Origin: a virus
Lineage: Duplodnaviria; Caudoviricetes
Virus record (IMG/VR): IMGVR_UViG_3300042446_001590
Location: 1 to 54,791 of that record
Direction: 5' to 3' (one strand)
Length of the DNA stretch: 54,791 nucleotides
Part shown: piece by piece, positions 1 through 54,791 of the stretch
Layout: each line of letters begins with the position of its first letter
Position numbering within the stretch: the first letter of the stretch is position 1
Position numbers and translations under genes: made by a program
The notes under the pieces: generated by a model
Databases searched by the model: none
What the model was told of the DNA's origin: nothing
Seen by the model: the letters and a program-made list of their open reading frames with translations, nothing else

Positions 1-1
1 C

Positions 2-1288
2 CCAAGTAGCACTCTTCAAGTAGTAGGAAATGTTGTAGCAACATCATTTACAGGTTCATTCTCAGGTTCACTTACAGGTACAATAACAACAGCAACAAAT
101 GCTACAAACATAACTGTAACAGCAGATTCAACTAATATTAGTAGATACTTAACCTTTGTAGGAAGTACAAGTGGAAATAATGGAACCTTAGTAAATGCTG
201 ACCTTCTATATAATCCATCAACAGACTTATTATCAATTAATAATATGTGGGTATGGAAGGGAAAGAATAATACAGCAAACTCTGACAATGTGTTTATTGG
301 TTCTGGTTCTGGAGCAAACTTAAGTGCTTGGGCTTCTAATTCAGCTGATAGAAATACAGGATTAGGTCACTTTACCGGTAATGCTTTAACAACAGGTAGA
401 GCAAACATGATGTTTGGATTTGGTGCTGGACAATTACTTACAACTGGTAGCTTTAACGTGTTTATTGGCCAACAAGCAGGTGTATTATCTACAACAAACA
501 CAGGTAACTGTGCTTTAGGTTCATTATCTTATTATGCTTTTCAAAATGCAAGTTCAAATTATAACACAGCTATAGGTTATTTAGCTTTAAGAGGTACTGT
601 AGCAAGTTCAGGTTCAAATACAGCAGCATATAATGTAGCTATAGGTAATGAGGCGGGAGTAACAACAACTTCAGGCAATTACAATACTATAGTAGGCTCG
701 TATGCTGGAGGCTTAATTACATCTGGAGGAGGTAATACTTTAATAGGTTCAGGTTCTGGAGCTTCAATAACAACAGGAACCCATAACACACTTGTGGGTA
801 AATATGCAGGAACAACTACTCTAACTTCTACTGTAGTTTTATCTGATGGATTAGGAAATATTAAATTCCATGCTACAGGAAGTAGAACTACAATATCAGG
901 ATCATTAGCTATTGGAGGAATAGCAGCTAGTGCAACAGTAGGTAGATTTGATGCTTCAAATGATGTTGTAGCTTACTCAACTTCAGATATTCGCTTAAAA
1001 GAAAATATACAGCCTATAGAAAATGCTTTATATAAAGTAAACCAAATTTCAGGTAATACATTTGATTGGAAATCTGATCCTGAATTAACTATACTACATG
1101 GTTTTAAAGGTAAAGATATAGGGATTATAGCTCAAGAGATTGAATCCATATTACCTGAAGTGGTCACTACTAGAGATAGTGGATACAAAGCCGTCAAGTA
1201 TGAAAAGTTAGTACCACTGCTAATTGAAGCTATTAAAGAATTAACTGATAAAGTAAATAATTTAGAAGAACAACTTAAAAATAAATAA
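2..1288 (+). CDS. Tail fibre/spike protein with C-terminal peptidase S74 intramolecular chaperone (5'-truncated by window edge)
   Basis: Frame of ORF 245..1288 is open back to position 2; G/N/T-rich NxxxG repeats; C-terminal 'STSDIRLKENIQPI...IGIIAQEIE..LPEVV...V.YEKLVPLLIEAIKEL' is the S74 signature. Confidence 0.85.
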   Translation, partial: PSSTLQVVGNVVATSFTGSFSGSLTGTITTATNATNITVTADSTNISRYLTFVGSTSGNNGTLVNADLLYNPSTDLLSINNMWVWKGKNNTANSDNVFIGSGSGANLSAWASNSADRNTGLGHFTGNALTTGRANMMFGFGAGQLLTTGSFNVFIGQQAGVLSTTNTGNCALGSLSYYAFQNASSNYNTAIGYLALRGTVASSGSNTAAYNVAIGNEAGVTTTSGNYNTIVGSYAGGLITSGGGNTLIGSGSGASITTGTHNTLVGKYAGTTTLTSTVVLSDGLGNIKFHATGSRTTISGSLAIGGIAASATVGRFDASNDVVAYSTSDIRLKENIQPIENALYKVNQISGNTFDWKSDPELTILHGFKGKDIGIIAQEIESILPEVVTTRDSGYKAVKYEKLVPLLIEAIKELTDKVNNLEEQLKNK

Positions 1289-1290
1289 TT

Positions 1291-1872
1291 ATGACGTTAC
1301 CCGCTTCAGGTCCTATTTCTTCTAGTATGGTAAATGTTGAATTTGGAAGATCAGCTACTGCTAATATAAGCTTAGAAAATGCAATTATAGGCTTATACTC
1401 AGATACAAGTGAAATTAATAGAAATACCGTGGCCGGTCGCGACATTTTTGCTTTAGCTAACGGACCAATAGAAAATTGGAATTTAAGTGTTTTTCGAGGA
1501 TACAACCAAAACGCTCCTTTACATTGGTCGCATTATATTTCAAATTCAACTGCATTTACATTAGGTGTTGGTGTTGTAATTAATGTAACATTTGTAGGAC
1601 CAACTTCTATATTTGGAACTTCTATTTCACCTAATGGGGAGTCTTTCGGAGATAATGATAGCACTGGATTATTAACAGGCACATACGATACAGGCGATAT
1701 TTTATTTTCAGTTACTGGTCGAGAAGATCAAAATGTTAGTATATATTGTTATGATACTGACTCTGGGGTGCAAATATATAATGGAAGTCTTTTAACACCA
1801 TTTTCAAATTTAAATTTGGGCACTATATATAGACACCAAAGATTTACTTTAGAGGTAACAATAACAAGTTAA
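1291..1872 (+). CDS. Putative virion/fibre-associated protein
   Basis: 193 aa; N-terminus 'MTLPASGPISSSMVNVEFG' resembles small proteins often found after S74 fibre genes; 2 nt after fibre stop. Confidence 0.5.
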   Translation: MTLPASGPISSSMVNVEFGRSATANISLENAIIGLYSDTSEINRNTVAGRDIFALANGPIENWNLSVFRGYNQNAPLHWSHYISNSTAFTLGVGVVINVTFVGPTSIFGTSISPNGESFGDNDSTGLLTGTYDTGDILFSVTGREDQNVSIYCYDTDSGVQIYNGSLLTPFSNLNLGTIYRHQRFTLEVTITS

Positions 1873-1908
1873 TTAAAAAAAATATATATTTATACTAAAA
1901 TAACAATT

Positions 1909-2283
1909 ATGGCAATCGAAATCAAAAACTTCAGCCCAGTATGGGAATTTATTCAACCAAATTTTGGTCCAATGATGGGAACTGCAATCCCACAATATTA
2001 TGATGGAGCTTATATGTTCCTACAATGTTCAATCAACAATGGTACATCTATCAGTGTAAGTGCAAACTTATGGGATAAGAAACCAGAGTGGACTCCAGGT
2101 GAATCAGGTTCAACTGATTACAATGGTGCTAGAACAATCACTAACTTAAACTTCGGTACTGTAGATACAGACGTTGAAGGTAATGTATTATTAGCTGCAC
2201 ACAACTATGTAGTATCATCATCATTATCTAACAATCCAGGTGTTGAATTTAACATAATCAATCTTTCAGGATCTGTAATCTAA
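1909..2283 (+). CDS. Hypothetical protein
   Basis: 124 aa ORF preceded by ATATTTAT motif. Confidence 0.6.
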   Translation: MAIEIKNFSPVWEFIQPNFGPMMGTAIPQYYDGAYMFLQCSINNGTSISVSANLWDKKPEWTPGESGSTDYNGARTITNLNFGTVDTDVEGNVLLAAHNYVVSSSLSNNPGVEFNIINLSGSVI

Positions 2284-2315
2284 TTTGGCGTTTTAGGAAA
2301 GTTTTTATATATTTA
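2284..2315 (+). promoter_or_regulatory. Bacteroidota-type -33/-7 promoter overlapping an ATATTTAT motif
   Basis: TTTG 2284-2287, 20-nt spacer, TATATTTA 2308-2315. Confidence 0.6.
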
Positions 2316-2347
2316 TATACAAGAAACTTAAAACCCATTAAAACATT

Positions 2348-2590
2348 ATGTCAACATTTTTAATCTTTGTAGTAATTACATTATTAGTAGCTGTCGGTAT
2401 CGGATTCGTTATCGTAGGTAAAGAAAGTACACCAGAAAGTGATACTAAACCAAATGCCTTATTCCCAGTTGAGGATTATCCCTCATTTGAAGATGCCCCA
2501 GTAGCAGTAGAAAAGCCAGTGGTAGTAGCACCTAAGCCTAAGAAAAAATATTACAACAATAACAACAACAAAAAAACAACTAAAAAATAA
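2348..2590 (+). CDS. Small single-pass membrane protein with basic C-terminus
   Basis: N-terminal hydrophobic helix (FLIFVVITLLVAVGIGFVIV), K/N-rich tail. Confidence 0.6.
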   Translation: MSTFLIFVVITLLVAVGIGFVIVGKESTPESDTKPNALFPVEDYPSFEDAPVAVEKPVVVAPKPKKKYYNNNNNKKTTKK

Positions 2591-2592
2591 TT

Positions 2593-3051
2593 ATGTCTAG
2601 CATTAAATTAAAGTTACACGAATACTATTCATTGGATAGTGAAATCAACGGGTTTAAAAACCAAGCAACTGGTGAAGTATTATCTGAAGGCTTATTAGCT
2701 GAGAAATTAGGTTTGGTTACCAAATATTGGTTAACTGATCTATCTAAGAAAGTAGCAGACGAAAAAACAGCAATCGAAACCATGAAGACTGAATTAATCA
2801 AGAAACATGGCACTGAGGATGAAGATAAAAATATCTCAATTCCAATGTGGATCGATGAAGAAAAAGATGAAGATGGAAACATCATCTCAGCTAAACCAAA
2901 TCCAACATTCATTAAATTCCAAGAAGAATTCAATGCATTGTTGCAAGAGGAAAAAGAATTAGAATACCACGAATTTAAATTAGATGATTTCAAATCAGTA
3001 GAAACATCTGAAAACTACACTGTATTCTATAAATTAGTTCAAGTTGACTAA
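2593..3051 (+). CDS. Hypothetical acidic helical protein
   Basis: 152 aa, tightly coupled to neighbours. Confidence 0.6.
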   Translation: MSSIKLKLHEYYSLDSEINGFKNQATGEVLSEGLLAEKLGLVTKYWLTDLSKKVADEKTAIETMKTELIKKHGTEDEDKNISIPMWIDEEKDEDGNIISAKPNPTFIKFQEEFNALLQEEKELEYHEFKLDDFKSVETSENYTVFYKLVQVD

Positions 3052-3281
3052 TGAAACTGTTAGAAATAGCAGAAGCATGGATAATCGCTGAAAACCCAAA
3101 CCCTACTCAAAAGGCGATAGCCGAATATAGGGTTTCGGTTTGCGACCAATGTCCACATAAAACATTCAATAAAGTATTTGATTCGTTCCTATGTGGTATA
3201 TGCCATTGCCCATTAAGTAAAAAAGTATTTAGCTCGTTAGAAGGATCTAAAGCATGTCCTGAAGCGCGCTGGGAAAAATAA
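3051..3281 (+). CDS. Small Cys-rich metal-binding protein
   Basis: CxxC...CxxCxC...CP motif (R..VCDQCPH...CGICHCPL..K.....ACP..RW). Confidence 0.6.
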   Translation: MKLLEIAEAWIIAENPNPTQKAIAEYRVSVCDQCPHKTFNKVFDSFLCGICHCPLSKKVFSSLEGSKACPEARWEK

Positions 3282-3292
3282 AAATAAAGATT

Positions 3293-3565
3293 ATGTCAGA
3301 AGTACAAACATTAACCACAGAAGAATTAGATTCTATCAAAAACCTACAGAAAAAATATAATACAGTTATATTTGAATTAGGTAGCATTGAAGCGCAATTA
3401 ACAGCTATCCACAAACAAACGCAAGAATTAGAGGCGGAAAAGAAAAACGTTATCGTTGATCTAGAGAAGATAGGTGAAACTGAAAAAGAAGTAATTGATG
3501 CGCTTCAAGTTAAATATGGTGCAGGGAATATAAATATCGAAACGGGCGAGATTACCTCATTCTAA
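3293..3565 (+). CDS. Small coiled-coil protein upstream of tail sheath
   Basis: Heptad pattern; C-terminal 'KYGAGNINIETGEI'. Confidence 0.6.
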   Translation: MSEVQTLTTEELDSIKNLQKKYNTVIFELGSIEAQLTAIHKQTQELEAEKKNVIVDLEKIGETEKEVIDALQVKYGAGNINIETGEITSF

Positions 3566-3596
3566 TACTGTTTCTGCGTTTTATATAATTCTGTGA

Positions 3597-3604
3597 ATAT
3601 TTAT
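3597..3604 (+). promoter_or_regulatory. Putative late promoter ATATTTAT upstream of tail sheath
   Basis: Context AATATTTATTACTA is identical to that upstream of the tail tube gene; the octamer recurs before 12 genes. Confidence 0.6.
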
Positions 3605-3649
3605 TACTAGATTAATCCTATTAGTAAAATCATAAAATAACTACATAAA

Positions 3650-5401
3650 ATGGCAGAACAAATCATCTCTCCTGGAGTATTCCAGATAGAAACAGACCAA
3701 AGTATCTACACGCAACAGCCTCAAGAAATGGGCGCTGCTATCGTAGGTCCTACAGTATCAGGTCGTCCTTTAGTTCCAACGTACGTTACTACTTATTCGC
3801 AATTCCAATCACTTTTCGGTGAGCAATTCAAAAGTGGTAGCTATTATTACGAATATTTCACATCACAAGCTGCTAAAGAATACTTTAGCAATGGTGGAAA
3901 AACATTATTAGTAACTAGAATCATTAGTGGTTCATCAGGTATTAGTACGTATGCGACTTCAAACATTCCTGCACTTTCAGGTACAGGATCATCATTCCAA
4001 TTAGAAACATTATCTTGGGGTGCACAAATGAACAACACATCTAGTATGTCAAGTGGTTCATTAGACAGTGGCTCTATGTTTAACGTTCGTTGGGAAGTAA
4101 CAGCAGTAAATTCAGGAAGTGGTACATTTACCTTAATAGTTCGTCGTGGTGATGATAACAACAACACTAAAAATATTTTAGAAACATGGGCTAACATGAG
4201 TTTAGATCCACAACAATCTAACTATATTGCTCGTGTTATTGGTGATTTAAAACCAGTATATGTTGCGGCAACAGGTGGAAGTTCAGCTTATGTTAATTTC
4301 TCTGGATCATATTCAAACAAATCACAATACGTTCGTGTATCAGCAGTAACAGTTCCTCAAGTAGATTCAATCGACAACAACGGAGCATATAAAGCAACTC
4401 AATACAGCGGTAGTTTACCAGCAGTAGGAAGTGGTTCATATGGTGGTTCATTTAGTGGTGGTGTAGTAGATACAACAGCTATTAAACAAATGAATGAAAA
4501 TATTGGTACAGGTGCTAGTTATTCAACTGGTTCTACAGGTAACATTCAAGGATTTGGAACAGCAGATTACGCATTAGCATTTAATTTATTAACAAATAAA
4601 GACGAATACCAATTTAACGTATTATTAGCTCCAGGTGCTGGTTTAGATAGTGCTGCAGCAGCTACAATGATTTCTACAGCAGAAGGTAGAGGCGATGCAA
4701 TCGCAATTACAGATGCAGGTGTATATGGTACAGCAATTGCAACAGCAGCTCAAAACGCAGCTGGACAATCAAGTAACTACGCTGCTACTTATTATCCTTG
4801 GGTTCAATTATACTCAACTACATTAGGTAAAACAACATGGTGCCCACCATCAACAGTAATCGGTGGTGTATTAGCATTTAATGATAATGCTGGTGCTGAA
4901 TGGTTTGCTCCTGCTGGATTAAACAGAGGTGGTATTCCAAACGTACTATTAGCAGAACGTAAATTACAACAAACAGATCGCGATACATTATATAGTGCAA
5001 ATGTTAACCCATTAGCAACATTCCCAGGAACTGGAGTATGTGTTTGGGGTCAGAAAACATTACAACGTAAACCAACATCTTTAGACAGAATCAACGTTCG
5101 TCGTTTATTAATTGCTTTAAAAGATTTCGTTGGAAGTGTATCTCGTACATTAGTATTCGAACAAAACACAACAGTAACAAGAAATAGATTCTTATCTCAA
5201 GTTAATCCATACTTAGAATCAGTAGTACAACGTCAAGGTTTATACGCTTACAAAGTAGTAATGGATGATTCAAATAACACACCAGATGTTATTGATAGAA
5301 ACCAATTAGTAGGTCAAATTTATATCCAACCTACAAAAACGGCTGAATTTATTATATTAAACTTTAACTTACAACCAACTGGAGCAACGTTTCCAGGATA
5401 A
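3650..5401 (+). CDS. Contractile tail sheath protein
   Basis: N-terminal 'SPGVF..ETD'; 'WFAPAGLNRG', 'VWGQKTLQ', 'RINVRRLLI', 'FEQN', 'PTKTAEFI' sheath motifs. Confidence 0.95.
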   Translation: MAEQIISPGVFQIETDQSIYTQQPQEMGAAIVGPTVSGRPLVPTYVTTYSQFQSLFGEQFKSGSYYYEYFTSQAAKEYFSNGGKTLLVTRIISGSSGISTYATSNIPALSGTGSSFQLETLSWGAQMNNTSSMSSGSLDSGSMFNVRWEVTAVNSGSGTFTLIVRRGDDNNNTKNILETWANMSLDPQQSNYIARVIGDLKPVYVAATGGSSAYVNFSGSYSNKSQYVRVSAVTVPQVDSIDNNGAYKATQYSGSLPAVGSGSYGGSFSGGVVDTTAIKQMNENIGTGASYSTGSTGNIQGFGTADYALAFNLLTNKDEYQFNVLLAPGAGLDSAAAATMISTAEGRGDAIAITDAGVYGTAIATAAQNAAGQSSNYAATYYPWVQLYSTTLGKTTWCPPSTVIGGVLAFNDNAGAEWFAPAGLNRGGIPNVLLAERKLQQTDRDTLYSANVNPLATFPGTGVCVWGQKTLQRKPTSLDRINVRRLLIALKDFVGSVSRTLVFEQNTTVTRNRFLSQVNPYLESVVQRQGLYAYKVVMDDSNNTPDVIDRNQLVGQIYIQPTKTAEFIILNFNLQPTGATFPG

Positions 5402-5412
5402 TAAATAGAATC

Positions 5413-5447
5413 ATGTAGGGAAGCGCAAAGCTTCTCTACATATTTTT
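5413..5447 (+). terminator. Intrinsic terminator after sheath gene
   Basis: Stem ATGTAGGGAAGC / GCTTCTCTACAT followed by ATTTTT. Confidence 0.65.
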
Positions 5448-5490
5448 AAAATAATTAATATTTATTACTAAATATAATAATAACACTAAC

Positions 5491-5976
5491 ATGCCAGTAT
5501 TAAACCCTAACGAAATAATGTTCACGAGTTTTGAACCACAAGTTCAGAATCGTTTTTTAATGTACATAGATGGTATCCCTGCATATTTAATTAAGAAAGC
5601 TAGTGCTCCTTCATTAGATGCTGGTGAAATCGTATTAGATCACATCAATGTTTACCGTAAAATTAAAGGTAAAGTAAGATGGAATGATATGACATTAGAA
5701 CTATATAATCCAATTACACCATCAGGCGCGCAATCAGTAATGGAATGGGTACGTTTATCACACGAATCTGTAACAGGACGTGATGGTTACTCAGATTTCT
5801 ACAAGAAAGACTTAACATTAGATATTTTAGGTCCAGTAGGAGACGTTATTAGTGAGTGGGTAGTTAAAGGAGCATTTGTAAAATCTGCTAACTTTGGCGA
5901 CTATGATTGGAGTTCAGATGCAGCTGTTTCATTATCGATAACAATTGCTATGGACTATTGCGTATTGAATTTCTAA
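5491..5976 (+). CDS. Tail tube protein (T4 gp19-like)
   Basis: 161 aa after sheath; 'EPQVQNRF', 'KGKVRWNDMTL', 'W.VKGAFV' patterns. Confidence 0.9.
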   Translation: MPVLNPNEIMFTSFEPQVQNRFLMYIDGIPAYLIKKASAPSLDAGEIVLDHINVYRKIKGKVRWNDMTLELYNPITPSGAQSVMEWVRLSHESVTGRDGYSDFYKKDLTLDILGPVGDVISEWVVKGAFVKSANFGDYDWSSDAAVSLSITIAMDYCVLNF

Positions 5977-6011
5977 GAAATTACTTCTCCCGAAGTATAT
6001 ATCCAAAAATT

Positions 6012-6038
6012 GGTTTGGCTTTTGCCAAACCTTTTTTT
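6012..6038 (+). terminator. Intrinsic terminator after tail tube gene
   Basis: GGTTTGGC-TTTT-GCCAAACC followed by a T run. Confidence 0.8.
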
Positions 6039-6073
6039 ATCTTCATATTTATTGTAAACAAATAAAGTTATAA

Positions 6074-6844
6074 ATGGAAAATCCCGTTACAAAACCAAAA
6101 TTCCCTACTGAACAAGTAGACTTACCATCAAAAGGATTATTATATCCCAAAGACAATCCATTATCTAGTGGTGTTATTGAAATGAAATATATGACTGCGC
6201 GTGAAGAAGATATCCTCACAAACACTAACTATATTCGTCAAGGTACCGTTATTGATAAATTATTACAATCATTAATTGTAACACCAATTAACTATGATGA
6301 TTTATTGACAGGTGATAAAAACGCAATATTAGTTGCTGCTAGAGTATTAGGCTATGGTAAAGATTATGAATTTGCATACATTAACAGCCAAAATCAAGAG
6401 GTAAATGCGGTTGTAGACTTATCATTACTAAGTGATAAAGAAGTAGATACCTCGTTGTTTACCGCAGGTACCAACGAATTTTCGTTCAATTTACCGCATT
6501 CGGACAACCAAATCTCATTCAAACTATTAACACACGGTGATGAGAAGAAAATTGAAGCTGAAATTAAAGGATTACAGAAAGTCAATCCAAATTCATCATA
6601 CGATGTAACCACTCGTTTAAAATTCATGTTATTATCAGTTAATGGTAATCGTGATCAAAAAACAATACGTGATTTCGTAGATAATTATTTAATCGCTAAA
6701 GACGCTAGAGCATTACGTGAATATTATACCAAAATATCGCCAGATATTAGTATGAAATACACACCAGAAGATGATAGCTATACAGGGGAGGGTATAGACA
6801 TTCCCGTTTCTCTTAACTTTTTTTGGCCTGACTCCAAACTATAG
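6074..6844 (+). CDS. Baseplate hub/tail assembly chaperone (T4 gp26-like)
   Basis: 'LPSKGLLY', 'MTAREEDIL', ends 'FFWPD'; lies between tube and tape measure. Confidence 0.75.
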   Translation: MENPVTKPKFPTEQVDLPSKGLLYPKDNPLSSGVIEMKYMTAREEDILTNTNYIRQGTVIDKLLQSLIVTPINYDDLLTGDKNAILVAARVLGYGKDYEFAYINSQNQEVNAVVDLSLLSDKEVDTSLFTAGTNEFSFNLPHSDNQISFKLLTHGDEKKIEAEIKGLQKVNPNSSYDVTTRLKFMLLSVNGNRDQKTIRDFVDNYLIAKDARALREYYTKISPDISMKYTPEDDSYTGEGIDIPVSLNFFWPDSKL

Positions 6845-7091
6845 ATCAATATTCTTTGGCCAAATACATGAAATTGTATTTCATGGTAATGGCGGATATG
6901 ATTGGAATACTGTTTATGAAATGCCAATATGGTTGCGTAGGTACACATTTGAGAAATTAAAAGAATACTACGACAAACAACAGCAAGAGCAGGAAAAGCA
7001 AAGCAACATGATGACCAATAAAAGCAATAAAGACATAGCTAAACCTAACATATCACAACCAACTTATACAGCGAAGGTCCCTAAAAAATAG
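6819..7091 (+). CDS. Frameshift-accessed extension of tail assembly chaperone (gpGT/gp51-like); absent from ORF track
   Basis: +1 frame is open 6798-7091: FFGLTPNYRSIFFGQIHEIVFHGNGGYDWNTVYEMPIWLRRYTFEKLKEYYDKQ...KVPKK*; overlaps T7 run 6818-6824; first ATG only at 6921. Confidence 0.7.
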   Translation, partial: FFGLTPNYRSIFFGQIHEIVFHGNGGYDWNTVYEMPIWLRRYTFEKLKEYYDKQQQEQEKQSNMMTNKSNKDIAKPNISQPTYTAKVPKK

Positions 7092-7099
7092 GGACTTTC
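7073..7099 (+). terminator. Hairpin/terminator overlapping the stop of the frameshift ORF
   Basis: GAAGGTCCCTA-AAAAA-TAGGGACTTTC. Confidence 0.55.
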
Positions 7100-7125
7100 G
7101 ATATTTATACACATAATATTATATT

Positions 7126-9153
7126 ATGGCTGACGACAAAGAAAAAGTAATAAAGCAATTAAATAACGAATTAGATCAATTAGATACTAAATTAAAAAGT
7201 TTAACTGCTAGTTTAAAAGATAACATGATAACTCAATTATCTAATGCTAGTACTGAAGTCAAAAACTTAGTTACAAGTTTTGAAAAAGGTGATGATTTAA
7301 CTAAAGTAATTTCAAAAACAGCATCTGAAATAGCTAAAAATTATGAAAAAAATAATGCATTATCATTTAAAAGAAATAGATTAGAATTTGAGTTATCTCA
7401 AGCTATTCAAACAAACAACGTAAGAGAGGAGAGAAAAATTAGAAATAAATTACTCCAAAACAAGTTAACTATTGATCAATTAGATACTACTACCCAATTA
7501 CTTACAAAAATACAAGCTTTAGCAGAAGAAGAAGTTCGAATAACAGCTGAAAAGAAAAAACAAGCTAATATAGCTATAACTAGTCGAAAAATATTTGATG
7601 AATTTGTTAAACCATATAAAGAACTAGCTAGTGTTGAAGGTATATTAAAACTAATCATTAATTCAGCATTAACCTTTAATAAAATATCAACTGATATTGG
7701 TAAAAATTTAGGTTATGGTGGTGACGGTGCAGATAGAGTAGCAGGTAATTTTGTAAAAATTGCTAGAGATTCAAATAATGTAAACATTACCACCCAAAAT
7801 CTAGCAGAGGCATTTAATCAATTATCTGAAGCTACAGGGTTAGTATCTGAATACTCAGCTGATGCTTTAAAAACTCAAGTAATGTTAACCAAACAATTTG
7901 GTTTAACAGGTGAAGAAGCAGCAGGAGTATATAGATTATCAGTACTAAATGGAAAATCATCTGCTGAAATAAATAAAAGCATGGTTAGTGCGTTTGTAGC
8001 AGCACGTAATCAATTAGGAGTAGGTATTCCGTTTAAAGCTACAATGGCTGAAGCTGCTAAAATATCAGGACAATTAGCTGCTAATTTAAAAAATAATCCA
8101 CAATTATTAGTTCAAGCAGTAGCACAAGCAAAAGCATTAGGTACTACACTTGAACAAACTAAATCTCAAGGTGAAGCATTATTAAATTTTGAATCATCAA
8201 TTGAGAACGAATTAAAAGCAGAATTATTAACTGGTAAAGCAATAAATCTTGAACGCGCTAGAGCAGCAGCTTTAATGGGTGATCAAGTCACAGTTGCTAA
8301 AGAATTAGCTAATCAAGGCATGACGTTGGAAAAATTCCAAAACATGAACGTATTAGCTCAACAATCATTTGCTGCTGCTATTGGATTAAGTGCAGATGCT
8401 TTAGCTAACCAATTAAGACAACAAAAATTAGCAATTGAAAGTGGTAAATCATTAGCCCAAATTACAGAAGAAGAAGCATTAGAAGCCCAAAAACGCCAAA
8501 GCATACAAGATAAATTTAATGCTTCTATATTAAAACTACAGGATTTCTTTGGAAATCTACTATCAGGACCTGTAGGAGGATTTTTAACAGTATTAACTCA
8601 AAGTTTAGATGTAATTACTAGTATAGTTGCGGTAATGGGTACAATGTGGGGTTTAAGTAAAGCTATAGCTGCATTTAATGCCTTAACATTAGGACTTCAA
8701 ATAGGACAAAGAACAGCCGGGTTGTCATATAATGGTATATTATTAGCTAGACAAGCTCTACTTCAAGGAGAATTAACTAAATCTATAGGTATAGCAGCAG
8801 CTACCGCTTTTAAAAATCCTATACTAGCAATAGCAGGATTAGCAGCAGCATATGGTGCTATATCATTAATACGTAGTGCTTCTCAATCAGTAGAAGATGG
8901 AATAGCACCATCAAGCAAAGGTCCATTTACTATTACTGATAAATTCGGAGCAACAGCTATAACAAAAACCGGAGACGGATTAGCAGTATCACCTAATATA
9001 TCAAAAGGTGCAGATAATTCAGGTATGATAGCAGCTATCAATAGCTTACATCAAACATTAACCCAAAAGAATTTCAACCCAGTTGTTAGAACTTCAATCG
9101 GCGGTTCCGAAATAGCCATAACATCCGTTCAAAATTCTTTTAATATGGCTTAA
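7126..9153 (+). CDS. Tape measure protein
   Basis: 675 aa Ala/Leu/Gln-rich helical protein with hydrophobic C-terminal stretch; canonical position. Confidence 0.8.
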   Translation: MADDKEKVIKQLNNELDQLDTKLKSLTASLKDNMITQLSNASTEVKNLVTSFEKGDDLTKVISKTASEIAKNYEKNNALSFKRNRLEFELSQAIQTNNVREERKIRNKLLQNKLTIDQLDTTTQLLTKIQALAEEEVRITAEKKKQANIAITSRKIFDEFVKPYKELASVEGILKLIINSALTFNKISTDIGKNLGYGGDGADRVAGNFVKIARDSNNVNITTQNLAEAFNQLSEATGLVSEYSADALKTQVMLTKQFGLTGEEAAGVYRLSVLNGKSSAEINKSMVSAFVAARNQLGVGIPFKATMAEAAKISGQLAANLKNNPQLLVQAVAQAKALGTTLEQTKSQGEALLNFESSIENELKAELLTGKAINLERARAAALMGDQVTVAKELANQGMTLEKFQNMNVLAQQSFAAAIGLSADALANQLRQQKLAIESGKSLAQITEEEALEAQKRQSIQDKFNASILKLQDFFGNLLSGPVGGFLTVLTQSLDVITSIVAVMGTMWGLSKAIAAFNALTLGLQIGQRTAGLSYNGILLARQALLQGELTKSIGIAAATAFKNPILAIAGLAAAYGAISLIRSASQSVEDGIAPSSKGPFTITDKFGATAITKTGDGLAVSPNISKGADNSGMIAAINSLHQTLTQKNFNPVVRTSIGGSEIAITSVQNSFNMA

Positions 9154-9191
9154 TATTTTAATATTTATACCAAACAAATAACAATAAAACT

Positions 9192-9569
9192 ATGTCATTA
9201 ATCGATAAAATAAAACTAAGCACATTTAGTCTAGAAGGTAACGGATTTTTAGTTAACCGTGGCACACCAGCATGGGGTTATACTAATAAATTAATCAATG
9301 ATTTAACACCAGCATTAAGTAGATTACATTTGACTTATTCAGTAGATGGTAACCCATTTATGAGAATAAAAGATTTTAATACTAAAGCATTAGGTGGATC
9401 AAATCCTGTAAAAAAGCCATCACAATTAGATGAATTAGATCCAGATGCACCAACAAACACTCAAGTTGGAGCTCAAGTAGGACCTGGTGGACCCGTAGTA
9501 TCACAGATCTACAAGTCACCCCTTAGCCAACAATATAAGTCGAAAGGCCCAAAAGACGGACGTTACTAA
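9192..9569 (+). CDS. Hypothetical tail-module protein
   Basis: 125 aa, preceded by ATATTTAT. Confidence 0.55.
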   Translation: MSLIDKIKLSTFSLEGNGFLVNRGTPAWGYTNKLINDLTPALSRLHLTYSVDGNPFMRIKDFNTKALGGSNPVKKPSQLDELDPDAPTNTQVGAQVGPGGPVVSQIYKSPLSQQYKSKGPKDGRY

Positions 9570-9579
9570 TACTAAATAA

Positions 9580-11613
9580 ATGAGTCTAAGAGATCTAAAA
9601 ACAAATCTAAAATCACTTAGATATGGAAACGATTTACAAGGTGGTGGAGACAGTGGTTTACCTTATATAACTACTGACGTTGATACCCAACTAACAAATA
9701 TTGCTTCTATAGATTTAAGAGGCCCGGTAAAAGACTTGCTTAAATCAGCTGGTATTGATATACCTAGTATTGCAAATATTACCACTAATAATATATTAAA
9801 TAAGGATAGTGGGTTTATTAGAGGAGGTACAGTAGGAGCAGCTAAAACTGGTCTTATTGATGCTATGCGTATTGGTAAATTCTTAACAAACAATCCACTA
9901 TGGATTGCTAAACAAGTAGGATTACAACTATCTAACCCAAAATTAGAATCACCTAGAGGTACATTAGCACTAGTTACCTTAGGTAATACTTTATCTGCTG
10001 CTACCGGCGGTATCGTTCAGCCATCTCGTATTTACAATTTAGGAATAAATACATTAGCTCAAGTACCATCTAATGCTGTAGGAGTTCACTTCTATAGACA
10101 TGGTTTAGGTCCTGTAATGGATGATCAATCTAAGTATGAAGCTATTGTAAGAAACAATAATGAAAGTACGTTATTTGGATTTGGTAAAAGCAATAACAGA
10201 TTATTAAGATTAAAAGATAAATTAAATATAGAGAGTGGTACTACACCATTAATAAGAGGTGGAATTGCAAGTGGTATTTTAAATATCCTTTCTCAAGTAC
10301 CAGCATTATCTGGCATTAAAAAAATCTTAAGTAATAACACACCAATAGATGAATATTTAACAGGCCCTGGATCTTTCTATGGTATTGGTAGTACATTGAT
10401 AAGACGATTTGATGTTACTACTAATCCTGAAGTTGTTGAAGAATTTAAATTAATATCTAAGGCAGCATCATTTAATAATAGTAGAGTAAGTGCTGACAGA
10501 GGTTTCCCTAGAATAGGAGAATTTTATGGTGTTACTAAGTATTTAAGACTTCAAGATACATTTGAAGACAGAAACAATACAGCTTTAAGTAGCAATGGTG
10601 TTAAAGTTTTTGGAAATCAAAATCCTTCACTTAACACTTATAGAAATATAGTAAGCAAGATAAATACTAATATAGAGCAAAGTATACCATTTTCAGATTC
10701 ACCAGTATATTCAGCACAAACACCAGCTAATTCACCTTTTTCTGCAGCTAGAAAAATATTTAAAACTATTGATTTAGATAATACTAATATATTAGATAGA
10801 GATCCATATAAGAAAACTAGATACTACGGTGATAGAAAGGTAAGTGAAGATGGTTCTAAAGCTACATATAATAATACTAATGTATTTGATCGCTACGATA
10901 GTGATATAATGACAGTAGTATTTAGAGGAGTAAATCCATTTGATTCTCAAAACGAAGAAAGATGGTTGTTTTCAGCATATATGACTGGATTTAGAGATAA
11001 CTTTGATGCTACTTGGAATGATATAAATTACATTGGGAGATCAGAAACATTTTATGTATATTCAAAATTCAAACGTTCTGTAAGTTTTAATCTAAGGATA
11101 CCTTGTTTTAATAGAACTCAATTGTTTGAAAAACATAGAACATTAGGACAATTAGCTTCAACTACCGCAGGTAGATATAGCGGAGAAAATAACGCTTTAG
11201 GAGGTGTATTATTAAGATTAAACGTAGGTAGTTATTTAGTAGGTGAATATGCAACATTAAATAGTTTAAACTATACTATACCAGATGATACAACTTGGGA
11301 TATAACACCTGAGGCTAGATTAGCGATGTACATTGAAGCATCATTTAGCTTTAACATTGTACATCAAAAATTACCTCAATATATTCCAAGTACAGAGAGT
11401 CAAACAGCTGGTTTCTTTGGGTATTTACAAAATAGTATTCCAGGTGATGCTGAATTCCTTCAAATACCAGGTAGAGATAAAGCACAACAACAAAGTATAA
11501 ATAACACATTCATTACTGATATAGTATCACCTACTACTTCAGAAACTAAAGGAACACCGTTTAATAATATTCAAAAAGTAATTAATTACACATATCCAGA
11601 AAATCCAAAATAG
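9580..11613 (+). CDS. Putative baseplate/tube-initiator protein
   Basis: C-terminal tube-like region 'F.AY.....D.F.ATW....YIGRSE.FYVY..F.RSVSF'; position before LysM-like gene. Confidence 0.55.
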   Translation: MSLRDLKTNLKSLRYGNDLQGGGDSGLPYITTDVDTQLTNIASIDLRGPVKDLLKSAGIDIPSIANITTNNILNKDSGFIRGGTVGAAKTGLIDAMRIGKFLTNNPLWIAKQVGLQLSNPKLESPRGTLALVTLGNTLSAATGGIVQPSRIYNLGINTLAQVPSNAVGVHFYRHGLGPVMDDQSKYEAIVRNNNESTLFGFGKSNNRLLRLKDKLNIESGTTPLIRGGIASGILNILSQVPALSGIKKILSNNTPIDEYLTGPGSFYGIGSTLIRRFDVTTNPEVVEEFKLISKAASFNNSRVSADRGFPRIGEFYGVTKYLRLQDTFEDRNNTALSSNGVKVFGNQNPSLNTYRNIVSKINTNIEQSIPFSDSPVYSAQTPANSPFSAARKIFKTIDLDNTNILDRDPYKKTRYYGDRKVSEDGSKATYNNTNVFDRYDSDIMTVVFRGVNPFDSQNEERWLFSAYMTGFRDNFDATWNDINYIGRSETFYVYSKFKRSVSFNLRIPCFNRTQLFEKHRTLGQLASTTAGRYSGENNALGGVLLRLNVGSYLVGEYATLNSLNYTIPDDTTWDITPEARLAMYIEASFSFNIVHQKLPQYIPSTESQTAGFFGYLQNSIPGDAEFLQIPGRDKAQQQSINNTFITDIVSPTTSETKGTPFNNIQKVINYTYPENPK

Positions 11614-11615
11614 AA

Positions 11616-11921
11616 ATGAATAGATACGATAATTCAACTATATTAAAAACAGAGGATAAAAAGCCATATCTTAAAGGCAAATTTTATCCTAATGTCCCAT
11701 TATCATCTAGCGATGTGTATGTGATAACAACTGTTGGAGATAGACTTGATTCATTAGCGTACTCTTATTATCGTGATTCAACCTTATGGTGGGTAATTGC
11801 TATGGCTAATAACAATGTAACTAAAGGATTCTTAAACCCAGTGCCTGGTACGCAATTAAGGATACCGGTTAATATAAGCGATGTAATCACGCAATACAAC
11901 AACTTTAATAAAGCAAGATAG
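11616..11921 (+). CDS. LysM-like baseplate protein (gp53/gpX-like)
   Basis: 'GDRLDSLAYSYYRDSTLWWVIAMANN...GTQLRIP'. Confidence 0.85.
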   Translation: MNRYDNSTILKTEDKKPYLKGKFYPNVPLSSSDVYVITTVGDRLDSLAYSYYRDSTLWWVIAMANNNVTKGFLNPVPGTQLRIPVNISDVITQYNNFNKAR

Positions 11922-11925
11922 TGTT

Positions 11926-14900
11926 ATGAGTATATTTAAGGACAGTTTTACCGATAAGGTAAGAGATCAATTAAAAGTAAGAGGAGAAGCATTTTTAGGC
12001 CGCTCCTCTACTGATATAATATACATTAATGGACGTGCTGCTTGGGTAAGGATGACATCTGGTGTTGACATTAATAATAGCTCTGAATTAGCTAGACAAA
12101 ATGTAATGCAAGGTGGTGTATTAGATCGTTTTGGTCAAATAAATGGATATGACAAATATGCATTACGCCAAGGCGTAGGTAATAATTTTAATACTAATGC
12201 ATACAGTAGTACTACTTTAGGTTCTGATAACTTATACGGTCTAAGACCAATGCCTGGTATTACTGGTTTAGATGTTCAATCAAAATCAGCATACGGATCA
12301 ATACGTACAGCAACAGTAACATTTAATTGTTGGGATATTAAACAACTTGAATTATTTGAGTTGCTATATATGCGTCCTGGATTCCTATCTTTAATTGAAT
12401 GGGGATGGTTGCCTTATTTAGACAACAATCATGGGCTTAAAAATAACGTTAATTTCTATGATATTTTTAATTCTGTAAAACCATTACAGACTCGTTTAAC
12501 TGAAGTATACAATAATTCTGAAGCACATGATGGTAATTATGAGGCTATATTAGGATATGTTAAAAACTATGAATGGTCTCTTAGACCAGATGGTGGATAC
12601 GATTGTAGAACAGAAATTATATCTACAGGTGAAATATTAGAATCACTTAAAGTAAATTATAGTACTAACTTTATATCTACTGTTAATTTAAGAAAAGGAT
12701 TATTATTTGCTAACGAAAAAAGCCCAGATGGTATTTCATACATTGAATCTCACTATGGTAAAGATATGGCTTCTTTATATGAAAATAATATCATAGCAGG
12801 TATAGCAGGTGAATTAACATTTTATGCTTATACATTAATAGGAATAAACCATAGTAAATACTTAGAATCAGAAGCTAAATACATAGCACCTGAAAAAGGA
12901 TATGGATGGAAATACATAGATGATAAAGGAAATGTTACTGGTGAAAAAGGACATGTTATTGATATGTTTCTTATTGATGTAGATGGTAAAGTTGGAGGTG
13001 ATGATACAAAAGTAAAGGATGAAAGATTACCTGGTATTGAGTTAGATAAACAAGTTTATATTGATTTAGATTCATTTACTAAAATATTAACTAAGTGGAT
13101 AATGCCCCATGAAAAAACATCAAATGCTCCTATAGTATCTATATCTACTAAAGATAGAACATATTATAAAGCAGACAAAACAGCTAAAGCTGATAATCTA
13201 TTATGTTTATCCCACCCACTACAGATATCAGTAGATCCAACAATATGTTTGATTAAAAATACTAATTTTAAAAACATTAAAAATCTTAAAACATCTCTTT
13301 TACCAACAAATATATATCCACCTAATGCTAAAACAAGGGATGAAAGAGAATTAATTTTAAAGGCTAAGAATACAATAAGTGCGTACGCTAAAAGTGATAA
13401 ATTTGATGATGTTACTGAAAGTAGCAAAATTATTAGAGGGTATATAGATGATGCTATAAGTTTAGGTATATCTCCTAAAGTTTATGGAAATATATTAGCA
13501 AATGCCTGGGAAGAATACAAAGTTAAAAATATACCCAATGAATATTTTATTGTTGGAGGAACAGGTCTTTTTTCATCTGTTGCATTAGAATATAGAATTT
13601 TAACCACAGATAAAAACACATTAATAAAGTCTCAACGTGTAGAGGCAGATAAATCTAATTTAGACGAAGCAATTAATTCTATTTCTTCTCTTTCATTTTT
13701 AGATATTTTACAAGAATCATTAAGTAAATCAACTACTACATTGATATTATCATATAGGTTACCTAATGACTTAAAATCTGAAAAAGGAGTAAATGATATA
13801 TATGTAGCTTCACCTGAGATAATAAGTACTGCTAAAAATACAATAAAAAGCAATATACAAATATCAGAATTAAATAATCAAGAAACAAATGTTGAAAATT
13901 TATCATTTTTAGATAAATTAACTAAAGACTATTTTACAACAATTAAGGACACATCAAATGGTACTTTTGGTAATATAGGGGCTATATACATCAATTTAAA
14001 TAATATTCTTCTATTATCTTTAGATAGTGGATTAGAAGCAAATGACGTTAAAGAAAAACGTGAAATCAATTTATATGATTTTATTAAAAAACTAATGAAC
14101 CAAGTTCAAGGTTCAATTGGTAGTTTAAATAACTTTGAAGTACATGCTGATCCTGCTGATGGTATAGGTAGAATTATAGATGTTAATTATATTGATAAAA
14201 AAACTGTAGATGAAGCATATAATGATGCGTTTACATTTTTAAGTAAAGAAGCAACAGGTCCGGGAACTAAATTTAATGGTTTATTTAATAATGTTCGTTC
14301 ATACAAAATAACATCTCAAATATTTAAAGAACAAAGTAGTATAGTTGCTATTAGTGCTCAAAATGGAGGTGGTATACTTGGTTTAGATAATGAAACATTA
14401 GTAGGATTTAACTATGGAATAACAAATAGAATACTACCAGACATTATACCACCTGCATCTTCATTATCGTATAATAAAAGTGAGGATCAACTTAAATTAG
14501 TAACAACACTTTCATCTTCTTTAAGAAGCTTAAATGAATTTATGACAGATTTAGGTTGGATACCTGGATTTGAATGGTTTTCTCAAAGAGAATTTAATTT
14601 AGATAATGCTGAAAAATATAAAAATTCTTTAAGAGATATAATTATGGTTTATAAAGCATTAACTAAATCAGACGCTTCATTTAAAGCTATTATACCTACA
14701 ATAGTATCATTAGAATTAGATGGTATTGGTGGTTTAGTTATAGGCCATATGTTCAGACTACCTCAGGAATTACTTCCAGCAGGATATAAAGGTGAAAAAA
14801 TATCAGGTGCTAAAGTAGGAAGAAAATTAGGATATATTATTACTAAATTAGGCCATAGAGTATCTAATTCAGATTGGGTTACTCAAATTGATGCTCAAAC

Positions 14901-15585
14901 TGTTATATTAGAAGATAGTGACCAACCAACATTCGATTTACTTACTGTTTTAACAGCGTTAGGTGAAGGAGCTGAAGCAAACATATCAGTTGAAGGTGAA
15001 ATTAAAATAGATGATTCTAAAGTTAAAGTTGATTTTACTGATGATGCTATTTCAAATTATTGGGCTCTAGTTGCTATAAGTGCAGCTGAAAATTTTGAGG
15101 ATAATAAACAAGGGATGGCGGACGTTGCTCAATCAATATATAATAGATTAAATGCTAATGGATTGTATGGTAGTACTATAAAAAGAATAGTATTAGAAGA
15201 TAAACCTACTAGGCAATTTGCCCCAGTAGGAAAAAATGTAAATGATTGGAAAAACATTAAATCAGAAGAGACGGCTATAATAGCTTTAAAAAATTCTAAA
15301 AAAGTAAGTCAAGAAACAGCTAAAAAGTGGATAAACAATGCTGTTGATGCTTTAAAAGATCCAACATTAAGAATTAACGCTGCTAAGTTTGTAGGCTCAA
15401 GAACAGAATTTTTATCCGCACCCCCAACAGATAAAAAAACTAAAGCTGTAGAGGTAATAGAAAGAGCACCTAAAAATCAAAACAATGCATTTTTCTGGAA
15501 CTATGCAGGTAAAAATATTTATTATAGTAAAAAGAATTTTCTTGCTACTAATCCTCCTTTAGACATATCTAGTAAATTAGTGTAA
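11926..15585 (+). CDS. Baseplate hub-like protein with C-terminal SleB/Hydrolase_2-type cell-wall hydrolase domain
   Basis: 1219 aa; N-terminal 'PMPGIT...R.ATV...C....Q...FELLYMRPG...LIEWGW'; C-terminal 'AEN...QGMADVAQSIYNR...QFAP'. Confidence 0.65.
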   Translation: MSIFKDSFTDKVRDQLKVRGEAFLGRSSTDIIYINGRAAWVRMTSGVDINNSSELARQNVMQGGVLDRFGQINGYDKYALRQGVGNNFNTNAYSSTTLGSDNLYGLRPMPGITGLDVQSKSAYGSIRTATVTFNCWDIKQLELFELLYMRPGFLSLIEWGWLPYLDNNHGLKNNVNFYDIFNSVKPLQTRLTEVYNNSEAHDGNYEAILGYVKNYEWSLRPDGGYDCRTEIISTGEILESLKVNYSTNFISTVNLRKGLLFANEKSPDGISYIESHYGKDMASLYENNIIAGIAGELTFYAYTLIGINHSKYLESEAKYIAPEKGYGWKYIDDKGNVTGEKGHVIDMFLIDVDGKVGGDDTKVKDERLPGIELDKQVYIDLDSFTKILTKWIMPHEKTSNAPIVSISTKDRTYYKADKTAKADNLLCLSHPLQISVDPTICLIKNTNFKNIKNLKTSLLPTNIYPPNAKTRDERELILKAKNTISAYAKSDKFDDVTESSKIIRGYIDDAISLGISPKVYGNILANAWEEYKVKNIPNEYFIVGGTGLFSSVALEYRILTTDKNTLIKSQRVEADKSNLDEAINSISSLSFLDILQESLSKSTTTLILSYRLPNDLKSEKGVNDIYVASPEIISTAKNTIKSNIQISELNNQETNVENLSFLDKLTKDYFTTIKDTSNGTFGNIGAIYINLNNILLLSLDSGLEANDVKEKREINLYDFIKKLMNQVQGSIGSLNNFEVHADPADGIGRIIDVNYIDKKTVDEAYNDAFTFLSKEATGPGTKFNGLFNNVRSYKITSQIFKEQSSIVAISAQNGGGILGLDNETLVGFNYGITNRILPDIIPPASSLSYNKSEDQLKLVTTLSSSLRSLNEFMTDLGWIPGFEWFSQREFNLDNAEKYKNSLRDIIMVYKALTKSDASFKAIIPTIVSLELDGIGGLVIGHMFRLPQELLPAGYKGEKISGAKVGRKLGYIITKLGHRVSNSDWVTQIDAQTVILEDSDQPTFDLLTVLTALGEGAEANISVEGEIKIDDSKVKVDFTDDAISNYWALVAISAAENFEDNKQGMADVAQSIYNRLNANGLYGSTIKRIVLEDKPTRQFAPVGKNVNDWKNIKSEETAIIALKNSKKVSQETAKKWINNAVDALKDPTLRINAAKFVGSRTEFLSAPPTDKKTKAVEVIERAPKNQNNAFFWNYAGKNIYYSKKNFLATNPPLDISSKLV

Positions 15586-15586
15586 T

Positions 15587-16099
15587 ATGAGATTTCCTAA
15601 AAGCCAAATAAAAGAAAACCAATACACCTCTGGAGGTGAATTTATAAATCCTTTTACAAATAGTATTTATTCGGGATTTTACTGGGAAGCTAATGGGAGA
15701 TATTTTATAGGAAAAACAGTAGACCTTAAATCTACAGAAATTAAAAAAATAACCCTAGGAGTATCAAAAATATTAAATGTATTTAATAGCTTACCTTCAT
15801 CAGTTTATGGTGTATTAAGTAATAATTCAATTACATTTTTAGCTAATAGTACAAGCACACCTGCTGGTATTCCTTCTAACTCTAATAAAGGAACAATTAG
15901 ATATTTTGTTAAACAAACAAACTCTACCCCAGTATTAATTAGAGAAGTAAATCAAGATACATTTAAGCAAATTAAAAGCAATCCCATATATCAGACTATA
16001 GCTATAAAGCGAGAAACGATATATGCGGGAACAAATGAATTAGATACAGCAGAAGCTATATTTCCTGGAATTAAAGGATTCTTGTCAAAAGAAATATAA
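15587..16099 (+). CDS. Hypothetical baseplate-module protein
   Basis: 170 aa; 'QIKENQYTSGGEF...YSGFYW'. Confidence 0.55.
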   Translation: MRFPKSQIKENQYTSGGEFINPFTNSIYSGFYWEANGRYFIGKTVDLKSTEIKKITLGVSKILNVFNSLPSSVYGVLSNNSITFLANSTSTPAGIPSNSNKGTIRYFVKQTNSTPVLIREVNQDTFKQIKSNPIYQTIAIKRETIYAGTNELDTAEAIFPGIKGFLSKEI

Positions 16100-16146
16100 A
16101 GTCAAAATAAAGATTGTATATTTAAAAAAATAAAGGTTATAAAAAT

Positions 16147-17442
16147 ATGTTTTACGTCATCGAACGAGAAAACCAATTAGAAAAATTAGGCCCATTTGGG
16201 GATTGTTTCATTGATTTTATACCACAAAACAATAATTTTCATCCTAAACTAACATCATTAAGCTTAATATACATTAGGCCGCTAAATGACCATAAAGGAT
16301 ATGTTTTGTGTTTAAATCATAGTGAATCATTTCCATTAGACCAACAATTAGTATTTAATTGGCTCAACAACAACACACAAAAGTTATTTGTGCCTCAAAA
16401 GAAAGAGGCAATGTATCATTTTCCACACCATAGCAAACTATATGATGTTAATTTTTTGCGCGAAATAAGCGAAGATAAGCTATCAAACAACAACTGCGTT
16501 ACCTGGTATTATCAAAGATATCCTAGTGTATCTAACCTTAATGCGCTGATTCCTATTAGCAAGCATTATGAAAATGAGGAAAATTTATTTGAATTAGTAC
16601 AACCAATTATTAATTCATACAATGCATCAGATAACGTGTATAAGTTCAACAATGAGCAAACAACACAAGTGTTCTGGGAATTAGAGCAAAACGGTATTAA
16701 ATTAGATAAAAAATACTTTGCTGAATTCTATAACAACACCAAATACCCAGAATTTAATGTCTTTAAAGGTAAAATATATACTCAATACAATTTATATACT
16801 ACCACAGGACGACCATCAAATAAATTCAATAACATTAATTTTTCAGCATTAAATAAAACAAATGGCGAACGTGCAACATTCAAACCATCAAATGATTTAT
16901 TTATTGAATTCGATTTTCAAGGTTACCACCCACGACTAATTAGTGAAAAAATAGGATTTACATTTCCTAAAGATAAAAACACATACGAATATTTAAGTGA
17001 ATTGTTAGATGTGACAGCAGATGAAGCTAAGGAACTAACGTTTAAACAATTATATGGAGGTGTTTGGAAAGAATACATAGATAAACCTTTCTTTAGGGAA
17101 GTAGCAATGCTTACTGATGATTTATGGGACACATACCAATATGGTGGATTTGTAAAAACTACAAATAAAGTATTCCGTACTGAATCAACAATGACATCAT
17201 CTAAATTGCTAAGTTATATAATCCAAAGTCGTGAAACATCACGTAATATTGAGCTATTAGTGCCTATATTAGAATATCTTAAAGATAAAAAAACAAAATT
17301 AGTATTGTACACATATGATGCGTTTCTAATTGATTTCGCACGTGAAGATGGTAGAGAAATGCTAATCAAAATACAACAACTACTACAATACCCAGTAAAC
17401 ATTAAAAAAGGTAAAGACTACCACGAATTAGAAAAAATATAA
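16147..17442 (+). CDS. Divergent family A DNA polymerase (compact, 431 aa)
   Basis: 'TTTGRPSN', motif A 'EFDFQGYHPR', motif B 'AKELTFKQLYGG', motif C 'LYTYDAFLID'. Confidence 0.75.
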   Translation: MFYVIERENQLEKLGPFGDCFIDFIPQNNNFHPKLTSLSLIYIRPLNDHKGYVLCLNHSESFPLDQQLVFNWLNNNTQKLFVPQKKEAMYHFPHHSKLYDVNFLREISEDKLSNNNCVTWYYQRYPSVSNLNALIPISKHYENEENLFELVQPIINSYNASDNVYKFNNEQTTQVFWELEQNGIKLDKKYFAEFYNNTKYPEFNVFKGKIYTQYNLYTTTGRPSNKFNNINFSALNKTNGERATFKPSNDLFIEFDFQGYHPRLISEKIGFTFPKDKNTYEYLSELLDVTADEAKELTFKQLYGGVWKEYIDKPFFREVAMLTDDLWDTYQYGGFVKTTNKVFRTESTMTSSKLLSYIIQSRETSRNIELLVPILEYLKDKKTKLVLYTYDAFLIDFAREDGREMLIKIQQLLQYPVNIKKGKDYHELEKI

Positions 17443-17498
17443 TCATGAATCAGAAAATATCGTTTATCAACACCCCCAGTATATTTATAGATAATGGA

Positions 17499-17909
17499 AT
17501 GCCATTATTAACCGAAAATATGGGTCAGAAATTATTTTGCACTTTTACACCACAGGCAGAACTAGACAGCACATTAGAGAATATAAATAGACGATATAGT
17601 ATATTATACAATAAGATATTCGTATTGGAATCACCACAGAGTGATGAGCTAATATGTACTTATAACATAGATATGAATAACGCTACTAGCGCTCCGATGC
17701 AGCATACCATTCTATTACATCGTAAAAAAGAATCAAATACGTTATATACAATTAATGCGCTAAACACATTAATTAAATCATTAAATAACGGTATGTTAGA
17801 TAATAAATTCATTATAGAATGGAATAATTATCGTAATAGCATATTATTAACCAACGGTCCAGATATTCGCAAACTGGATACTGTAATTTTTAAAATAGTA
17901 AATTTCTAA
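17499..17909 (+). CDS. Hypothetical protein (start likely 17499 or later rather than 17445)
   Basis: ATATTTAT at 17481-17488 lies just upstream of in-frame ATG 17499; 'KLFCTF...HRKKESNTLYTINALN'. Confidence 0.6.
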   Translation: MPLLTENMGQKLFCTFTPQAELDSTLENINRRYSILYNKIFVLESPQSDELICTYNIDMNNATSAPMQHTILLHRKKESNTLYTINALNTLIKSLNNGMLDNKFIIEWNNYRNSILLTNGPDIRKLDTVIFKIVNF

Positions 17910-17925
17910 ATACTATTTCTTTAAG

Positions 17926-17957
17926 TTTGGCTTGTCAAAGCAAAAATCATACATTTA
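17926..17957 (+). promoter_or_regulatory. Bacteroidota-type -33/-7 promoter for SSB-uvsX genes
   Basis: TTTG 17926-17929, 20 nt, TACATTTA 17950-17957. Confidence 0.65.
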
Positions 17958-17984
17958 AGAATTAAACAAATAAAGTTATATATT

Positions 17985-18827
17985 ATGGATTTATCACTAA
18001 TCAAACAAAAGTTAGCGGATTCACAAACAAAGGGCAAACCCCGTGAGAAGACCGACTATTCCAAAATCTTTTGGAAACCAAAACCAGGTAAGTACCAAGT
18101 GCGTATTTTACCTTCAAAATTCGACAAAGCTAATCCGTTTCGTGAGATTTATCTTCACTATGGGTTCTCTAAAGGTCCAATCTTAGCATTGACTAATTGG
18201 GGCGAAAAAGATCCTATTGTAGAGTTCACTAAACAATTACGCAAATCATCTGATAAAGAAGATTGGCAATTAGCTAAAAAGATTGAACCAAAAATCCGTT
18301 ATTTCGCTCCTGTAATCGTACGTGGAGAAGAAGATAAAGGTGCCCGTTTATGGGAATTTGGTAAATTAACGTATGAGCAATTATTAGGTATTGCTGCAGA
18401 CGAAGACTATGGTGATTACACAGACATTTCAGAAGGTCGTGATTTCACAATTGATGCTGTTGAAGATACAGTAGCAAATAGAAAAGTAGTTAAATGTAAT
18501 CTTCGTGTTAAACCTAAAACAACACCTATTTCAGAAGATGGTGCATTAGTAGAAAAATTATTAGAAGAACAACCTGATATTTTAGCTATTAACAAACACT
18601 ATGCATTTGAAGATTTACAAGAAGTGTTAAATAAATGGTTGAATCCAGAAGAAACAGCTGAAGAATCAGAAACACCTGTAGCATCAGCAACAGATGAAGA
18701 AGAAGAAACAGCAGGTGATTTACCTTGGGAAAAAGGCGCAACAGCACCAACACCAGCGTATTCATTAGAGACAGATGCGGCTAAGAAAAGCCACGCGGAT
18801 AAATTTGATAGCTTATTTGACGAATAA
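17985..18827 (+). CDS. Single-stranded DNA-binding protein (T4 gp32-like)
   Basis: 'FWKP..G..QVRILP', 'D.TD..EGRDF', acidic C-terminal tail ending 'FDSLFDE'. Confidence 0.8.
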   Translation: MDLSLIKQKLADSQTKGKPREKTDYSKIFWKPKPGKYQVRILPSKFDKANPFREIYLHYGFSKGPILALTNWGEKDPIVEFTKQLRKSSDKEDWQLAKKIEPKIRYFAPVIVRGEEDKGARLWEFGKLTYEQLLGIAADEDYGDYTDISEGRDFTIDAVEDTVANRKVVKCNLRVKPKTTPISEDGALVEKLLEEQPDILAINKHYAFEDLQEVLNKWLNPEETAEESETPVASATDEEEETAGDLPWEKGATAPTPAYSLETDAAKKSHADKFDSLFDE

Positions 18828-18829
18828 TC

Positions 18830-19927
18830 ATGGGAAAGAAACAGGAAACCTTAACGTCTGTAATATCAGACAGCTTAAAGAAAACATTTGATATAAATGC
18901 TTTCAAAAAATCTAAATTTTTAGATCAGTCTGTAAAATTTAAAAAACAGAGATGGATTCCGTTTTCTCCTGCTGTTCAAAATGCCCTATCATTACAAGGT
19001 GTACCTATGGGACATATCACTATTTCTAGAGGTGGTTCTGATACAGGTAAAACTACGTTAATGATAGAGGCAGCTATTGAAGCTCAAAAGATGGGTATTT
19101 TACCTGTGTTTATCATTACTGAAATGAAATGGGATTTCCAACATGCTAGAAAAATGGGATTCCAACTTGAAGAAACAGTAGATGAAGAAACAGGTGAAAT
19201 AATGGATTATAAAGGGTTTTTCATTTATGTAGATAGAAGTTCTTTAAATACAATTGAAGACGTAGCAGCATTTATTGCTGATCTATTAAGTGAACAAGCT
19301 AAAGGTAAATTACCTTATGATCTATTATTCTTATGGGATTCAGTTGGTTCAATTCCATGTAATATGAGCGTTGAACAAGGTAAAAACAACCCAATGTGGA
19401 ATGCAGGAGCTATGGCAACTCAGTTTGGTAATTTTATCAATCAGAAATTTCCAATGTCTCGAAAAGAAAATTATCCGTACACTAATACATTATTCGTTAT
19501 TAATAAAACCGGAGTACAACCACCAGAAAGTCCTATGAGTCAACCTAGGATGACTAATAAAGGTGGTAATACAATGTATTGGGATGCCTCGTTAGTTATT
19601 ACATTTGGTAATGTTACTAATAGTGGTACTTCAAAACTTAAAGCCGTTAAGAATAAGAAAAATGTTGAATTTGCTAAACGTACAAAGATAGCAATAGATA
19701 AGATTCATATTGATGAAGGTGTAGCAACACGCTCAACAGTAATTGTAACACCTCATGGATTCATTGATGATACTGATACTGCAATTAACAATTACAAGAA
19801 GAAAAATTCTGATAATTGGTTCTCTGAAGATGCAGGAGTAGGTGAAATTAAAATTATAGAAGATGCAAGCGAATGGGAAGAAAGTAGAAACATATCTCCT
19901 ATAATTGAAATAGACAATGAAGAATAA
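18830..19927 (+). CDS. uvsX: RecA/UvsX-like recombinase
   Basis: Walker A 'GGSDTGKT', Walker B 'FLWDSVG', 'KGGN'. Confidence 0.85.
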   Translation: MGKKQETLTSVISDSLKKTFDINAFKKSKFLDQSVKFKKQRWIPFSPAVQNALSLQGVPMGHITISRGGSDTGKTTLMIEAAIEAQKMGILPVFIITEMKWDFQHARKMGFQLEETVDEETGEIMDYKGFFIYVDRSSLNTIEDVAAFIADLLSEQAKGKLPYDLLFLWDSVGSIPCNMSVEQGKNNPMWNAGAMATQFGNFINQKFPMSRKENYPYTNTLFVINKTGVQPPESPMSQPRMTNKGGNTMYWDASLVITFGNVTNSGTSKLKAVKNKKNVEFAKRTKIAIDKIHIDEGVATRSTVIVTPHGFIDDTDTAINNYKKKNSDNWFSEDAGVGEIKIIEDASEWEESRNISPIIEIDNEE

Positions 19928-20939
19928 ATACTCAGACATATTATCTAGTATAAATAACACACCCCGTAATGCTCAAGATTCAATTTTAATAATTGATGGT
20001 TTAAATACATTCTTGAGAAGTTTTACAATGATTAACCACATTAATCCAGATGGAGCCCACATTGGTGGGCTCACTGGGTTTCTTAAATCATTAGGGTATG
20101 CTATACGTACAATAGATCCTACTAAAGTGGTCATCGTATTTGATGGTATTGGTGGTTCAAATAATAAGCGAAACTTATATCCTGACTATAAAGCAAATAG
20201 AAATAAAAGTCGAATGACTAATTATAATATATTTAGCAATAAGGAAGAAGAAGCAGAATCCATCAATAACCAAATGGGTAGATTAATCCAATATCTACAA
20301 TGTTTACCTATCTCAATAATCTGTATAGATGGAATTGAGGCAGATGATGTTATGGGATATCTAGCAGTTAAATTTGAAAAATTTCCAGTAACTAAACAAG
20401 TAACATTAATGTCGTCTGATAAAGACTTCTTACAGTTACTTAGCCCTAAAACCCAAGTATATTCACCTACAAAGAAAAAAATATATCAACCAAAAGATAT
20501 ATTAGAAGAATTTGGGGTTAGCCATTATAACTTTATTAACTATAAAATGTTAATGGGAGATGCTTCGGATAATTTACCTGGTATATTAGGGTTAGGACCT
20601 AAAAAATTAATCAAATTATTTCCTAATCTGCTAGAAGATAGAAAAATAGAATTAAATGAAATATTATCTTATTCTGCTGAAAAAGTAAATGAGCATGAAT
20701 TATATGCTTCGGTTATAGAAAGAAGTCATCAATTGAATATTAATAGACAATTAATGGATTTACAAACTATACCTCTATCAGAAGGAAATCAAGATGAGAT
20801 TAAAGCTAGTTTTAACAATTCTTATAGTTTAAATAAGCATGTATTTATGCAGATGTATTTAGCTGACAAATTAGGTGAATCAATTCCAAACACAACAAAT
20901 TGGATTAATCAAATTTTTGGAGGGCTAGACAGCTTTTAG
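19917..20939 (+). CDS. 5'-3' exonuclease / flap endonuclease (T4 RNase H-like)
   Basis: 'LIIDGLN', 'YKANR', 'EADD', 'SSDKDFLQL', 'GDASDNLPGI.GLGPK'. Confidence 0.9.
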   Translation: MKNKYSDILSSINNTPRNAQDSILIIDGLNTFLRSFTMINHINPDGAHIGGLTGFLKSLGYAIRTIDPTKVVIVFDGIGGSNNKRNLYPDYKANRNKSRMTNYNIFSNKEEEAESINNQMGRLIQYLQCLPISIICIDGIEADDVMGYLAVKFEKFPVTKQVTLMSSDKDFLQLLSPKTQVYSPTKKKIYQPKDILEEFGVSHYNFINYKMLMGDASDNLPGILGLGPKKLIKLFPNLLEDRKIELNEILSYSAEKVNEHELYASVIERSHQLNINRQLMDLQTIPLSEGNQDEIKASFNNSYSLNKHVFMQMYLADKLGESIPNTTNWINQIFGGLDSF

Positions 20940-20947
20940 TATTTTTA
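20916..20947 (+). promoter_or_regulatory. Bacteroidota-type promoter for helicase
   Basis: TTTG 20916-20919, 20 nt, TATTTTTA 20940-20947. Confidence 0.5.
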
Positions 20948-20962
20948 AAACAAATAGGTTAT

Positions 20963-22345
20963 ATGACAACATTAAATAAGCTCCAGAGTTACGGAACAGT
21001 ATTTCAGATCAAGGTATTAGGAGCGTTACTAACTCAACGTGAATTTTTATTAAATATTGCTGACTCATTAGACAGTGAATATTTTGAAAGTCCATCTCAT
21101 AAGTGGATAGTTGAATATATATCAAAGTATTTTCAAACATATCACACTTATCCAACAGCAGAAACACTATCCATTGAAATTAAAAAAATGGATAATGAGA
21201 TATTACGCATTTCATTAGTAGATGCAGTACGTGAGGCATATAAATCAGCTGATTCTAGTGATTTAGAGTGGGTTGAAACAGAATTCGCTAGTTTCTGTCA
21301 AAATCAACAAATGAAAAAAGCAATTATGACATCAGTTGATTTGCTTAATTTAGGAGATTATGATGGTATTAGACAACTAATTAACCATGCATTAAAAGCG
21401 GCTGAAGATAAAAATATAGGCCACATATATGAAGCTGATGTTGAGTCACGTTATCGTAAGGATGATCGTAATGCAGTACCGTTTCCCTGGAAAGTATTTA
21501 ATGATCTAACACAAGGCGGTTATGGTAAAGGCGATTTAGTATTAGTATTCGGTAATCCGGGCGGAGGTAAATCATGGGGCGTTATTGCTATGGGTGCTTA
21601 CGCGGCAGCACTGGGATATAATGTATTGCATTATACATTAGAATTATCCGAAGGTTATGTAGGTAAACGATACGATGCTGTACTATCAGGAATACCGGTA
21701 GATCAACTAGATAAGCACCGTAAAGACGTCGAACAAGCCGTTAATCAACTCAAAGGAAAGATAGTCATTAAAGAGTACGCTCCTAAAAGAGCGTCGTTGG
21801 ATACAATTGAATCTCACATTCAACAATTAGAACATCAAAACGAATTTAAACCGGATTTAATTATTATTGACTATTTAGATTTACTACGTACTAAGAGTAG
21901 AAAAGAGCGTAAAGAAGAAATCGACGACGTATATACTGAAGTTAAAGGCTTAGCCAAACAATTAGGCATACCAGTTGTTTCGCCTTCACAAGCGAATAGA
22001 ACAGGAGCTGATAAAGGTATATTACAAGCTGAAAACGCAGCTGGTTCATATGACAAAATCATGATTGGTGATATAATTATATCCTTAGCTCGTGGTAGAA
22101 AAGATAAAGTAAACGGAACAGGTAATTGGCATTTTATTAAGAATCGTTATGGAGCAGATGGATTAACATTCGGTTCTAAAATAGATACATCAAATGGGTA
22201 TATTGATATATACGATACACCAATGGATGATGACGATACCTCTGAAGTAAAAGGTGCAAATAAGCAAGTAAACCAATATTCCAATGTTGGTGAAGAAGAC
22301 AAGTACCTTCTCCGAAGTAAATTCTTATCTTACCAGCAAGAATAA
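20963..22345 (+). CDS. dnaB: Replicative DNA helicase (DnaB/gp41-like)
   Basis: Walker A 'GNPGGGKS', 'TLEL', 'IIIDYLDL', 'SQANR', 'KNRYG'. Confidence 0.92.
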   Translation: MTTLNKLQSYGTVFQIKVLGALLTQREFLLNIADSLDSEYFESPSHKWIVEYISKYFQTYHTYPTAETLSIEIKKMDNEILRISLVDAVREAYKSADSSDLEWVETEFASFCQNQQMKKAIMTSVDLLNLGDYDGIRQLINHALKAAEDKNIGHIYEADVESRYRKDDRNAVPFPWKVFNDLTQGGYGKGDLVLVFGNPGGGKSWGVIAMGAYAAALGYNVLHYTLELSEGYVGKRYDAVLSGIPVDQLDKHRKDVEQAVNQLKGKIVIKEYAPKRASLDTIESHIQQLEHQNEFKPDLIIIDYLDLLRTKSRKERKEEIDDVYTEVKGLAKQLGIPVVSPSQANRTGADKGILQAENAAGSYDKIMIGDIIISLARGRKDKVNGTGNWHFIKNRYGADGLTFGSKIDTSNGYIDIYDTPMDDDDTSEVKGANKQVNQYSNVGEEDKYLLRSKFLSYQQE

Positions 22346-22373
22346 TATTTATTAACACGCAAAAAAAAATCAT

Positions 22374-22634
22374 ATGTTAGTTATAAAAAGATATACAGCT
22401 TCATGGTGTGGACCATGTCAAATGCTATCGCCAATAATGGCAGAATTACAAAACGAAAACAGTAATGTTAGCTTCATTACTGTAGACGTAGATCAAAATG
22501 CAGAAGAAGCCAAAATATCAAATGTGCGTGGAGTACCAACGGTTATGTTCCTAAAAAATGGACAAGAAGTACATCGTTTTTCAGGTGTACAACCAAAACA
22601 GGTTATCGCCAATTTGATCAAACAATATTCCTAA
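22374..22634 (+). CDS. trxA: Thioredoxin
   Basis: WCGPC active site and 'VPT' cis-Pro loop. Confidence 0.95.
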   Translation: MLVIKRYTASWCGPCQMLSPIMAELQNENSNVSFITVDVDQNAEEAKISNVRGVPTVMFLKNGQEVHRFSGVQPKQVIANLIKQYS

Positions 22635-22655
22635 AAATTAAAAACTATTATTAAA

Positions 22656-24509
22656 ATGAACGTAGAACAAAGCATTTTGTCGGATATTACTACCTACCTT
22701 AAGTACGCGAAGTATAATCCAGAAAAACAAAGAAGAGAAGTATGGGGTGAATTAGTTGACAGAAATAAGTCAATGCATTTAAAGAAATTCCCTCAATTAA
22801 GTGAAGAAATAGAATGGGCCTATAAATTTGTTTATGACAAAAAAGTATTACCTTCTATGCGTTCAATGCAATTCGCTGGAAAGCCAATTGAAATTAACAA
22901 CACAAGAGTATTTAACTGCTCTTATTTACCAATCGATGATTTAGCATCATTTTCTGAAATTATGTTCTTATTACTTTCAGGATGTGGAGTAGGCTATTCA
23001 GTACAACAACATCATATTGAGAAATTACCTGAAGTTAGAAAACCATTAAAATCTAAAAGATATTTAGTTGGTGATTCAATTGAAGGATGGGCTGACGCAG
23101 TTAAAGTATTAATGAAAGCCTACCTAAGAGGAGGACCAGCGCCATTATTTGACTTTAGAGATATTCGTCCTAAAGGTGCATCATTGATTACTGTAGGTGG
23201 TAAAGCACCAGGTCCAGAGCCATTAAAAATTGCTTTAATCCACGTACAATCAATATTAGATAGAAAAACAGATGGAGAGAAATTAACATCAGTAGAATGT
23301 CACGATATTATTTGCCATTTAGCAGACGCTGTATTATCAGGCGGTATTAGAAGAGCAGCATTAATCGCTTTATTTAATTTAGATGATGAAAATATGTTGA
23401 CTTGTAAGTTTGGTAACTGGTGGGAAGAAAATCCTCAACGCGGTAGAGCAAACAATACAGCAGTATTAATTAATTCTAAAATTGAAAAAGATGTATTTTT
23501 AGGATTATGGAAGAAAATTGAATTAAGTAACAGTGGAGAACCAGGATTTATTTTCTCAAACGATAAAGACGCTGGTACTAACCCATGTGCTGAAATTAAC
23601 TTAAAGCCAAATCAATTCTGTAATTTATGTGAAGTAAATGCTTCAACAATTGAATCACAAGAAGATTTAAATGAAAGAGTTAAAGCAGCAGCGTTCATTG
23701 GAACATTACAAGCATCATATACTGATTTCCATTATTTAAGAGATGTTTGGAAAAAAACAACAGAAAAAGAAGCATTATTAGGTATCGGAATGACAGGTAT
23801 CGCTTCAGGAACTGTATTTAAATATAGTTTAAAAGAAGCAGCTAAAATAGCTGTTGAAGAAAATGCTAGAGTAGCAGATGTAATCAAAATCAATAAAGCA
23901 GCTCGTATCACTACAGTTAAACCATCAGGTACTACATCATTAGTATTAGGAACTTCAAGTGGTATCCACGCATGGCACGATGATTTCTATTTAAGAAGAA
24001 TTCGCTTAGGTAAAAACGAAGCATTATATACTTACTTAGCAATTAATCACCCAGAATTATTAGAAGATGATTTCTTCAAACCACATATTCAAGCGATTGT
24101 AACTATTCCTCAACGTGCACCAGAAGGCGCTATTACTCGTACTAAAGAAACAGCATTCGAATTATTAGAGCGTATTAAGAAATTCAATAAAGAATGGATT
24201 AAACCAGGACATAAGAAAGGATCTAACATGCATAACGTTTCAGCTACAGTAAATATCAAACAAGATGAGTGGGAACCAGTAGGAGAGTGGTTATGGGAAA
24301 ATAAACAGTATTTCACTGCATTATCATTCTTGCCTGAAGATTTAGGTACATATACTCAAGCACCATTCGAATCAATTGATGAGGCTACATTTAATGATAG
24401 AGTTCAACATTTACACTTATTAGATTTATCTAAAGTAGTAGAAATGGATGACATGACAGCATTAATGGATCAAGCAGCTTGTGCAGGTGGGGCATGCGAA
24501 GTAGTTTAG
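22656..24509 (+). CDS. nrdJ: Ribonucleotide reductase, probably class II (adenosylcobalamin, monomeric type)
   Basis: 'FNCS', 'GGIRRAA', 'NPCAEI', 'CNLCE', 'TVKPSGT', C-terminal redox pair 'CAGGAC'; no beta subunit in the window. Confidence 0.85.
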   Translation: MNVEQSILSDITTYLKYAKYNPEKQRREVWGELVDRNKSMHLKKFPQLSEEIEWAYKFVYDKKVLPSMRSMQFAGKPIEINNTRVFNCSYLPIDDLASFSEIMFLLLSGCGVGYSVQQHHIEKLPEVRKPLKSKRYLVGDSIEGWADAVKVLMKAYLRGGPAPLFDFRDIRPKGASLITVGGKAPGPEPLKIALIHVQSILDRKTDGEKLTSVECHDIICHLADAVLSGGIRRAALIALFNLDDENMLTCKFGNWWEENPQRGRANNTAVLINSKIEKDVFLGLWKKIELSNSGEPGFIFSNDKDAGTNPCAEINLKPNQFCNLCEVNASTIESQEDLNERVKAAAFIGTLQASYTDFHYLRDVWKKTTEKEALLGIGMTGIASGTVFKYSLKEAAKIAVEENARVADVIKINKAARITTVKPSGTTSLVLGTSSGIHAWHDDFYLRRIRLGKNEALYTYLAINHPELLEDDFFKPHIQAIVTIPQRAPEGAITRTKETAFELLERIKKFNKEWIKPGHKKGSNMHNVSATVNIKQDEWEPVGEWLWENKQYFTALSFLPEDLGTYTQAPFESIDEATFNDRVQHLHLLDLSKVVEMDDMTALMDQAACAGGACEVV

Positions 24510-24847
24510 TAGAAAATATACATTACTATAAAGAAGGAGATAGGGTGGTTTTTACCACCCTTTTTCACATTCAACGTGGTCAATGTTGTGGGAATGGGTG
24601 TAGGAACTGTCCTTATATCCCAAAACACTTAAAAGGAAATTTGGAACTTAAAACAGAATTTATTAAATTTAAACATATGAATTTAGAAGAGTTAAATAAG
24701 ATGAAAAAAGAGGCTGAAGAGCTAAGTAATATGAAAGACCAAATGTCTGCCGTTGAACTACAAGCTAAAGCCTTAGAACTAACCAATAGATTAGAAGAAA
24801 TATTGGGTTCTATAATTAAGGTTCCTAAAGAAGAAGATAATGAGTAA
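24494..24847 (+). CDS. Cys-rich DUF5522-like domain in frame with a small coiled-coil ORF (internal start 24677)
   Basis: 'RGQCCGNGCRNCPY' motif; internal promoter before in-frame ATG 24677 (MNLEELNKMKKE...). Confidence 0.55.
   Translation: MRSSLVENIHYYKEGDRVVFTTLFHIQRGQCCGNGCRNCPYIPKHLKGNLELKTEFIKFKHMNLEELNKMKKEAEELSNMKDQMSAVELQAKALELTNRLEEILGSIIKVPKEEDNE
24542..24565 (+). terminator. Intrinsic terminator after nrdJ, inside the DUF5522-like ORF
   Basis: AGGGTGGT-TTTT-ACCACCCT followed by TTTT. Confidence 0.7.
24640..24671 (+). promoter_or_regulatory. Bacteroidota-type promoter 5 nt before ATG 24677
   Basis: TTTG 24640-24643, 20 nt, TAAATTTA 24664-24671. Confidence 0.6.
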
Positions 24848-25373
24848 AAAACGTTTATACGTTAGTTCTGAAGATGCTTGGATGTATATTCAAGCACCAA
24901 AAAACATGGGACATACTGCCACTCACTATACTAGAGTACCAAGCATTGATCCTAAATACCCAAGTGGAGACGGATGGGAAGATGTAATTTATCTTCATGA
25001 ACCAATACTAGACCCTTCAGGTGCTATCCGTAAACCAGAATGGATATATGTTTTAGTTAATGTATCTATGCATGGTATGGTTAAAGTAGGAATGACTACT
25101 AATACAGTAGAAGAACGTGCTAAAGAAATCAATGCTGCTACTGGCGTTCCTACACCTTGGATACCAGTATTTAAATTTAAATGTTATGGCTCTCGTTATT
25201 TAGAGAAAGAAGTTCATGATCATTTACATCAATATAGAGTAGCAAACAATAGAGAAATGTTCAGTACAGATGCTATGACAGCTCAAAAAGTAATAGAAAA
25301 ACTAGGCGTTAACTATGCTAATGCATTGTATGTAGCTACTGAATTAAAACAAGATTTGGAAAATCAAAATTAA
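24840..25373 (+). CDS. T5orf172/GIY-YIG-like domain protein
   Basis: 'IYVLVN.SM.GMVKVGMT...EERAKEI..ATGVPTP...LEKEVH..L...R....REMF'. Confidence 0.8.
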   Translation: MSKKRLYVSSEDAWMYIQAPKNMGHTATHYTRVPSIDPKYPSGDGWEDVIYLHEPILDPSGAIRKPEWIYVLVNVSMHGMVKVGMTTNTVEERAKEINAATGVPTPWIPVFKFKCYGSRYLEKEVHDHLHQYRVANNREMFSTDAMTAQKVIEKLGVNYANALYVATELKQDLENQN

Positions 25374-25386
25374 TATTTTATATTTA
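25355..25386 (+). promoter_or_regulatory. Bacteroidota-type promoter for the deazaguanine cluster
   Basis: TTTG 25355-25358, 20 nt, TATATTTA 25379-25386. Confidence 0.65.
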
Positions 25387-25393
25387 AAACAAT

Positions 25394-25873
25394 ATGGCAA
25401 GATACATCTCAACAAAAACATTCGACAACTATTCAGTTGCGATTAGACAATGGAAAGCACAGCATTCACACTGTCAATTATTACATGGTTATGGAATCTA
25501 CTTCAAAGTATGGTTCGCATCTAACCAACCAGATCTAGACAAGCAATTAGATGAAATGAATTGGATTGTTGACTTTGGAGGATTTAAAACTAAACCAGTA
25601 GGAAACGGATTAAAAGATTGGATGGACCATATGTGGGATCATACAGTATTAATTGAAAAAGATGATCCGTATGCTGATATATTTGTACAAATGGAACAAA
25701 TGGGATTAGCTAAAGTTCATTTAATGGATAAAATGGGCTGTGAGTCATTAGCTAAATTAGTATCAGATAAATTTAACGAAGTATTATCTAATACAGATGG
25801 TGCTAGATGTAAAGTAATTAAAGTAGAGTGTTTCGAACACGGTAAAAATTCATCAATATTTGAAGCAGAATAA
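25394..25873 (+). CDS. queD: 6-carboxytetrahydropterin synthase QueD
   Basis: 'HCQLLHGY', 'WIVDFG', 'WDHTVL', 'E.LAK'; cluster context. Confidence 0.88.
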   Translation: MARYISTKTFDNYSVAIRQWKAQHSHCQLLHGYGIYFKVWFASNQPDLDKQLDEMNWIVDFGGFKTKPVGNGLKDWMDHMWDHTVLIEKDDPYADIFVQMEQMGLAKVHLMDKMGCESLAKLVSDKFNEVLSNTDGARCKVIKVECFEHGKNSSIFEAE

Positions 25874-25874
25874 T

Positions 25875-26672
25875 ATGAAAATTAGTCATGAAGTTCCTTT
25901 ATCATTATTAAAATCAAGTAGATTATTTAATGATTACGATTATTGTTTACCTCACTTATTAGATAAACATGAAGAATACAAAGAATATTTTTTAGAAGGA
26001 CAAACATTGCCTCAAAAGCGTTTTGTTATCATGGATAATGGTTTGTTTGAAGGTGTAACTCACACTGAAAAAGATTTAATTGAAAAAATTAATCTAATTA
26101 AACCAGATATCTTTATTGTTCCTGATGAATGGAATGACACAGCACTTACCCACAGAAATGCTAAGTATTGGATGAATGTAATTAAAGAACAACTACCTAA
26201 AGAAACTGAATTGATGGTAGTAATGCAAGGGCATACTTTAGGTGATTTTATGAATCTATACAACCAATGTGCTGCTTTAGGATATACACACTTTGCATTT
26301 AATCATTCATCTATATATTATCAACATGATGGATACCATCCAAATCTATTAGTAAATCAAATGATGAATAGAATTTATATAATTTCAAGACTATATAAAG
26401 AAAAAATCATTAAAGATAGCCATTATGTCCACTTATTAGGAGCATCATTACCACAAGAATTCATGTATTATAGAGAACCAGAATTTGCATTTATTAAATC
26501 TGTAGATACATCATCTCCAATTATAAATGGTATTTTAGAGATACCATATGAAGATTATGGTTTATTAACTAAACCTAAAAACAAAATTGAAGAATTTATG
26601 GAAGGTGATTGGTCAAAGCAAATTGGACATTTAACTCACAATATTCACAAATTTAAAAAATTTATAAAATAA
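25875..26672 (+). CDS. TGT/DpdA-like deazaguanine transglycosylase-fold protein (likely start 25875)
   Basis: 'IMDNGLFE', 'VPD', 'VMQG', 'VHLLG', 'SVDTSSP' mirror the TGT/DpdA DSGxF...QG...HxLG...SxDS motifs; adjacent to queD. Confidence 0.65.
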   Translation: MKISHEVPLSLLKSSRLFNDYDYCLPHLLDKHEEYKEYFLEGQTLPQKRFVIMDNGLFEGVTHTEKDLIEKINLIKPDIFIVPDEWNDTALTHRNAKYWMNVIKEQLPKETELMVVMQGHTLGDFMNLYNQCAALGYTHFAFNHSSIYYQHDGYHPNLLVNQMMNRIYIISRLYKEKIIKDSHYVHLLGASLPQEFMYYREPEFAFIKSVDTSSPIINGILEIPYEDYGLLTKPKNKIEEFMEGDWSKQIGHLTHNIHKFKKFIK

Positions 26673-26685
26673 ATTAAACAACAAC

Positions 26686-27078
26686 ATGGCACAAACACTC
26701 ACATCATGTACTACAACATTGGGACATTCAGGTACAACAACAGGAACAGCGTACTTTCAACCAAGTACAGGAACAATATCATCAGGTACATATATTAGTG
26801 GTGGTGATATTTCTAGTTTTACAGTACCAAATTTAACAACATCAAATTTAACAATTTCATCAATTAACCAAAACGCAATTATGCAAAACAAAGTAGCAGT
26901 GTTCAAAGTAACACGTAATGACAAAAACGAAATTACATCAACTGAATTCATTAAAGAAATGTGGATTCAAACTAAAAACAATCAATCAGTAGAATTTGAA
27001 GTAGCTAGAGATAAAGACTTAGCTAAGTATAAAGCTGAAGATTTATCTATTAGAACAATCTATACAGTAACATTCTAA
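26686..27078 (+). CDS. Hypothetical protein with Ser/Thr-rich N-terminal half
   Basis: 130 aa; low-complexity N-terminus, globular C-terminus from 'MQNKVAVFKV'. Confidence 0.55.
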   Translation: MAQTLTSCTTTLGHSGTTTGTAYFQPSTGTISSGTYISGGDISSFTVPNLTTSNLTISSINQNAIMQNKVAVFKVTRNDKNEITSTEFIKEMWIQTKNNQSVEFEVARDKDLAKYKAEDLSIRTIYTVTF

Positions 27079-27079
27079 A

Positions 27080-27742
27080 ATGAAAAAAATCGTATTCTGT
27101 TTACCTGGAAGAGAGTTTAGTGGTAGATTTCTATCATGTTGGACTGAGTTAGTATACGCTTGCTTATCGCAAGGTATTCAACCTATAATGTCTCAACAAT
27201 ACTCACCCTTACTATATTACGTTCGTAATATGTGCTTAGGAGGAGATAACTTAGCAGGTATCAAACAGGTACCATTCCAAGGTAAACTAGATTATGATTA
27301 TATAATGTGGATTGATTCAGACATTGTATTCACACCCGATCAATTCTTTAAGTTAATAGACAACGATAAAGATATTTCATCAGGTTTGTATATGATGGCT
27401 GACAATACCCATTATGCTACAGTTGAAAATTGGGATGATGAGTTCTTTCAAAAGAATGGACATATGCAATTCGTAAACAGAGAGATACTATCTAAGAAGA
27501 AAGATTTATTTAAAGCTGACTATACAGGATTTGGATGGATACTAATGAAGAAAGGCGTATTTGAATCTTTAGAATATCCTTGGTTTCAACCAATGTGGAC
27601 TGAATATGAAACAGATGGAAAGATTATTAGAGATTTCTCAATGGAAGACGTAGCCTTCTGTAGAATGATTAAAGAAAAAGGCTTTGATGTCTGGATTGAT
27701 CCTACAATAGTGGTAGGGCACGAAAAAATGGTTATATTATAA
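27080..27742 (+). CDS. GT-A fold glycosyltransferase-like protein
   Basis: 'WIDSDIVF' DxD motif, 'GFGWILMKKGVFE', 'EDVAFC', 'VGHEK'. Confidence 0.75.
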   Translation: MKKIVFCLPGREFSGRFLSCWTELVYACLSQGIQPIMSQQYSPLLYYVRNMCLGGDNLAGIKQVPFQGKLDYDYIMWIDSDIVFTPDQFFKLIDNDKDISSGLYMMADNTHYATVENWDDEFFQKNGHMQFVNREILSKKKDLFKADYTGFGWILMKKGVFESLEYPWFQPMWTEYETDGKIIRDFSMEDVAFCRMIKEKGFDVWIDPTIVVGHEKMVIL

Positions 27743-27751
27743 AAAAAACAA

Positions 27752-27934
27752 ATGGCAAAATTACAAAAAATTGAAACTACTCATTACATTTATGAGTACG
27801 AATTAAGTGAAGATGAATTAGCACTATATATTAGTGATCCTGATACATTTTGGGAAGATTTTAGCGATGAATGGAATGATCCATATATGGATGTAGATTC
27901 AACTCAACCAGAAATTAACTTTTTAGAAGAATAA
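27752..27934 (+). CDS. Small, highly acidic protein
   Basis: 60 aa, very D/E-rich with aromatic residues. Confidence 0.55.
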   Translation: MAKLQKIETTHYIYEYELSEDELALYISDPDTFWEDFSDEWNDPYMDVDSTQPEINFLEE

Positions 27935-27939
27935 ATAAA

Positions 27940-28758
27940 ATGAAAAAACAAGCAGTATTATCACTAAGCGGAGGAATGGATAGCTCTAGCTTACTGCTTC
28001 ATCTACTCGCCAATGGCTATGAAGTAACATCATTATCCTTTGACTATGGTCAAAAACACAATGTCGAATTAGAACGAGCTAAAGATTTAGTTAGCTATTT
28101 AAATTCACAATGTACAGAAAATAACTGTTATGGTGGATGTGAAGTTAAACATCAAGTAATTACTTTAGATGGTTTATCTCAATTATTAAATTCATCATTA
28201 GTATCTGGTGGTTCAGAAGTACCTGAAGGTCATTATGCTGAAGAAAATATGAAAGCAACTGTAGTGCCTAATCGTAATAAAATATTTAGTTCAATTATTC
28301 AAGCAGTTGCATTATCAGTTGCTGAACAAAAGAATACTGAATGTGTAATTGCTATGGGTATACACGCAGGTGACCATGCTATATATCCTGACTGTAGACA
28401 AGAGTTTCGTGATATCGATTATGAAGCGTTTAAAGCTGGTAATTGGGGTGCTGAGAAAGTAACATATTATACTCCGTATTTAGAAGGTGATAAATACACT
28501 ATATTAGAGGATGGCGCTAAGTGTTGCAAAATACTAGGCCTTGATTTTAACGCAGTATATAGCCGAACTAATACGTCTTATAAGCCATACCCGTCAGGCA
28601 ACTCAGATTATAAATCAGCATCATCAGTTGAACGTGTTGAAGCATTTATTAAATTAGGTCGCCCAGATCCAGTTCAATATGAAGACGAGACAGGTCTAGT
28701 GACATGGGAACACGTAGTAAATGAAGTAACTAAAGTATTAGAAAGTCATGAAAAATAG
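27940..28758 (+). CDS. queC: 7-cyano-7-deazaguanine synthase QueC (variant lacking the C-terminal zinc cysteines)
   Basis: 'SGGMDS', 'FDYGQKH..E', 'VPNRN', 'YPDCR'. Confidence 0.92.
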   Translation: MKKQAVLSLSGGMDSSSLLLHLLANGYEVTSLSFDYGQKHNVELERAKDLVSYLNSQCTENNCYGGCEVKHQVITLDGLSQLLNSSLVSGGSEVPEGHYAEENMKATVVPNRNKIFSSIIQAVALSVAEQKNTECVIAMGIHAGDHAIYPDCRQEFRDIDYEAFKAGNWGAEKVTYYTPYLEGDKYTILEDGAKCCKILGLDFNAVYSRTNTSYKPYPSGNSDYKSASSVERVEAFIKLGRPDPVQYEDETGLVTWEHVVNEVTKVLESHEK

Positions 28759-28966
28759 AAAACAACATAAAATGAATGTGGGAAAAGAATCACATAAGGA
28801 AATTGACTTTAATAAACTTCCTGATCCTAAATTACACCAACGTGTTAGTTTCTTTAAATCAGGAATTAGAATAGCAGGTTATATTACTTTACCTTTTAAC
28901 TTAGCTATAGGAGCTATTATACTTGTATTAAGTGAGTTAATTGGTATTATAGAAGAGTTAGTATAA
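28748..28966 (+). CDS. Small membrane protein
   Basis: Hydrophobic C-terminal half 'SGIRIAGY...AIILVLSELIGIIEELV'. Confidence 0.55.
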   Translation: MKNRKQHKMNVGKESHKEIDFNKLPDPKLHQRVSFFKSGIRIAGYITLPFNLAIGAIILVLSELIGIIEELV

Positions 28967-28970
28967 TAAA

Positions 28971-29002
28971 TTTGGAAAGGCAAAAATAGTTTATTAAATT
29001 CA
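28971..29002 (+). promoter_or_regulatory. Bacteroidota-type promoter for the HTH gene
   Basis: TTTG 28971-28974, 20 nt, TAAATTCA 28995-29002. Confidence 0.65.
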
Positions 29003-29026
29003 AACAACAAATAAAATAAAAAAGTT

Positions 29027-29233
29027 ATGAAATTAAATCGCACAGCAAAACAAGCATTCTACAGTGCTAGAAGAAGAGATGGTGATTCTGCTAGATTAGC
29101 AGAGATGAGTGGATACTCAACCTCTCACGTTACTAACGTTTTAAATGGTCACCGTAATGTTACGGATACCTTAGCAAACGCAATGTATAACATTTCTAGA
29201 CGTAGATTGAAAAACAGCCAAGTAGCTGCTTAA
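29027..29233 (+). CDS. Small basic helix-turn-helix DNA-binding protein
   Basis: 'ARLAEMSGYSTSHVTNVLNGHR' XRE-like HTH; Arg-rich. Confidence 0.7.
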   Translation: MKLNRTAKQAFYSARRRDGDSARLAEMSGYSTSHVTNVLNGHRNVTDTLANAMYNISRRRLKNSQVAA

Positions 29234-29243
29234 GCAAAAACCC

Positions 29244-29280
29244 AATACCCTCTATTTTACATAGGGGGTATTTTCTATTT
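29244..29280 (+). terminator. Intrinsic terminator after HTH gene
   Basis: AATACCCTCTAT-TTTAC-ATAGGGGGTATT followed by TTCTATTT. Confidence 0.7.
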
Positions 29281-29299
29281 AAACAACAAACAATAAAAT

Positions 29300-30070
29300 A
29301 TGGAGCGCATATCTGATTACAATAAAAAAATTCAAGTAATTGAAATTTATCCTTGTGTACAAAGCGAAGGCAGTAGACAAGGAAGACCTACAGTAGCTAT
29401 TAGAACAACAGGCTGTACTCACAGATGTTGGTTTGGTGAAGGTGGATGGTGTGATTCTTGGTACACAAGTATTCATCCTGAAAAAGGTAAATTTACATTT
29501 AATGACATCGTTAAAATGTATGATGAAAATCCTCACATTAAAGAAATGATGTTAACAGGTGGTGCACCTACAATGCATCCAGTATTAGTAAACGAATTAA
29601 CACATTTTGCAAATGAAAGAGGTATTCTCATCACTATGGAAACTGAAGGTAGTCACTTTGTTGAGACTGATTTTCCTATCGGTCTCTTATCTATTAGTCC
29701 TAAGTTTAGCAATAGCGTTCCTAGGGTTGGGATTCTTACTCCACTTGGGAAAGAAGTGGATCAAAAGTTTGTGGACCAACATAACAAATACCGTCTTAAC
29801 ATTCCTGAAATTAAAAAAATGATCGAATTTCATTCTGATTATCATTTAAAACCAGTATGGGATGGTACAGAAGAAAACTTAGCTGAAATTGAAGCATTTA
29901 GAGTTGAATTAGGTATCCCTAAAAACAAAACATGGATTATGCCCGCTGGTGATACAGCAGAAGAATTAACTAGAATGTATCCAATTTCAATTGAAATGTG
30001 TACTAGAGAAGGTTATAACTGGACTGGTAGAGATCATATTATAGCTTACGGACAAAAGAGAGGAGTGTAG
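29300..30070 (+). CDS. queE: 7-carboxy-7-deazaguanine synthase QueE (radical SAM)
   Basis: 'VQSEG...G.PTV.IRTTGC...C...WCDS', 'LTGG.P', 'ETEG', 'SISPK'. Confidence 0.92.
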   Translation: MERISDYNKKIQVIEIYPCVQSEGSRQGRPTVAIRTTGCTHRCWFGEGGWCDSWYTSIHPEKGKFTFNDIVKMYDENPHIKEMMLTGGAPTMHPVLVNELTHFANERGILITMETEGSHFVETDFPIGLLSISPKFSNSVPRVGILTPLGKEVDQKFVDQHNKYRLNIPEIKKMIEFHSDYHLKPVWDGTEENLAEIEAFRVELGIPKNKTWIMPAGDTAEELTRMYPISIEMCTREGYNWTGRDHIIAYGQKRGV

Positions 30071-30072
30071 TT

Positions 30073-30582
30073 ATGAGAATACTATTTGGAACATCAGCAT
30101 TAGATACTGCTGTAAAAAAAATAGCCAAACATATTACAGAACAAAAACACCCATCACCACCAGTAATGATCTGTGTTTTAAATGGAGCATTTATGTTCTT
30201 TACTGATTTAGTTAAGGAAATAAAAATGGATTGTGAAATCGATTTTATTAGAGTTAAATCATATGAGGGTAGAGAACAGTATGATATTAAAATACTTAAA
30301 GATATTGAATCAAATATTGATGGTAAAAATATCTACATTATAGATGATATTCTAGATTCAGGCAATACAATGAAGGCGCTTATTAAGCATTTATCTCATA
30401 GACACAAACCACGTTCAATCACACCTATTGTATTGTTTAAACGCTATGATAATGAATGGCCTGTAGCGCATGGTATTGAATTAAAAGATGAAACATGGAT
30501 CCATGGTTATGGATTAGACAATGAAAAAGGTTTAGGAAGAAATCTTCCTTATATACTTGGAGATTTAACAGAAGTTGAGTAA
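30073..30582 (+). CDS. hpt: Hypoxanthine/guanine phosphoribosyltransferase-like protein
   Basis: 'VLNGAFMFFTDL', 'KSY', PRPP loop 'IIDDILDSGNT', 'GYGLD....GRNLP'. Confidence 0.88.
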   Translation: MRILFGTSALDTAVKKIAKHITEQKHPSPPVMICVLNGAFMFFTDLVKEIKMDCEIDFIRVKSYEGREQYDIKILKDIESNIDGKNIYIIDDILDSGNTMKALIKHLSHRHKPRSITPIVLFKRYDNEWPVAHGIELKDETWIHGYGLDNEKGLGRNLPYILGDLTEVE

Positions 30583-30591
30583 ATTTAAATT

Positions 30592-31314
30592 ATGGAAAAT
30601 AAAAGACGTAAAACAGCTGATATTGAAAAATTAGAGACAGCACAAGCAGGTTTTGCAAATGGTATTTCATTGCAATTAAAAGACCTAATTAATAAAGGAC
30701 AACATCGTTCTTTAAATGACAAAGAAAAGAAAAAAATTATTACTAACGCTGAAAAAGCATATGGTAAATTTTTAACTGCATTAGGTGTAGATTGGGAAAA
30801 TGACCCAAACAGTATGGAAACACCTCGTCGTGTATCTAAGGCATATGTAAATGACTTATGGAGAGGTAGATATGAAATACCAACTGAAATTACAGCATTC
30901 CCTAGTGATGGATACAATGGTATTGTTTTAGAACGAGACATTCCAGTAACAAGTATGTGTTCTCATCATCACCAAGCTATCTTAGGTAATGTTCATATTG
31001 CTTATATTCCTGGAGTTGATGGTAAAGTAATTGGTTTAAGTAAATTAAATCGTATTGTAGAACACTTTGGACGTAGAGGTGCAATTCAAGAACAATTAAC
31101 AGTAGCTATTCACAATGCAATTAATGAAATTTGTGAAGGTAATATTGGAGTGATGGTTGTAGTTCATGCAGGTCACCAATGTGTATCTTGCAGAGGCGTT
31201 AAACATCAAGGCGCTAGTATGGTTACTAGTGAAGTATCAGGTGTGTTTGCTGACCACACAAGAACAGCTAAAATTGAAGTATTAGAAATGTTAAAATTAA
31301 AAATATGTTGCTAA
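30592..31314 (+). CDS. folE: GTP cyclohydrolase I
   Basis: 'ETPRRV', 'SMCSHH', 'GLSKLNR', 'IQEQLT', 'HQCVSCRGV'. Confidence 0.95.
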   Translation: MENKRRKTADIEKLETAQAGFANGISLQLKDLINKGQHRSLNDKEKKKIITNAEKAYGKFLTALGVDWENDPNSMETPRRVSKAYVNDLWRGRYEIPTEITAFPSDGYNGIVLERDIPVTSMCSHHHQAILGNVHIAYIPGVDGKVIGLSKLNRIVEHFGRRGAIQEQLTVAIHNAINEICEGNIGVMVVVHAGHQCVSCRGVKHQGASMVTSEVSGVFADHTRTAKIEVLEMLKLKICC

Positions 31315-31802
31315 CAGGACATCAAGTATTCCAGTATATGGAAATGAATGGTACGAATTACCATAAAGTAAATCAAGTAGGTATTGATTTATCAGTTAAA
31401 AAAATCGAAAAAATAATTGGTGGAGTTATGGTGTTTCAAGAAAAAACCGTAGTTAACCCTGAATTATTTACTAATGTTGAACTTACAAACATTGAAGGTA
31501 GAAAAATGTGGCGCTTAGAAAGTGGTACTTATGCACTAACATTTAATGAAGGTGTTAAGATTCCAGCTAACGCTACTGGTTTTATTACATCGCGTTCTTC
31601 AATCTATAGAGGCGGTGCAAAAATTAATTCCCCAATTTGGGACCCAGGATTTGAAACTAGAGAAATGGGTACTACAATGTTTTTAAACGCAGAAACTATA
31701 TTCATCGAAGAAAATGCTCGCGTTTGTCAATTTTACATGATTACCAATCCAATTCCACAAGAATTGTACAACGGTCAATTCCAAGGTAAGACAAATTACT
31801 AG
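31305..31802 (+). CDS. dUTPase / dCTP deaminase superfamily protein
   Basis: 'GIDL', 'RSS.YRGG', 'WDPGF', 'RVCQF', 'YNGQFQG'. Confidence 0.8.
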   Translation: MLLTGHQVFQYMEMNGTNYHKVNQVGIDLSVKKIEKIIGGVMVFQEKTVVNPELFTNVELTNIEGRKMWRLESGTYALTFNEGVKIPANATGFITSRSSIYRGGAKINSPIWDPGFETREMGTTMFLNAETIFIEENARVCQFYMITNPIPQELYNGQFQGKTNY

Positions 31803-31822
31803 TTTTTATTGTTTTAGTTTAT

Positions 31823-31852
31823 AGGGTTCGGGATTCTTCCCGAGCCCTTTTT
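31823..31852 (+). terminator. Intrinsic terminator ending the deazaguanine cluster
   Basis: AGGGTTCGGGA-TTCT-TCCCGAGCCCT followed by TTTT. Confidence 0.85.
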
Positions 31853-31887
31853 GCTATTTTACATATTTATATGTAAATAATCAATAT

Positions 31888-32733
31888 ATGGGTATAATTA
31901 CACGTCAAGTTGGTCCAAACGCCAAAGGCTCTTCGCTAACATATGCGGAGATGGATGATAACTTAATTTATTTAGATGGAAAAGTAACTGGTTCTAGCGG
32001 ATACATGGCTGTATTTAGTGGCTCCAATGCTGTTAGTACAAGTCTTATATATCAAAGCGGAAATAGCATAATGATAAGCCCTGGAGCAAACCCAAATGCT
32101 TTTGTTATATATAATAATGAAAGTGATGCTACACCTTTTAGAGTAAGTACAGATAGTGATTATGTGTATATTGGTGCTGATACTGAATTAATAGGATCAT
32201 TAACTGTATCATCAAACGTAAGTAGCTCAACAGCTAATATTACAACATTAACTACAAATACATTAACAGCAGCTACCGCTTCTGTATTAAATACATTAAC
32301 AGCAGCCACCGCTTCTGTATTAAATACATTAACAGTTACAGGTAGTATTATAAATACAGGTATAGTTAGCTGTAGTATAGCAATAAGTGGTGATACAGGT
32401 GCTAGATCATTTACAGTTAGTTTAACTAAAAATAATGGAACTGCATTAACTAATCAAAGACAAGTAGTTCATTGGTGGACAAGTGGAACCCAATATGGTG
32501 CTGCTAGTGTAATAGCAAACAATACATATACAGTAGTTTCAGGTAGTAATATTGTATCTATTAATTCTGGATCAATAAATCATGCTGTAACAGACACAAA
32601 TGGTAGATTTGCAATAAGATTAACCAATGATAATTCAGCTCCACTAGATAACCCTGTTTATTTTCATGTTGAAGTCCAAGGAGCAGTATGTGTAGTTAAT
32701 AGTACAGTTGACTCAAATCCTAACCCCTCATAA
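31888..32733 (+). CDS. Putative virion fibre/decoration protein
   Basis: N-terminal 'KGSSLTYAEMDDNL' shared with the 32972 protein; S/T-rich; preceded by ATATTTAT. Confidence 0.6.
   Translation: MGIITRQVGPNAKGSSLTYAEMDDNLIYLDGKVTGSSGYMAVFSGSNAVSTSLIYQSGNSIMISPGANPNAFVIYNNESDATPFRVSTDSDYVYIGADTELIGSLTVSSNVSSSTANITTLTTNTLTAATASVLNTLTAATASVLNTLTVTGSIINTGIVSCSIAISGDTGARSFTVSLTKNNGTALTNQRQVVHWWTSGTQYGAASVIANNTYTVVSGSNIVSINSGSINHAVTDTNGRFAIRLTNDNSAPLDNPVYFHVEVQGAVCVVNSTVDSNPNPS
32257..32335 (+). repeat. 33-bp in-frame tandem repeat (about 2.4 copies; NTLTAATASVL)
   Basis: AATACATTAACAGCAGC(T/C)ACCGCTTCTGTATTA twice plus a partial third copy. Confidence 0.9.
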
Positions 32734-32738
32734 TCAAA

Positions 32739-32963
32739 ATGAAACGCTCTAGCTACGGCAGTAAAGCACCAGCGTCTGCATTAAAACAATACATACGCCC
32801 AGCTAACTGGACAGTAAATGGTGTTAATTTTGTTGAAGAAGGAAAATTCACAGGTACGTTTGCAACAGGAACTACTGGGCAAGCAGCATCGTACTATGAA
32901 GTAGTAAATGGTTTAGGGTATTATGATGTAGAAAACAATTCAACCTACTACGGTAACGAATAA
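32739..32963 (+). CDS. Hypothetical protein
   Basis: 74 aa between two fibre-like genes. Confidence 0.55.
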   Translation: MKRSSYGSKAPASALKQYIRPANWTVNGVNFVEEGKFTGTFATGTTGQAASYYEVVNGLGYYDVENNSTYYGNE

Positions 32964-32971
32964 TTATAAAA

Positions 32972-35900
32972 ATGGCATTAGTAAAAAGATTAGTAAAAGG
33001 TTCACCATTAACATTCGCAGAAGGGGATGATAACTTAGTTTATTTAGAGGGATTAGCATTAAATGCTGCTACTACAGGCTCAAATTTATTCTATGGTAAC
33101 CAAATAATTTCAGGATCAGGAATAAATACTATATTACAAATACATGGAGCCAATGCTGAACCTTGGGCTTTTGGAATATATAATGATACTTATAATCCTA
33201 CTCAATCAGTATTAGCGGGTTGGGTAGATATTACTGGTGAAGCAAATATAGGAACAGAGGTTAATAAACCACTTCAAATCTATACAAATGCCAATTACGC
33301 AAACCCTACCTTAATAATATCAAGCTCAGGTGTTACCATTACTAATAAATTAACTGTAAACAGTGGTATTACAGGTTCATTACAAGGAACATCATCATAC
33401 GCTATAAATGCTTTAAGTGCTTCATATGCTACAACAGCATCATACGCAAACAATTTTACAGTAGCTGGCACTTTAACTGCTCAAACACTTATAGTACAAA
33501 CTATAACATCCAGTATAATTTACACTTCTGGGTCTAACCAGTTAGGTGATGCTATAAACGACACTCAATTATTAATAGGTACTACTAGGATAACAGGTAG
33601 TTTACAAGTAACTGGTAGCAGTAGTCTATCAGGATCATTAAATGTATCTAATGGTATTACTGGGTCATTATTTGGAACATCATCGTATGCTTCAAATGCT
33701 TTAACAGCATCATTTGCCTTAAACGCAGTATCAATATCTACAGGATCATTTGCAACTACAGGTTCAAATAATTTTATAGGAAACCAAACTATAACAGGAT
33801 CATTAAGAGTAAGTGGTAGTATTACCGGTTCATTACTAGGAACAGCGTCACTAGCTACAACAGCATCATATATAAGAAATGCCGTATCTGCTTCATACTG
33901 GAGTGGAAGTATTACAAATGCTATTTCAGCATCATACGCCGCAACAGCATCTTTAGCTACAACAGCATCCTACATAAGAACAGCAGCTTCTGCTTCATAT
34001 GTAAATCAATTAGTACAAAAAGTATCTATTAGTGGATCACTACAAAATGGTAATTCTACATTAGCATCAGGAGTATCATCACACGCTGAGGGATCAGACA
34101 CAACAGCATCGGGTGATTATTCACATGCTGAGGGTAATTATACTCTAACAATTGGGTTATGGTCACACGTTGAAGGATTTTATACTACAGCATCGGGTGA
34201 TTACTCTCATGCTGAAGGATTTGGGGCATTAGCTTCAGGATCATATTCACATGCTGAAGGAAATTACACAATATCATCAGGATCATATTCACACGCTGAA
34301 GGAAATACTACTACAGCATTAGGAGACTATTCACACGCTGAAGGTTACAGTACAGAAGCAATAGGAAACCATTCTCACGCTGAAGGAAACAACAATACAA
34401 CTTTAGGAGTATCATCACACGCTGAAGGATCAAACACTGTAACATCAGGATCATATTCACATGCTGAGGGTAATTATACTCTAACAACTGGACGATGGTC
34501 ACATGCTGAGGGTAGCTATGCTACAGCATTAGGAGATTGGTCACATGCTGAAGGATTTGGGGCATTAGCTTCTGGGTCAAATTCACATGCTGAAGGAAAT
34601 TATACTATAGCCTCAGGATCAAACTCACACGCTGAAGGAGACAATACAATAGCATTAGGAGATTCATCTCACGCTGAAGGATACAGTACTAGAGCAACAG
34701 GAAATTATTCTCACGCTGAAGGAAACAATAATACAGCTTTAGGAGACTATTCACACGCTGAAGGATCAAGCACTACAGCTTTAGGAGATTATTCACACGC
34801 TGAAGGATCAAGCACTACAGCTTCTGGGTCACATTCACACGCTGAAGGATTAGGCACTAGAGCATCAGGGTCATATTCACATGCTGAAGGGCAGAGTACT
34901 AGAGCAGTAGGAAATGCATCACACGCTGAAGGATCAAGTGCAATAGCATCAGGAAGTCATTCACATGCTGAAGGACAAGGTGCTATATCTTTAGGACAAT
35001 ATTCACACGCTGAAGGAACTACTACTAGAGCAGTAGGAAATGCATCACACGCTGAAGGAAATTCTACTATGGCTTTAGGGTCAAATTCACATGCTGAAGG
35101 TTATTTTACTACAGCGTCACTAAATTATTCTCATGCTGAAGGAATTCAATCTGTATCATCAGGATCATATTCACATGCTGAAGGAGAAAGTACTATAACT
35201 TTAGGAAATGCATCACACGCTGAAGGAGCTTTTACTACAGCATCCGGAGATTACTCTCATGCTGAAGGATTAAGCTCAACAGCATCCGGTTCAAATTCAC
35301 ATGCTGAGGGTGAATTTACTCTAGCATCAGGAAGTACATCACACTCTGAAGGTTATTATACAACAGCATCAGGTGATTATTCACATGCTGAAGGAGCTAA
35401 TGCTATAGCATCTGGATTATATTCACATGCTGAAGGAAACAATACTAGAGCAACAGGATCACATTCACATGCTGAGGGATCAAATACTAGGGCATCAGGA
35501 ATAGGATCACATGCTGAAGGAGCAAACACAATAGCATCAGGAGATTATTCTCATGCTAGTGGTCAATTTACTATAGCATCTGGATCATACCAAACAGTAT
35601 TAGGTAGATACAATTTAGTAAATACTGCATCTTTATTTATTATAGGTAAAGGAACCAGTTCAGGAGCTAGATCAAATATAATGGATGTTACATCTACTAC
35701 TGTAAGTATTACAGGATCACTAAATGTGAATGGTAGCATTACAGGTTCACTATTAGGAACAGCATCATTGGCTACAACAGCTTCATATTCTTTAAGATCA
35801 AAAGTAAATTATGCACAAGCCGGAGGTGGTGCTCTTATTACTTTAGGTGCTAGTGCATCCCCACAATCAATTATAAGTGCTTCAATAACTACTACAGGTA

Positions 35901-36172
35901 ATCCTGTTAGAGTTGCAGCATATGGTGATGCTGAAAATACAGGTGCTGGTTATTGGGCACAATTACAACTTTATAGAGATGCAACAGCAATAGGTGCCAC
36001 AGTACATACTGAAGGTAGTGCTACCAGTGAAAATTCACCATTTGCTTTCTCTTATATAGATGCACCAGCAGCAGGAACATATACTTATTATTTAACAGCA
36101 AACCAAATCTCTGGAGGGAATATTAAATTTGGAGAAAGCACAGCACCAATAATAAATGTTCAAGAATTATAA
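32972..36172 (+). CDS. Large fibre/adhesin with YadA-head-like 14-aa SHAEG repeats
   Basis: 1066 aa; N-terminal 'KGSPLTFAEGDDNL'; TGS/TASYA-rich shaft; 36 SHAEG-type repeats. Confidence 0.8.
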   Translation: MALVKRLVKGSPLTFAEGDDNLVYLEGLALNAATTGSNLFYGNQIISGSGINTILQIHGANAEPWAFGIYNDTYNPTQSVLAGWVDITGEANIGTEVNKPLQIYTNANYANPTLIISSSGVTITNKLTVNSGITGSLQGTSSYAINALSASYATTASYANNFTVAGTLTAQTLIVQTITSSIIYTSGSNQLGDAINDTQLLIGTTRITGSLQVTGSSSLSGSLNVSNGITGSLFGTSSYASNALTASFALNAVSISTGSFATTGSNNFIGNQTITGSLRVSGSITGSLLGTASLATTASYIRNAVSASYWSGSITNAISASYAATASLATTASYIRTAASASYVNQLVQKVSISGSLQNGNSTLASGVSSHAEGSDTTASGDYSHAEGNYTLTIGLWSHVEGFYTTASGDYSHAEGFGALASGSYSHAEGNYTISSGSYSHAEGNTTTALGDYSHAEGYSTEAIGNHSHAEGNNNTTLGVSSHAEGSNTVTSGSYSHAEGNYTLTTGRWSHAEGSYATALGDWSHAEGFGALASGSNSHAEGNYTIASGSNSHAEGDNTIALGDSSHAEGYSTRATGNYSHAEGNNNTALGDYSHAEGSSTTALGDYSHAEGSSTTASGSHSHAEGLGTRASGSYSHAEGQSTRAVGNASHAEGSSAIASGSHSHAEGQGAISLGQYSHAEGTTTRAVGNASHAEGNSTMALGSNSHAEGYFTTASLNYSHAEGIQSVSSGSYSHAEGESTITLGNASHAEGAFTTASGDYSHAEGLSSTASGSNSHAEGEFTLASGSTSHSEGYYTTASGDYSHAEGANAIASGLYSHAEGNNTRATGSHSHAEGSNTRASGIGSHAEGANTIASGDYSHASGQFTIASGSYQTVLGRYNLVNTASLFIIGKGTSSGARSNIMDVTSTTVSITGSLNVNGSITGSLLGTASLATTASYSLRSKVNYAQAGGGALITLGASASPQSIISASITTTGNPVRVAAYGDAENTGAGYWAQLQLYRDATAIGATVHTEGSATSENSPFAFSYIDAPAAGTYTYYLTANQISGGNIKFGESTAPIINVQEL
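34079..35563 (+). repeat. 36 x 42-bp coding tandem repeat (SHAEG units)
   Basis: TC(A/T)CA(C/T)GCTGA(A/G)GG core at a 42-nt period from 34079 to 35549. Confidence 0.95.
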
Positions 36173-36183
36173 AATAAATTCTA

Positions 36184-36215
36184 TTAGGAAAGTCAAAATT
36201 ATTTTATTATCTTTA
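36184..36215 (+). promoter_or_regulatory. Bacteroidota-type promoter ending 4 nt before the polB ATG
   Basis: TTAG 36184-36187, 20 nt, TATCTTTA 36208-36215. Confidence 0.6.
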
Positions 36216-36219
36216 GGCT

Positions 36220-38802
36220 ATGTATCAATCAGCCTATTACGACAGAACAGATTATTCTTATTATATTAGAGATGATAAAACAGGATGGCATAATTTCAAA
36301 TATACCCCTGAATTATATCAAATCGCTCCAGATGGTGTACTAGAAACACTAGACGGTAAACGTGCTACTCCAATTAAAAAATATAATTGGAAGGATATTT
36401 CATTATATGAACAAGACGTTGATAAATTAACTCGAGTATTAATCGATTTATATAAAGACGATGATAATGGACCAACACATCAAAATGTAGTTTATTTCGA
36501 TATTGAGTGTGAAATTGGTGGAGCATTAACTACAGAATACATCAAATCAGCACCGATGAAAATGACATCGGTTTCAGCTTACGATCAAACAACACAAAAA
36601 TATTATTGTTATATATTAGATGAAAAACAACAACTAGATCCTATCGACAGTGATAATAAAGTAGTTGTTCCATTTAAAACAGAAGCAGAAATGCTAGCCA
36701 AATTCCTAGATCTATGGGAAGAATTAGATCCTACTATCATTACAGGATGGAATAGTGGATTTTTTGACGTACCTTACATGTACTATAGAATGTGTAATGT
36801 ATTAGGCAAAACTGAAGCATCTCGTTTATCCCCTCTACGCAAATTAAATTTCACTGAATGGGATATATCACAGCCTATTGAATTAGGTGGTATTAATCAT
36901 TTAGATTATATGTTATTATTTAAAAAATATATAACTAAACAAGAACCATCATATAAATTAGGTGATGTTGGAGAAAAATATGTAAAATTAGGTAAAGTTG
37001 AGTATGAAGGTAACCTAGATAAATTATTTAGAGACGATATAAACACATTCATTCAATATAACCTAAGGGATGTTGAGATTATTATTGAATTGGAGAAAAA
37101 GCTTAAATTCATTGATTTAACGGTAGCTATCTGTCATTTATGTCATGTACCCTACGAACAAATATACTTATCAACAGTATTAAATGATGGAGCTATATTA
37201 ACATATTTAAAACGTCAAGGTATAGTATCACCTAATAAACCAACTACAATAAATCCATTATTAAAAGACAGTAATAATGATGAATATGCTGGTGGTTATT
37301 TAAAAGATCCAATTCCTGGATTATATGAGTGGGTTATTGACTTAGACTTTACATCACTATATCCTTCTATTATTCGTTCACTTAATATAGGAATTGAAAC
37401 ATTAATAGGTAGAATTGTTAATTCAGACAAATATGACAATCAATGGACATATGCTGAGTTAGTTAATATGGATCCTAATGATTTAATTACTATTGAAAAA
37501 TTAAGACCCGATTTCACATTAGCTAGAAATCAAGTACCTGTAAGGAAAGTAATCAATATGATTGAATCTAATATTTGGGTTACTGCGGCTTCAGGAGCTA
37601 TATTTCAAACAGACAAATCATCTGTAGTATGTGAAGTATTAACAGATTGGTTTAATAAACGTAAGCATTATAAAAAATTAATGTCTCAATCATACAAATC
37701 AGGAGATAAGAATTTAGGTGATCATTACCATCGATTACAACATGCTTATAAAATTAAATTAAATGACGTTTATGGTTGCTATGCTATTAACGGATGGAGA
37801 TATACTGATGGACATAAAATCATTTCATCTGCTATCACATTAACAGGACAACGAGTAACTCAAGAATCCATTAAGTTTGTAAACAAATGGATGAATGATA
37901 AATTAAATACTAAAAATAAAGACTATGTAGTTACTTCAGATACTGACTCATTATTTATCCAGGTTAAGGATCTACTAATAAGTAAAGGTATTGATTTAAA
38001 TAATAAAGAGGAATGCGTTAGAGTAACACTCGAATTAGCAACTGAAATTCAAAAAGCATCTAATGAATATATAGGTAAATTTGCTATGACTGCGTTTAAT
38101 ATTCCTAATAATAGAGAACATTATTTTGAGTTAAAACAAGAGGTAGTTATTGAAAGGGGATATTTTGCTGGTAAACGTCGATATGCTATGGCTATCGTAA
38201 ATAAAGAAGGTGTACCTGTAGAAGAAATGGTAATGATGGGATTGGATCTAATGAAATCAAATATGCCACCACTATATAAAAAGTTTGGACAAAATCTATT
38301 AGTTGAAATAATGGCTGGTAAACCTAAACAAGAAATAGATAAGAGTATTATTGACTTTAAATCATCATTAAACCAATTACCTTGGGCTGATATTGCTAAA
38401 CCTACAGGAGTAAAACAAATTAGTGCTTATGTTGCTAAACGTCCATCGCCTGGTGAGATATTTAGTGAATTAAAATTAAAATGCCCAATCAATACTAGAG
38501 CCGCTGTGTATTATAACGATATCCTTAGATTTAAACGTTTAGATAAAAAATATTCATGTTTTACTGAAGGTGATAAGATGAAGTATGTATCTTTAAAACC
38601 TAATCCATTTGAAATTAACGTAATAGGATTTAATGGTAACGACCCTGAATTTATTACTAGTTTTATAGACAAATATGTTGATAGAGAAGATGCGTTTAAC
38701 TCTGTATTATTAAATAAATTAAAAGGTGTTTATGAAGATATTGGGTGGGGCAATGATTTCCCTGTATTAGATGCAAAAATATCTAGATTCTTTAAATTTT
38801 AA
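36220..38802 (+). CDS. Family B DNA polymerase
   Basis: Exo 'FDIEC', 'GWNS..FD', 'YN..D'; pol 'DFTSLYPSII', 'KIKLN.VYG', 'SDTDS', 'KRRY'. Confidence 0.95.
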   Translation: MYQSAYYDRTDYSYYIRDDKTGWHNFKYTPELYQIAPDGVLETLDGKRATPIKKYNWKDISLYEQDVDKLTRVLIDLYKDDDNGPTHQNVVYFDIECEIGGALTTEYIKSAPMKMTSVSAYDQTTQKYYCYILDEKQQLDPIDSDNKVVVPFKTEAEMLAKFLDLWEELDPTIITGWNSGFFDVPYMYYRMCNVLGKTEASRLSPLRKLNFTEWDISQPIELGGINHLDYMLLFKKYITKQEPSYKLGDVGEKYVKLGKVEYEGNLDKLFRDDINTFIQYNLRDVEIIIELEKKLKFIDLTVAICHLCHVPYEQIYLSTVLNDGAILTYLKRQGIVSPNKPTTINPLLKDSNNDEYAGGYLKDPIPGLYEWVIDLDFTSLYPSIIRSLNIGIETLIGRIVNSDKYDNQWTYAELVNMDPNDLITIEKLRPDFTLARNQVPVRKVINMIESNIWVTAASGAIFQTDKSSVVCEVLTDWFNKRKHYKKLMSQSYKSGDKNLGDHYHRLQHAYKIKLNDVYGCYAINGWRYTDGHKIISSAITLTGQRVTQESIKFVNKWMNDKLNTKNKDYVVTSDTDSLFIQVKDLLISKGIDLNNKEECVRVTLELATEIQKASNEYIGKFAMTAFNIPNNREHYFELKQEVVIERGYFAGKRRYAMAIVNKEGVPVEEMVMMGLDLMKSNMPPLYKKFGQNLLVEIMAGKPKQEIDKSIIDFKSSLNQLPWADIAKPTGVKQISAYVAKRPSPGEIFSELKLKCPINTRAAVYYNDILRFKRLDKKYSCFTEGDKMKYVSLKPNPFEINVIGFNGNDPEFITSFIDKYVDREDAFNSVLLNKLKGVYEDIGWGNDFPVLDAKISRFFKF

Positions 38803-38803
38803 C

Positions 38804-38834
38804 TTTGAAAAGCAAAACAAATTAATTATATTTA
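38804..38834 (+). promoter_or_regulatory. Bacteroidota-type promoter ending 4 nt before the clamp ATG
   Basis: TTTG 38804-38807, 19 nt, TATATTTA 38827-38834. Confidence 0.65.
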
Positions 38835-38838
38835 GCAC

Positions 38839-39564
38839 ATGAAAAAATTATACTTATCTGACGTTATAGAAAAATACTATTTAGGTGGTGTTGTTGAACG
38901 TGTAAAAATTAGTGTAACTGATAAAACATTACATTCTAAATTTATAGCAGTTAATAAAAATTTAATTGGGGAACTATCAGCTCCTAATATTGAATTAGAA
39001 GATTGTGAATTTGGAGTATATGATACATCACAACTACTAAAATTACTTAATATTACAGACCAGTTTATTACATTAAACGTAGAAAAACAAGGTAAAGTAT
39101 CTAATAAATTACTAATTGCAGACACAGAGTATAATTTAGAATATGCTTTAGCGGATACTATGTTAACTCCTATTATTCCTTCATTTGATGAACCAGAATA
39201 TGAAATGGTAGCTACTCTTGACAAAGAATTTATTGACAAATTTATTAAAGCTAAAAAAGCATTAAATACTGAAGTGTTTGTAGTTGAACCTAGCTACGAT
39301 GCTTTACACAATGATGTTATCTTGTTTACTTTAGGTGGTGTTGAAGGATATACTAATAAAATTAGTTTTCATATTGTAGCTTCTAAAACAAAAACATTAG
39401 GTACGCAAAGTAAATTCCCTATTAATGAATTTAATGAAATACTATTAGCTAATAAAGACATTACTTCCAGTACATTGTATATAAGTCAACAAGGTGTATT
39501 AAAGATTGAATTCGAGAATGAAGAAAAAGTAAAAGTATCTTACGTTCTTATCGGAAAGGAATAA
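38839..39564 (+). CDS. Sliding clamp (T4 gp45/PCNA-like)
   Basis: 241 aa after polB; 'FGVYD..QLL' resembles gp45 'xIYDLxxFL'; two-domain size. Confidence 0.7.
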   Translation: MKKLYLSDVIEKYYLGGVVERVKISVTDKTLHSKFIAVNKNLIGELSAPNIELEDCEFGVYDTSQLLKLLNITDQFITLNVEKQGKVSNKLLIADTEYNLEYALADTMLTPIIPSFDEPEYEMVATLDKEFIDKFIKAKKALNTEVFVVEPSYDALHNDVILFTLGGVEGYTNKISFHIVASKTKTLGTQSKFPINEFNEILLANKDITSSTLYISQQGVLKIEFENEEKVKVSYVLIGKE

Positions 39565-39603
39565 AAATTATATATTTATATACAACACAAATTAATTAAC
39601 GTT

Positions 39604-39894
39604 ATGAAAATAAAACCATTGCACAACCACGTTGTGATCAAACAACAAGACGAAACAGAAACCATGTACGGGAACATTATTGTCCCAGATGCTGGTAAAG
39701 AAAAACCATTAATGGGCGAAGTAGTAGCAGTAGGACCTGGTATTGTCAACATGAATGGAGCTTTAATCCCAAACACATTAGAAGTAGGCCAAAAAGTATC
39801 ATTTCCTTCATTTGGTGGACAAAAACTAAGTATAGGTGGAGAAGATTATCTTATCTACAAAGAACAAGATATATTTGCTATTTTAGAGGATTAA
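39604..39894 (+). CDS. groES: Co-chaperonin GroES
   Basis: 'IKPLHNHVVI', 'IIVPD..KEKP..GEVVAVGPG', 'E.DI.AI'. Confidence 0.95.
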   Translation: MKIKPLHNHVVIKQQDETETMYGNIIVPDAGKEKPLMGEVVAVGPGIVNMNGALIPNTLEVGQKVSFPSFGGQKLSIGGEDYLIYKEQDIFAILED

Positions 39895-39931
39895 TAATTA
39901 ACATAGTATACTAAATAATAAAACAAAATAA

Positions 39932-41554
39932 ATGAGTAAGATAATCGTTTTCGACAGAGAAGCAAAAGAAAAATTAAAAGCTGGTATTGATAAAGTCAAT
40001 AAAGCAGTTTCAACAACAATGGGGCCTTTTGGTCGTAATGTTTTAATTGAAAAAGAATACGGACAAGTTCAATCAACTAAAGATGGTGTTTCAGTAGCTA
40101 AAACTATTACATTAGAAGACCCGATTGAAAACATGGCCGCTACAGTAATTAAACAAGCCGCTACTAAAACAGTAGACGCTGCTGGTGATGGAACAACAAC
40201 ATCAACTGTATTAGCTCATTCAATTGCTATTCAAGCATTAGAAGCAACAGCATACGCCTCTACAAACGCAACACAAGTTAAACGTGGAATTGAGCAAGCT
40301 GTTAAAGAAGTAGTTGATGAATTAAAAACAATGTCAACTGACATTACTGATGAGAAACAAATTAAACAAATTGCTACATTATCAGCAAATGGTGATGAAG
40401 AAATTGGTAATTTAGTTGCTACAGCATTAGATAAAGTAGGTAGAGATGGAGTTGTAACTGTAGAAGAATCACGTTCAGGTGAAACATCACTTGAAGTAGT
40501 AGAAGGTTTACAATTCGACAGAGGATATAAATCACCATATTTTGTTACAGATAACAACACTATGTCTTCAGTATTAACTGAACCATTATTGTTATTAGTA
40601 GATGGTAGAATAAGTCAAGTAAAAGATTTATTACCTATCTTAGAATCTGTATCTCAACAACAAAAATCATTATTAGTTATTGCTGAAGATTTTGGGGATG
40701 AAGTATTATCTACATTAGTAGTAAATAAAATGAGAGGTATTTTAAAAGTAGCTGCTGTTAAAGCACCTGATTTTGGAGACCGTAGAACATTAATCTTAGA
40801 AGATATTGCTGCTTTAACTGGTGGTACTGTAGTTTCATCTACTAAAGGTATGAAGTTAGACAAATTCAATAAAGATTGGTTTGGACAAGCACGTACTGCA
40901 ACTGTAGGTAAAGACACAACTACTGTAGTTGATGGTAAAGGAGATACTGAAATTATTGAGGCTCGTATTTTAGAATTAAAAGCACAAATTGATAAGTCAT
41001 CATCTCCATACGAAATTGAAAAATTACAAGAACGTTTAGCCAAAATGGTAGGCGGCGTTGCAATCATTAACGTAGGTGGTGGTACAGAAATCGAAATGAA
41101 AGAGAAAAAAGATCGTTTAGACGATGCTTTACAAGCTACAAAAGCTGCTCTTGAAGAAGGTATTCTACCAGGTGCTGGTGTAGCATTATTACATGCTAGA
41201 AATGCTATTTCAAAACGTGAAAATACTGATTTTGGTACAGGTAAAAAGATTGTATTTGAAGCTTGTAGTAAACCATTTGAACAAATCTTAATTAACGCTG
41301 GTGAAAAACCAAGCCAATGGGAAATGAGCATCTATGTAGATTCAAACGTTAGATCAGCAGTTCCTAATATTGAAGCAAATCAATTAGTTGATGCATTCGA
41401 ATCTGGTATTATTGATCCAACTAAAGTAGTACGTTCAGCATTACAAAATGCAGCTGCAGCCGCAGTAACATTATTAATGACAGAATGTGTTATTCATGAA
41501 AAACCATCTGATAAAAAAGATGATTCAAATCCATTAGCTGGATTAGGAATGTAA
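39932..41554 (+). CDS. groEL: Chaperonin GroEL
   Basis: 'GP.GRNV', 'TKDGVSVA', 'AGDGTTT', 'FDRGY.SPYF', 'KAPDFGDRR', 'GIIDPTKV'. Confidence 0.97.
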   Translation: MSKIIVFDREAKEKLKAGIDKVNKAVSTTMGPFGRNVLIEKEYGQVQSTKDGVSVAKTITLEDPIENMAATVIKQAATKTVDAAGDGTTTSTVLAHSIAIQALEATAYASTNATQVKRGIEQAVKEVVDELKTMSTDITDEKQIKQIATLSANGDEEIGNLVATALDKVGRDGVVTVEESRSGETSLEVVEGLQFDRGYKSPYFVTDNNTMSSVLTEPLLLLVDGRISQVKDLLPILESVSQQQKSLLVIAEDFGDEVLSTLVVNKMRGILKVAAVKAPDFGDRRTLILEDIAALTGGTVVSSTKGMKLDKFNKDWFGQARTATVGKDTTTVVDGKGDTEIIEARILELKAQIDKSSSPYEIEKLQERLAKMVGGVAIINVGGGTEIEMKEKKDRLDDALQATKAALEEGILPGAGVALLHARNAISKRENTDFGTGKKIVFEACSKPFEQILINAGEKPSQWEMSIYVDSNVRSAVPNIEANQLVDAFESGIIDPTKVVRSALQNAAAAAVTLLMTECVIHEKPSDKKDDSNPLAGLGM

Positions 41555-41555
41555 G

Positions 41556-42170
41556 ATGATTGAAAATGTACATTACATTTGGATAGGGAATAACAATATA
41601 CCTAATAAGTATTTACTTAACTTTAAAAAGTGTGTTGATTTAAATAGACAGTTTTCATTCACTATATGGAAAAATGAAGATTGTTTACAATTAATAAGAG
41701 AATACGATTTAGAAGATATATTTACTTCCCTATCCTTTATATGTAGGTGTAATTTATTAAAATATCTTATACTCCATAAATTTGGAGGAATATACACTGA
41801 TTTTGATATTACATGGAAACAACCATTTGCTAAAATAATAAATGATTTTAATTTTCCTGCTGTAGATTTAATCTTAACATCTACAAATGAGAATACATTA
41901 ATGGATGATCCATTTATAGTAAGTAAACCCAACATATTAGGAAATTGTATTGCATATTGCAAAAGAAGAACCAAATTAAAATATGATGGTGAAATATACG
42001 AACGAACAAAACAATTAGTTACACATAAATTAGAACCATTTGGCCCTTTTGGATTAACAGAATGGTTAGAGTTTGATAAAGTTAACTATAGTCATTTCCC
42101 TCAGGCAATATTATTAGATAATAAAGGTTTTTTTGGAGTCCACGAACAAAGAAGCATTTGGAAGTTTTGA
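41556..42170 (+). CDS. DxD glycosyltransferase (GT32/OCH1-like)
   Basis: 'VHYIWIG', 'L.YLIL.KFGGIYTDFD'. Confidence 0.8.
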   Translation: MIENVHYIWIGNNNIPNKYLLNFKKCVDLNRQFSFTIWKNEDCLQLIREYDLEDIFTSLSFICRCNLLKYLILHKFGGIYTDFDITWKQPFAKIINDFNFPAVDLILTSTNENTLMDDPFIVSKPNILGNCIAYCKRRTKLKYDGEIYERTKQLVTHKLEPFGPFGLTEWLEFDKVNYSHFPQAILLDNKGFFGVHEQRSIWKF

Positions 42171-42196
42171 AAGGCAAAATAAAAGTTATATATTCA
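42166..42196 (+). promoter_or_regulatory. Bacteroidota-type promoter ending 4 nt before the clamp-loader ATG
   Basis: TTTG 42166-42169, 19 nt, TATATTCA 42189-42196. Confidence 0.65.
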
Positions 42197-42200
42197 CAAT

Positions 42201-43115
42201 ATGAGCAAAAAACACACTCTTTGGATTGAAAAATTTAGATCTGAGAATCTAGAACAATATATTGGTAACGAGGATATTAAAAATCGTATTGCTGAATGTA
42301 TTAAAACTAATGATATACCCCATTTTATATTTGCTGGTACAGCAGGCACAGGTAAAACTACATTAGCTAAATTAATAGTTAAAAATATTAAATGTGACTA
42401 TTTATATTTAAATGCCAGCGATGAAAATGGTATTGATATGATTAGAGAAAAAGTAAAGGGCTTCGCATCATCAGCATCATTTAATCCTATTAAAGTTGTT
42501 ATATTAGACGAGGCTGATTTCTTAACTCAACCAGCACAAGCAGCATTACGTAATATTATTGAAGAATATTCATTAAATACTCGTTTTGTATTAACTTGTA
42601 ATTATATTGAACGTTTAATTGAACCTTTACAATCACGTTGTGAAATTAATAAATTAACACCTCCCTCTAAAAGTGAAGTAGCTAAACACGTTTGCACTAA
42701 TATTTTAGAAGCTGAAGGTGTTAGTTATGATTTAAAAGATGTAGCTCAAGTAATTAAACAATATTATCCTGATATTCGTTCTGTTATTAAGAATTTACAA
42801 GCAGGAACTAGAGATAATAAATTCACATTAGCGGCAGTAGACATATTCTGGTGTACTAAGATTTTAGATGTACTTAAAGCACCAACTAAAAATAGTTGGA
42901 TAGATATGAGACAAATTATTGCTGATGCTCAAGTAGATGATTATCAACCATTAATTGAATATCTATTTGAACATATCAGTACTTATGGAGCAGGTAACGA
43001 AGCATCAATCACAGTAGAATTAGATGAAACTCAATGGCGTTCTCGTTCAGTACCAGATAAAGAAATTAACATTGCCTCATTATTAGGTAAAATATTAAAC
43101 ATAATTAAAAAATGA
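42201..43115 (+). CDS. Clamp loader AAA+ subunit (gp44/RFC-like)
   Basis: 'LWIEKFR', 'GTAGTGKTT', 'LNASDE', 'LDEAD', 'LQSRC'. Confidence 0.93.
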   Translation: MSKKHTLWIEKFRSENLEQYIGNEDIKNRIAECIKTNDIPHFIFAGTAGTGKTTLAKLIVKNIKCDYLYLNASDENGIDMIREKVKGFASSASFNPIKVVILDEADFLTQPAQAALRNIIEEYSLNTRFVLTCNYIERLIEPLQSRCEINKLTPPSKSEVAKHVCTNILEAEGVSYDLKDVAQVIKQYYPDIRSVIKNLQAGTRDNKFTLAAVDIFWCTKILDVLKAPTKNSWIDMRQIIADAQVDDYQPLIEYLFEHISTYGAGNEASITVELDETQWRSRSVPDKEINIASLLGKILNIIKK

Positions 43116-43693
43116 AAAAATTATTAATCTTATTATTACTAATCACTCCTGTAACTTTATTAGCACAGTTGAGAGATTCTGTTTATATTAAAACAAGTAT
43201 TTACGAAACAGTATATTCTGAAGTATTAGAGCAACCAAAATGGGTTAGATACACAGTATTGTGTCCTGATGGTAAAGCATCAAGAAAAGGAATGGATTTC
43301 TATACTGAAAGTTCAGTTATTACATCAAGTAATCCTGACTATGTAAATAATGAATGGGATAAGGGCCATATGGCCCCCGCAGCTGATTTTAATTGTACTA
43401 CAGAAATGTTAAAACAAACATTCTCATTTGTTAATTGTGCATTACAAAATGAATCATTAAATAGAGGTGCTTGGCGTTTATTAGAGGCATATGAACGAGA
43501 ATTAGCTAAAACTAATCAAGTATCAGTATATATTAAATTAGATTTTGGTAAAAATGTATTACCAACAGGCGCTAACGTACCAACAGGATTCTATAAAGAA
43601 ATAAAAACACCTAAAGATAAATTATGTTTCTATTTTAAAAACGAAAAACCAGCAAGTACAGATTTTAACAAATATAAATGTAATTGTAAATAA
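43112..43693 (+). CDS. DNA/RNA non-specific endonuclease (NucA-like) with N-terminal signal peptide
   Basis: 'MKKLLILLLLITPVTLLAQ'; 'DKGHMAPAAD', 'LNRGAWRLLE', 'VPTGFYK'. Confidence 0.88.
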   Translation: MKKLLILLLLITPVTLLAQLRDSVYIKTSIYETVYSEVLEQPKWVRYTVLCPDGKASRKGMDFYTESSVITSSNPDYVNNEWDKGHMAPAADFNCTTEMLKQTFSFVNCALQNESLNRGAWRLLEAYERELAKTNQVSVYIKLDFGKNVLPTGANVPTGFYKEIKTPKDKLCFYFKNEKPASTDFNKYKCNCK

Positions 43694-43697
43694 GAAT

Positions 43698-43925
43698 ATG
43701 GAACAACAATTAAATATAAGTTTAGACAAAACTACAGCTGTAGTTTGTGAAAAATGTGATAGTTCATCATTTGTAGAAGGAACATTACTTCGTAAAGCAT
43801 CTAGATTTCTAACAGGAACACAACAAGATGCATTGATACCAATTCCGGTATTTGTATGTAGTAAATGTGGGCACGTAAACGAAGAGTTTTTACCTATGCA
43901 ACTTAAAACTAAACAAGAAGACTAA
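43698..43925 (+). CDS. Zinc-ribbon protein
   Basis: CEKC...CSKCG. Confidence 0.65.
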   Translation: MEQQLNISLDKTTAVVCEKCDSSSFVEGTLLRKASRFLTGTQQDALIPIPVFVCSKCGHVNEEFLPMQLKTKQED

Positions 43926-44173
43926 TGTTTGATTTATTCGGAATAAAAAAATTAAAAATGACAAACCAAGAACTAGAACAGAGCAATGCTCAGTTAAATC
44001 AACGTTTATCTACGCTTAACGACGAAAATAAAAGTTTAATCGTTAGATTACGTATGGCTGAAGGCCAAATTAAGGCAATGTCTTCTAATATATCTTCATT
44101 AGAAGAACAATTAAAAAGAACCAATTCAGAAACACAAAAAGATAAATACTCAGACGAATCAAGATACTACTAA
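43925..44173 (+). CDS. Coiled-coil hypothetical protein
   Basis: Heptad repeats; overlapping start/stop codons. Confidence 0.55.
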   Translation: MFDLFGIKKLKMTNQELEQSNAQLNQRLSTLNDENKSLIVRLRMAEGQIKAMSSNISSLEEQLKRTNSETQKDKYSDESRYY

Positions 44174-44547
44174 TGAATATATTTGATCATTTAAAAAATA
44201 TTACCACTCAGAAGGGAGAATTTCTAGGTGAAGAAGGTTGGAATAACTGGATGATCAACAGATATTTAAGTATGAGTCAAGATTACTGTGAGGTAGTAAA
44301 TATAGTACAGAAGAATACTTGGCAAATTAAACCTGAACATCTATATAATCTATATAAAGATATTATACCTAAGCAATATGTTTTTTTAAAATATATAAAG
44401 GCTAAAAATAAAGTAGATTATAAAAAAGAAGAAATTGATGCTGTACAAAAGTATTTTGAAGTAAGTGGGCGTGAAGCAAAAGAATATATTAGAATGCTTC
44501 CTAAAGATGAATTAACAAACATAATGTCTCAAGTAAATGGAAAATAA
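44173..44547 (+). CDS. Clamp loader small subunit (T4 gp62-like)
   Basis: 'MNIFD.L..I', 'MINRYLS', 'YF.VS.REAKEY'. Confidence 0.7.
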   Translation: MNIFDHLKNITTQKGEFLGEEGWNNWMINRYLSMSQDYCEVVNIVQKNTWQIKPEHLYNLYKDIIPKQYVFLKYIKAKNKVDYKKEEIDAVQKYFEVSGREAKEYIRMLPKDELTNIMSQVNGK

Positions 44548-44806
44548 CGAATTAAAAGATCAAATTACACTAGCAGTTATTGATGATTTAGTTTCTCGTA
44601 GTCAACGAGGAATTAACAAGTATAACACTACATTAGATCAAAACAATAAGGATGATTATATGAATCATCTATATGAAGAATTACTTGATGCTGCTCAGTA
44701 TATTAAAAAAGAAATGTCTTTTGTACCTATGATTAAAGAACTAATTAAAAACACTCCAAACGATATGGAATTAGGAAAAATCATAAGACAAAAATTCAAT
44801 GGCTAA
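44537..44806 (+). CDS. Small all-alpha protein, possible MazG-like nucleotide pyrophosphohydrolase
   Basis: 'R..RG..KY.TTL...HLYEELLDA..Y' with EExxD acidic motif. Confidence 0.45.
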   Translation: MENNELKDQITLAVIDDLVSRSQRGINKYNTTLDQNNKDDYMNHLYEELLDAAQYIKKEMSFVPMIKELIKNTPNDMELGKIIRQKFNG

Positions 44807-45761
44807 AAAAATACAACCTAGTATGGATTTCAATGGAAATCCTATTAGAACATCAGCTAAGCTTATCTTAAATAAGTTTACACCAAAGGAAATAGATTAT
44901 TCTTACCAGAAAAATGTTTCCTTTTCTCAATTTCAGTTATATTCACAATGTCCTCATAGGTGGTACACACAATATGTTGAAAGAAAAATATCAACACCAC
45001 CTAACATTAATATGACGTTTGGAACAGCTATACATCATGCATTCCAACATTATTTAACTGTAGGATATAACCAATCGTTCGCTGCTGCTGATAAAGAAGA
45101 TATACTTGGTATATTTCAAACCAAATTTGTGGATGAATATCAAACACAATATACTAAAAATGGATCACATTTTTCAACAGCGGCCGAAATGCGAGAATTT
45201 TATGAGGATGGTGCTGCTATTTTAAATTGGTTTAAGAAAAGGCGTAGAGTATATTTTACCAACAAAAAACATAAATTAGTGGGTATTGAAATGCCCATCC
45301 AGAAAGAAATCAGCAAAAACGTATTATTTCAGGGATTTATCGATTTAATTATCTATGACGAGCTCATGGATAAAATAATAATATACGATATTAAAACATC
45401 AACTAAAGGTTGGAACGATTGGAATAAAAAAGACGAAACAAAAATATCGCAGGTACTGCTATATAAACAATTTTTCTCTGAGTTGTATGGCTTCCCCGTA
45501 GACAATATTGACGTTGAGTTTCTCATTTTAAAACGCAAGATAACGCCAAATGAATTTATTGAGTTTCCTAAACGCATACAAGAATTTAAACCCGCAAGTG
45601 GTAAAAACAAATTAAAAACAAGTCGCGATAATTTAAATGAATTTGTTAAGAATTGTTTTGATAATGACGGTAAATATATCATGAAGGAACATAACAAAAA
45701 CATAACTAAACTATGTGATTGGTGTCCATTAAACAATACTTCTCTTTGTGTTAAGGGCTAA
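44799..45761 (+). CDS. Cas4/RecB-like PD-(D/E)XK exonuclease
   Basis: 'SFSQ....SQCP', 'FGTAIH', 'GFIDLI', 'DIKTS', 'Q..LY', C-terminal 'CDWCP.....C'. Confidence 0.85.
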   Translation: MAKKIQPSMDFNGNPIRTSAKLILNKFTPKEIDYSYQKNVSFSQFQLYSQCPHRWYTQYVERKISTPPNINMTFGTAIHHAFQHYLTVGYNQSFAAADKEDILGIFQTKFVDEYQTQYTKNGSHFSTAAEMREFYEDGAAILNWFKKRRRVYFTNKKHKLVGIEMPIQKEISKNVLFQGFIDLIIYDELMDKIIIYDIKTSTKGWNDWNKKDETKISQVLLYKQFFSELYGFPVDNIDVEFLILKRKITPNEFIEFPKRIQEFKPASGKNKLKTSRDNLNEFVKNCFDNDGKYIMKEHNKNITKLCDWCPLNNTSLCVKG

Positions 45762-45818
45762 TGGCTTTGTAGATTTATATATATTTATATACAATAAGTA
45801 ATATATTAAAACAAAATT

Positions 45819-46022
45819 ATGGCAAAAAAAGACAACATGGTTCTAACCAGCGTTAAATTACCTGGTGAACTATTTGAAGAATTTAAAGTAGAATGCGTAA
45901 GAACAAAATTTAGTATTCAAAAATTAACAGAAAGATCAATGTATTTGTACATGACTCATTCCGAATTTAAAAAAGAAATTCATAATGTATTAGATACATA
46001 CTTTACAGGTAGCAACAATTAA
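45819..46022 (+). CDS. Ribbon-helix-helix-like small DNA-binding protein
   Basis: 'LTSVKLP.ELFEEFK..C......Q.L..RSM..Y' beta-alpha-alpha pattern. Confidence 0.6.
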   Translation: MAKKDNMVLTSVKLPGELFEEFKVECVRTKFSIQKLTERSMYLYMTHSEFKKEIHNVLDTYFTGSNN

Positions 46023-46034
46023 TTAAACAAATAA

Positions 46035-47492
46035 ATGAAAACAGGTTATATTAAAAAAGATCAACGTAAGAAGATCTTATTGTTATGTGATGATATCCGA
46101 ATGCATTCAGGTATCTCAACAATGGCACGTGAAATAGTATTAGGTACTGCTCACAAATACAATTGGGTCAATATTGGTGGAGCAATTAACCATCCAGATC
46201 AAGGTAAACGCTTTGATTTAACTGCTGATGTTAATAAAGAAGTAGGCATTGATGATTCTAGTGTTACGATATATCCTATGAGTGGATATGGAGATCAAGT
46301 TTCTGTTACCCAAATTATGGAAATAGAAAAACCAGACGCTATAATGATGTTTACTGACCCAAGATATTGGGTTTGGTTATTTAACATGGAACATGAAATC
46401 CGTACTAAAATACCAATGGTATATTTGAACATCTGGGATGACTTACCTTATCCAATGTATAATAAATCATTCTATGAATCATGCGATACATTATTAGCTA
46501 TCAGTAAACAAACTGAAAATATTAATAAGGTAGTATTAGGTGATTTAGCTAATGATAAGGTTATTAAATATGTTCCTCATGGAATTAATGAGAAATATTT
46601 TTTCCCTATTACCCAAGACAAACCAGAATATCTATCATTACAAGAACTAAAAAAACAAGTATATGGCGATAAAGAGTATGATTTTACTCTATTATATAAC
46701 GCTAGAAATATCCGTCGTAAATCAGTTCCTGATTTGATGTTAGCATGGAAAATGTTTGTCGATGAATTACCTGAAGATAAGGCTAGTAAAACAGCATTTG
46801 TTTTACATACCCAACCTATTGATGAAAATGGTACTGATTTGTTCGCTGTTAAAGATATGTTATTTGGAAATGAGAAAAAATATAACATTATATTCTCATC
46901 TGCTAAATTAGCAACACCTCAGTTAAACCTATTATATAATACAGCGGATGCTGTAGCATTAGTTAGTTCTAATGAAGGATGGGGATTATCATTAACTGAA
47001 GCTATGATGTGTGGTAAGCCTATTATCGCTACAGTAACAGGAGGAATGCAAGATCAAATGCGTTTTGAAGATGAAAATGGAGAATGGATTAAATTTACTG
47101 AAGAATTTGGTTCAAACCATAAAGGTAAATATAAAAAACATGGTAAATGGGCATATCCTGTATTCCCAAGCAATACTTCACTCATCGGATCAGTTCCAAC
47201 ACCATACATTTATGATGATAGAGCACAACCAGAAGATATCGCTAAAGCAATTAATGATGTTTACAACACAAAACTAGAATCCCCAGAAACATATGCTGAA
47301 CAAAGTAAAGCAGCTCATGAATGGGTAACTTCAGAAGAATCTATGATGTCTGCAAAACATATGGCTGATAATTTCATAGAAGGAATGGAAGAAACATTTG
47401 AAAAATGGATCCCAAGAAAACCATTTGAATTAATTAAAGTAAAACAATTACCACAACCAAAACATTACGTAAAACATTCAATCGCAAAATAG
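46035..47492 (+). CDS. GT-B (GT4-like) glycosyltransferase
   Basis: 'VPHGI', 'RNIRRK', 'EGWGLSLTEAM..GKPII'. Confidence 0.9.
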   Translation: MKTGYIKKDQRKKILLLCDDIRMHSGISTMAREIVLGTAHKYNWVNIGGAINHPDQGKRFDLTADVNKEVGIDDSSVTIYPMSGYGDQVSVTQIMEIEKPDAIMMFTDPRYWVWLFNMEHEIRTKIPMVYLNIWDDLPYPMYNKSFYESCDTLLAISKQTENINKVVLGDLANDKVIKYVPHGINEKYFFPITQDKPEYLSLQELKKQVYGDKEYDFTLLYNARNIRRKSVPDLMLAWKMFVDELPEDKASKTAFVLHTQPIDENGTDLFAVKDMLFGNEKKYNIIFSSAKLATPQLNLLYNTADAVALVSSNEGWGLSLTEAMMCGKPIIATVTGGMQDQMRFEDENGEWIKFTEEFGSNHKGKYKKHGKWAYPVFPSNTSLIGSVPTPYIYDDRAQPEDIAKAINDVYNTKLESPETYAEQSKAAHEWVTSEESMMSAKHMADNFIEGMEETFEKWIPRKPFELIKVKQLPQPKHYVKHSIAK

Positions 47493-47494
47493 TT

Positions 47495-48790
47495 ATGAAA
47501 CCATTATTCGTTATAAGTTGCCCAATAGATACATTTAGTGGGTATGGTGCTCGTAGTAGAGATATTGTAAAAGCACTAATCAAATCAGATAAATACAATG
47601 TAAAAATCCTTCCTCAAAGATGGGGTTCAACATCATTTGGCTTTTTAAAAGCAGATAATCCTGAACATAAACAAATCATGGATTGTATGTTATCATCTCC
47701 TCAATTACCTAAACAACCAGATGTTTGGATGCAAATTACAGTACCAAATGAATTCCAACCAGTAGGAAAATTTAATATTGGTGTTACAGCAGGTATTGAA
47801 ACTACTATTTGTGCTCCGCAATGGCTTGAAGGTATGAATAGAATGGATTTGAACTTAGTATCATCTAACCATGCTAAAAAAGTATTTCAGGAATCAGTAT
47901 TTGAAGCACGTTCACCACAAGGTCAAGTAGAAAAAATAATTAAATTGGAAAAACCAGTAGATGTATTATTTGAAGGTGTTGATGTTAATGTTTATAAATT
48001 AATTGAACCAAGTAAAAGTGAATTAAAAAGTACATTAGACGCTATTCCAGAACCATTTAATTTTCTATTTGTAGGGCATTGGCTGCCCGGTGAATTAGGT
48101 CAAGATAGAAAAGATGTAGGTATGTTAATTAAAACATTCCTAGAAACATTTAAAGACTTCAAAGCAACACCTGGATTGATTTTAAAAACACAAAGTGCTA
48201 CTTCATCTATCATGGATAAAAATGAAATCTTAGATAAAATTAGAGAAATACAAAAATCAGTAGGTGGTGTTGGTTTACCTAATATTTACTTATTACATGG
48301 TATTTTTGATGATGAAGAAATAAATCAATTATATAATCACCCTAAAGTAAAAGCTCACGTTTCATTTACTAAAGGTGAAGGATTTGGTCGTCCATTGTTA
48401 GAGGCATCAATTAGCCAAAAACCAGTAATTGCTTCTAATTGGAGTGGTCATATTGATTTCTTAAAAGCAGACATGTCAATACTAATCCCAGGACAAATAA
48501 CACAACTTCACCCATCAGCTGTAGTACAAGATATGTTACTTGCTGAATCAGGATGGTTTACAGTTGATTATAAAAAAGCATCTGATACTTTAAAAGATGT
48601 TTATAAGAATTATAAAAACTATGTTGACGGGGCAAAGAGACAGTCGTATCGTTCAAGAACAGAATTTACATTAGATAAAATGGGTGAATTATTAATTTCA
48701 CTAGTTGATCCTCATGTACCTAAACAAGTTGAATTGAAATTACCTCAATTATCAAAAATCGAATTACCAAAATTAAAAAAAGTTGAATAA
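47495..48790 (+). CDS. GT-B (GT4-like) glycosyltransferase
   Basis: 'SGYG', 'DRKDV', 'GEGFGRPLLEA..SQKPVIASNWSGHIDF'. Confidence 0.9.
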   Translation: MKPLFVISCPIDTFSGYGARSRDIVKALIKSDKYNVKILPQRWGSTSFGFLKADNPEHKQIMDCMLSSPQLPKQPDVWMQITVPNEFQPVGKFNIGVTAGIETTICAPQWLEGMNRMDLNLVSSNHAKKVFQESVFEARSPQGQVEKIIKLEKPVDVLFEGVDVNVYKLIEPSKSELKSTLDAIPEPFNFLFVGHWLPGELGQDRKDVGMLIKTFLETFKDFKATPGLILKTQSATSSIMDKNEILDKIREIQKSVGGVGLPNIYLLHGIFDDEEINQLYNHPKVKAHVSFTKGEGFGRPLLEASISQKPVIASNWSGHIDFLKADMSILIPGQITQLHPSAVVQDMLLAESGWFTVDYKKASDTLKDVYKNYKNYVDGAKRQSYRSRTEFTLDKMGELLISLVDPHVPKQVELKLPQLSKIELPKLKKVE

Positions 48791-49221
48791 TGAAAGAGCA
48801 ATTAATAGACTGTCCTAGATGTGGATCAAATGCATGTTCTGAAATGTCGGATGGTAAAATTACTATTTGGCAATGTATGGGGTGTGGATTTACTTCTAAC
48901 TCATACCTAACAGAAGAATATTCAGTAAAATATAAAGAAGTATTACCTGAATTATACAAAGCATTAGAATTTATTGATGATAAAAAATTCCATTGGTACC
49001 CAACATCAGTAGTAATGGAAGATAAATCAATGATATTTGCTGAAGGTACATCAATAGAGGATTGGAAATGGGCTGTAGTTAAATCAAAAGAAGTAGCTGA
49101 AGCTGATAGAGAAAAATTTAAAGGTGCTACTCATGTTGCAGATATGACAACTAAAAAAGAATTTAATGAGAGAGATTTCATTGAAGCTTTAGATTATATT
49201 GGGTACTTTGAAAAGAAATAA
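48790..49221 (+). CDS. Zinc-ribbon domain protein
   Basis: CPRCG...CMGCG. Confidence 0.6.
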   Translation: MKEQLIDCPRCGSNACSEMSDGKITIWQCMGCGFTSNSYLTEEYSVKYKEVLPELYKALEFIDDKKFHWYPTSVVMEDKSMIFAEGTSIEDWKWAVVKSKEVAEADREKFKGATHVADMTTKKEFNERDFIEALDYIGYFEKK

Positions 49222-49223
49222 AC

Positions 49224-49847
49224 ATGAAAATCAGTTATGCAATAACAGTCAAGGACGAGCTAAGCGAAATTCAACGCTTAGTGAGTCTTTTATTGAACAA
49301 TAAACGTTCTCAAGATGAAATAGTTATTTTATTAGATGAGACAAACGGCTCTAAACAAGTAGAAGAATACCTCAGAACACATTCAGCGAATAGTGAATTT
49401 TTATGGATTGCAAAACCATTCTATAATCACTTTGCTGATTGGAAAAACACATTAGCTAGCCTATGTGATGGTGATTTTATATTCCAAATTGATGCTGATG
49501 AATATCCAAATGAACAGCTTATAGCTTTATTACCTGAATTACTAGAATCAAACCCCGATGTAGATCTATATTGGGTTCCTAGAATTAATACTGTAGAAGG
49601 CATTACTCCAGAACATATTAAACAATGGAGATGGAATGTAGATGAAAAAGGATGGGTTAATTTTCCTGATTATCAGTCTCGACTATACAGAAAAACTCAA
49701 AGCATAACTTGGGTTAATAAAGTTCATGAACAAATCAATGGTGCTCAAGTATTCACACACCTACCAGCAGAAGAGGAATTTTGCTTATACCACCCAAAAA
49801 CAATCGAAAGACAAGAAAAACAAAATAATTACTATAATACATTATGA
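49224..49847 (+). CDS. GT2-family glycosyltransferase
   Basis: 'IFQIDADE', 'VPRIN', 'PDYQ.R', 'W.NKVHE'. Confidence 0.88.
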   Translation: MKISYAITVKDELSEIQRLVSLLLNNKRSQDEIVILLDETNGSKQVEEYLRTHSANSEFLWIAKPFYNHFADWKNTLASLCDGDFIFQIDADEYPNEQLIALLPELLESNPDVDLYWVPRINTVEGITPEHIKQWRWNVDEKGWVNFPDYQSRLYRKTQSITWVNKVHEQINGAQVFTHLPAEEEFCLYHPKTIERQEKQNNYYNTL

Positions 49848-50248
49848 GTGATAGAAAATACCTACCAACATTAAGTGAATTAATTGACAGATTAAGTATC
49901 ACACAATTAAAAGAAGTGTTCATTACAGAACACAAAGCAGAATATGCTGATGAAATAGCTAACATCGTTCATGATATCCAGTTACATTTAAATGAGAGCC
50001 AAGAACCAATTACCGCTGATACAATCAGGGCAATTGTAGTGTTATCACAAATGAATTTACACATTTGGCACAATGAATCAAACGTTAGAAGTGGCAAATC
50101 GGGTCCAAATGCATTAGCATTAACTCATGGATTAAATGGTATTCGCAATACCGCTAAAAATCAAATCCAAGAAATAATGGGTGGTAGAAAAGACTACAAA
50201 ATTGATTGTTTAGCAGCCGATTTTAAAGATTGGGAAATTAGTTGGTAA
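49844..50248 (+). CDS. Helical hypothetical protein (DUF4254-like)
   Basis: 'SELIDRLSI.QLK', 'N..IWH.E', 'N..RN..KN.I'. Confidence 0.5.
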   Translation: MSDRKYLPTLSELIDRLSITQLKEVFITEHKAEYADEIANIVHDIQLHLNESQEPITADTIRAIVVLSQMNLHIWHNESNVRSGKSGPNALALTHGLNGIRNTAKNQIQEIMGGRKDYKIDCLAADFKDWEISW

Positions 50249-50249
50249 T

Positions 50250-51170
50250 ATGAAAAAGATAACAATTGAGAGTATTGAGGAAGTAGTTGGATTTTCAGTT
50301 AGTGATAGCTGTAAAATGTTAATTAATGAATTTGATTTAACATATAGAGAATTAACCCAACAAGAACGTGATGAGGTAATACTTAATACTATCGGCGTTT
50401 TAAACGATGATATAGAATATGCAGGAAAACATAAACTAGAAAAATGGGAAAAAGGCTGGTATGAAAATTTAGAATTACTTAAACAAGAAAAAAACACAAG
50501 TAGTTTAATTCCTAAGTATTTTGGAAAGTATGACATTGCTAGATGGAAAGGAGATTATGTTAAGTGTGAAACTGAATATTTTGATTATAAGTTACATGCT
50601 ATATTAGTTGATGCTATTCTTCATCATTATGTAGGAACCAAATATGATAATTTATTTGAATTTGGTTGTGGTCCTGCTTATCACTTATTGCGTTTTGGTA
50701 ATTTTAATAAAGATATCAATTTAGTAGGACTTGATTGGACAGTAGCATCTCAAAACATTATCAAAGAAATTAAAGCAGCAGGTATCAACGATAAAATTAC
50801 TGGTTACAATTTTAATTATTTTGAACCAGATTATAATGTTGATATCCCAGATAACTCAGCTATATTTACTTGTGCTTCATTAGAACAAATAGGAGAAAAT
50901 TATAAAGAGTTTGTAGATTATTTAATCGAAAAACAACCTGATTTATGTATCCATTTTGAACCTTCATCTGAATTATTAGATGAAAATGCTTTGATAGATA
51001 AACTTTCTATATTATATTTCAACAAAAGAAAATATTTAAAAGGATATTTAACTTATTTAAGGCAATTAGAACAAGAAAATAAAATTGAGATATTACACGC
51101 TCAAAGGCTATATGGTGGTTCTTACTTTATTGAAGGCTACCCAGTAATTATTTGGAAAGTAAAAAAGTAA
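50250..51170 (+). CDS. Class I SAM-dependent methyltransferase
   Basis: 'FEFGCG', 'GLDW', 'ASLEQI'. Confidence 0.8.
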   Translation: MKKITIESIEEVVGFSVSDSCKMLINEFDLTYRELTQQERDEVILNTIGVLNDDIEYAGKHKLEKWEKGWYENLELLKQEKNTSSLIPKYFGKYDIARWKGDYVKCETEYFDYKLHAILVDAILHHYVGTKYDNLFEFGCGPAYHLLRFGNFNKDINLVGLDWTVASQNIIKEIKAAGINDKITGYNFNYFEPDYNVDIPDNSAIFTCASLEQIGENYKEFVDYLIEKQPDLCIHFEPSSELLDENALIDKLSILYFNKRKYLKGYLTYLRQLEQENKIEILHAQRLYGGSYFIEGYPVIIWKVKK

Positions 51171-51174
51171 CATT

Positions 51175-52056
51175 ATGAATAATTTAATTGAACTAAGAAA
51201 AAAAGTATATGAGAATTTTCCTAAAGAAAATTTAAACTCATCATCAACGGATATTGTTTTATTTTATGATATTAATAACGATGATTATAATGCTTTAACT
51301 CAAGCAACACAGAATTTCTTATGTAAGTCTTTATCGTTAGTATATGATAGAGAATTTACGTGGACTGATACGTTTTTAGAGGATAATGATAAATTAATTA
51401 TGGATTTACCTAACAAAACCCCTAACGGTATTGTTAATCCAAAAAGTGAAACATCAGCTGAATTTGTAGAAATCCAAAAAGCAGTAAATAACATATTTAA
51501 TAATTTAGGGGTTTATAGTCATATTAGTAAATTAGCTATACCTAATATTAGATATAAAAGTAACAGTGAACCTGAAAGTGCTAAAGATCGTCCATACTAT
51601 ACTAGTAAAATACACTCAGATGCTTGGGTAGGACATAAAGGTGATTCTATATTTTTAATTGGTATCCTTGGTGATATTGATAATAATACAGTAGAGTTTA
51701 ATGAACCAATAGGAGTACATGATAATTATCTTCATAAAGCCGATAATTTTGATGAAGGTAATACTAGATATGAATCATTAAAGTATTTAGGTACATTAAC
51801 AAAACAAAAATTAGGAGTTATGGATCACGCTTGTGCCCATAGAACAATAGTAAAAGAAGGAAGTGGACCTAGAATTTCATTAGATATTGCTGTTTTAGTT
51901 AACAGTGAATACTCACATTCTAATGATAAAGGATTTGATGAAAATGCATACGCTTATTACGATGCTAATATTATTAATTCAGTAGGTGTAGATAAACAAT
52001 ATCAAGTTAACGAATCTATATTCAATTCAAACACAACTAAAGTTAATATAGTATAA
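51175..52056 (+). CDS. Putative 2OG-Fe(II) dioxygenase-fold protein
   Basis: HxD 'IHSDAW', distal His 'HRT', 'RISLD'. Confidence 0.55.
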   Translation: MNNLIELRKKVYENFPKENLNSSSTDIVLFYDINNDDYNALTQATQNFLCKSLSLVYDREFTWTDTFLEDNDKLIMDLPNKTPNGIVNPKSETSAEFVEIQKAVNNIFNNLGVYSHISKLAIPNIRYKSNSEPESAKDRPYYTSKIHSDAWVGHKGDSIFLIGILGDIDNNTVEFNEPIGVHDNYLHKADNFDEGNTRYESLKYLGTLTKQKLGVMDHACAHRTIVKEGSGPRISLDIAVLVNSEYSHSNDKGFDENAYAYYDANIINSVGVDKQYQVNESIFNSNTTKVNIV

Positions 52057-52931
52057 TGTTTAAATTTCACTCTAGGTTTGATCCAATATTTCATTTTTTA
52101 CAAGAACAATATAAAGATAAACCTTTTACAATATGGCATGAAACATTTCCTACTAGTATTGAGCAATTACAAGAAAATCCTTATAATTTTTTAATATTAG
52201 CAGAACCAAATGAATTTTTTGGTTTACATGATGCTGCTATCCATTATAAAGATAATTTTACTTGTATTTTAACTTGGAATGATTTAGTATTAAATAATTG
52301 TCATAATGCTGTTAGATTTACATTTAATGGAAGAGTATTAGATGATAATTTTATAGAGCAAATTAAAGATAAAGAAAAAACATTTGAAGTATCTTTTTTA
52401 TGTGGTGATAAAACATTAGTAGAAGGTCATCAACTTAGACATAAAGTATATACTGTAGGTGACAATATTACTATACCTAAAAAATGGTTTAAAGTATTAG
52501 ATGATTATGACCATGAAAATGGAGTTCGTCCTGGATATGGTACCTATGGTAAAGATTTATCTTTTATACCTGAAGGAGTAGATATTGTTGGATATGGTAA
52601 ACGAGTATTATATGAATCAATGTTTAATTTAGTAATTGAAAACGTTAAACATAACAATTGGTATAATAAAATAGGCGATACATTCCTAACCAAATCTATC
52701 CCAGTATATTGGGGTTGTCCTAATTTAAGTGAATTTGGGTATGATGAAAGAGGTATTATTAGATTCACTAATGAACAAGATTTACCTTATATCCTTAACT
52801 CATTAACACCAGAAGTGTATGAGCAAATGAAACCATACGTTGATTACAACTATGAAGTAGCTAAATTAGATCACGTTGAAACTAGAGCAACCCAATTTTT
52901 TGATAGTTTTATTCAATTAAATAACATATGA
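52056..52931 (+). CDS. GT10 (fucosyltransferase)-like protein
   Basis: 'FNLVIEN.....Y..KI...FL..SIPVYWG' resembles the GT10 motif. Confidence 0.65.
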   Translation: MFKFHSRFDPIFHFLQEQYKDKPFTIWHETFPTSIEQLQENPYNFLILAEPNEFFGLHDAAIHYKDNFTCILTWNDLVLNNCHNAVRFTFNGRVLDDNFIEQIKDKEKTFEVSFLCGDKTLVEGHQLRHKVYTVGDNITIPKKWFKVLDDYDHENGVRPGYGTYGKDLSFIPEGVDIVGYGKRVLYESMFNLVIENVKHNNWYNKIGDTFLTKSIPVYWGCPNLSEFGYDERGIIRFTNEQDLPYILNSLTPEVYEQMKPYVDYNYEVAKLDHVETRATQFFDSFIQLNNI

Positions 52932-53410
52932 TATTCCCTGAAGTAAAAATATTCCAACCAGATGTGTACACTGATTTTAGAGGTGATTTATGGACACTAT
53001 GGAATAAAGATAAATTTGAACCTCAATTAGATTTCAATCACGATAAAGTATCTACATCAAGAAAACACGTATTAAGAGGAATTCACGGTGATAGTAAATC
53101 ATGGAAATTAATTACTTGTTTATACGGTGAAATGTATTTTGTAGTAGTAGATAATAGACCTGAGTCTCTAAATTATTTAAAATGGGACTCATTGATTCTA
53201 GATGATAGAACAAGAAAATCAGTATTAGTACCTCCTCAATTTGGGAATGCATTTTTAGTACTTAGTGAAAATTCAGTATTCCATTATAAATGGGCATACC
53301 CAGGAGGATATCCAGATGTTGAAGATCAATTCACATTAAAATGGAATGATAGTAGATTAAATATTGATTGGCCTATTAGTAATCCACTATTACAGAAAAG
53401 AGATAAATAA
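52928..53410 (+). CDS. rmlC: dTDP-4-dehydrorhamnose 3,5-epimerase-like protein
   Basis: 'D.RG', 'S...VLRGIH', 'VVVDNR', 'VPP.FGN.F..LS', 'WND..LNIDWP'. Confidence 0.9.
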   Translation: MIFPEVKIFQPDVYTDFRGDLWTLWNKDKFEPQLDFNHDKVSTSRKHVLRGIHGDSKSWKLITCLYGEMYFVVVDNRPESLNYLKWDSLILDDRTRKSVLVPPQFGNAFLVLSENSVFHYKWAYPGGYPDVEDQFTLKWNDSRLNIDWPISNPLLQKRDK

Positions 53411-53412
53411 AC

Positions 53413-53443
53413 TTTGAAAATCAAAATAAATTACTTATATTTA
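53413..53443 (+). promoter_or_regulatory. Bacteroidota-type promoter ending 5 nt before ATG 53449
   Basis: TTTG 53413-53416, 19 nt, TATATTTA 53436-53443. Confidence 0.6.
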
Positions 53444-53448
53444 AAAAT

Positions 53449-54009
53449 ATGAAAAAAGCACTTATTATTACTTGGGAAAAATTCCAAGATCATGAATTAA
53501 TTTACCCTTATTACAGCTTAAAGGAAAACCAATACAGTGTAACTTTAATGGCTAATAAAGTAGGTAAAATTTGGGGTAGTTTAGGTACACACATGCCATG
53601 TGATGTTGAAACTTCAATTTTTGAAGACTCAACAGTAAGACAACAATATTTAAACGAATATGATGTTTTATTAATTCCAGGTGGTGTTAAAGCACTTGAA
53701 AAATTAAGACAAGAAAAAGGAGTATTAGAATTCGTTAAAGAATGGAATGCAGCTAATAAAACTATTTTCTCAGTTTGTAACGGAGCTCAATTATTGATTT
53801 CAGCTAAAATATTAGAAGGTAGAACACTTTCAGGTTACTATAGTATTGATGTTGATATTGAAAATGCAGGTGCTACTTATAGCAGAGGTCCTGTTGTAGT
53901 AGATGGTAATATTATTTCTTGTCCTCATTATGATTTTATGGGTGATTGGATGCGTATTGCATATGAAACACACGATGAAAGAAGTTACAATCCAGGAACT
54001 ATCATTTAA
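53449..54009 (+). CDS. DJ-1/PfpI family protein
   Basis: 'FQD.E', 'YDVLLIPGG', 'VCNGAQLL', 'VVVDGNIIS'. Confidence 0.9.
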   Translation: MKKALIITWEKFQDHELIYPYYSLKENQYSVTLMANKVGKIWGSLGTHMPCDVETSIFEDSTVRQQYLNEYDVLLIPGGVKALEKLRQEKGVLEFVKEWNAANKTIFSVCNGAQLLISAKILEGRTLSGYYSIDVDIENAGATYSRGPVVVDGNIISCPHYDFMGDWMRIAYETHDERSYNPGTII

Positions 54010-54689
54010 TGAAAAAAGATAATTACGATATTAATGTTGTAAAGAAACCTTGGGGTTATGAATATTTAGCTTATGAAAATGAGCATGTAGCCCTATGGTT
54101 TCTTCACATTAAATATACTCACTCAACGTCATTACATTGTCACCCTAAAAAAACTACAGGGTTAGTATTATTAGATGGTAAAGCTGAAGTATCATTCTTT
54201 AACCATACTAATAAATTAGCACCAGGTAATAAAGTAATGATTAGAAAAGGCTTATTTCATAGTACTAAAGCTACTGATGAAAAAGGAGCATTTGTATTTG
54301 AAATTGAAACTCCTGTAGACAAACAAGATTTAGTTAGATTTAGAGATAGCTATGGTCGTGAGGGTAAACCATACGAAGATAGTACTCATGAAATGCCTAA
54401 AGTAGAAGATTGTTTATGGATTACAGAACCAGATATTAACAATACAATTGATTATAACTTTGCTAATTGTACTCTATCCGTAAAAAGCATTACTGATGTG
54501 TCTTTATTTTTAGATATAGATGATTCATTAAATGTTATGTTTTTAAAAGGAGGAATCCAATCAGATTATGGTCAAAATGTAGCTAGTCCAGGTGATATAG
54601 TAGCAGCCAACACAATTAAACAATTGATTGAAGTATTTAATAAAATTGATCCACAAACCCTTATAATGATCATTAAAAACAATGGCTAA
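54009..54689 (+). CDS. Cupin domain protein (mannose-6-phosphate isomerase C-terminal-like)
   Basis: 'KPWGYE', 'TSLHCH..K', 'FH', 'EIETP...DLVRF.D.YGR'. Confidence 0.75.
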   Translation: MKKDNYDINVVKKPWGYEYLAYENEHVALWFLHIKYTHSTSLHCHPKKTTGLVLLDGKAEVSFFNHTNKLAPGNKVMIRKGLFHSTKATDEKGAFVFEIETPVDKQDLVRFRDSYGREGKPYEDSTHEMPKVEDCLWITEPDINNTIDYNFANCTLSVKSITDVSLFLDIDDSLNVMFLKGGIQSDYGQNVASPGDIVAANTIKQLIEVFNKIDPQTLIMIIKNNG

Positions 54690-54791
54690 TTTTTATCCAC
54701 CCGGTTTTGAACACGAAAAAAAGAACATAGCTATCGATTTCGATGGTGTTATCCACAATGCAGATAAAGGATGGGGAGATGGTACCTGTTA
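54682..54791 (+). CDS. HAD-superfamily phosphatase (3'-truncated by window edge)
   Basis: MANFYPPGFEHEKKNIAIDFDGVIH... has the DxDG HAD motif I. Confidence 0.65.
   Translation, partial: MANFYPPGFEHEKKNIAIDFDGVIHNADKGWGDGTC

Follow-up and report, generated by a model that had tools for sequence, protein, structure and literature searches.

Why does a phage gene cluster for 7-deazaguanine DNA modification carry a gene for a purine phosphoribosyltransferase (PRTase), wedged between queE and folE with gaps of only 2 nt (queE/hpt) and 9 nt (hpt/folE)? The cluster lies in a stretch of viral DNA of 54,791 nucleotides (the window) from a large myophage that is related to phages of Bacteroidota. All genes that the initial annotation had named between positions 25394 and 31802 are present on the + strand (Table 1), and on the basis of sequence similarity the region is a DpdA3-type 7-deazaguanine DNA-modification cluster. 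The core of the cluster is thus of an already known kind, as the DpdA3 system has been described for Flavobacterium phage immuto, Cellulophaga phage phiST and Campylobacter phage CP220, and all G is reportedly replaced in DpdA3 phages (PMC10516641). The new part is the PRTase. No mention of an embedded PRTase in DpdA3 clusters was found in the searchable literature, and the Hpt-like enzyme is a conserved, so far undiscussed part of the phage deazaguanine system.

Table 1. Features of the cluster and its surroundings, with positions in the window.
Feature	Position	Strand	Evidence or remark
Thioredoxin (context)	22374..22634	+	PF00085 at 1.3e-22
Ribonucleotide reductase (RNR), class II-like (context)	22656..24509	+	PF02867 at 2.1e-10; PF21995 (B12-RNR insertion domain) at 2.3e-4, under cut-off
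T5orf172/MUG113-domain protein	24840..25373	+	PF10544 at 3.5e-15; directly upstream of queD
QueD (6-carboxytetrahydropterin synthase)	25394..25873	+	PF01242 at 8.7e-10; phrog_2389 (QueD-like) at 1.7e-32
DpdA3-type guanine transglycosylase	25875..26672	+	sequence identity to known DpdA; AF2 model
orf130	26686..27078	+	S/T/G-rich N-terminus and conserved C-terminal domain of ~65 aa
GT-A-like putative glycosyltransferase	27080..27742	+	phrog_1574 at 1.8e-65; PF00535 at E 0.008
QueC (CDG to ADG/preQ0)	27940..28758	+	PF06508 at 7.1e-38; TIGR00364 at 115 bits, under cut-off
orf68, small HTH-like protein	29027..29233	+	PF01381 at E 0.005, weak
Terminator-like hairpin within the cluster, 5' of queE	29244..29272	+	12-pair stem, 4 G-C pairs, T-rich tail
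QueE (radical-SAM CDG synthase)	29300..30070	+	phrog_2076 at 1.1e-44; TIGR03365 at 2.9e-15
Hpt-like 6-oxopurine PRTase	30073..30582	+	PF00156 at 75.1 bits; TIGR01203 at 120 bits (cut-off 150)
FolE (GTP cyclohydrolase I)	30592..31314	+	PF01227 at 2.7e-45
DCD-family dUTPase-like dNTP pyrophosphatase	31305..31802	+	PF22769 at 1.2e-11; PRK02253 at 95.8 bits (cut-off 130)
Intrinsic-terminator-like hairpin at the cluster end	31823..31848	+	11-pair stem, 7 G-C pairs, then TTTTT
Family-B polymerase	36220-38802		present in window
Non-specific nuclease	43112-43693		present in window

The transglycosylase gene, initially described as TGT/DpdA-like, lacked a Pfam match. Its product shows 33% identity to the annotated DpdA of immuto (E 2e-40) and 35% to gp056 of CP220, and the top 50 PDB matches of its AlphaFold (AF2) model (pLDDT 94.7) were all tRNA-guanine transglycosylases (E down to 6.5e-9, TMq 0.60-0.69). 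Sequence and structure comparison thus agree on DpdA, subfamily DpdA3. The ATG at 25875 is preferred as start over the TTG at 25860, because the relatives, of which IMG/VR holds at least 559, align from MKISHE. An exchange of DNA bases by DpdA3 after replication was proposed by the authors who described the system, whose tests of DpdA3 in E. coli are reported as unsuccessful (PMC10516641). The queE gene shows 84% nucleotide identity to that of immuto over 316 bases. As already noted in the initial annotation, QueF, ArcS and amidotransferase families gave no match within the cluster; the presence of QueC and the lack of QueF suggest that the base made would be preQ0 or ADG.

The remaining genes are more variable in status. 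The putative glycosyltransferase matches a PHROG family without assigned function, and its identity is suggested by a weak PF00535 match and by viral 'putative glycosyltransferase' clusters of the ESM Atlas (score 0.99). The gene is present as annotated, yet it does not belong to the cluster core, being kept in one of the 80 related DpdA3 loci examined (L006). No Pfam, PHROG or NCBIfam family was found at meaningful score for orf130, which recurs downstream of dpdA3/queC in relatives (alignment A5, 20 sequences); orf68 is conserved in many related loci, and the dUTPase-like gene (best PDB match 9w59, 'probable dUTPase', E 5.3e-12) is found downstream of folE or the PRTase gene in many of them. 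The T5orf172/MUG113-domain protein is probably a mobile endonuclease-type insert; in L010 such a gene is located between queC and orf68. Further upstream, the order thioredoxin, RNR and DUF5522 is shared with many relatives (L006, L010, L014, L062, L067, L071 and others), and both the class II RNR and the phage polymerase mentioned earlier are indeed present in the window. The strong terminator at the end of the cluster was confirmed, whereas a second terminator-like hairpin in front of queE leaves the reading as a single bounded unit unconfirmed. A scan for sigma-70 promoters returned 29 sites versus 48.3 +/- 6.5 in shuffled sequences and so gives no support to the promoter of the initial annotation, though its consensus may not suit this kind of host.

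Residues 7-161 of the Hpt-like protein match HGPRT/HGXPRT chains in the PDB (E 2.4e-25), and the phage clade to which it belongs comprises 1026 protein clusters, the top 120 of which share 52-64% identity with it. An alignment of 15 clade members (A3) shows no variation in the catalytic-loop SY, the PRPP motif DDIxD.G.T with its third Asp, the LFK lysine, GYGLD or RN. All canonical 6-oxopurine PRTase positions are kept, which we take to have the same roles in N7/O6 binding as in HGPRT structures, one conserved Asp presumably being the residue that contacts the purine N7. From this conservation we infer that the protein is a working 6-oxopurine phosphoribosyltransferase.

To what extent the gene is linked to the que genes was analyzed in IMG/VR, using the nearest relatives, near-duplicates included. 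Of the best 80 of 345 Hpt-like loci, 78 carry at least one of QueC/D/E, FolE and DpdA3, in line with the co-occurrence expected from the initial annotation. QueE is the commonest upstream neighbor (59 of 63 loci), and among the 69 loci with at least 1.5 kb of room, 44 have the start of FolE no more than 100 bp downstream and a further 11 have it within 1.5 kb. (This set and the similarly composed set of 80 DpdA3 loci share at least 6 contigs.) Among 18 matching phage-collection records, host-fragment-like ones aside, there was no que-lacking phage with a member of the Hpt clade. The Hpt-like PRTase therefore truly belongs to the deazaguanine system. The neighborhood does not single out FolE as its partner, because in one sub-clade (L137, L138, L139, L143, L144, L146, L153) the gene sits beside queC/D/E and the dUTPase-like gene, and folE adjoins dpdA3 about 30 kb away, an arrangement present in the complete record G010 as well as in two incomplete ones, G011 and G012.

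A distantly related, Gpt-like PRTase (28% identity over only 65 residues) appeared to occupy the same niche. Within the 22 DpdA3 loci in which folE is complete and flanked by at least 1 kb on either side, the Hpt type lies directly upstream of folE in 4 and the Gpt type within 319 bp downstream of it in 14, and the two never occur together (0/22). The label Hpt, Gpt or none switches at least five times on the DpdA3 tree (65 rows, 50 distinct), and five complete relatives each encode exactly one purine PRTase, always beside folE. The two types are thus interchangeable, a case of non-orthologous replacement, and the simplest activity common to both classes is the conversion of guanine, hypoxanthine or xanthine to the nucleoside monophosphate. 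In 34 phage records, among them VpKK5, PaMx25, NP1 and Stenotrophomonas, Xanthomonas and Variovorax phages, the Gpt-like domain even constitutes the N-terminus of FolE, retaining RGG, VDDIxDSGxT and WxVFPWE (alignment A1); folE of VpKK5 and of the Stenotrophomonas phage adjoins a gene of ~307 aa annotated as queuine tRNA-ribosyltransferase. Likely host fragments set aside, the inspected phage matches to the Gpt-like protein fall within or adjoin folE/que genes (immuto gp211, Brevundimonas, PA5oct, the fusions), with the exception of phiST, where the PRTase (CGPG_00045) adjoins a dNMP-kinase-like gene and RNR and not DpdA3. The Gpt-like PRTase is hence not a generic purine gene.

The PRTase is accessory, not essential. 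None was found in G007, a complete relative of 170 kb with DpdA3, QueC, QueE and FolE, and the Campylobacter phage records contain no match to either type, CP220 being reportedly fully dADG-substituted (PMC10516641). DpdA3, on the other hand, was present in all complete records in which it was sought: twelve Hpt-type loci lacked it within 8 kb, and of four records from this group that were searched, three contained it, the fourth being a 14% fragment.

Considering the canonical positions, the interchange of the PRTases, their absence from G007 and CP220 and this recovery of DpdA3, we favor the reading (probability around 0.55) that the PRTase salvages guanine expelled by DpdA3 and feeds it back, as GTP, to FolE, which the initial annotation had put forward as its alternative and which fits better than a route via dNTPs. 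FolE, QueD, QueE and QueC would convert GTP to the free deazaguanine base, DpdA3 would insert this base and release guanine, and the Hpt-like enzyme would join guanine, both that set free by the exchange and that stemming from host nucleic-acid breakdown, to PRPP. The resulting GMP would be raised to GTP, the FolE substrate, by guanylate kinase and nucleoside-diphosphate kinase of the host; none of the five complete relatives encodes a guanylate kinase, which makes the proposed loop dependent on host enzymes. Labelling work has established that two ring carbons of the deazapurine derive from the ribose of GTP, so that the loop would spend PRPP on converting the expelled guanine to deazaguanine. 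Salvage may also clear guanine, which is both a product and a competitor of the exchange reaction.

The initial annotation had preferred a different role, in which the enzyme joins preQ0, ADG or CDG to PRPP, and kinases, RNR and polymerase then incorporate the dNTP, so that G is replaced across the genome before or during replication. Precedent for a deazapurine PRTase does exist: TubE is CDG-specific with PRPP in vitro and ToyH was proposed to act likewise on preQ0, both being encoded together with FolE/QueD/QueE homologs (PMC6112128), and PF00156 is listed in Toy/Tub-like clusters (preprint 10.64898/2026.04.15.718813). TubE thereby exemplifies, against salvage, that CDG specificity is possible for a purine-type PRTase, and its substrate is the product of QueE, whose gene so often lies upstream of the Hpt-like gene. 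A modified-dGTP route was earlier proposed for Campylobacter phages (PMC6884629), and the cluster has RNR and thioredoxin in front of it and a dNTP pyrophosphatase behind. The reported full substitution, the detection of ADG nucleoside in cells infected with CP220 and the unsuccessful attempts to demonstrate DpdA3 function in E. coli (PMC10516641) also fit some nucleotide-level step more easily. A further point against plain salvage, which has no need of them, are the dNTP pyrophosphatases that recur in DpdA3 clusters; their family varies, with DCD in the window, MazG/dUTPase_2 in both immuto and phiST, and an HD domain in CP220. Nevertheless, we consider this role less probable than salvage. 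The Asp that would face a C7 substituent is kept along with the other canonical positions, the new specificity would have had to arise in two distantly related PRTase classes, G007 and the Campylobacter phages do without such an enzyme, and DpdA3, recovered in three of the four records searched (the fourth being the 14% fragment), leaves the route redundant. Moreover, the fused Gpt type sits in siphophages with an ordinary DpdA. VpKK5 is classed in the Queuovirinae, where modification reaches only about 16-28% of G in the measured members and, in iggy, the one mapped, falls on the sequence motif GA (PMC10484667); a dNTP route cannot explain such a partial, in iggy motif-bound, pattern. Finally, the window gave no match to Toy/Tub-type tailoring genes (GMP-reductase, adenylosuccinate, Nudix, HAD).

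Even less probable is that the PRTase merely raises the GMP/IMP supply from host nucleic-acid breakdown, its position reflecting shared synteny with no tie to deazaguanine. Nucleotide-metabolism genes are frequent in large phages, genes for RNR, thioredoxin, a non-specific nuclease and the dUTPase-like protein lie in the window alongside the PRTase, and the arrangement in phiST would suit such a role, but the que/folE link persists over unrelated phage groups and gene orders up to an in-frame fusion, no que-lacking carrier occurred among the 18 phage-collection records, host-fragment-like ones aside, and the same slot is taken by one PRTase class or the other.

The 54.8-kb fragment derives from a large myophage, has a G+C content of around 0.31 and carries nearly all its genes on the + strand. 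Besides the deazaguanine cluster it encodes tail sheath and tube, baseplate proteins, gp32-like, UvsX/RecA-like and DnaB-like proteins, a family-B polymerase and a phage-encoded GroES/GroEL pair; downstream of the polymerase there are four further glycosyltransferase-family genes (Gly_transf_sug, two GT1 and one GT2) and a dTDP-sugar 3,5-epimerase gene. The ORF order within the cluster is QueD, a TGT-like protein (265 aa), orf130, a GT-A-like glycosyltransferase, QueC, two small ORFs, QueE, an Hpt-like phosphoribosyltransferase (PRTase), FolE and a DCD-family dUTPase-like protein. The preQ0 pathway is complete in the cluster (FolE, PF01227; QueD, PF01242; QueC, PF06508; QueE, phrog_2076/TIGR03365), and all four enzymes fell below the NCBIfam equivalog cut-offs, as expected for divergent phage copies. 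The gaps of 2 and 9 nt that the initial annotation had placed on either side of the PRTase gene are both present in the sequence, its strong terminator corresponds to a strong hairpin followed by a T-run, and the absence of queF, arcS and an amidotransferase gene was borne out, as none of these families was matched in the cluster. A second terminator-like hairpin lies inside the cluster. In a scan for sigma-70 promoters 29 sites were recovered, versus 48.3 +/- 6.5 in shuffles.

Locations of features in the window and of selected genes in related loci (L-numbers)
Feature	Location	Remark
Thioredoxin-like gene	22374-22634	upstream of the RNR gene
T5orf172 homing-endonuclease-type gene	24840-25373	before queD
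Deazaguanine cluster	25394-31802	+ strand
DpdA3 (TGT-like)	25875-26672	
orf130	26686-27078	
Terminator-like hairpin	29244-29272	
Hpt-like PRTase	30073-30582	
DCD-family dUTPase-like gene	31305-31802	
Strong hairpin with T-run	31823-31848	
GroES and GroEL	39604-41554	
Further glycosyltransferase-family and epimerase genes	41556-42170, 46035-49847, 52928-53410	
Thioredoxin-like ORF before queD	L099:5856-6101	example
Thioredoxin-like ORF overlapping the Hpt-like gene start	L099:7765-8004	example
GIY-YIG/NUMOD gene in the slot after folE	L081:14760-15410	
PRPP-synthetase-like and nucleoside 2-deoxyribosyltransferase-like genes	L173:3738-4634, L173:6022-6486	complete relative G003
Pyrophosphatase of immuto	L001:11644-12168	
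HD domain fused to P-loop kinase, CP220	L002:8883-9914	
AAA_28-type kinase, CP220	L002:10834-11376	gp057
AAA_28-type kinase, immuto	L001:13843-14367	gp203

The TGT-like protein, which the initial annotation had likened to DpdA, can be assigned to DpdA3 on basis of its similarity to immuto gp206 and CP220 gp056, its fold and its que-gene context. It showed 33% identity to immuto gp206, which is annotated as DpdA (E 2e-40, over 267 aa), and 34.8-36% identity to CP220 gp056 and homologs of other Campylobacter phages (over 97-99% of the length); CGPG_00065 of phiST was not recovered with the same query at E 1e-3. The AF2 model, made from a 30-sequence alignment (pLDDT 94.7, pTM 0.91), has a predicted TGT-like TIM-barrel fold, and the top 50 PDB matches in a Foldseek search were all tRNA-guanine transglycosylases (E 6.5e-9 to 1.2e-7, TMq 0.60-0.69, 11-16% identity). 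QueD is encoded directly upstream and QueC, QueE and FolE downstream, an arrangement that is the same in related loci. A full-length tRNA-guanine transglycosylase proper has a C-terminal zinc subdomain. The protein was rejected as such an enzyme, given that no Pfam or NCBIfam family (including PF01702) was matched, that it is around 100 residues shorter than the matched TGT chains (337-379 aa) and that no CxCxxC zinc motif is visible in its sequence.

Proteins of the immuto/CP220 type were given the name DpdA3 by Cui, Hutinet et al.; in the portions of that paper that deal with these proteins (PMC10516641), all G is described as replaced in the DpdA3 phages CP220, phiST and immuto, insertion after replication is proposed by the authors, and activity of DpdA3 was not shown in E. 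coli. The core cluster belongs to this published kind, of which it is a new member: FolE, QueD, QueE (and QueC) are accompanied by a short TGT-like DpdA3, as in these three phages. Immuto and phiST also possess a PRTase gene (gp211, between queE and folE, and CGPG_00045, respectively), but of a second, smaller and Gpt-like class (131-142 aa), whereas the PRTase of the window is of the Hpt type, with 169 aa and a catalytic loop. Furthermore, the window lacks the QueF and DpdN of immuto and the DpdL of phiST, which points to preQ0 or ADG and not fdPreQ1 or DG as the probable base, and its dNTP pyrophosphatase belongs to the DCD family and is not MazG-like. A near-identity DNA search with the cluster against isolate phages yielded a 316-base match to queE of immuto (84% nucleotide identity) and nothing else, which implies that there is no close cultured relative in that collection. 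Weak DpdA3-like matches were found in the 55-kb B. subtilis phages BSP7 and BSTP5/8/10/12 (23-24% identity over 80-88% of the protein, E ~1e-5), where the proteins are annotated as 'hypothetical' or with unrelated functions.

Several other genes accompany the core. The glycosyltransferase was rejected as a member of the pathway, as it is conserved in 1 of 80 DpdA3 loci. No family match was obtained for orf130 in profile searches or by alignment; the alignment of 20 relatives (A5) revealed a low-complexity N-terminus rich in S, T and G and a conserved C-terminal domain of around 65 aa (MQNKVAVFKVTR...), and the gene recurs directly 3' of dpdA3 or queC in many loci. Genes of the homing-endonuclease type shift within the clusters: the one found before queD in the window is located between queC and orf68 in the related locus L010. 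In many relatives (L098-L133 and others) a small thioredoxin-like ORF shares a few bases with the start of the Hpt-like gene, and in many another such ORF directly precedes queD; the only thioredoxin gene of the window is the one near the RNR gene.

The Hpt-like PRTase contains a type I PRTase domain (PF00156, 75.1 bits versus a cut-off of 26.3) and scored below the equivalog level (TIGR01203, 120 versus 150 bits; PRK09162, 86 versus 181). Residues 7-161 align with solved HGPRT/HGXPRT chains (E 2.4e-25), and the elements IIDDILDSGNT, KSY, LFK, W-I-H-GYGLD and RN coincide in the alignment with the equivalent positions of 4qri and 3acb. Within 15 members of the clade the SY of the catalytic loop, DDIxD.G.T with its third Asp, the Lys of LFK, GYGLD and RN are invariant. 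We take the conserved positions to be the PRPP, Mg, N7 and O6 contacts seen in HGPRT structures, including the base-contacting Asp and Lys and the stacking aromatic residue. The protein thus shares fold family and motifs along its whole length with housekeeping Hpt (TIGR01203; PDB 4qri, 3acb, 1g9s and others), but differs from it in falling below the equivalog cut-off and in constituting a separate, large viral/metagenomic clade that resides inside que clusters. A protein-database search recovered 1026 clusters, the best 120 of which showed 52-64% identity (one 99%) and had a length of 135-180 aa (nearly all 166-180), several being encoded on contigs of 150-173 kb. The identity to cellular-type Hpts in the phage collection was 29-38%. 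Given the large 52-64% clade and the distance to these cellular-type proteins, the gene is, judged by its sequence, not a recent capture from a host. A tblastn search against isolate phages recovered 18 records, several of them short, unannotated or bearing bacterial names (Listeria, Staphylococcus, Salmonella, 'Bacteriophage sp.'), and several of the 18 look like host-derived fragments. As there was no DpdA3 phage among these records, the linkage was examined in IMG/VR.

The linkage between the PRTase and the deazaguanine pathway is solid. In the best 80 of 345 IMG/VR relatives of the Hpt-like PRTase, at least one of QueC/D/E, FolE and DpdA3 was encoded nearby in 78, and the association with folE and the que genes noticed in the initial annotation is therefore not confined to the window; the two exceptions are L119, which has 645 bp of upstream sequence only, and L141. 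QueE was located upstream of the Hpt-like gene in 59 of the 63 loci with sufficient room. The start of folE followed within 100 bp in 44 of 69 loci, within 1.5 kb in 11 more and farther away in 4, and was not found downstream in 10, while DpdA3 was encoded within 8 kb upstream in 39 of 51. For four of the 12 loci without a nearby DpdA3 the records were searched, and in three DpdA3 was found elsewhere; the fourth is a 14% fragment. Taking DpdA3 as the anchor (best 80 loci of at least 559 IMG/VR relatives), a complete folE was present in 24 loci, 22 of which had at least 1 kb on both sides, and in 18 of these 22 a PRTase gene was positioned within 319 bp of folE; the other four had no PRTase in the locus. 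The PRTase- and DpdA3-anchored sets have at least six contigs in common and include near-duplicates, so that the counts represent loci and not independent events. A constant pairing of PRTase and FolE, true for the five complete genomes that were checked first, had to be rejected: in the sub-clade of G010, G011 and G012 the Hpt-like gene is found with queC/D/E and the dUTPase-like gene, and folE sits beside dpdA3 around 30 kb away. The most constant upstream neighbor of the Hpt-like PRTase is queE.

The two PRTase classes are interchanged among DpdA3 loci. Among the 18 PRTase-bearing DpdA3 loci, the Hpt type was encoded directly upstream of folE in four and the Gpt-like type (131-138 aa) downstream of folE in 14, and none contained both. 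The types share 28% identity over 65 residues only, and the best PDB relatives of the Gpt-like protein are GpT-1 and GpT-2 of Sulfolobus, 1vdm of P. horikoshii and XGPRT of E. coli. In five complete relatives (CheckV 100%) there was one purine PRTase each, beside a single folE; the extra PF00156 match in G003 is a PRPP-synthetase-like protein. In this relative the respective gene and one for a nucleoside 2-deoxyribosyltransferase-like protein lie near NADAR, macro, HAD and metallophosphatase genes, far from the que genes. When the labels Hpt, Gpt and none were placed on a DpdA3 tree, computed by a quick maximum-likelihood run (65 rows, 50 distinct; midpoint rooting for drawing only), at least five changes were needed, with Gpt clades among Hpt clades and 'none' rows inside a Gpt clade. 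In the complete 170-kb relative G007 the pathway and DpdA3 are present and no PRTase is encoded; the slot after folE is filled there by a GIY-YIG/NUMOD endonuclease gene, and G007 is the one complete PRTase-less relative. Searches of the isolate phages with both types gave no match in Campylobacter phages.

The Gpt-like class extends beyond the DpdA3 phages. In 34 phage records it constitutes the N-terminal ~120 residues of a FolE of around 300 aa, among them VpKK5 and other Vibrio phages, PaMx25, NP1, JG012, JG054 and other Pseudomonas phages, and phages of Stenotrophomonas, Xanthomonas, Variovorax and Sphingomonas. The fused domain, which is not flagged by Pfam, has retained RGG, VDDIxDSGxT and WxVFPWE. 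In VpKK5 and a Stenotrophomonas phage the gene after folE encodes a 'queuine tRNA-ribosyltransferase' of around 307 aa, which is an ordinary phage DpdA. In a Brevundimonas phage folE and an XPRT gene are separated by 2 nt, and in PA5oct-like jumbo phages the Gpt-like gene adjoins a QueE-like gene. What these phages (VpKK5, PaMx25, NP1 and those of Stenotrophomonas, Xanthomonas and Brevundimonas) have in common with the window is a PRTase of the 6-oxopurine type linked to the deazaguanine pathway; in the window the Hpt type, related to HGPRT, lies upstream of folE; the Gpt-like type, related to GpT/XGPRT, lies downstream of folE or is fused to it, and in DpdA3 phages takes the folE-adjacent slot instead. 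As described in the parts of PMC10484667 on Queuovirinae, the class of VpKK5, the members measured are modified at around 16-28% of G, and iggy at a GA motif; by analogy with these relatives, the phages with a fused FolE would be partially modified.

The 7-deazaguanine modification of phage DNA, which provides escape from restriction and CRISPR, is an active topic. To our knowledge, the published deazaguanine gene sets end at FolE, QueC/D/E, DpdA and tailoring enzymes. A literature search combining deazaguanine or preQ0 with phosphoribosyltransferase and phage, confined to papers open without subscription and to supplements in text form, recovered nothing relevant. The main texts of PMC10516641, PMC6884629 and PMC10484667 do not contain the term 'phosphoribosyl', and in the one text-form supplement of PMC10516641 it occurs in Pfam rows for a MazG-like protein only. 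Likewise, no mention of a Gpt-like mini-PRTase fused to or beside FolE was found in the literature searched. The purine PRTase, be it Hpt-type, Gpt-type or FolE-fused, is a widespread and repeatedly recruited extra component that goes without mention in that literature.

As to the reaction, we consider guanine salvage, with a probability of around 0.55, the main reading of the sequence data. Guanine, either freed in the DpdA3 exchange or stemming from degraded host nucleic acid, would be joined to PRPP to give GMP, which host kinases would raise to GTP, and this GTP would be consumed by FolE. Salvage is favored because the canonical active-site positions are kept, because the interchangeable classes share 6-oxopurine phosphoribosylation, because the Gpt-like domain is fused to the GTP-using FolE in a group whose measured members are partly modified, and because the PRTase is dispensable, considering G007 and the lack of a match in Campylobacter phages. 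Such recycling would pay, since one GTP is spent per deazaguanine and one guanine is freed per exchange; if true, it would explain how the conversion of every G in a genome of 150-180 kb can be afforded, and a competitor of the exchange reaction would also be removed. Since immuto and phiST, which can both be cultivated, possess the Gpt-type gene, the question is directly testable. The enzyme might in addition find use as a tool for the synthesis of modified nucleotides.

The alternative, a replacement of guanine on the nucleotide level that precedes polymerization, is unlikely and could take two forms. In one possible form the PRTase would produce a deazaguanine ribonucleotide like TubE; should a deazapurine be the substrate, the post-replicative model for fully substituted genomes would fall. 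The tubercidin and toyocamycin clusters of Streptomyces share with the window a purine-type PF00156 enzyme and homologs of FolE, QueD and QueE, and TubE and ToyH would supply the mechanistic template should CDG or preQ0 be the substrate of the phage enzyme: according to the sections of PMC6112128 on these enzymes, TubE shows specificity for CDG in vitro, and the substrate proposed for ToyH is preQ0. The clusters of this type, as far as described there and in the corresponding parts of 10.64898/2026.04.15.718813, have no nucleic-acid transglycosylase and contain GMP-reductase, adenylosuccinate synthetase/lyase, Nudix or HAD tailoring genes. The window is set apart by its gene content and was rejected as such a cluster, since DpdA3 is present and the tailoring families were unmatched in the 64 window ORFs scanned. 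In the other possible form the short DpdA3, without a zinc/nucleic-acid-binding subdomain, might swap the base on dGMP or dGTP supplied by the dNTP pyrophosphatase of the cluster, a phage NMP kinase might lift the product to the triphosphate, and the PRTase would recycle the guanine.

The complete replacement, the ADG nucleoside in infected cells and a DpdA3 without activity in E. coli, as given in the relevant passages of PMC10516641, leave room for a nucleotide-level step, and in the sub-clade with a split cluster the Hpt-like PRTase stays with queC/D/E and not with folE, queE being its most constant upstream neighbor. Also, dNTP pyrophosphatases of differing families recur in DpdA3 clusters, which could reflect plain dUTP clearance or a dGTP-directed step. 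In CP220 the gene next after DpdA3 encodes a small AAA_28-type kinase, annotated as thymidylate kinase, and in immuto such a gene lies two genes downstream of DpdA3; the kinase occurs once in each of the five complete relatives (L168-L172), far from DpdA3 there; a guanylate kinase was found in none of the five. On account of the TubE precedent, the gene order in the sub-clade, the ADG nucleoside, the pyrophosphatases and the kinase we keep a small share of the probability for nucleotide-level replacement. Nevertheless, the more ordinary answer, salvage of guanine, is more likely.

The pyrophosphatases belong to the DCD/dUTPase family in the window and many IMG/VR relatives, and to the MazG/PRA-PH or dimeric-dUTPase (dUTPase_2) family in immuto and phiST (CGPG_00068). 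In CP220, an HD domain fused to a P-loop kinase is found in the pyrophosphatase's place.
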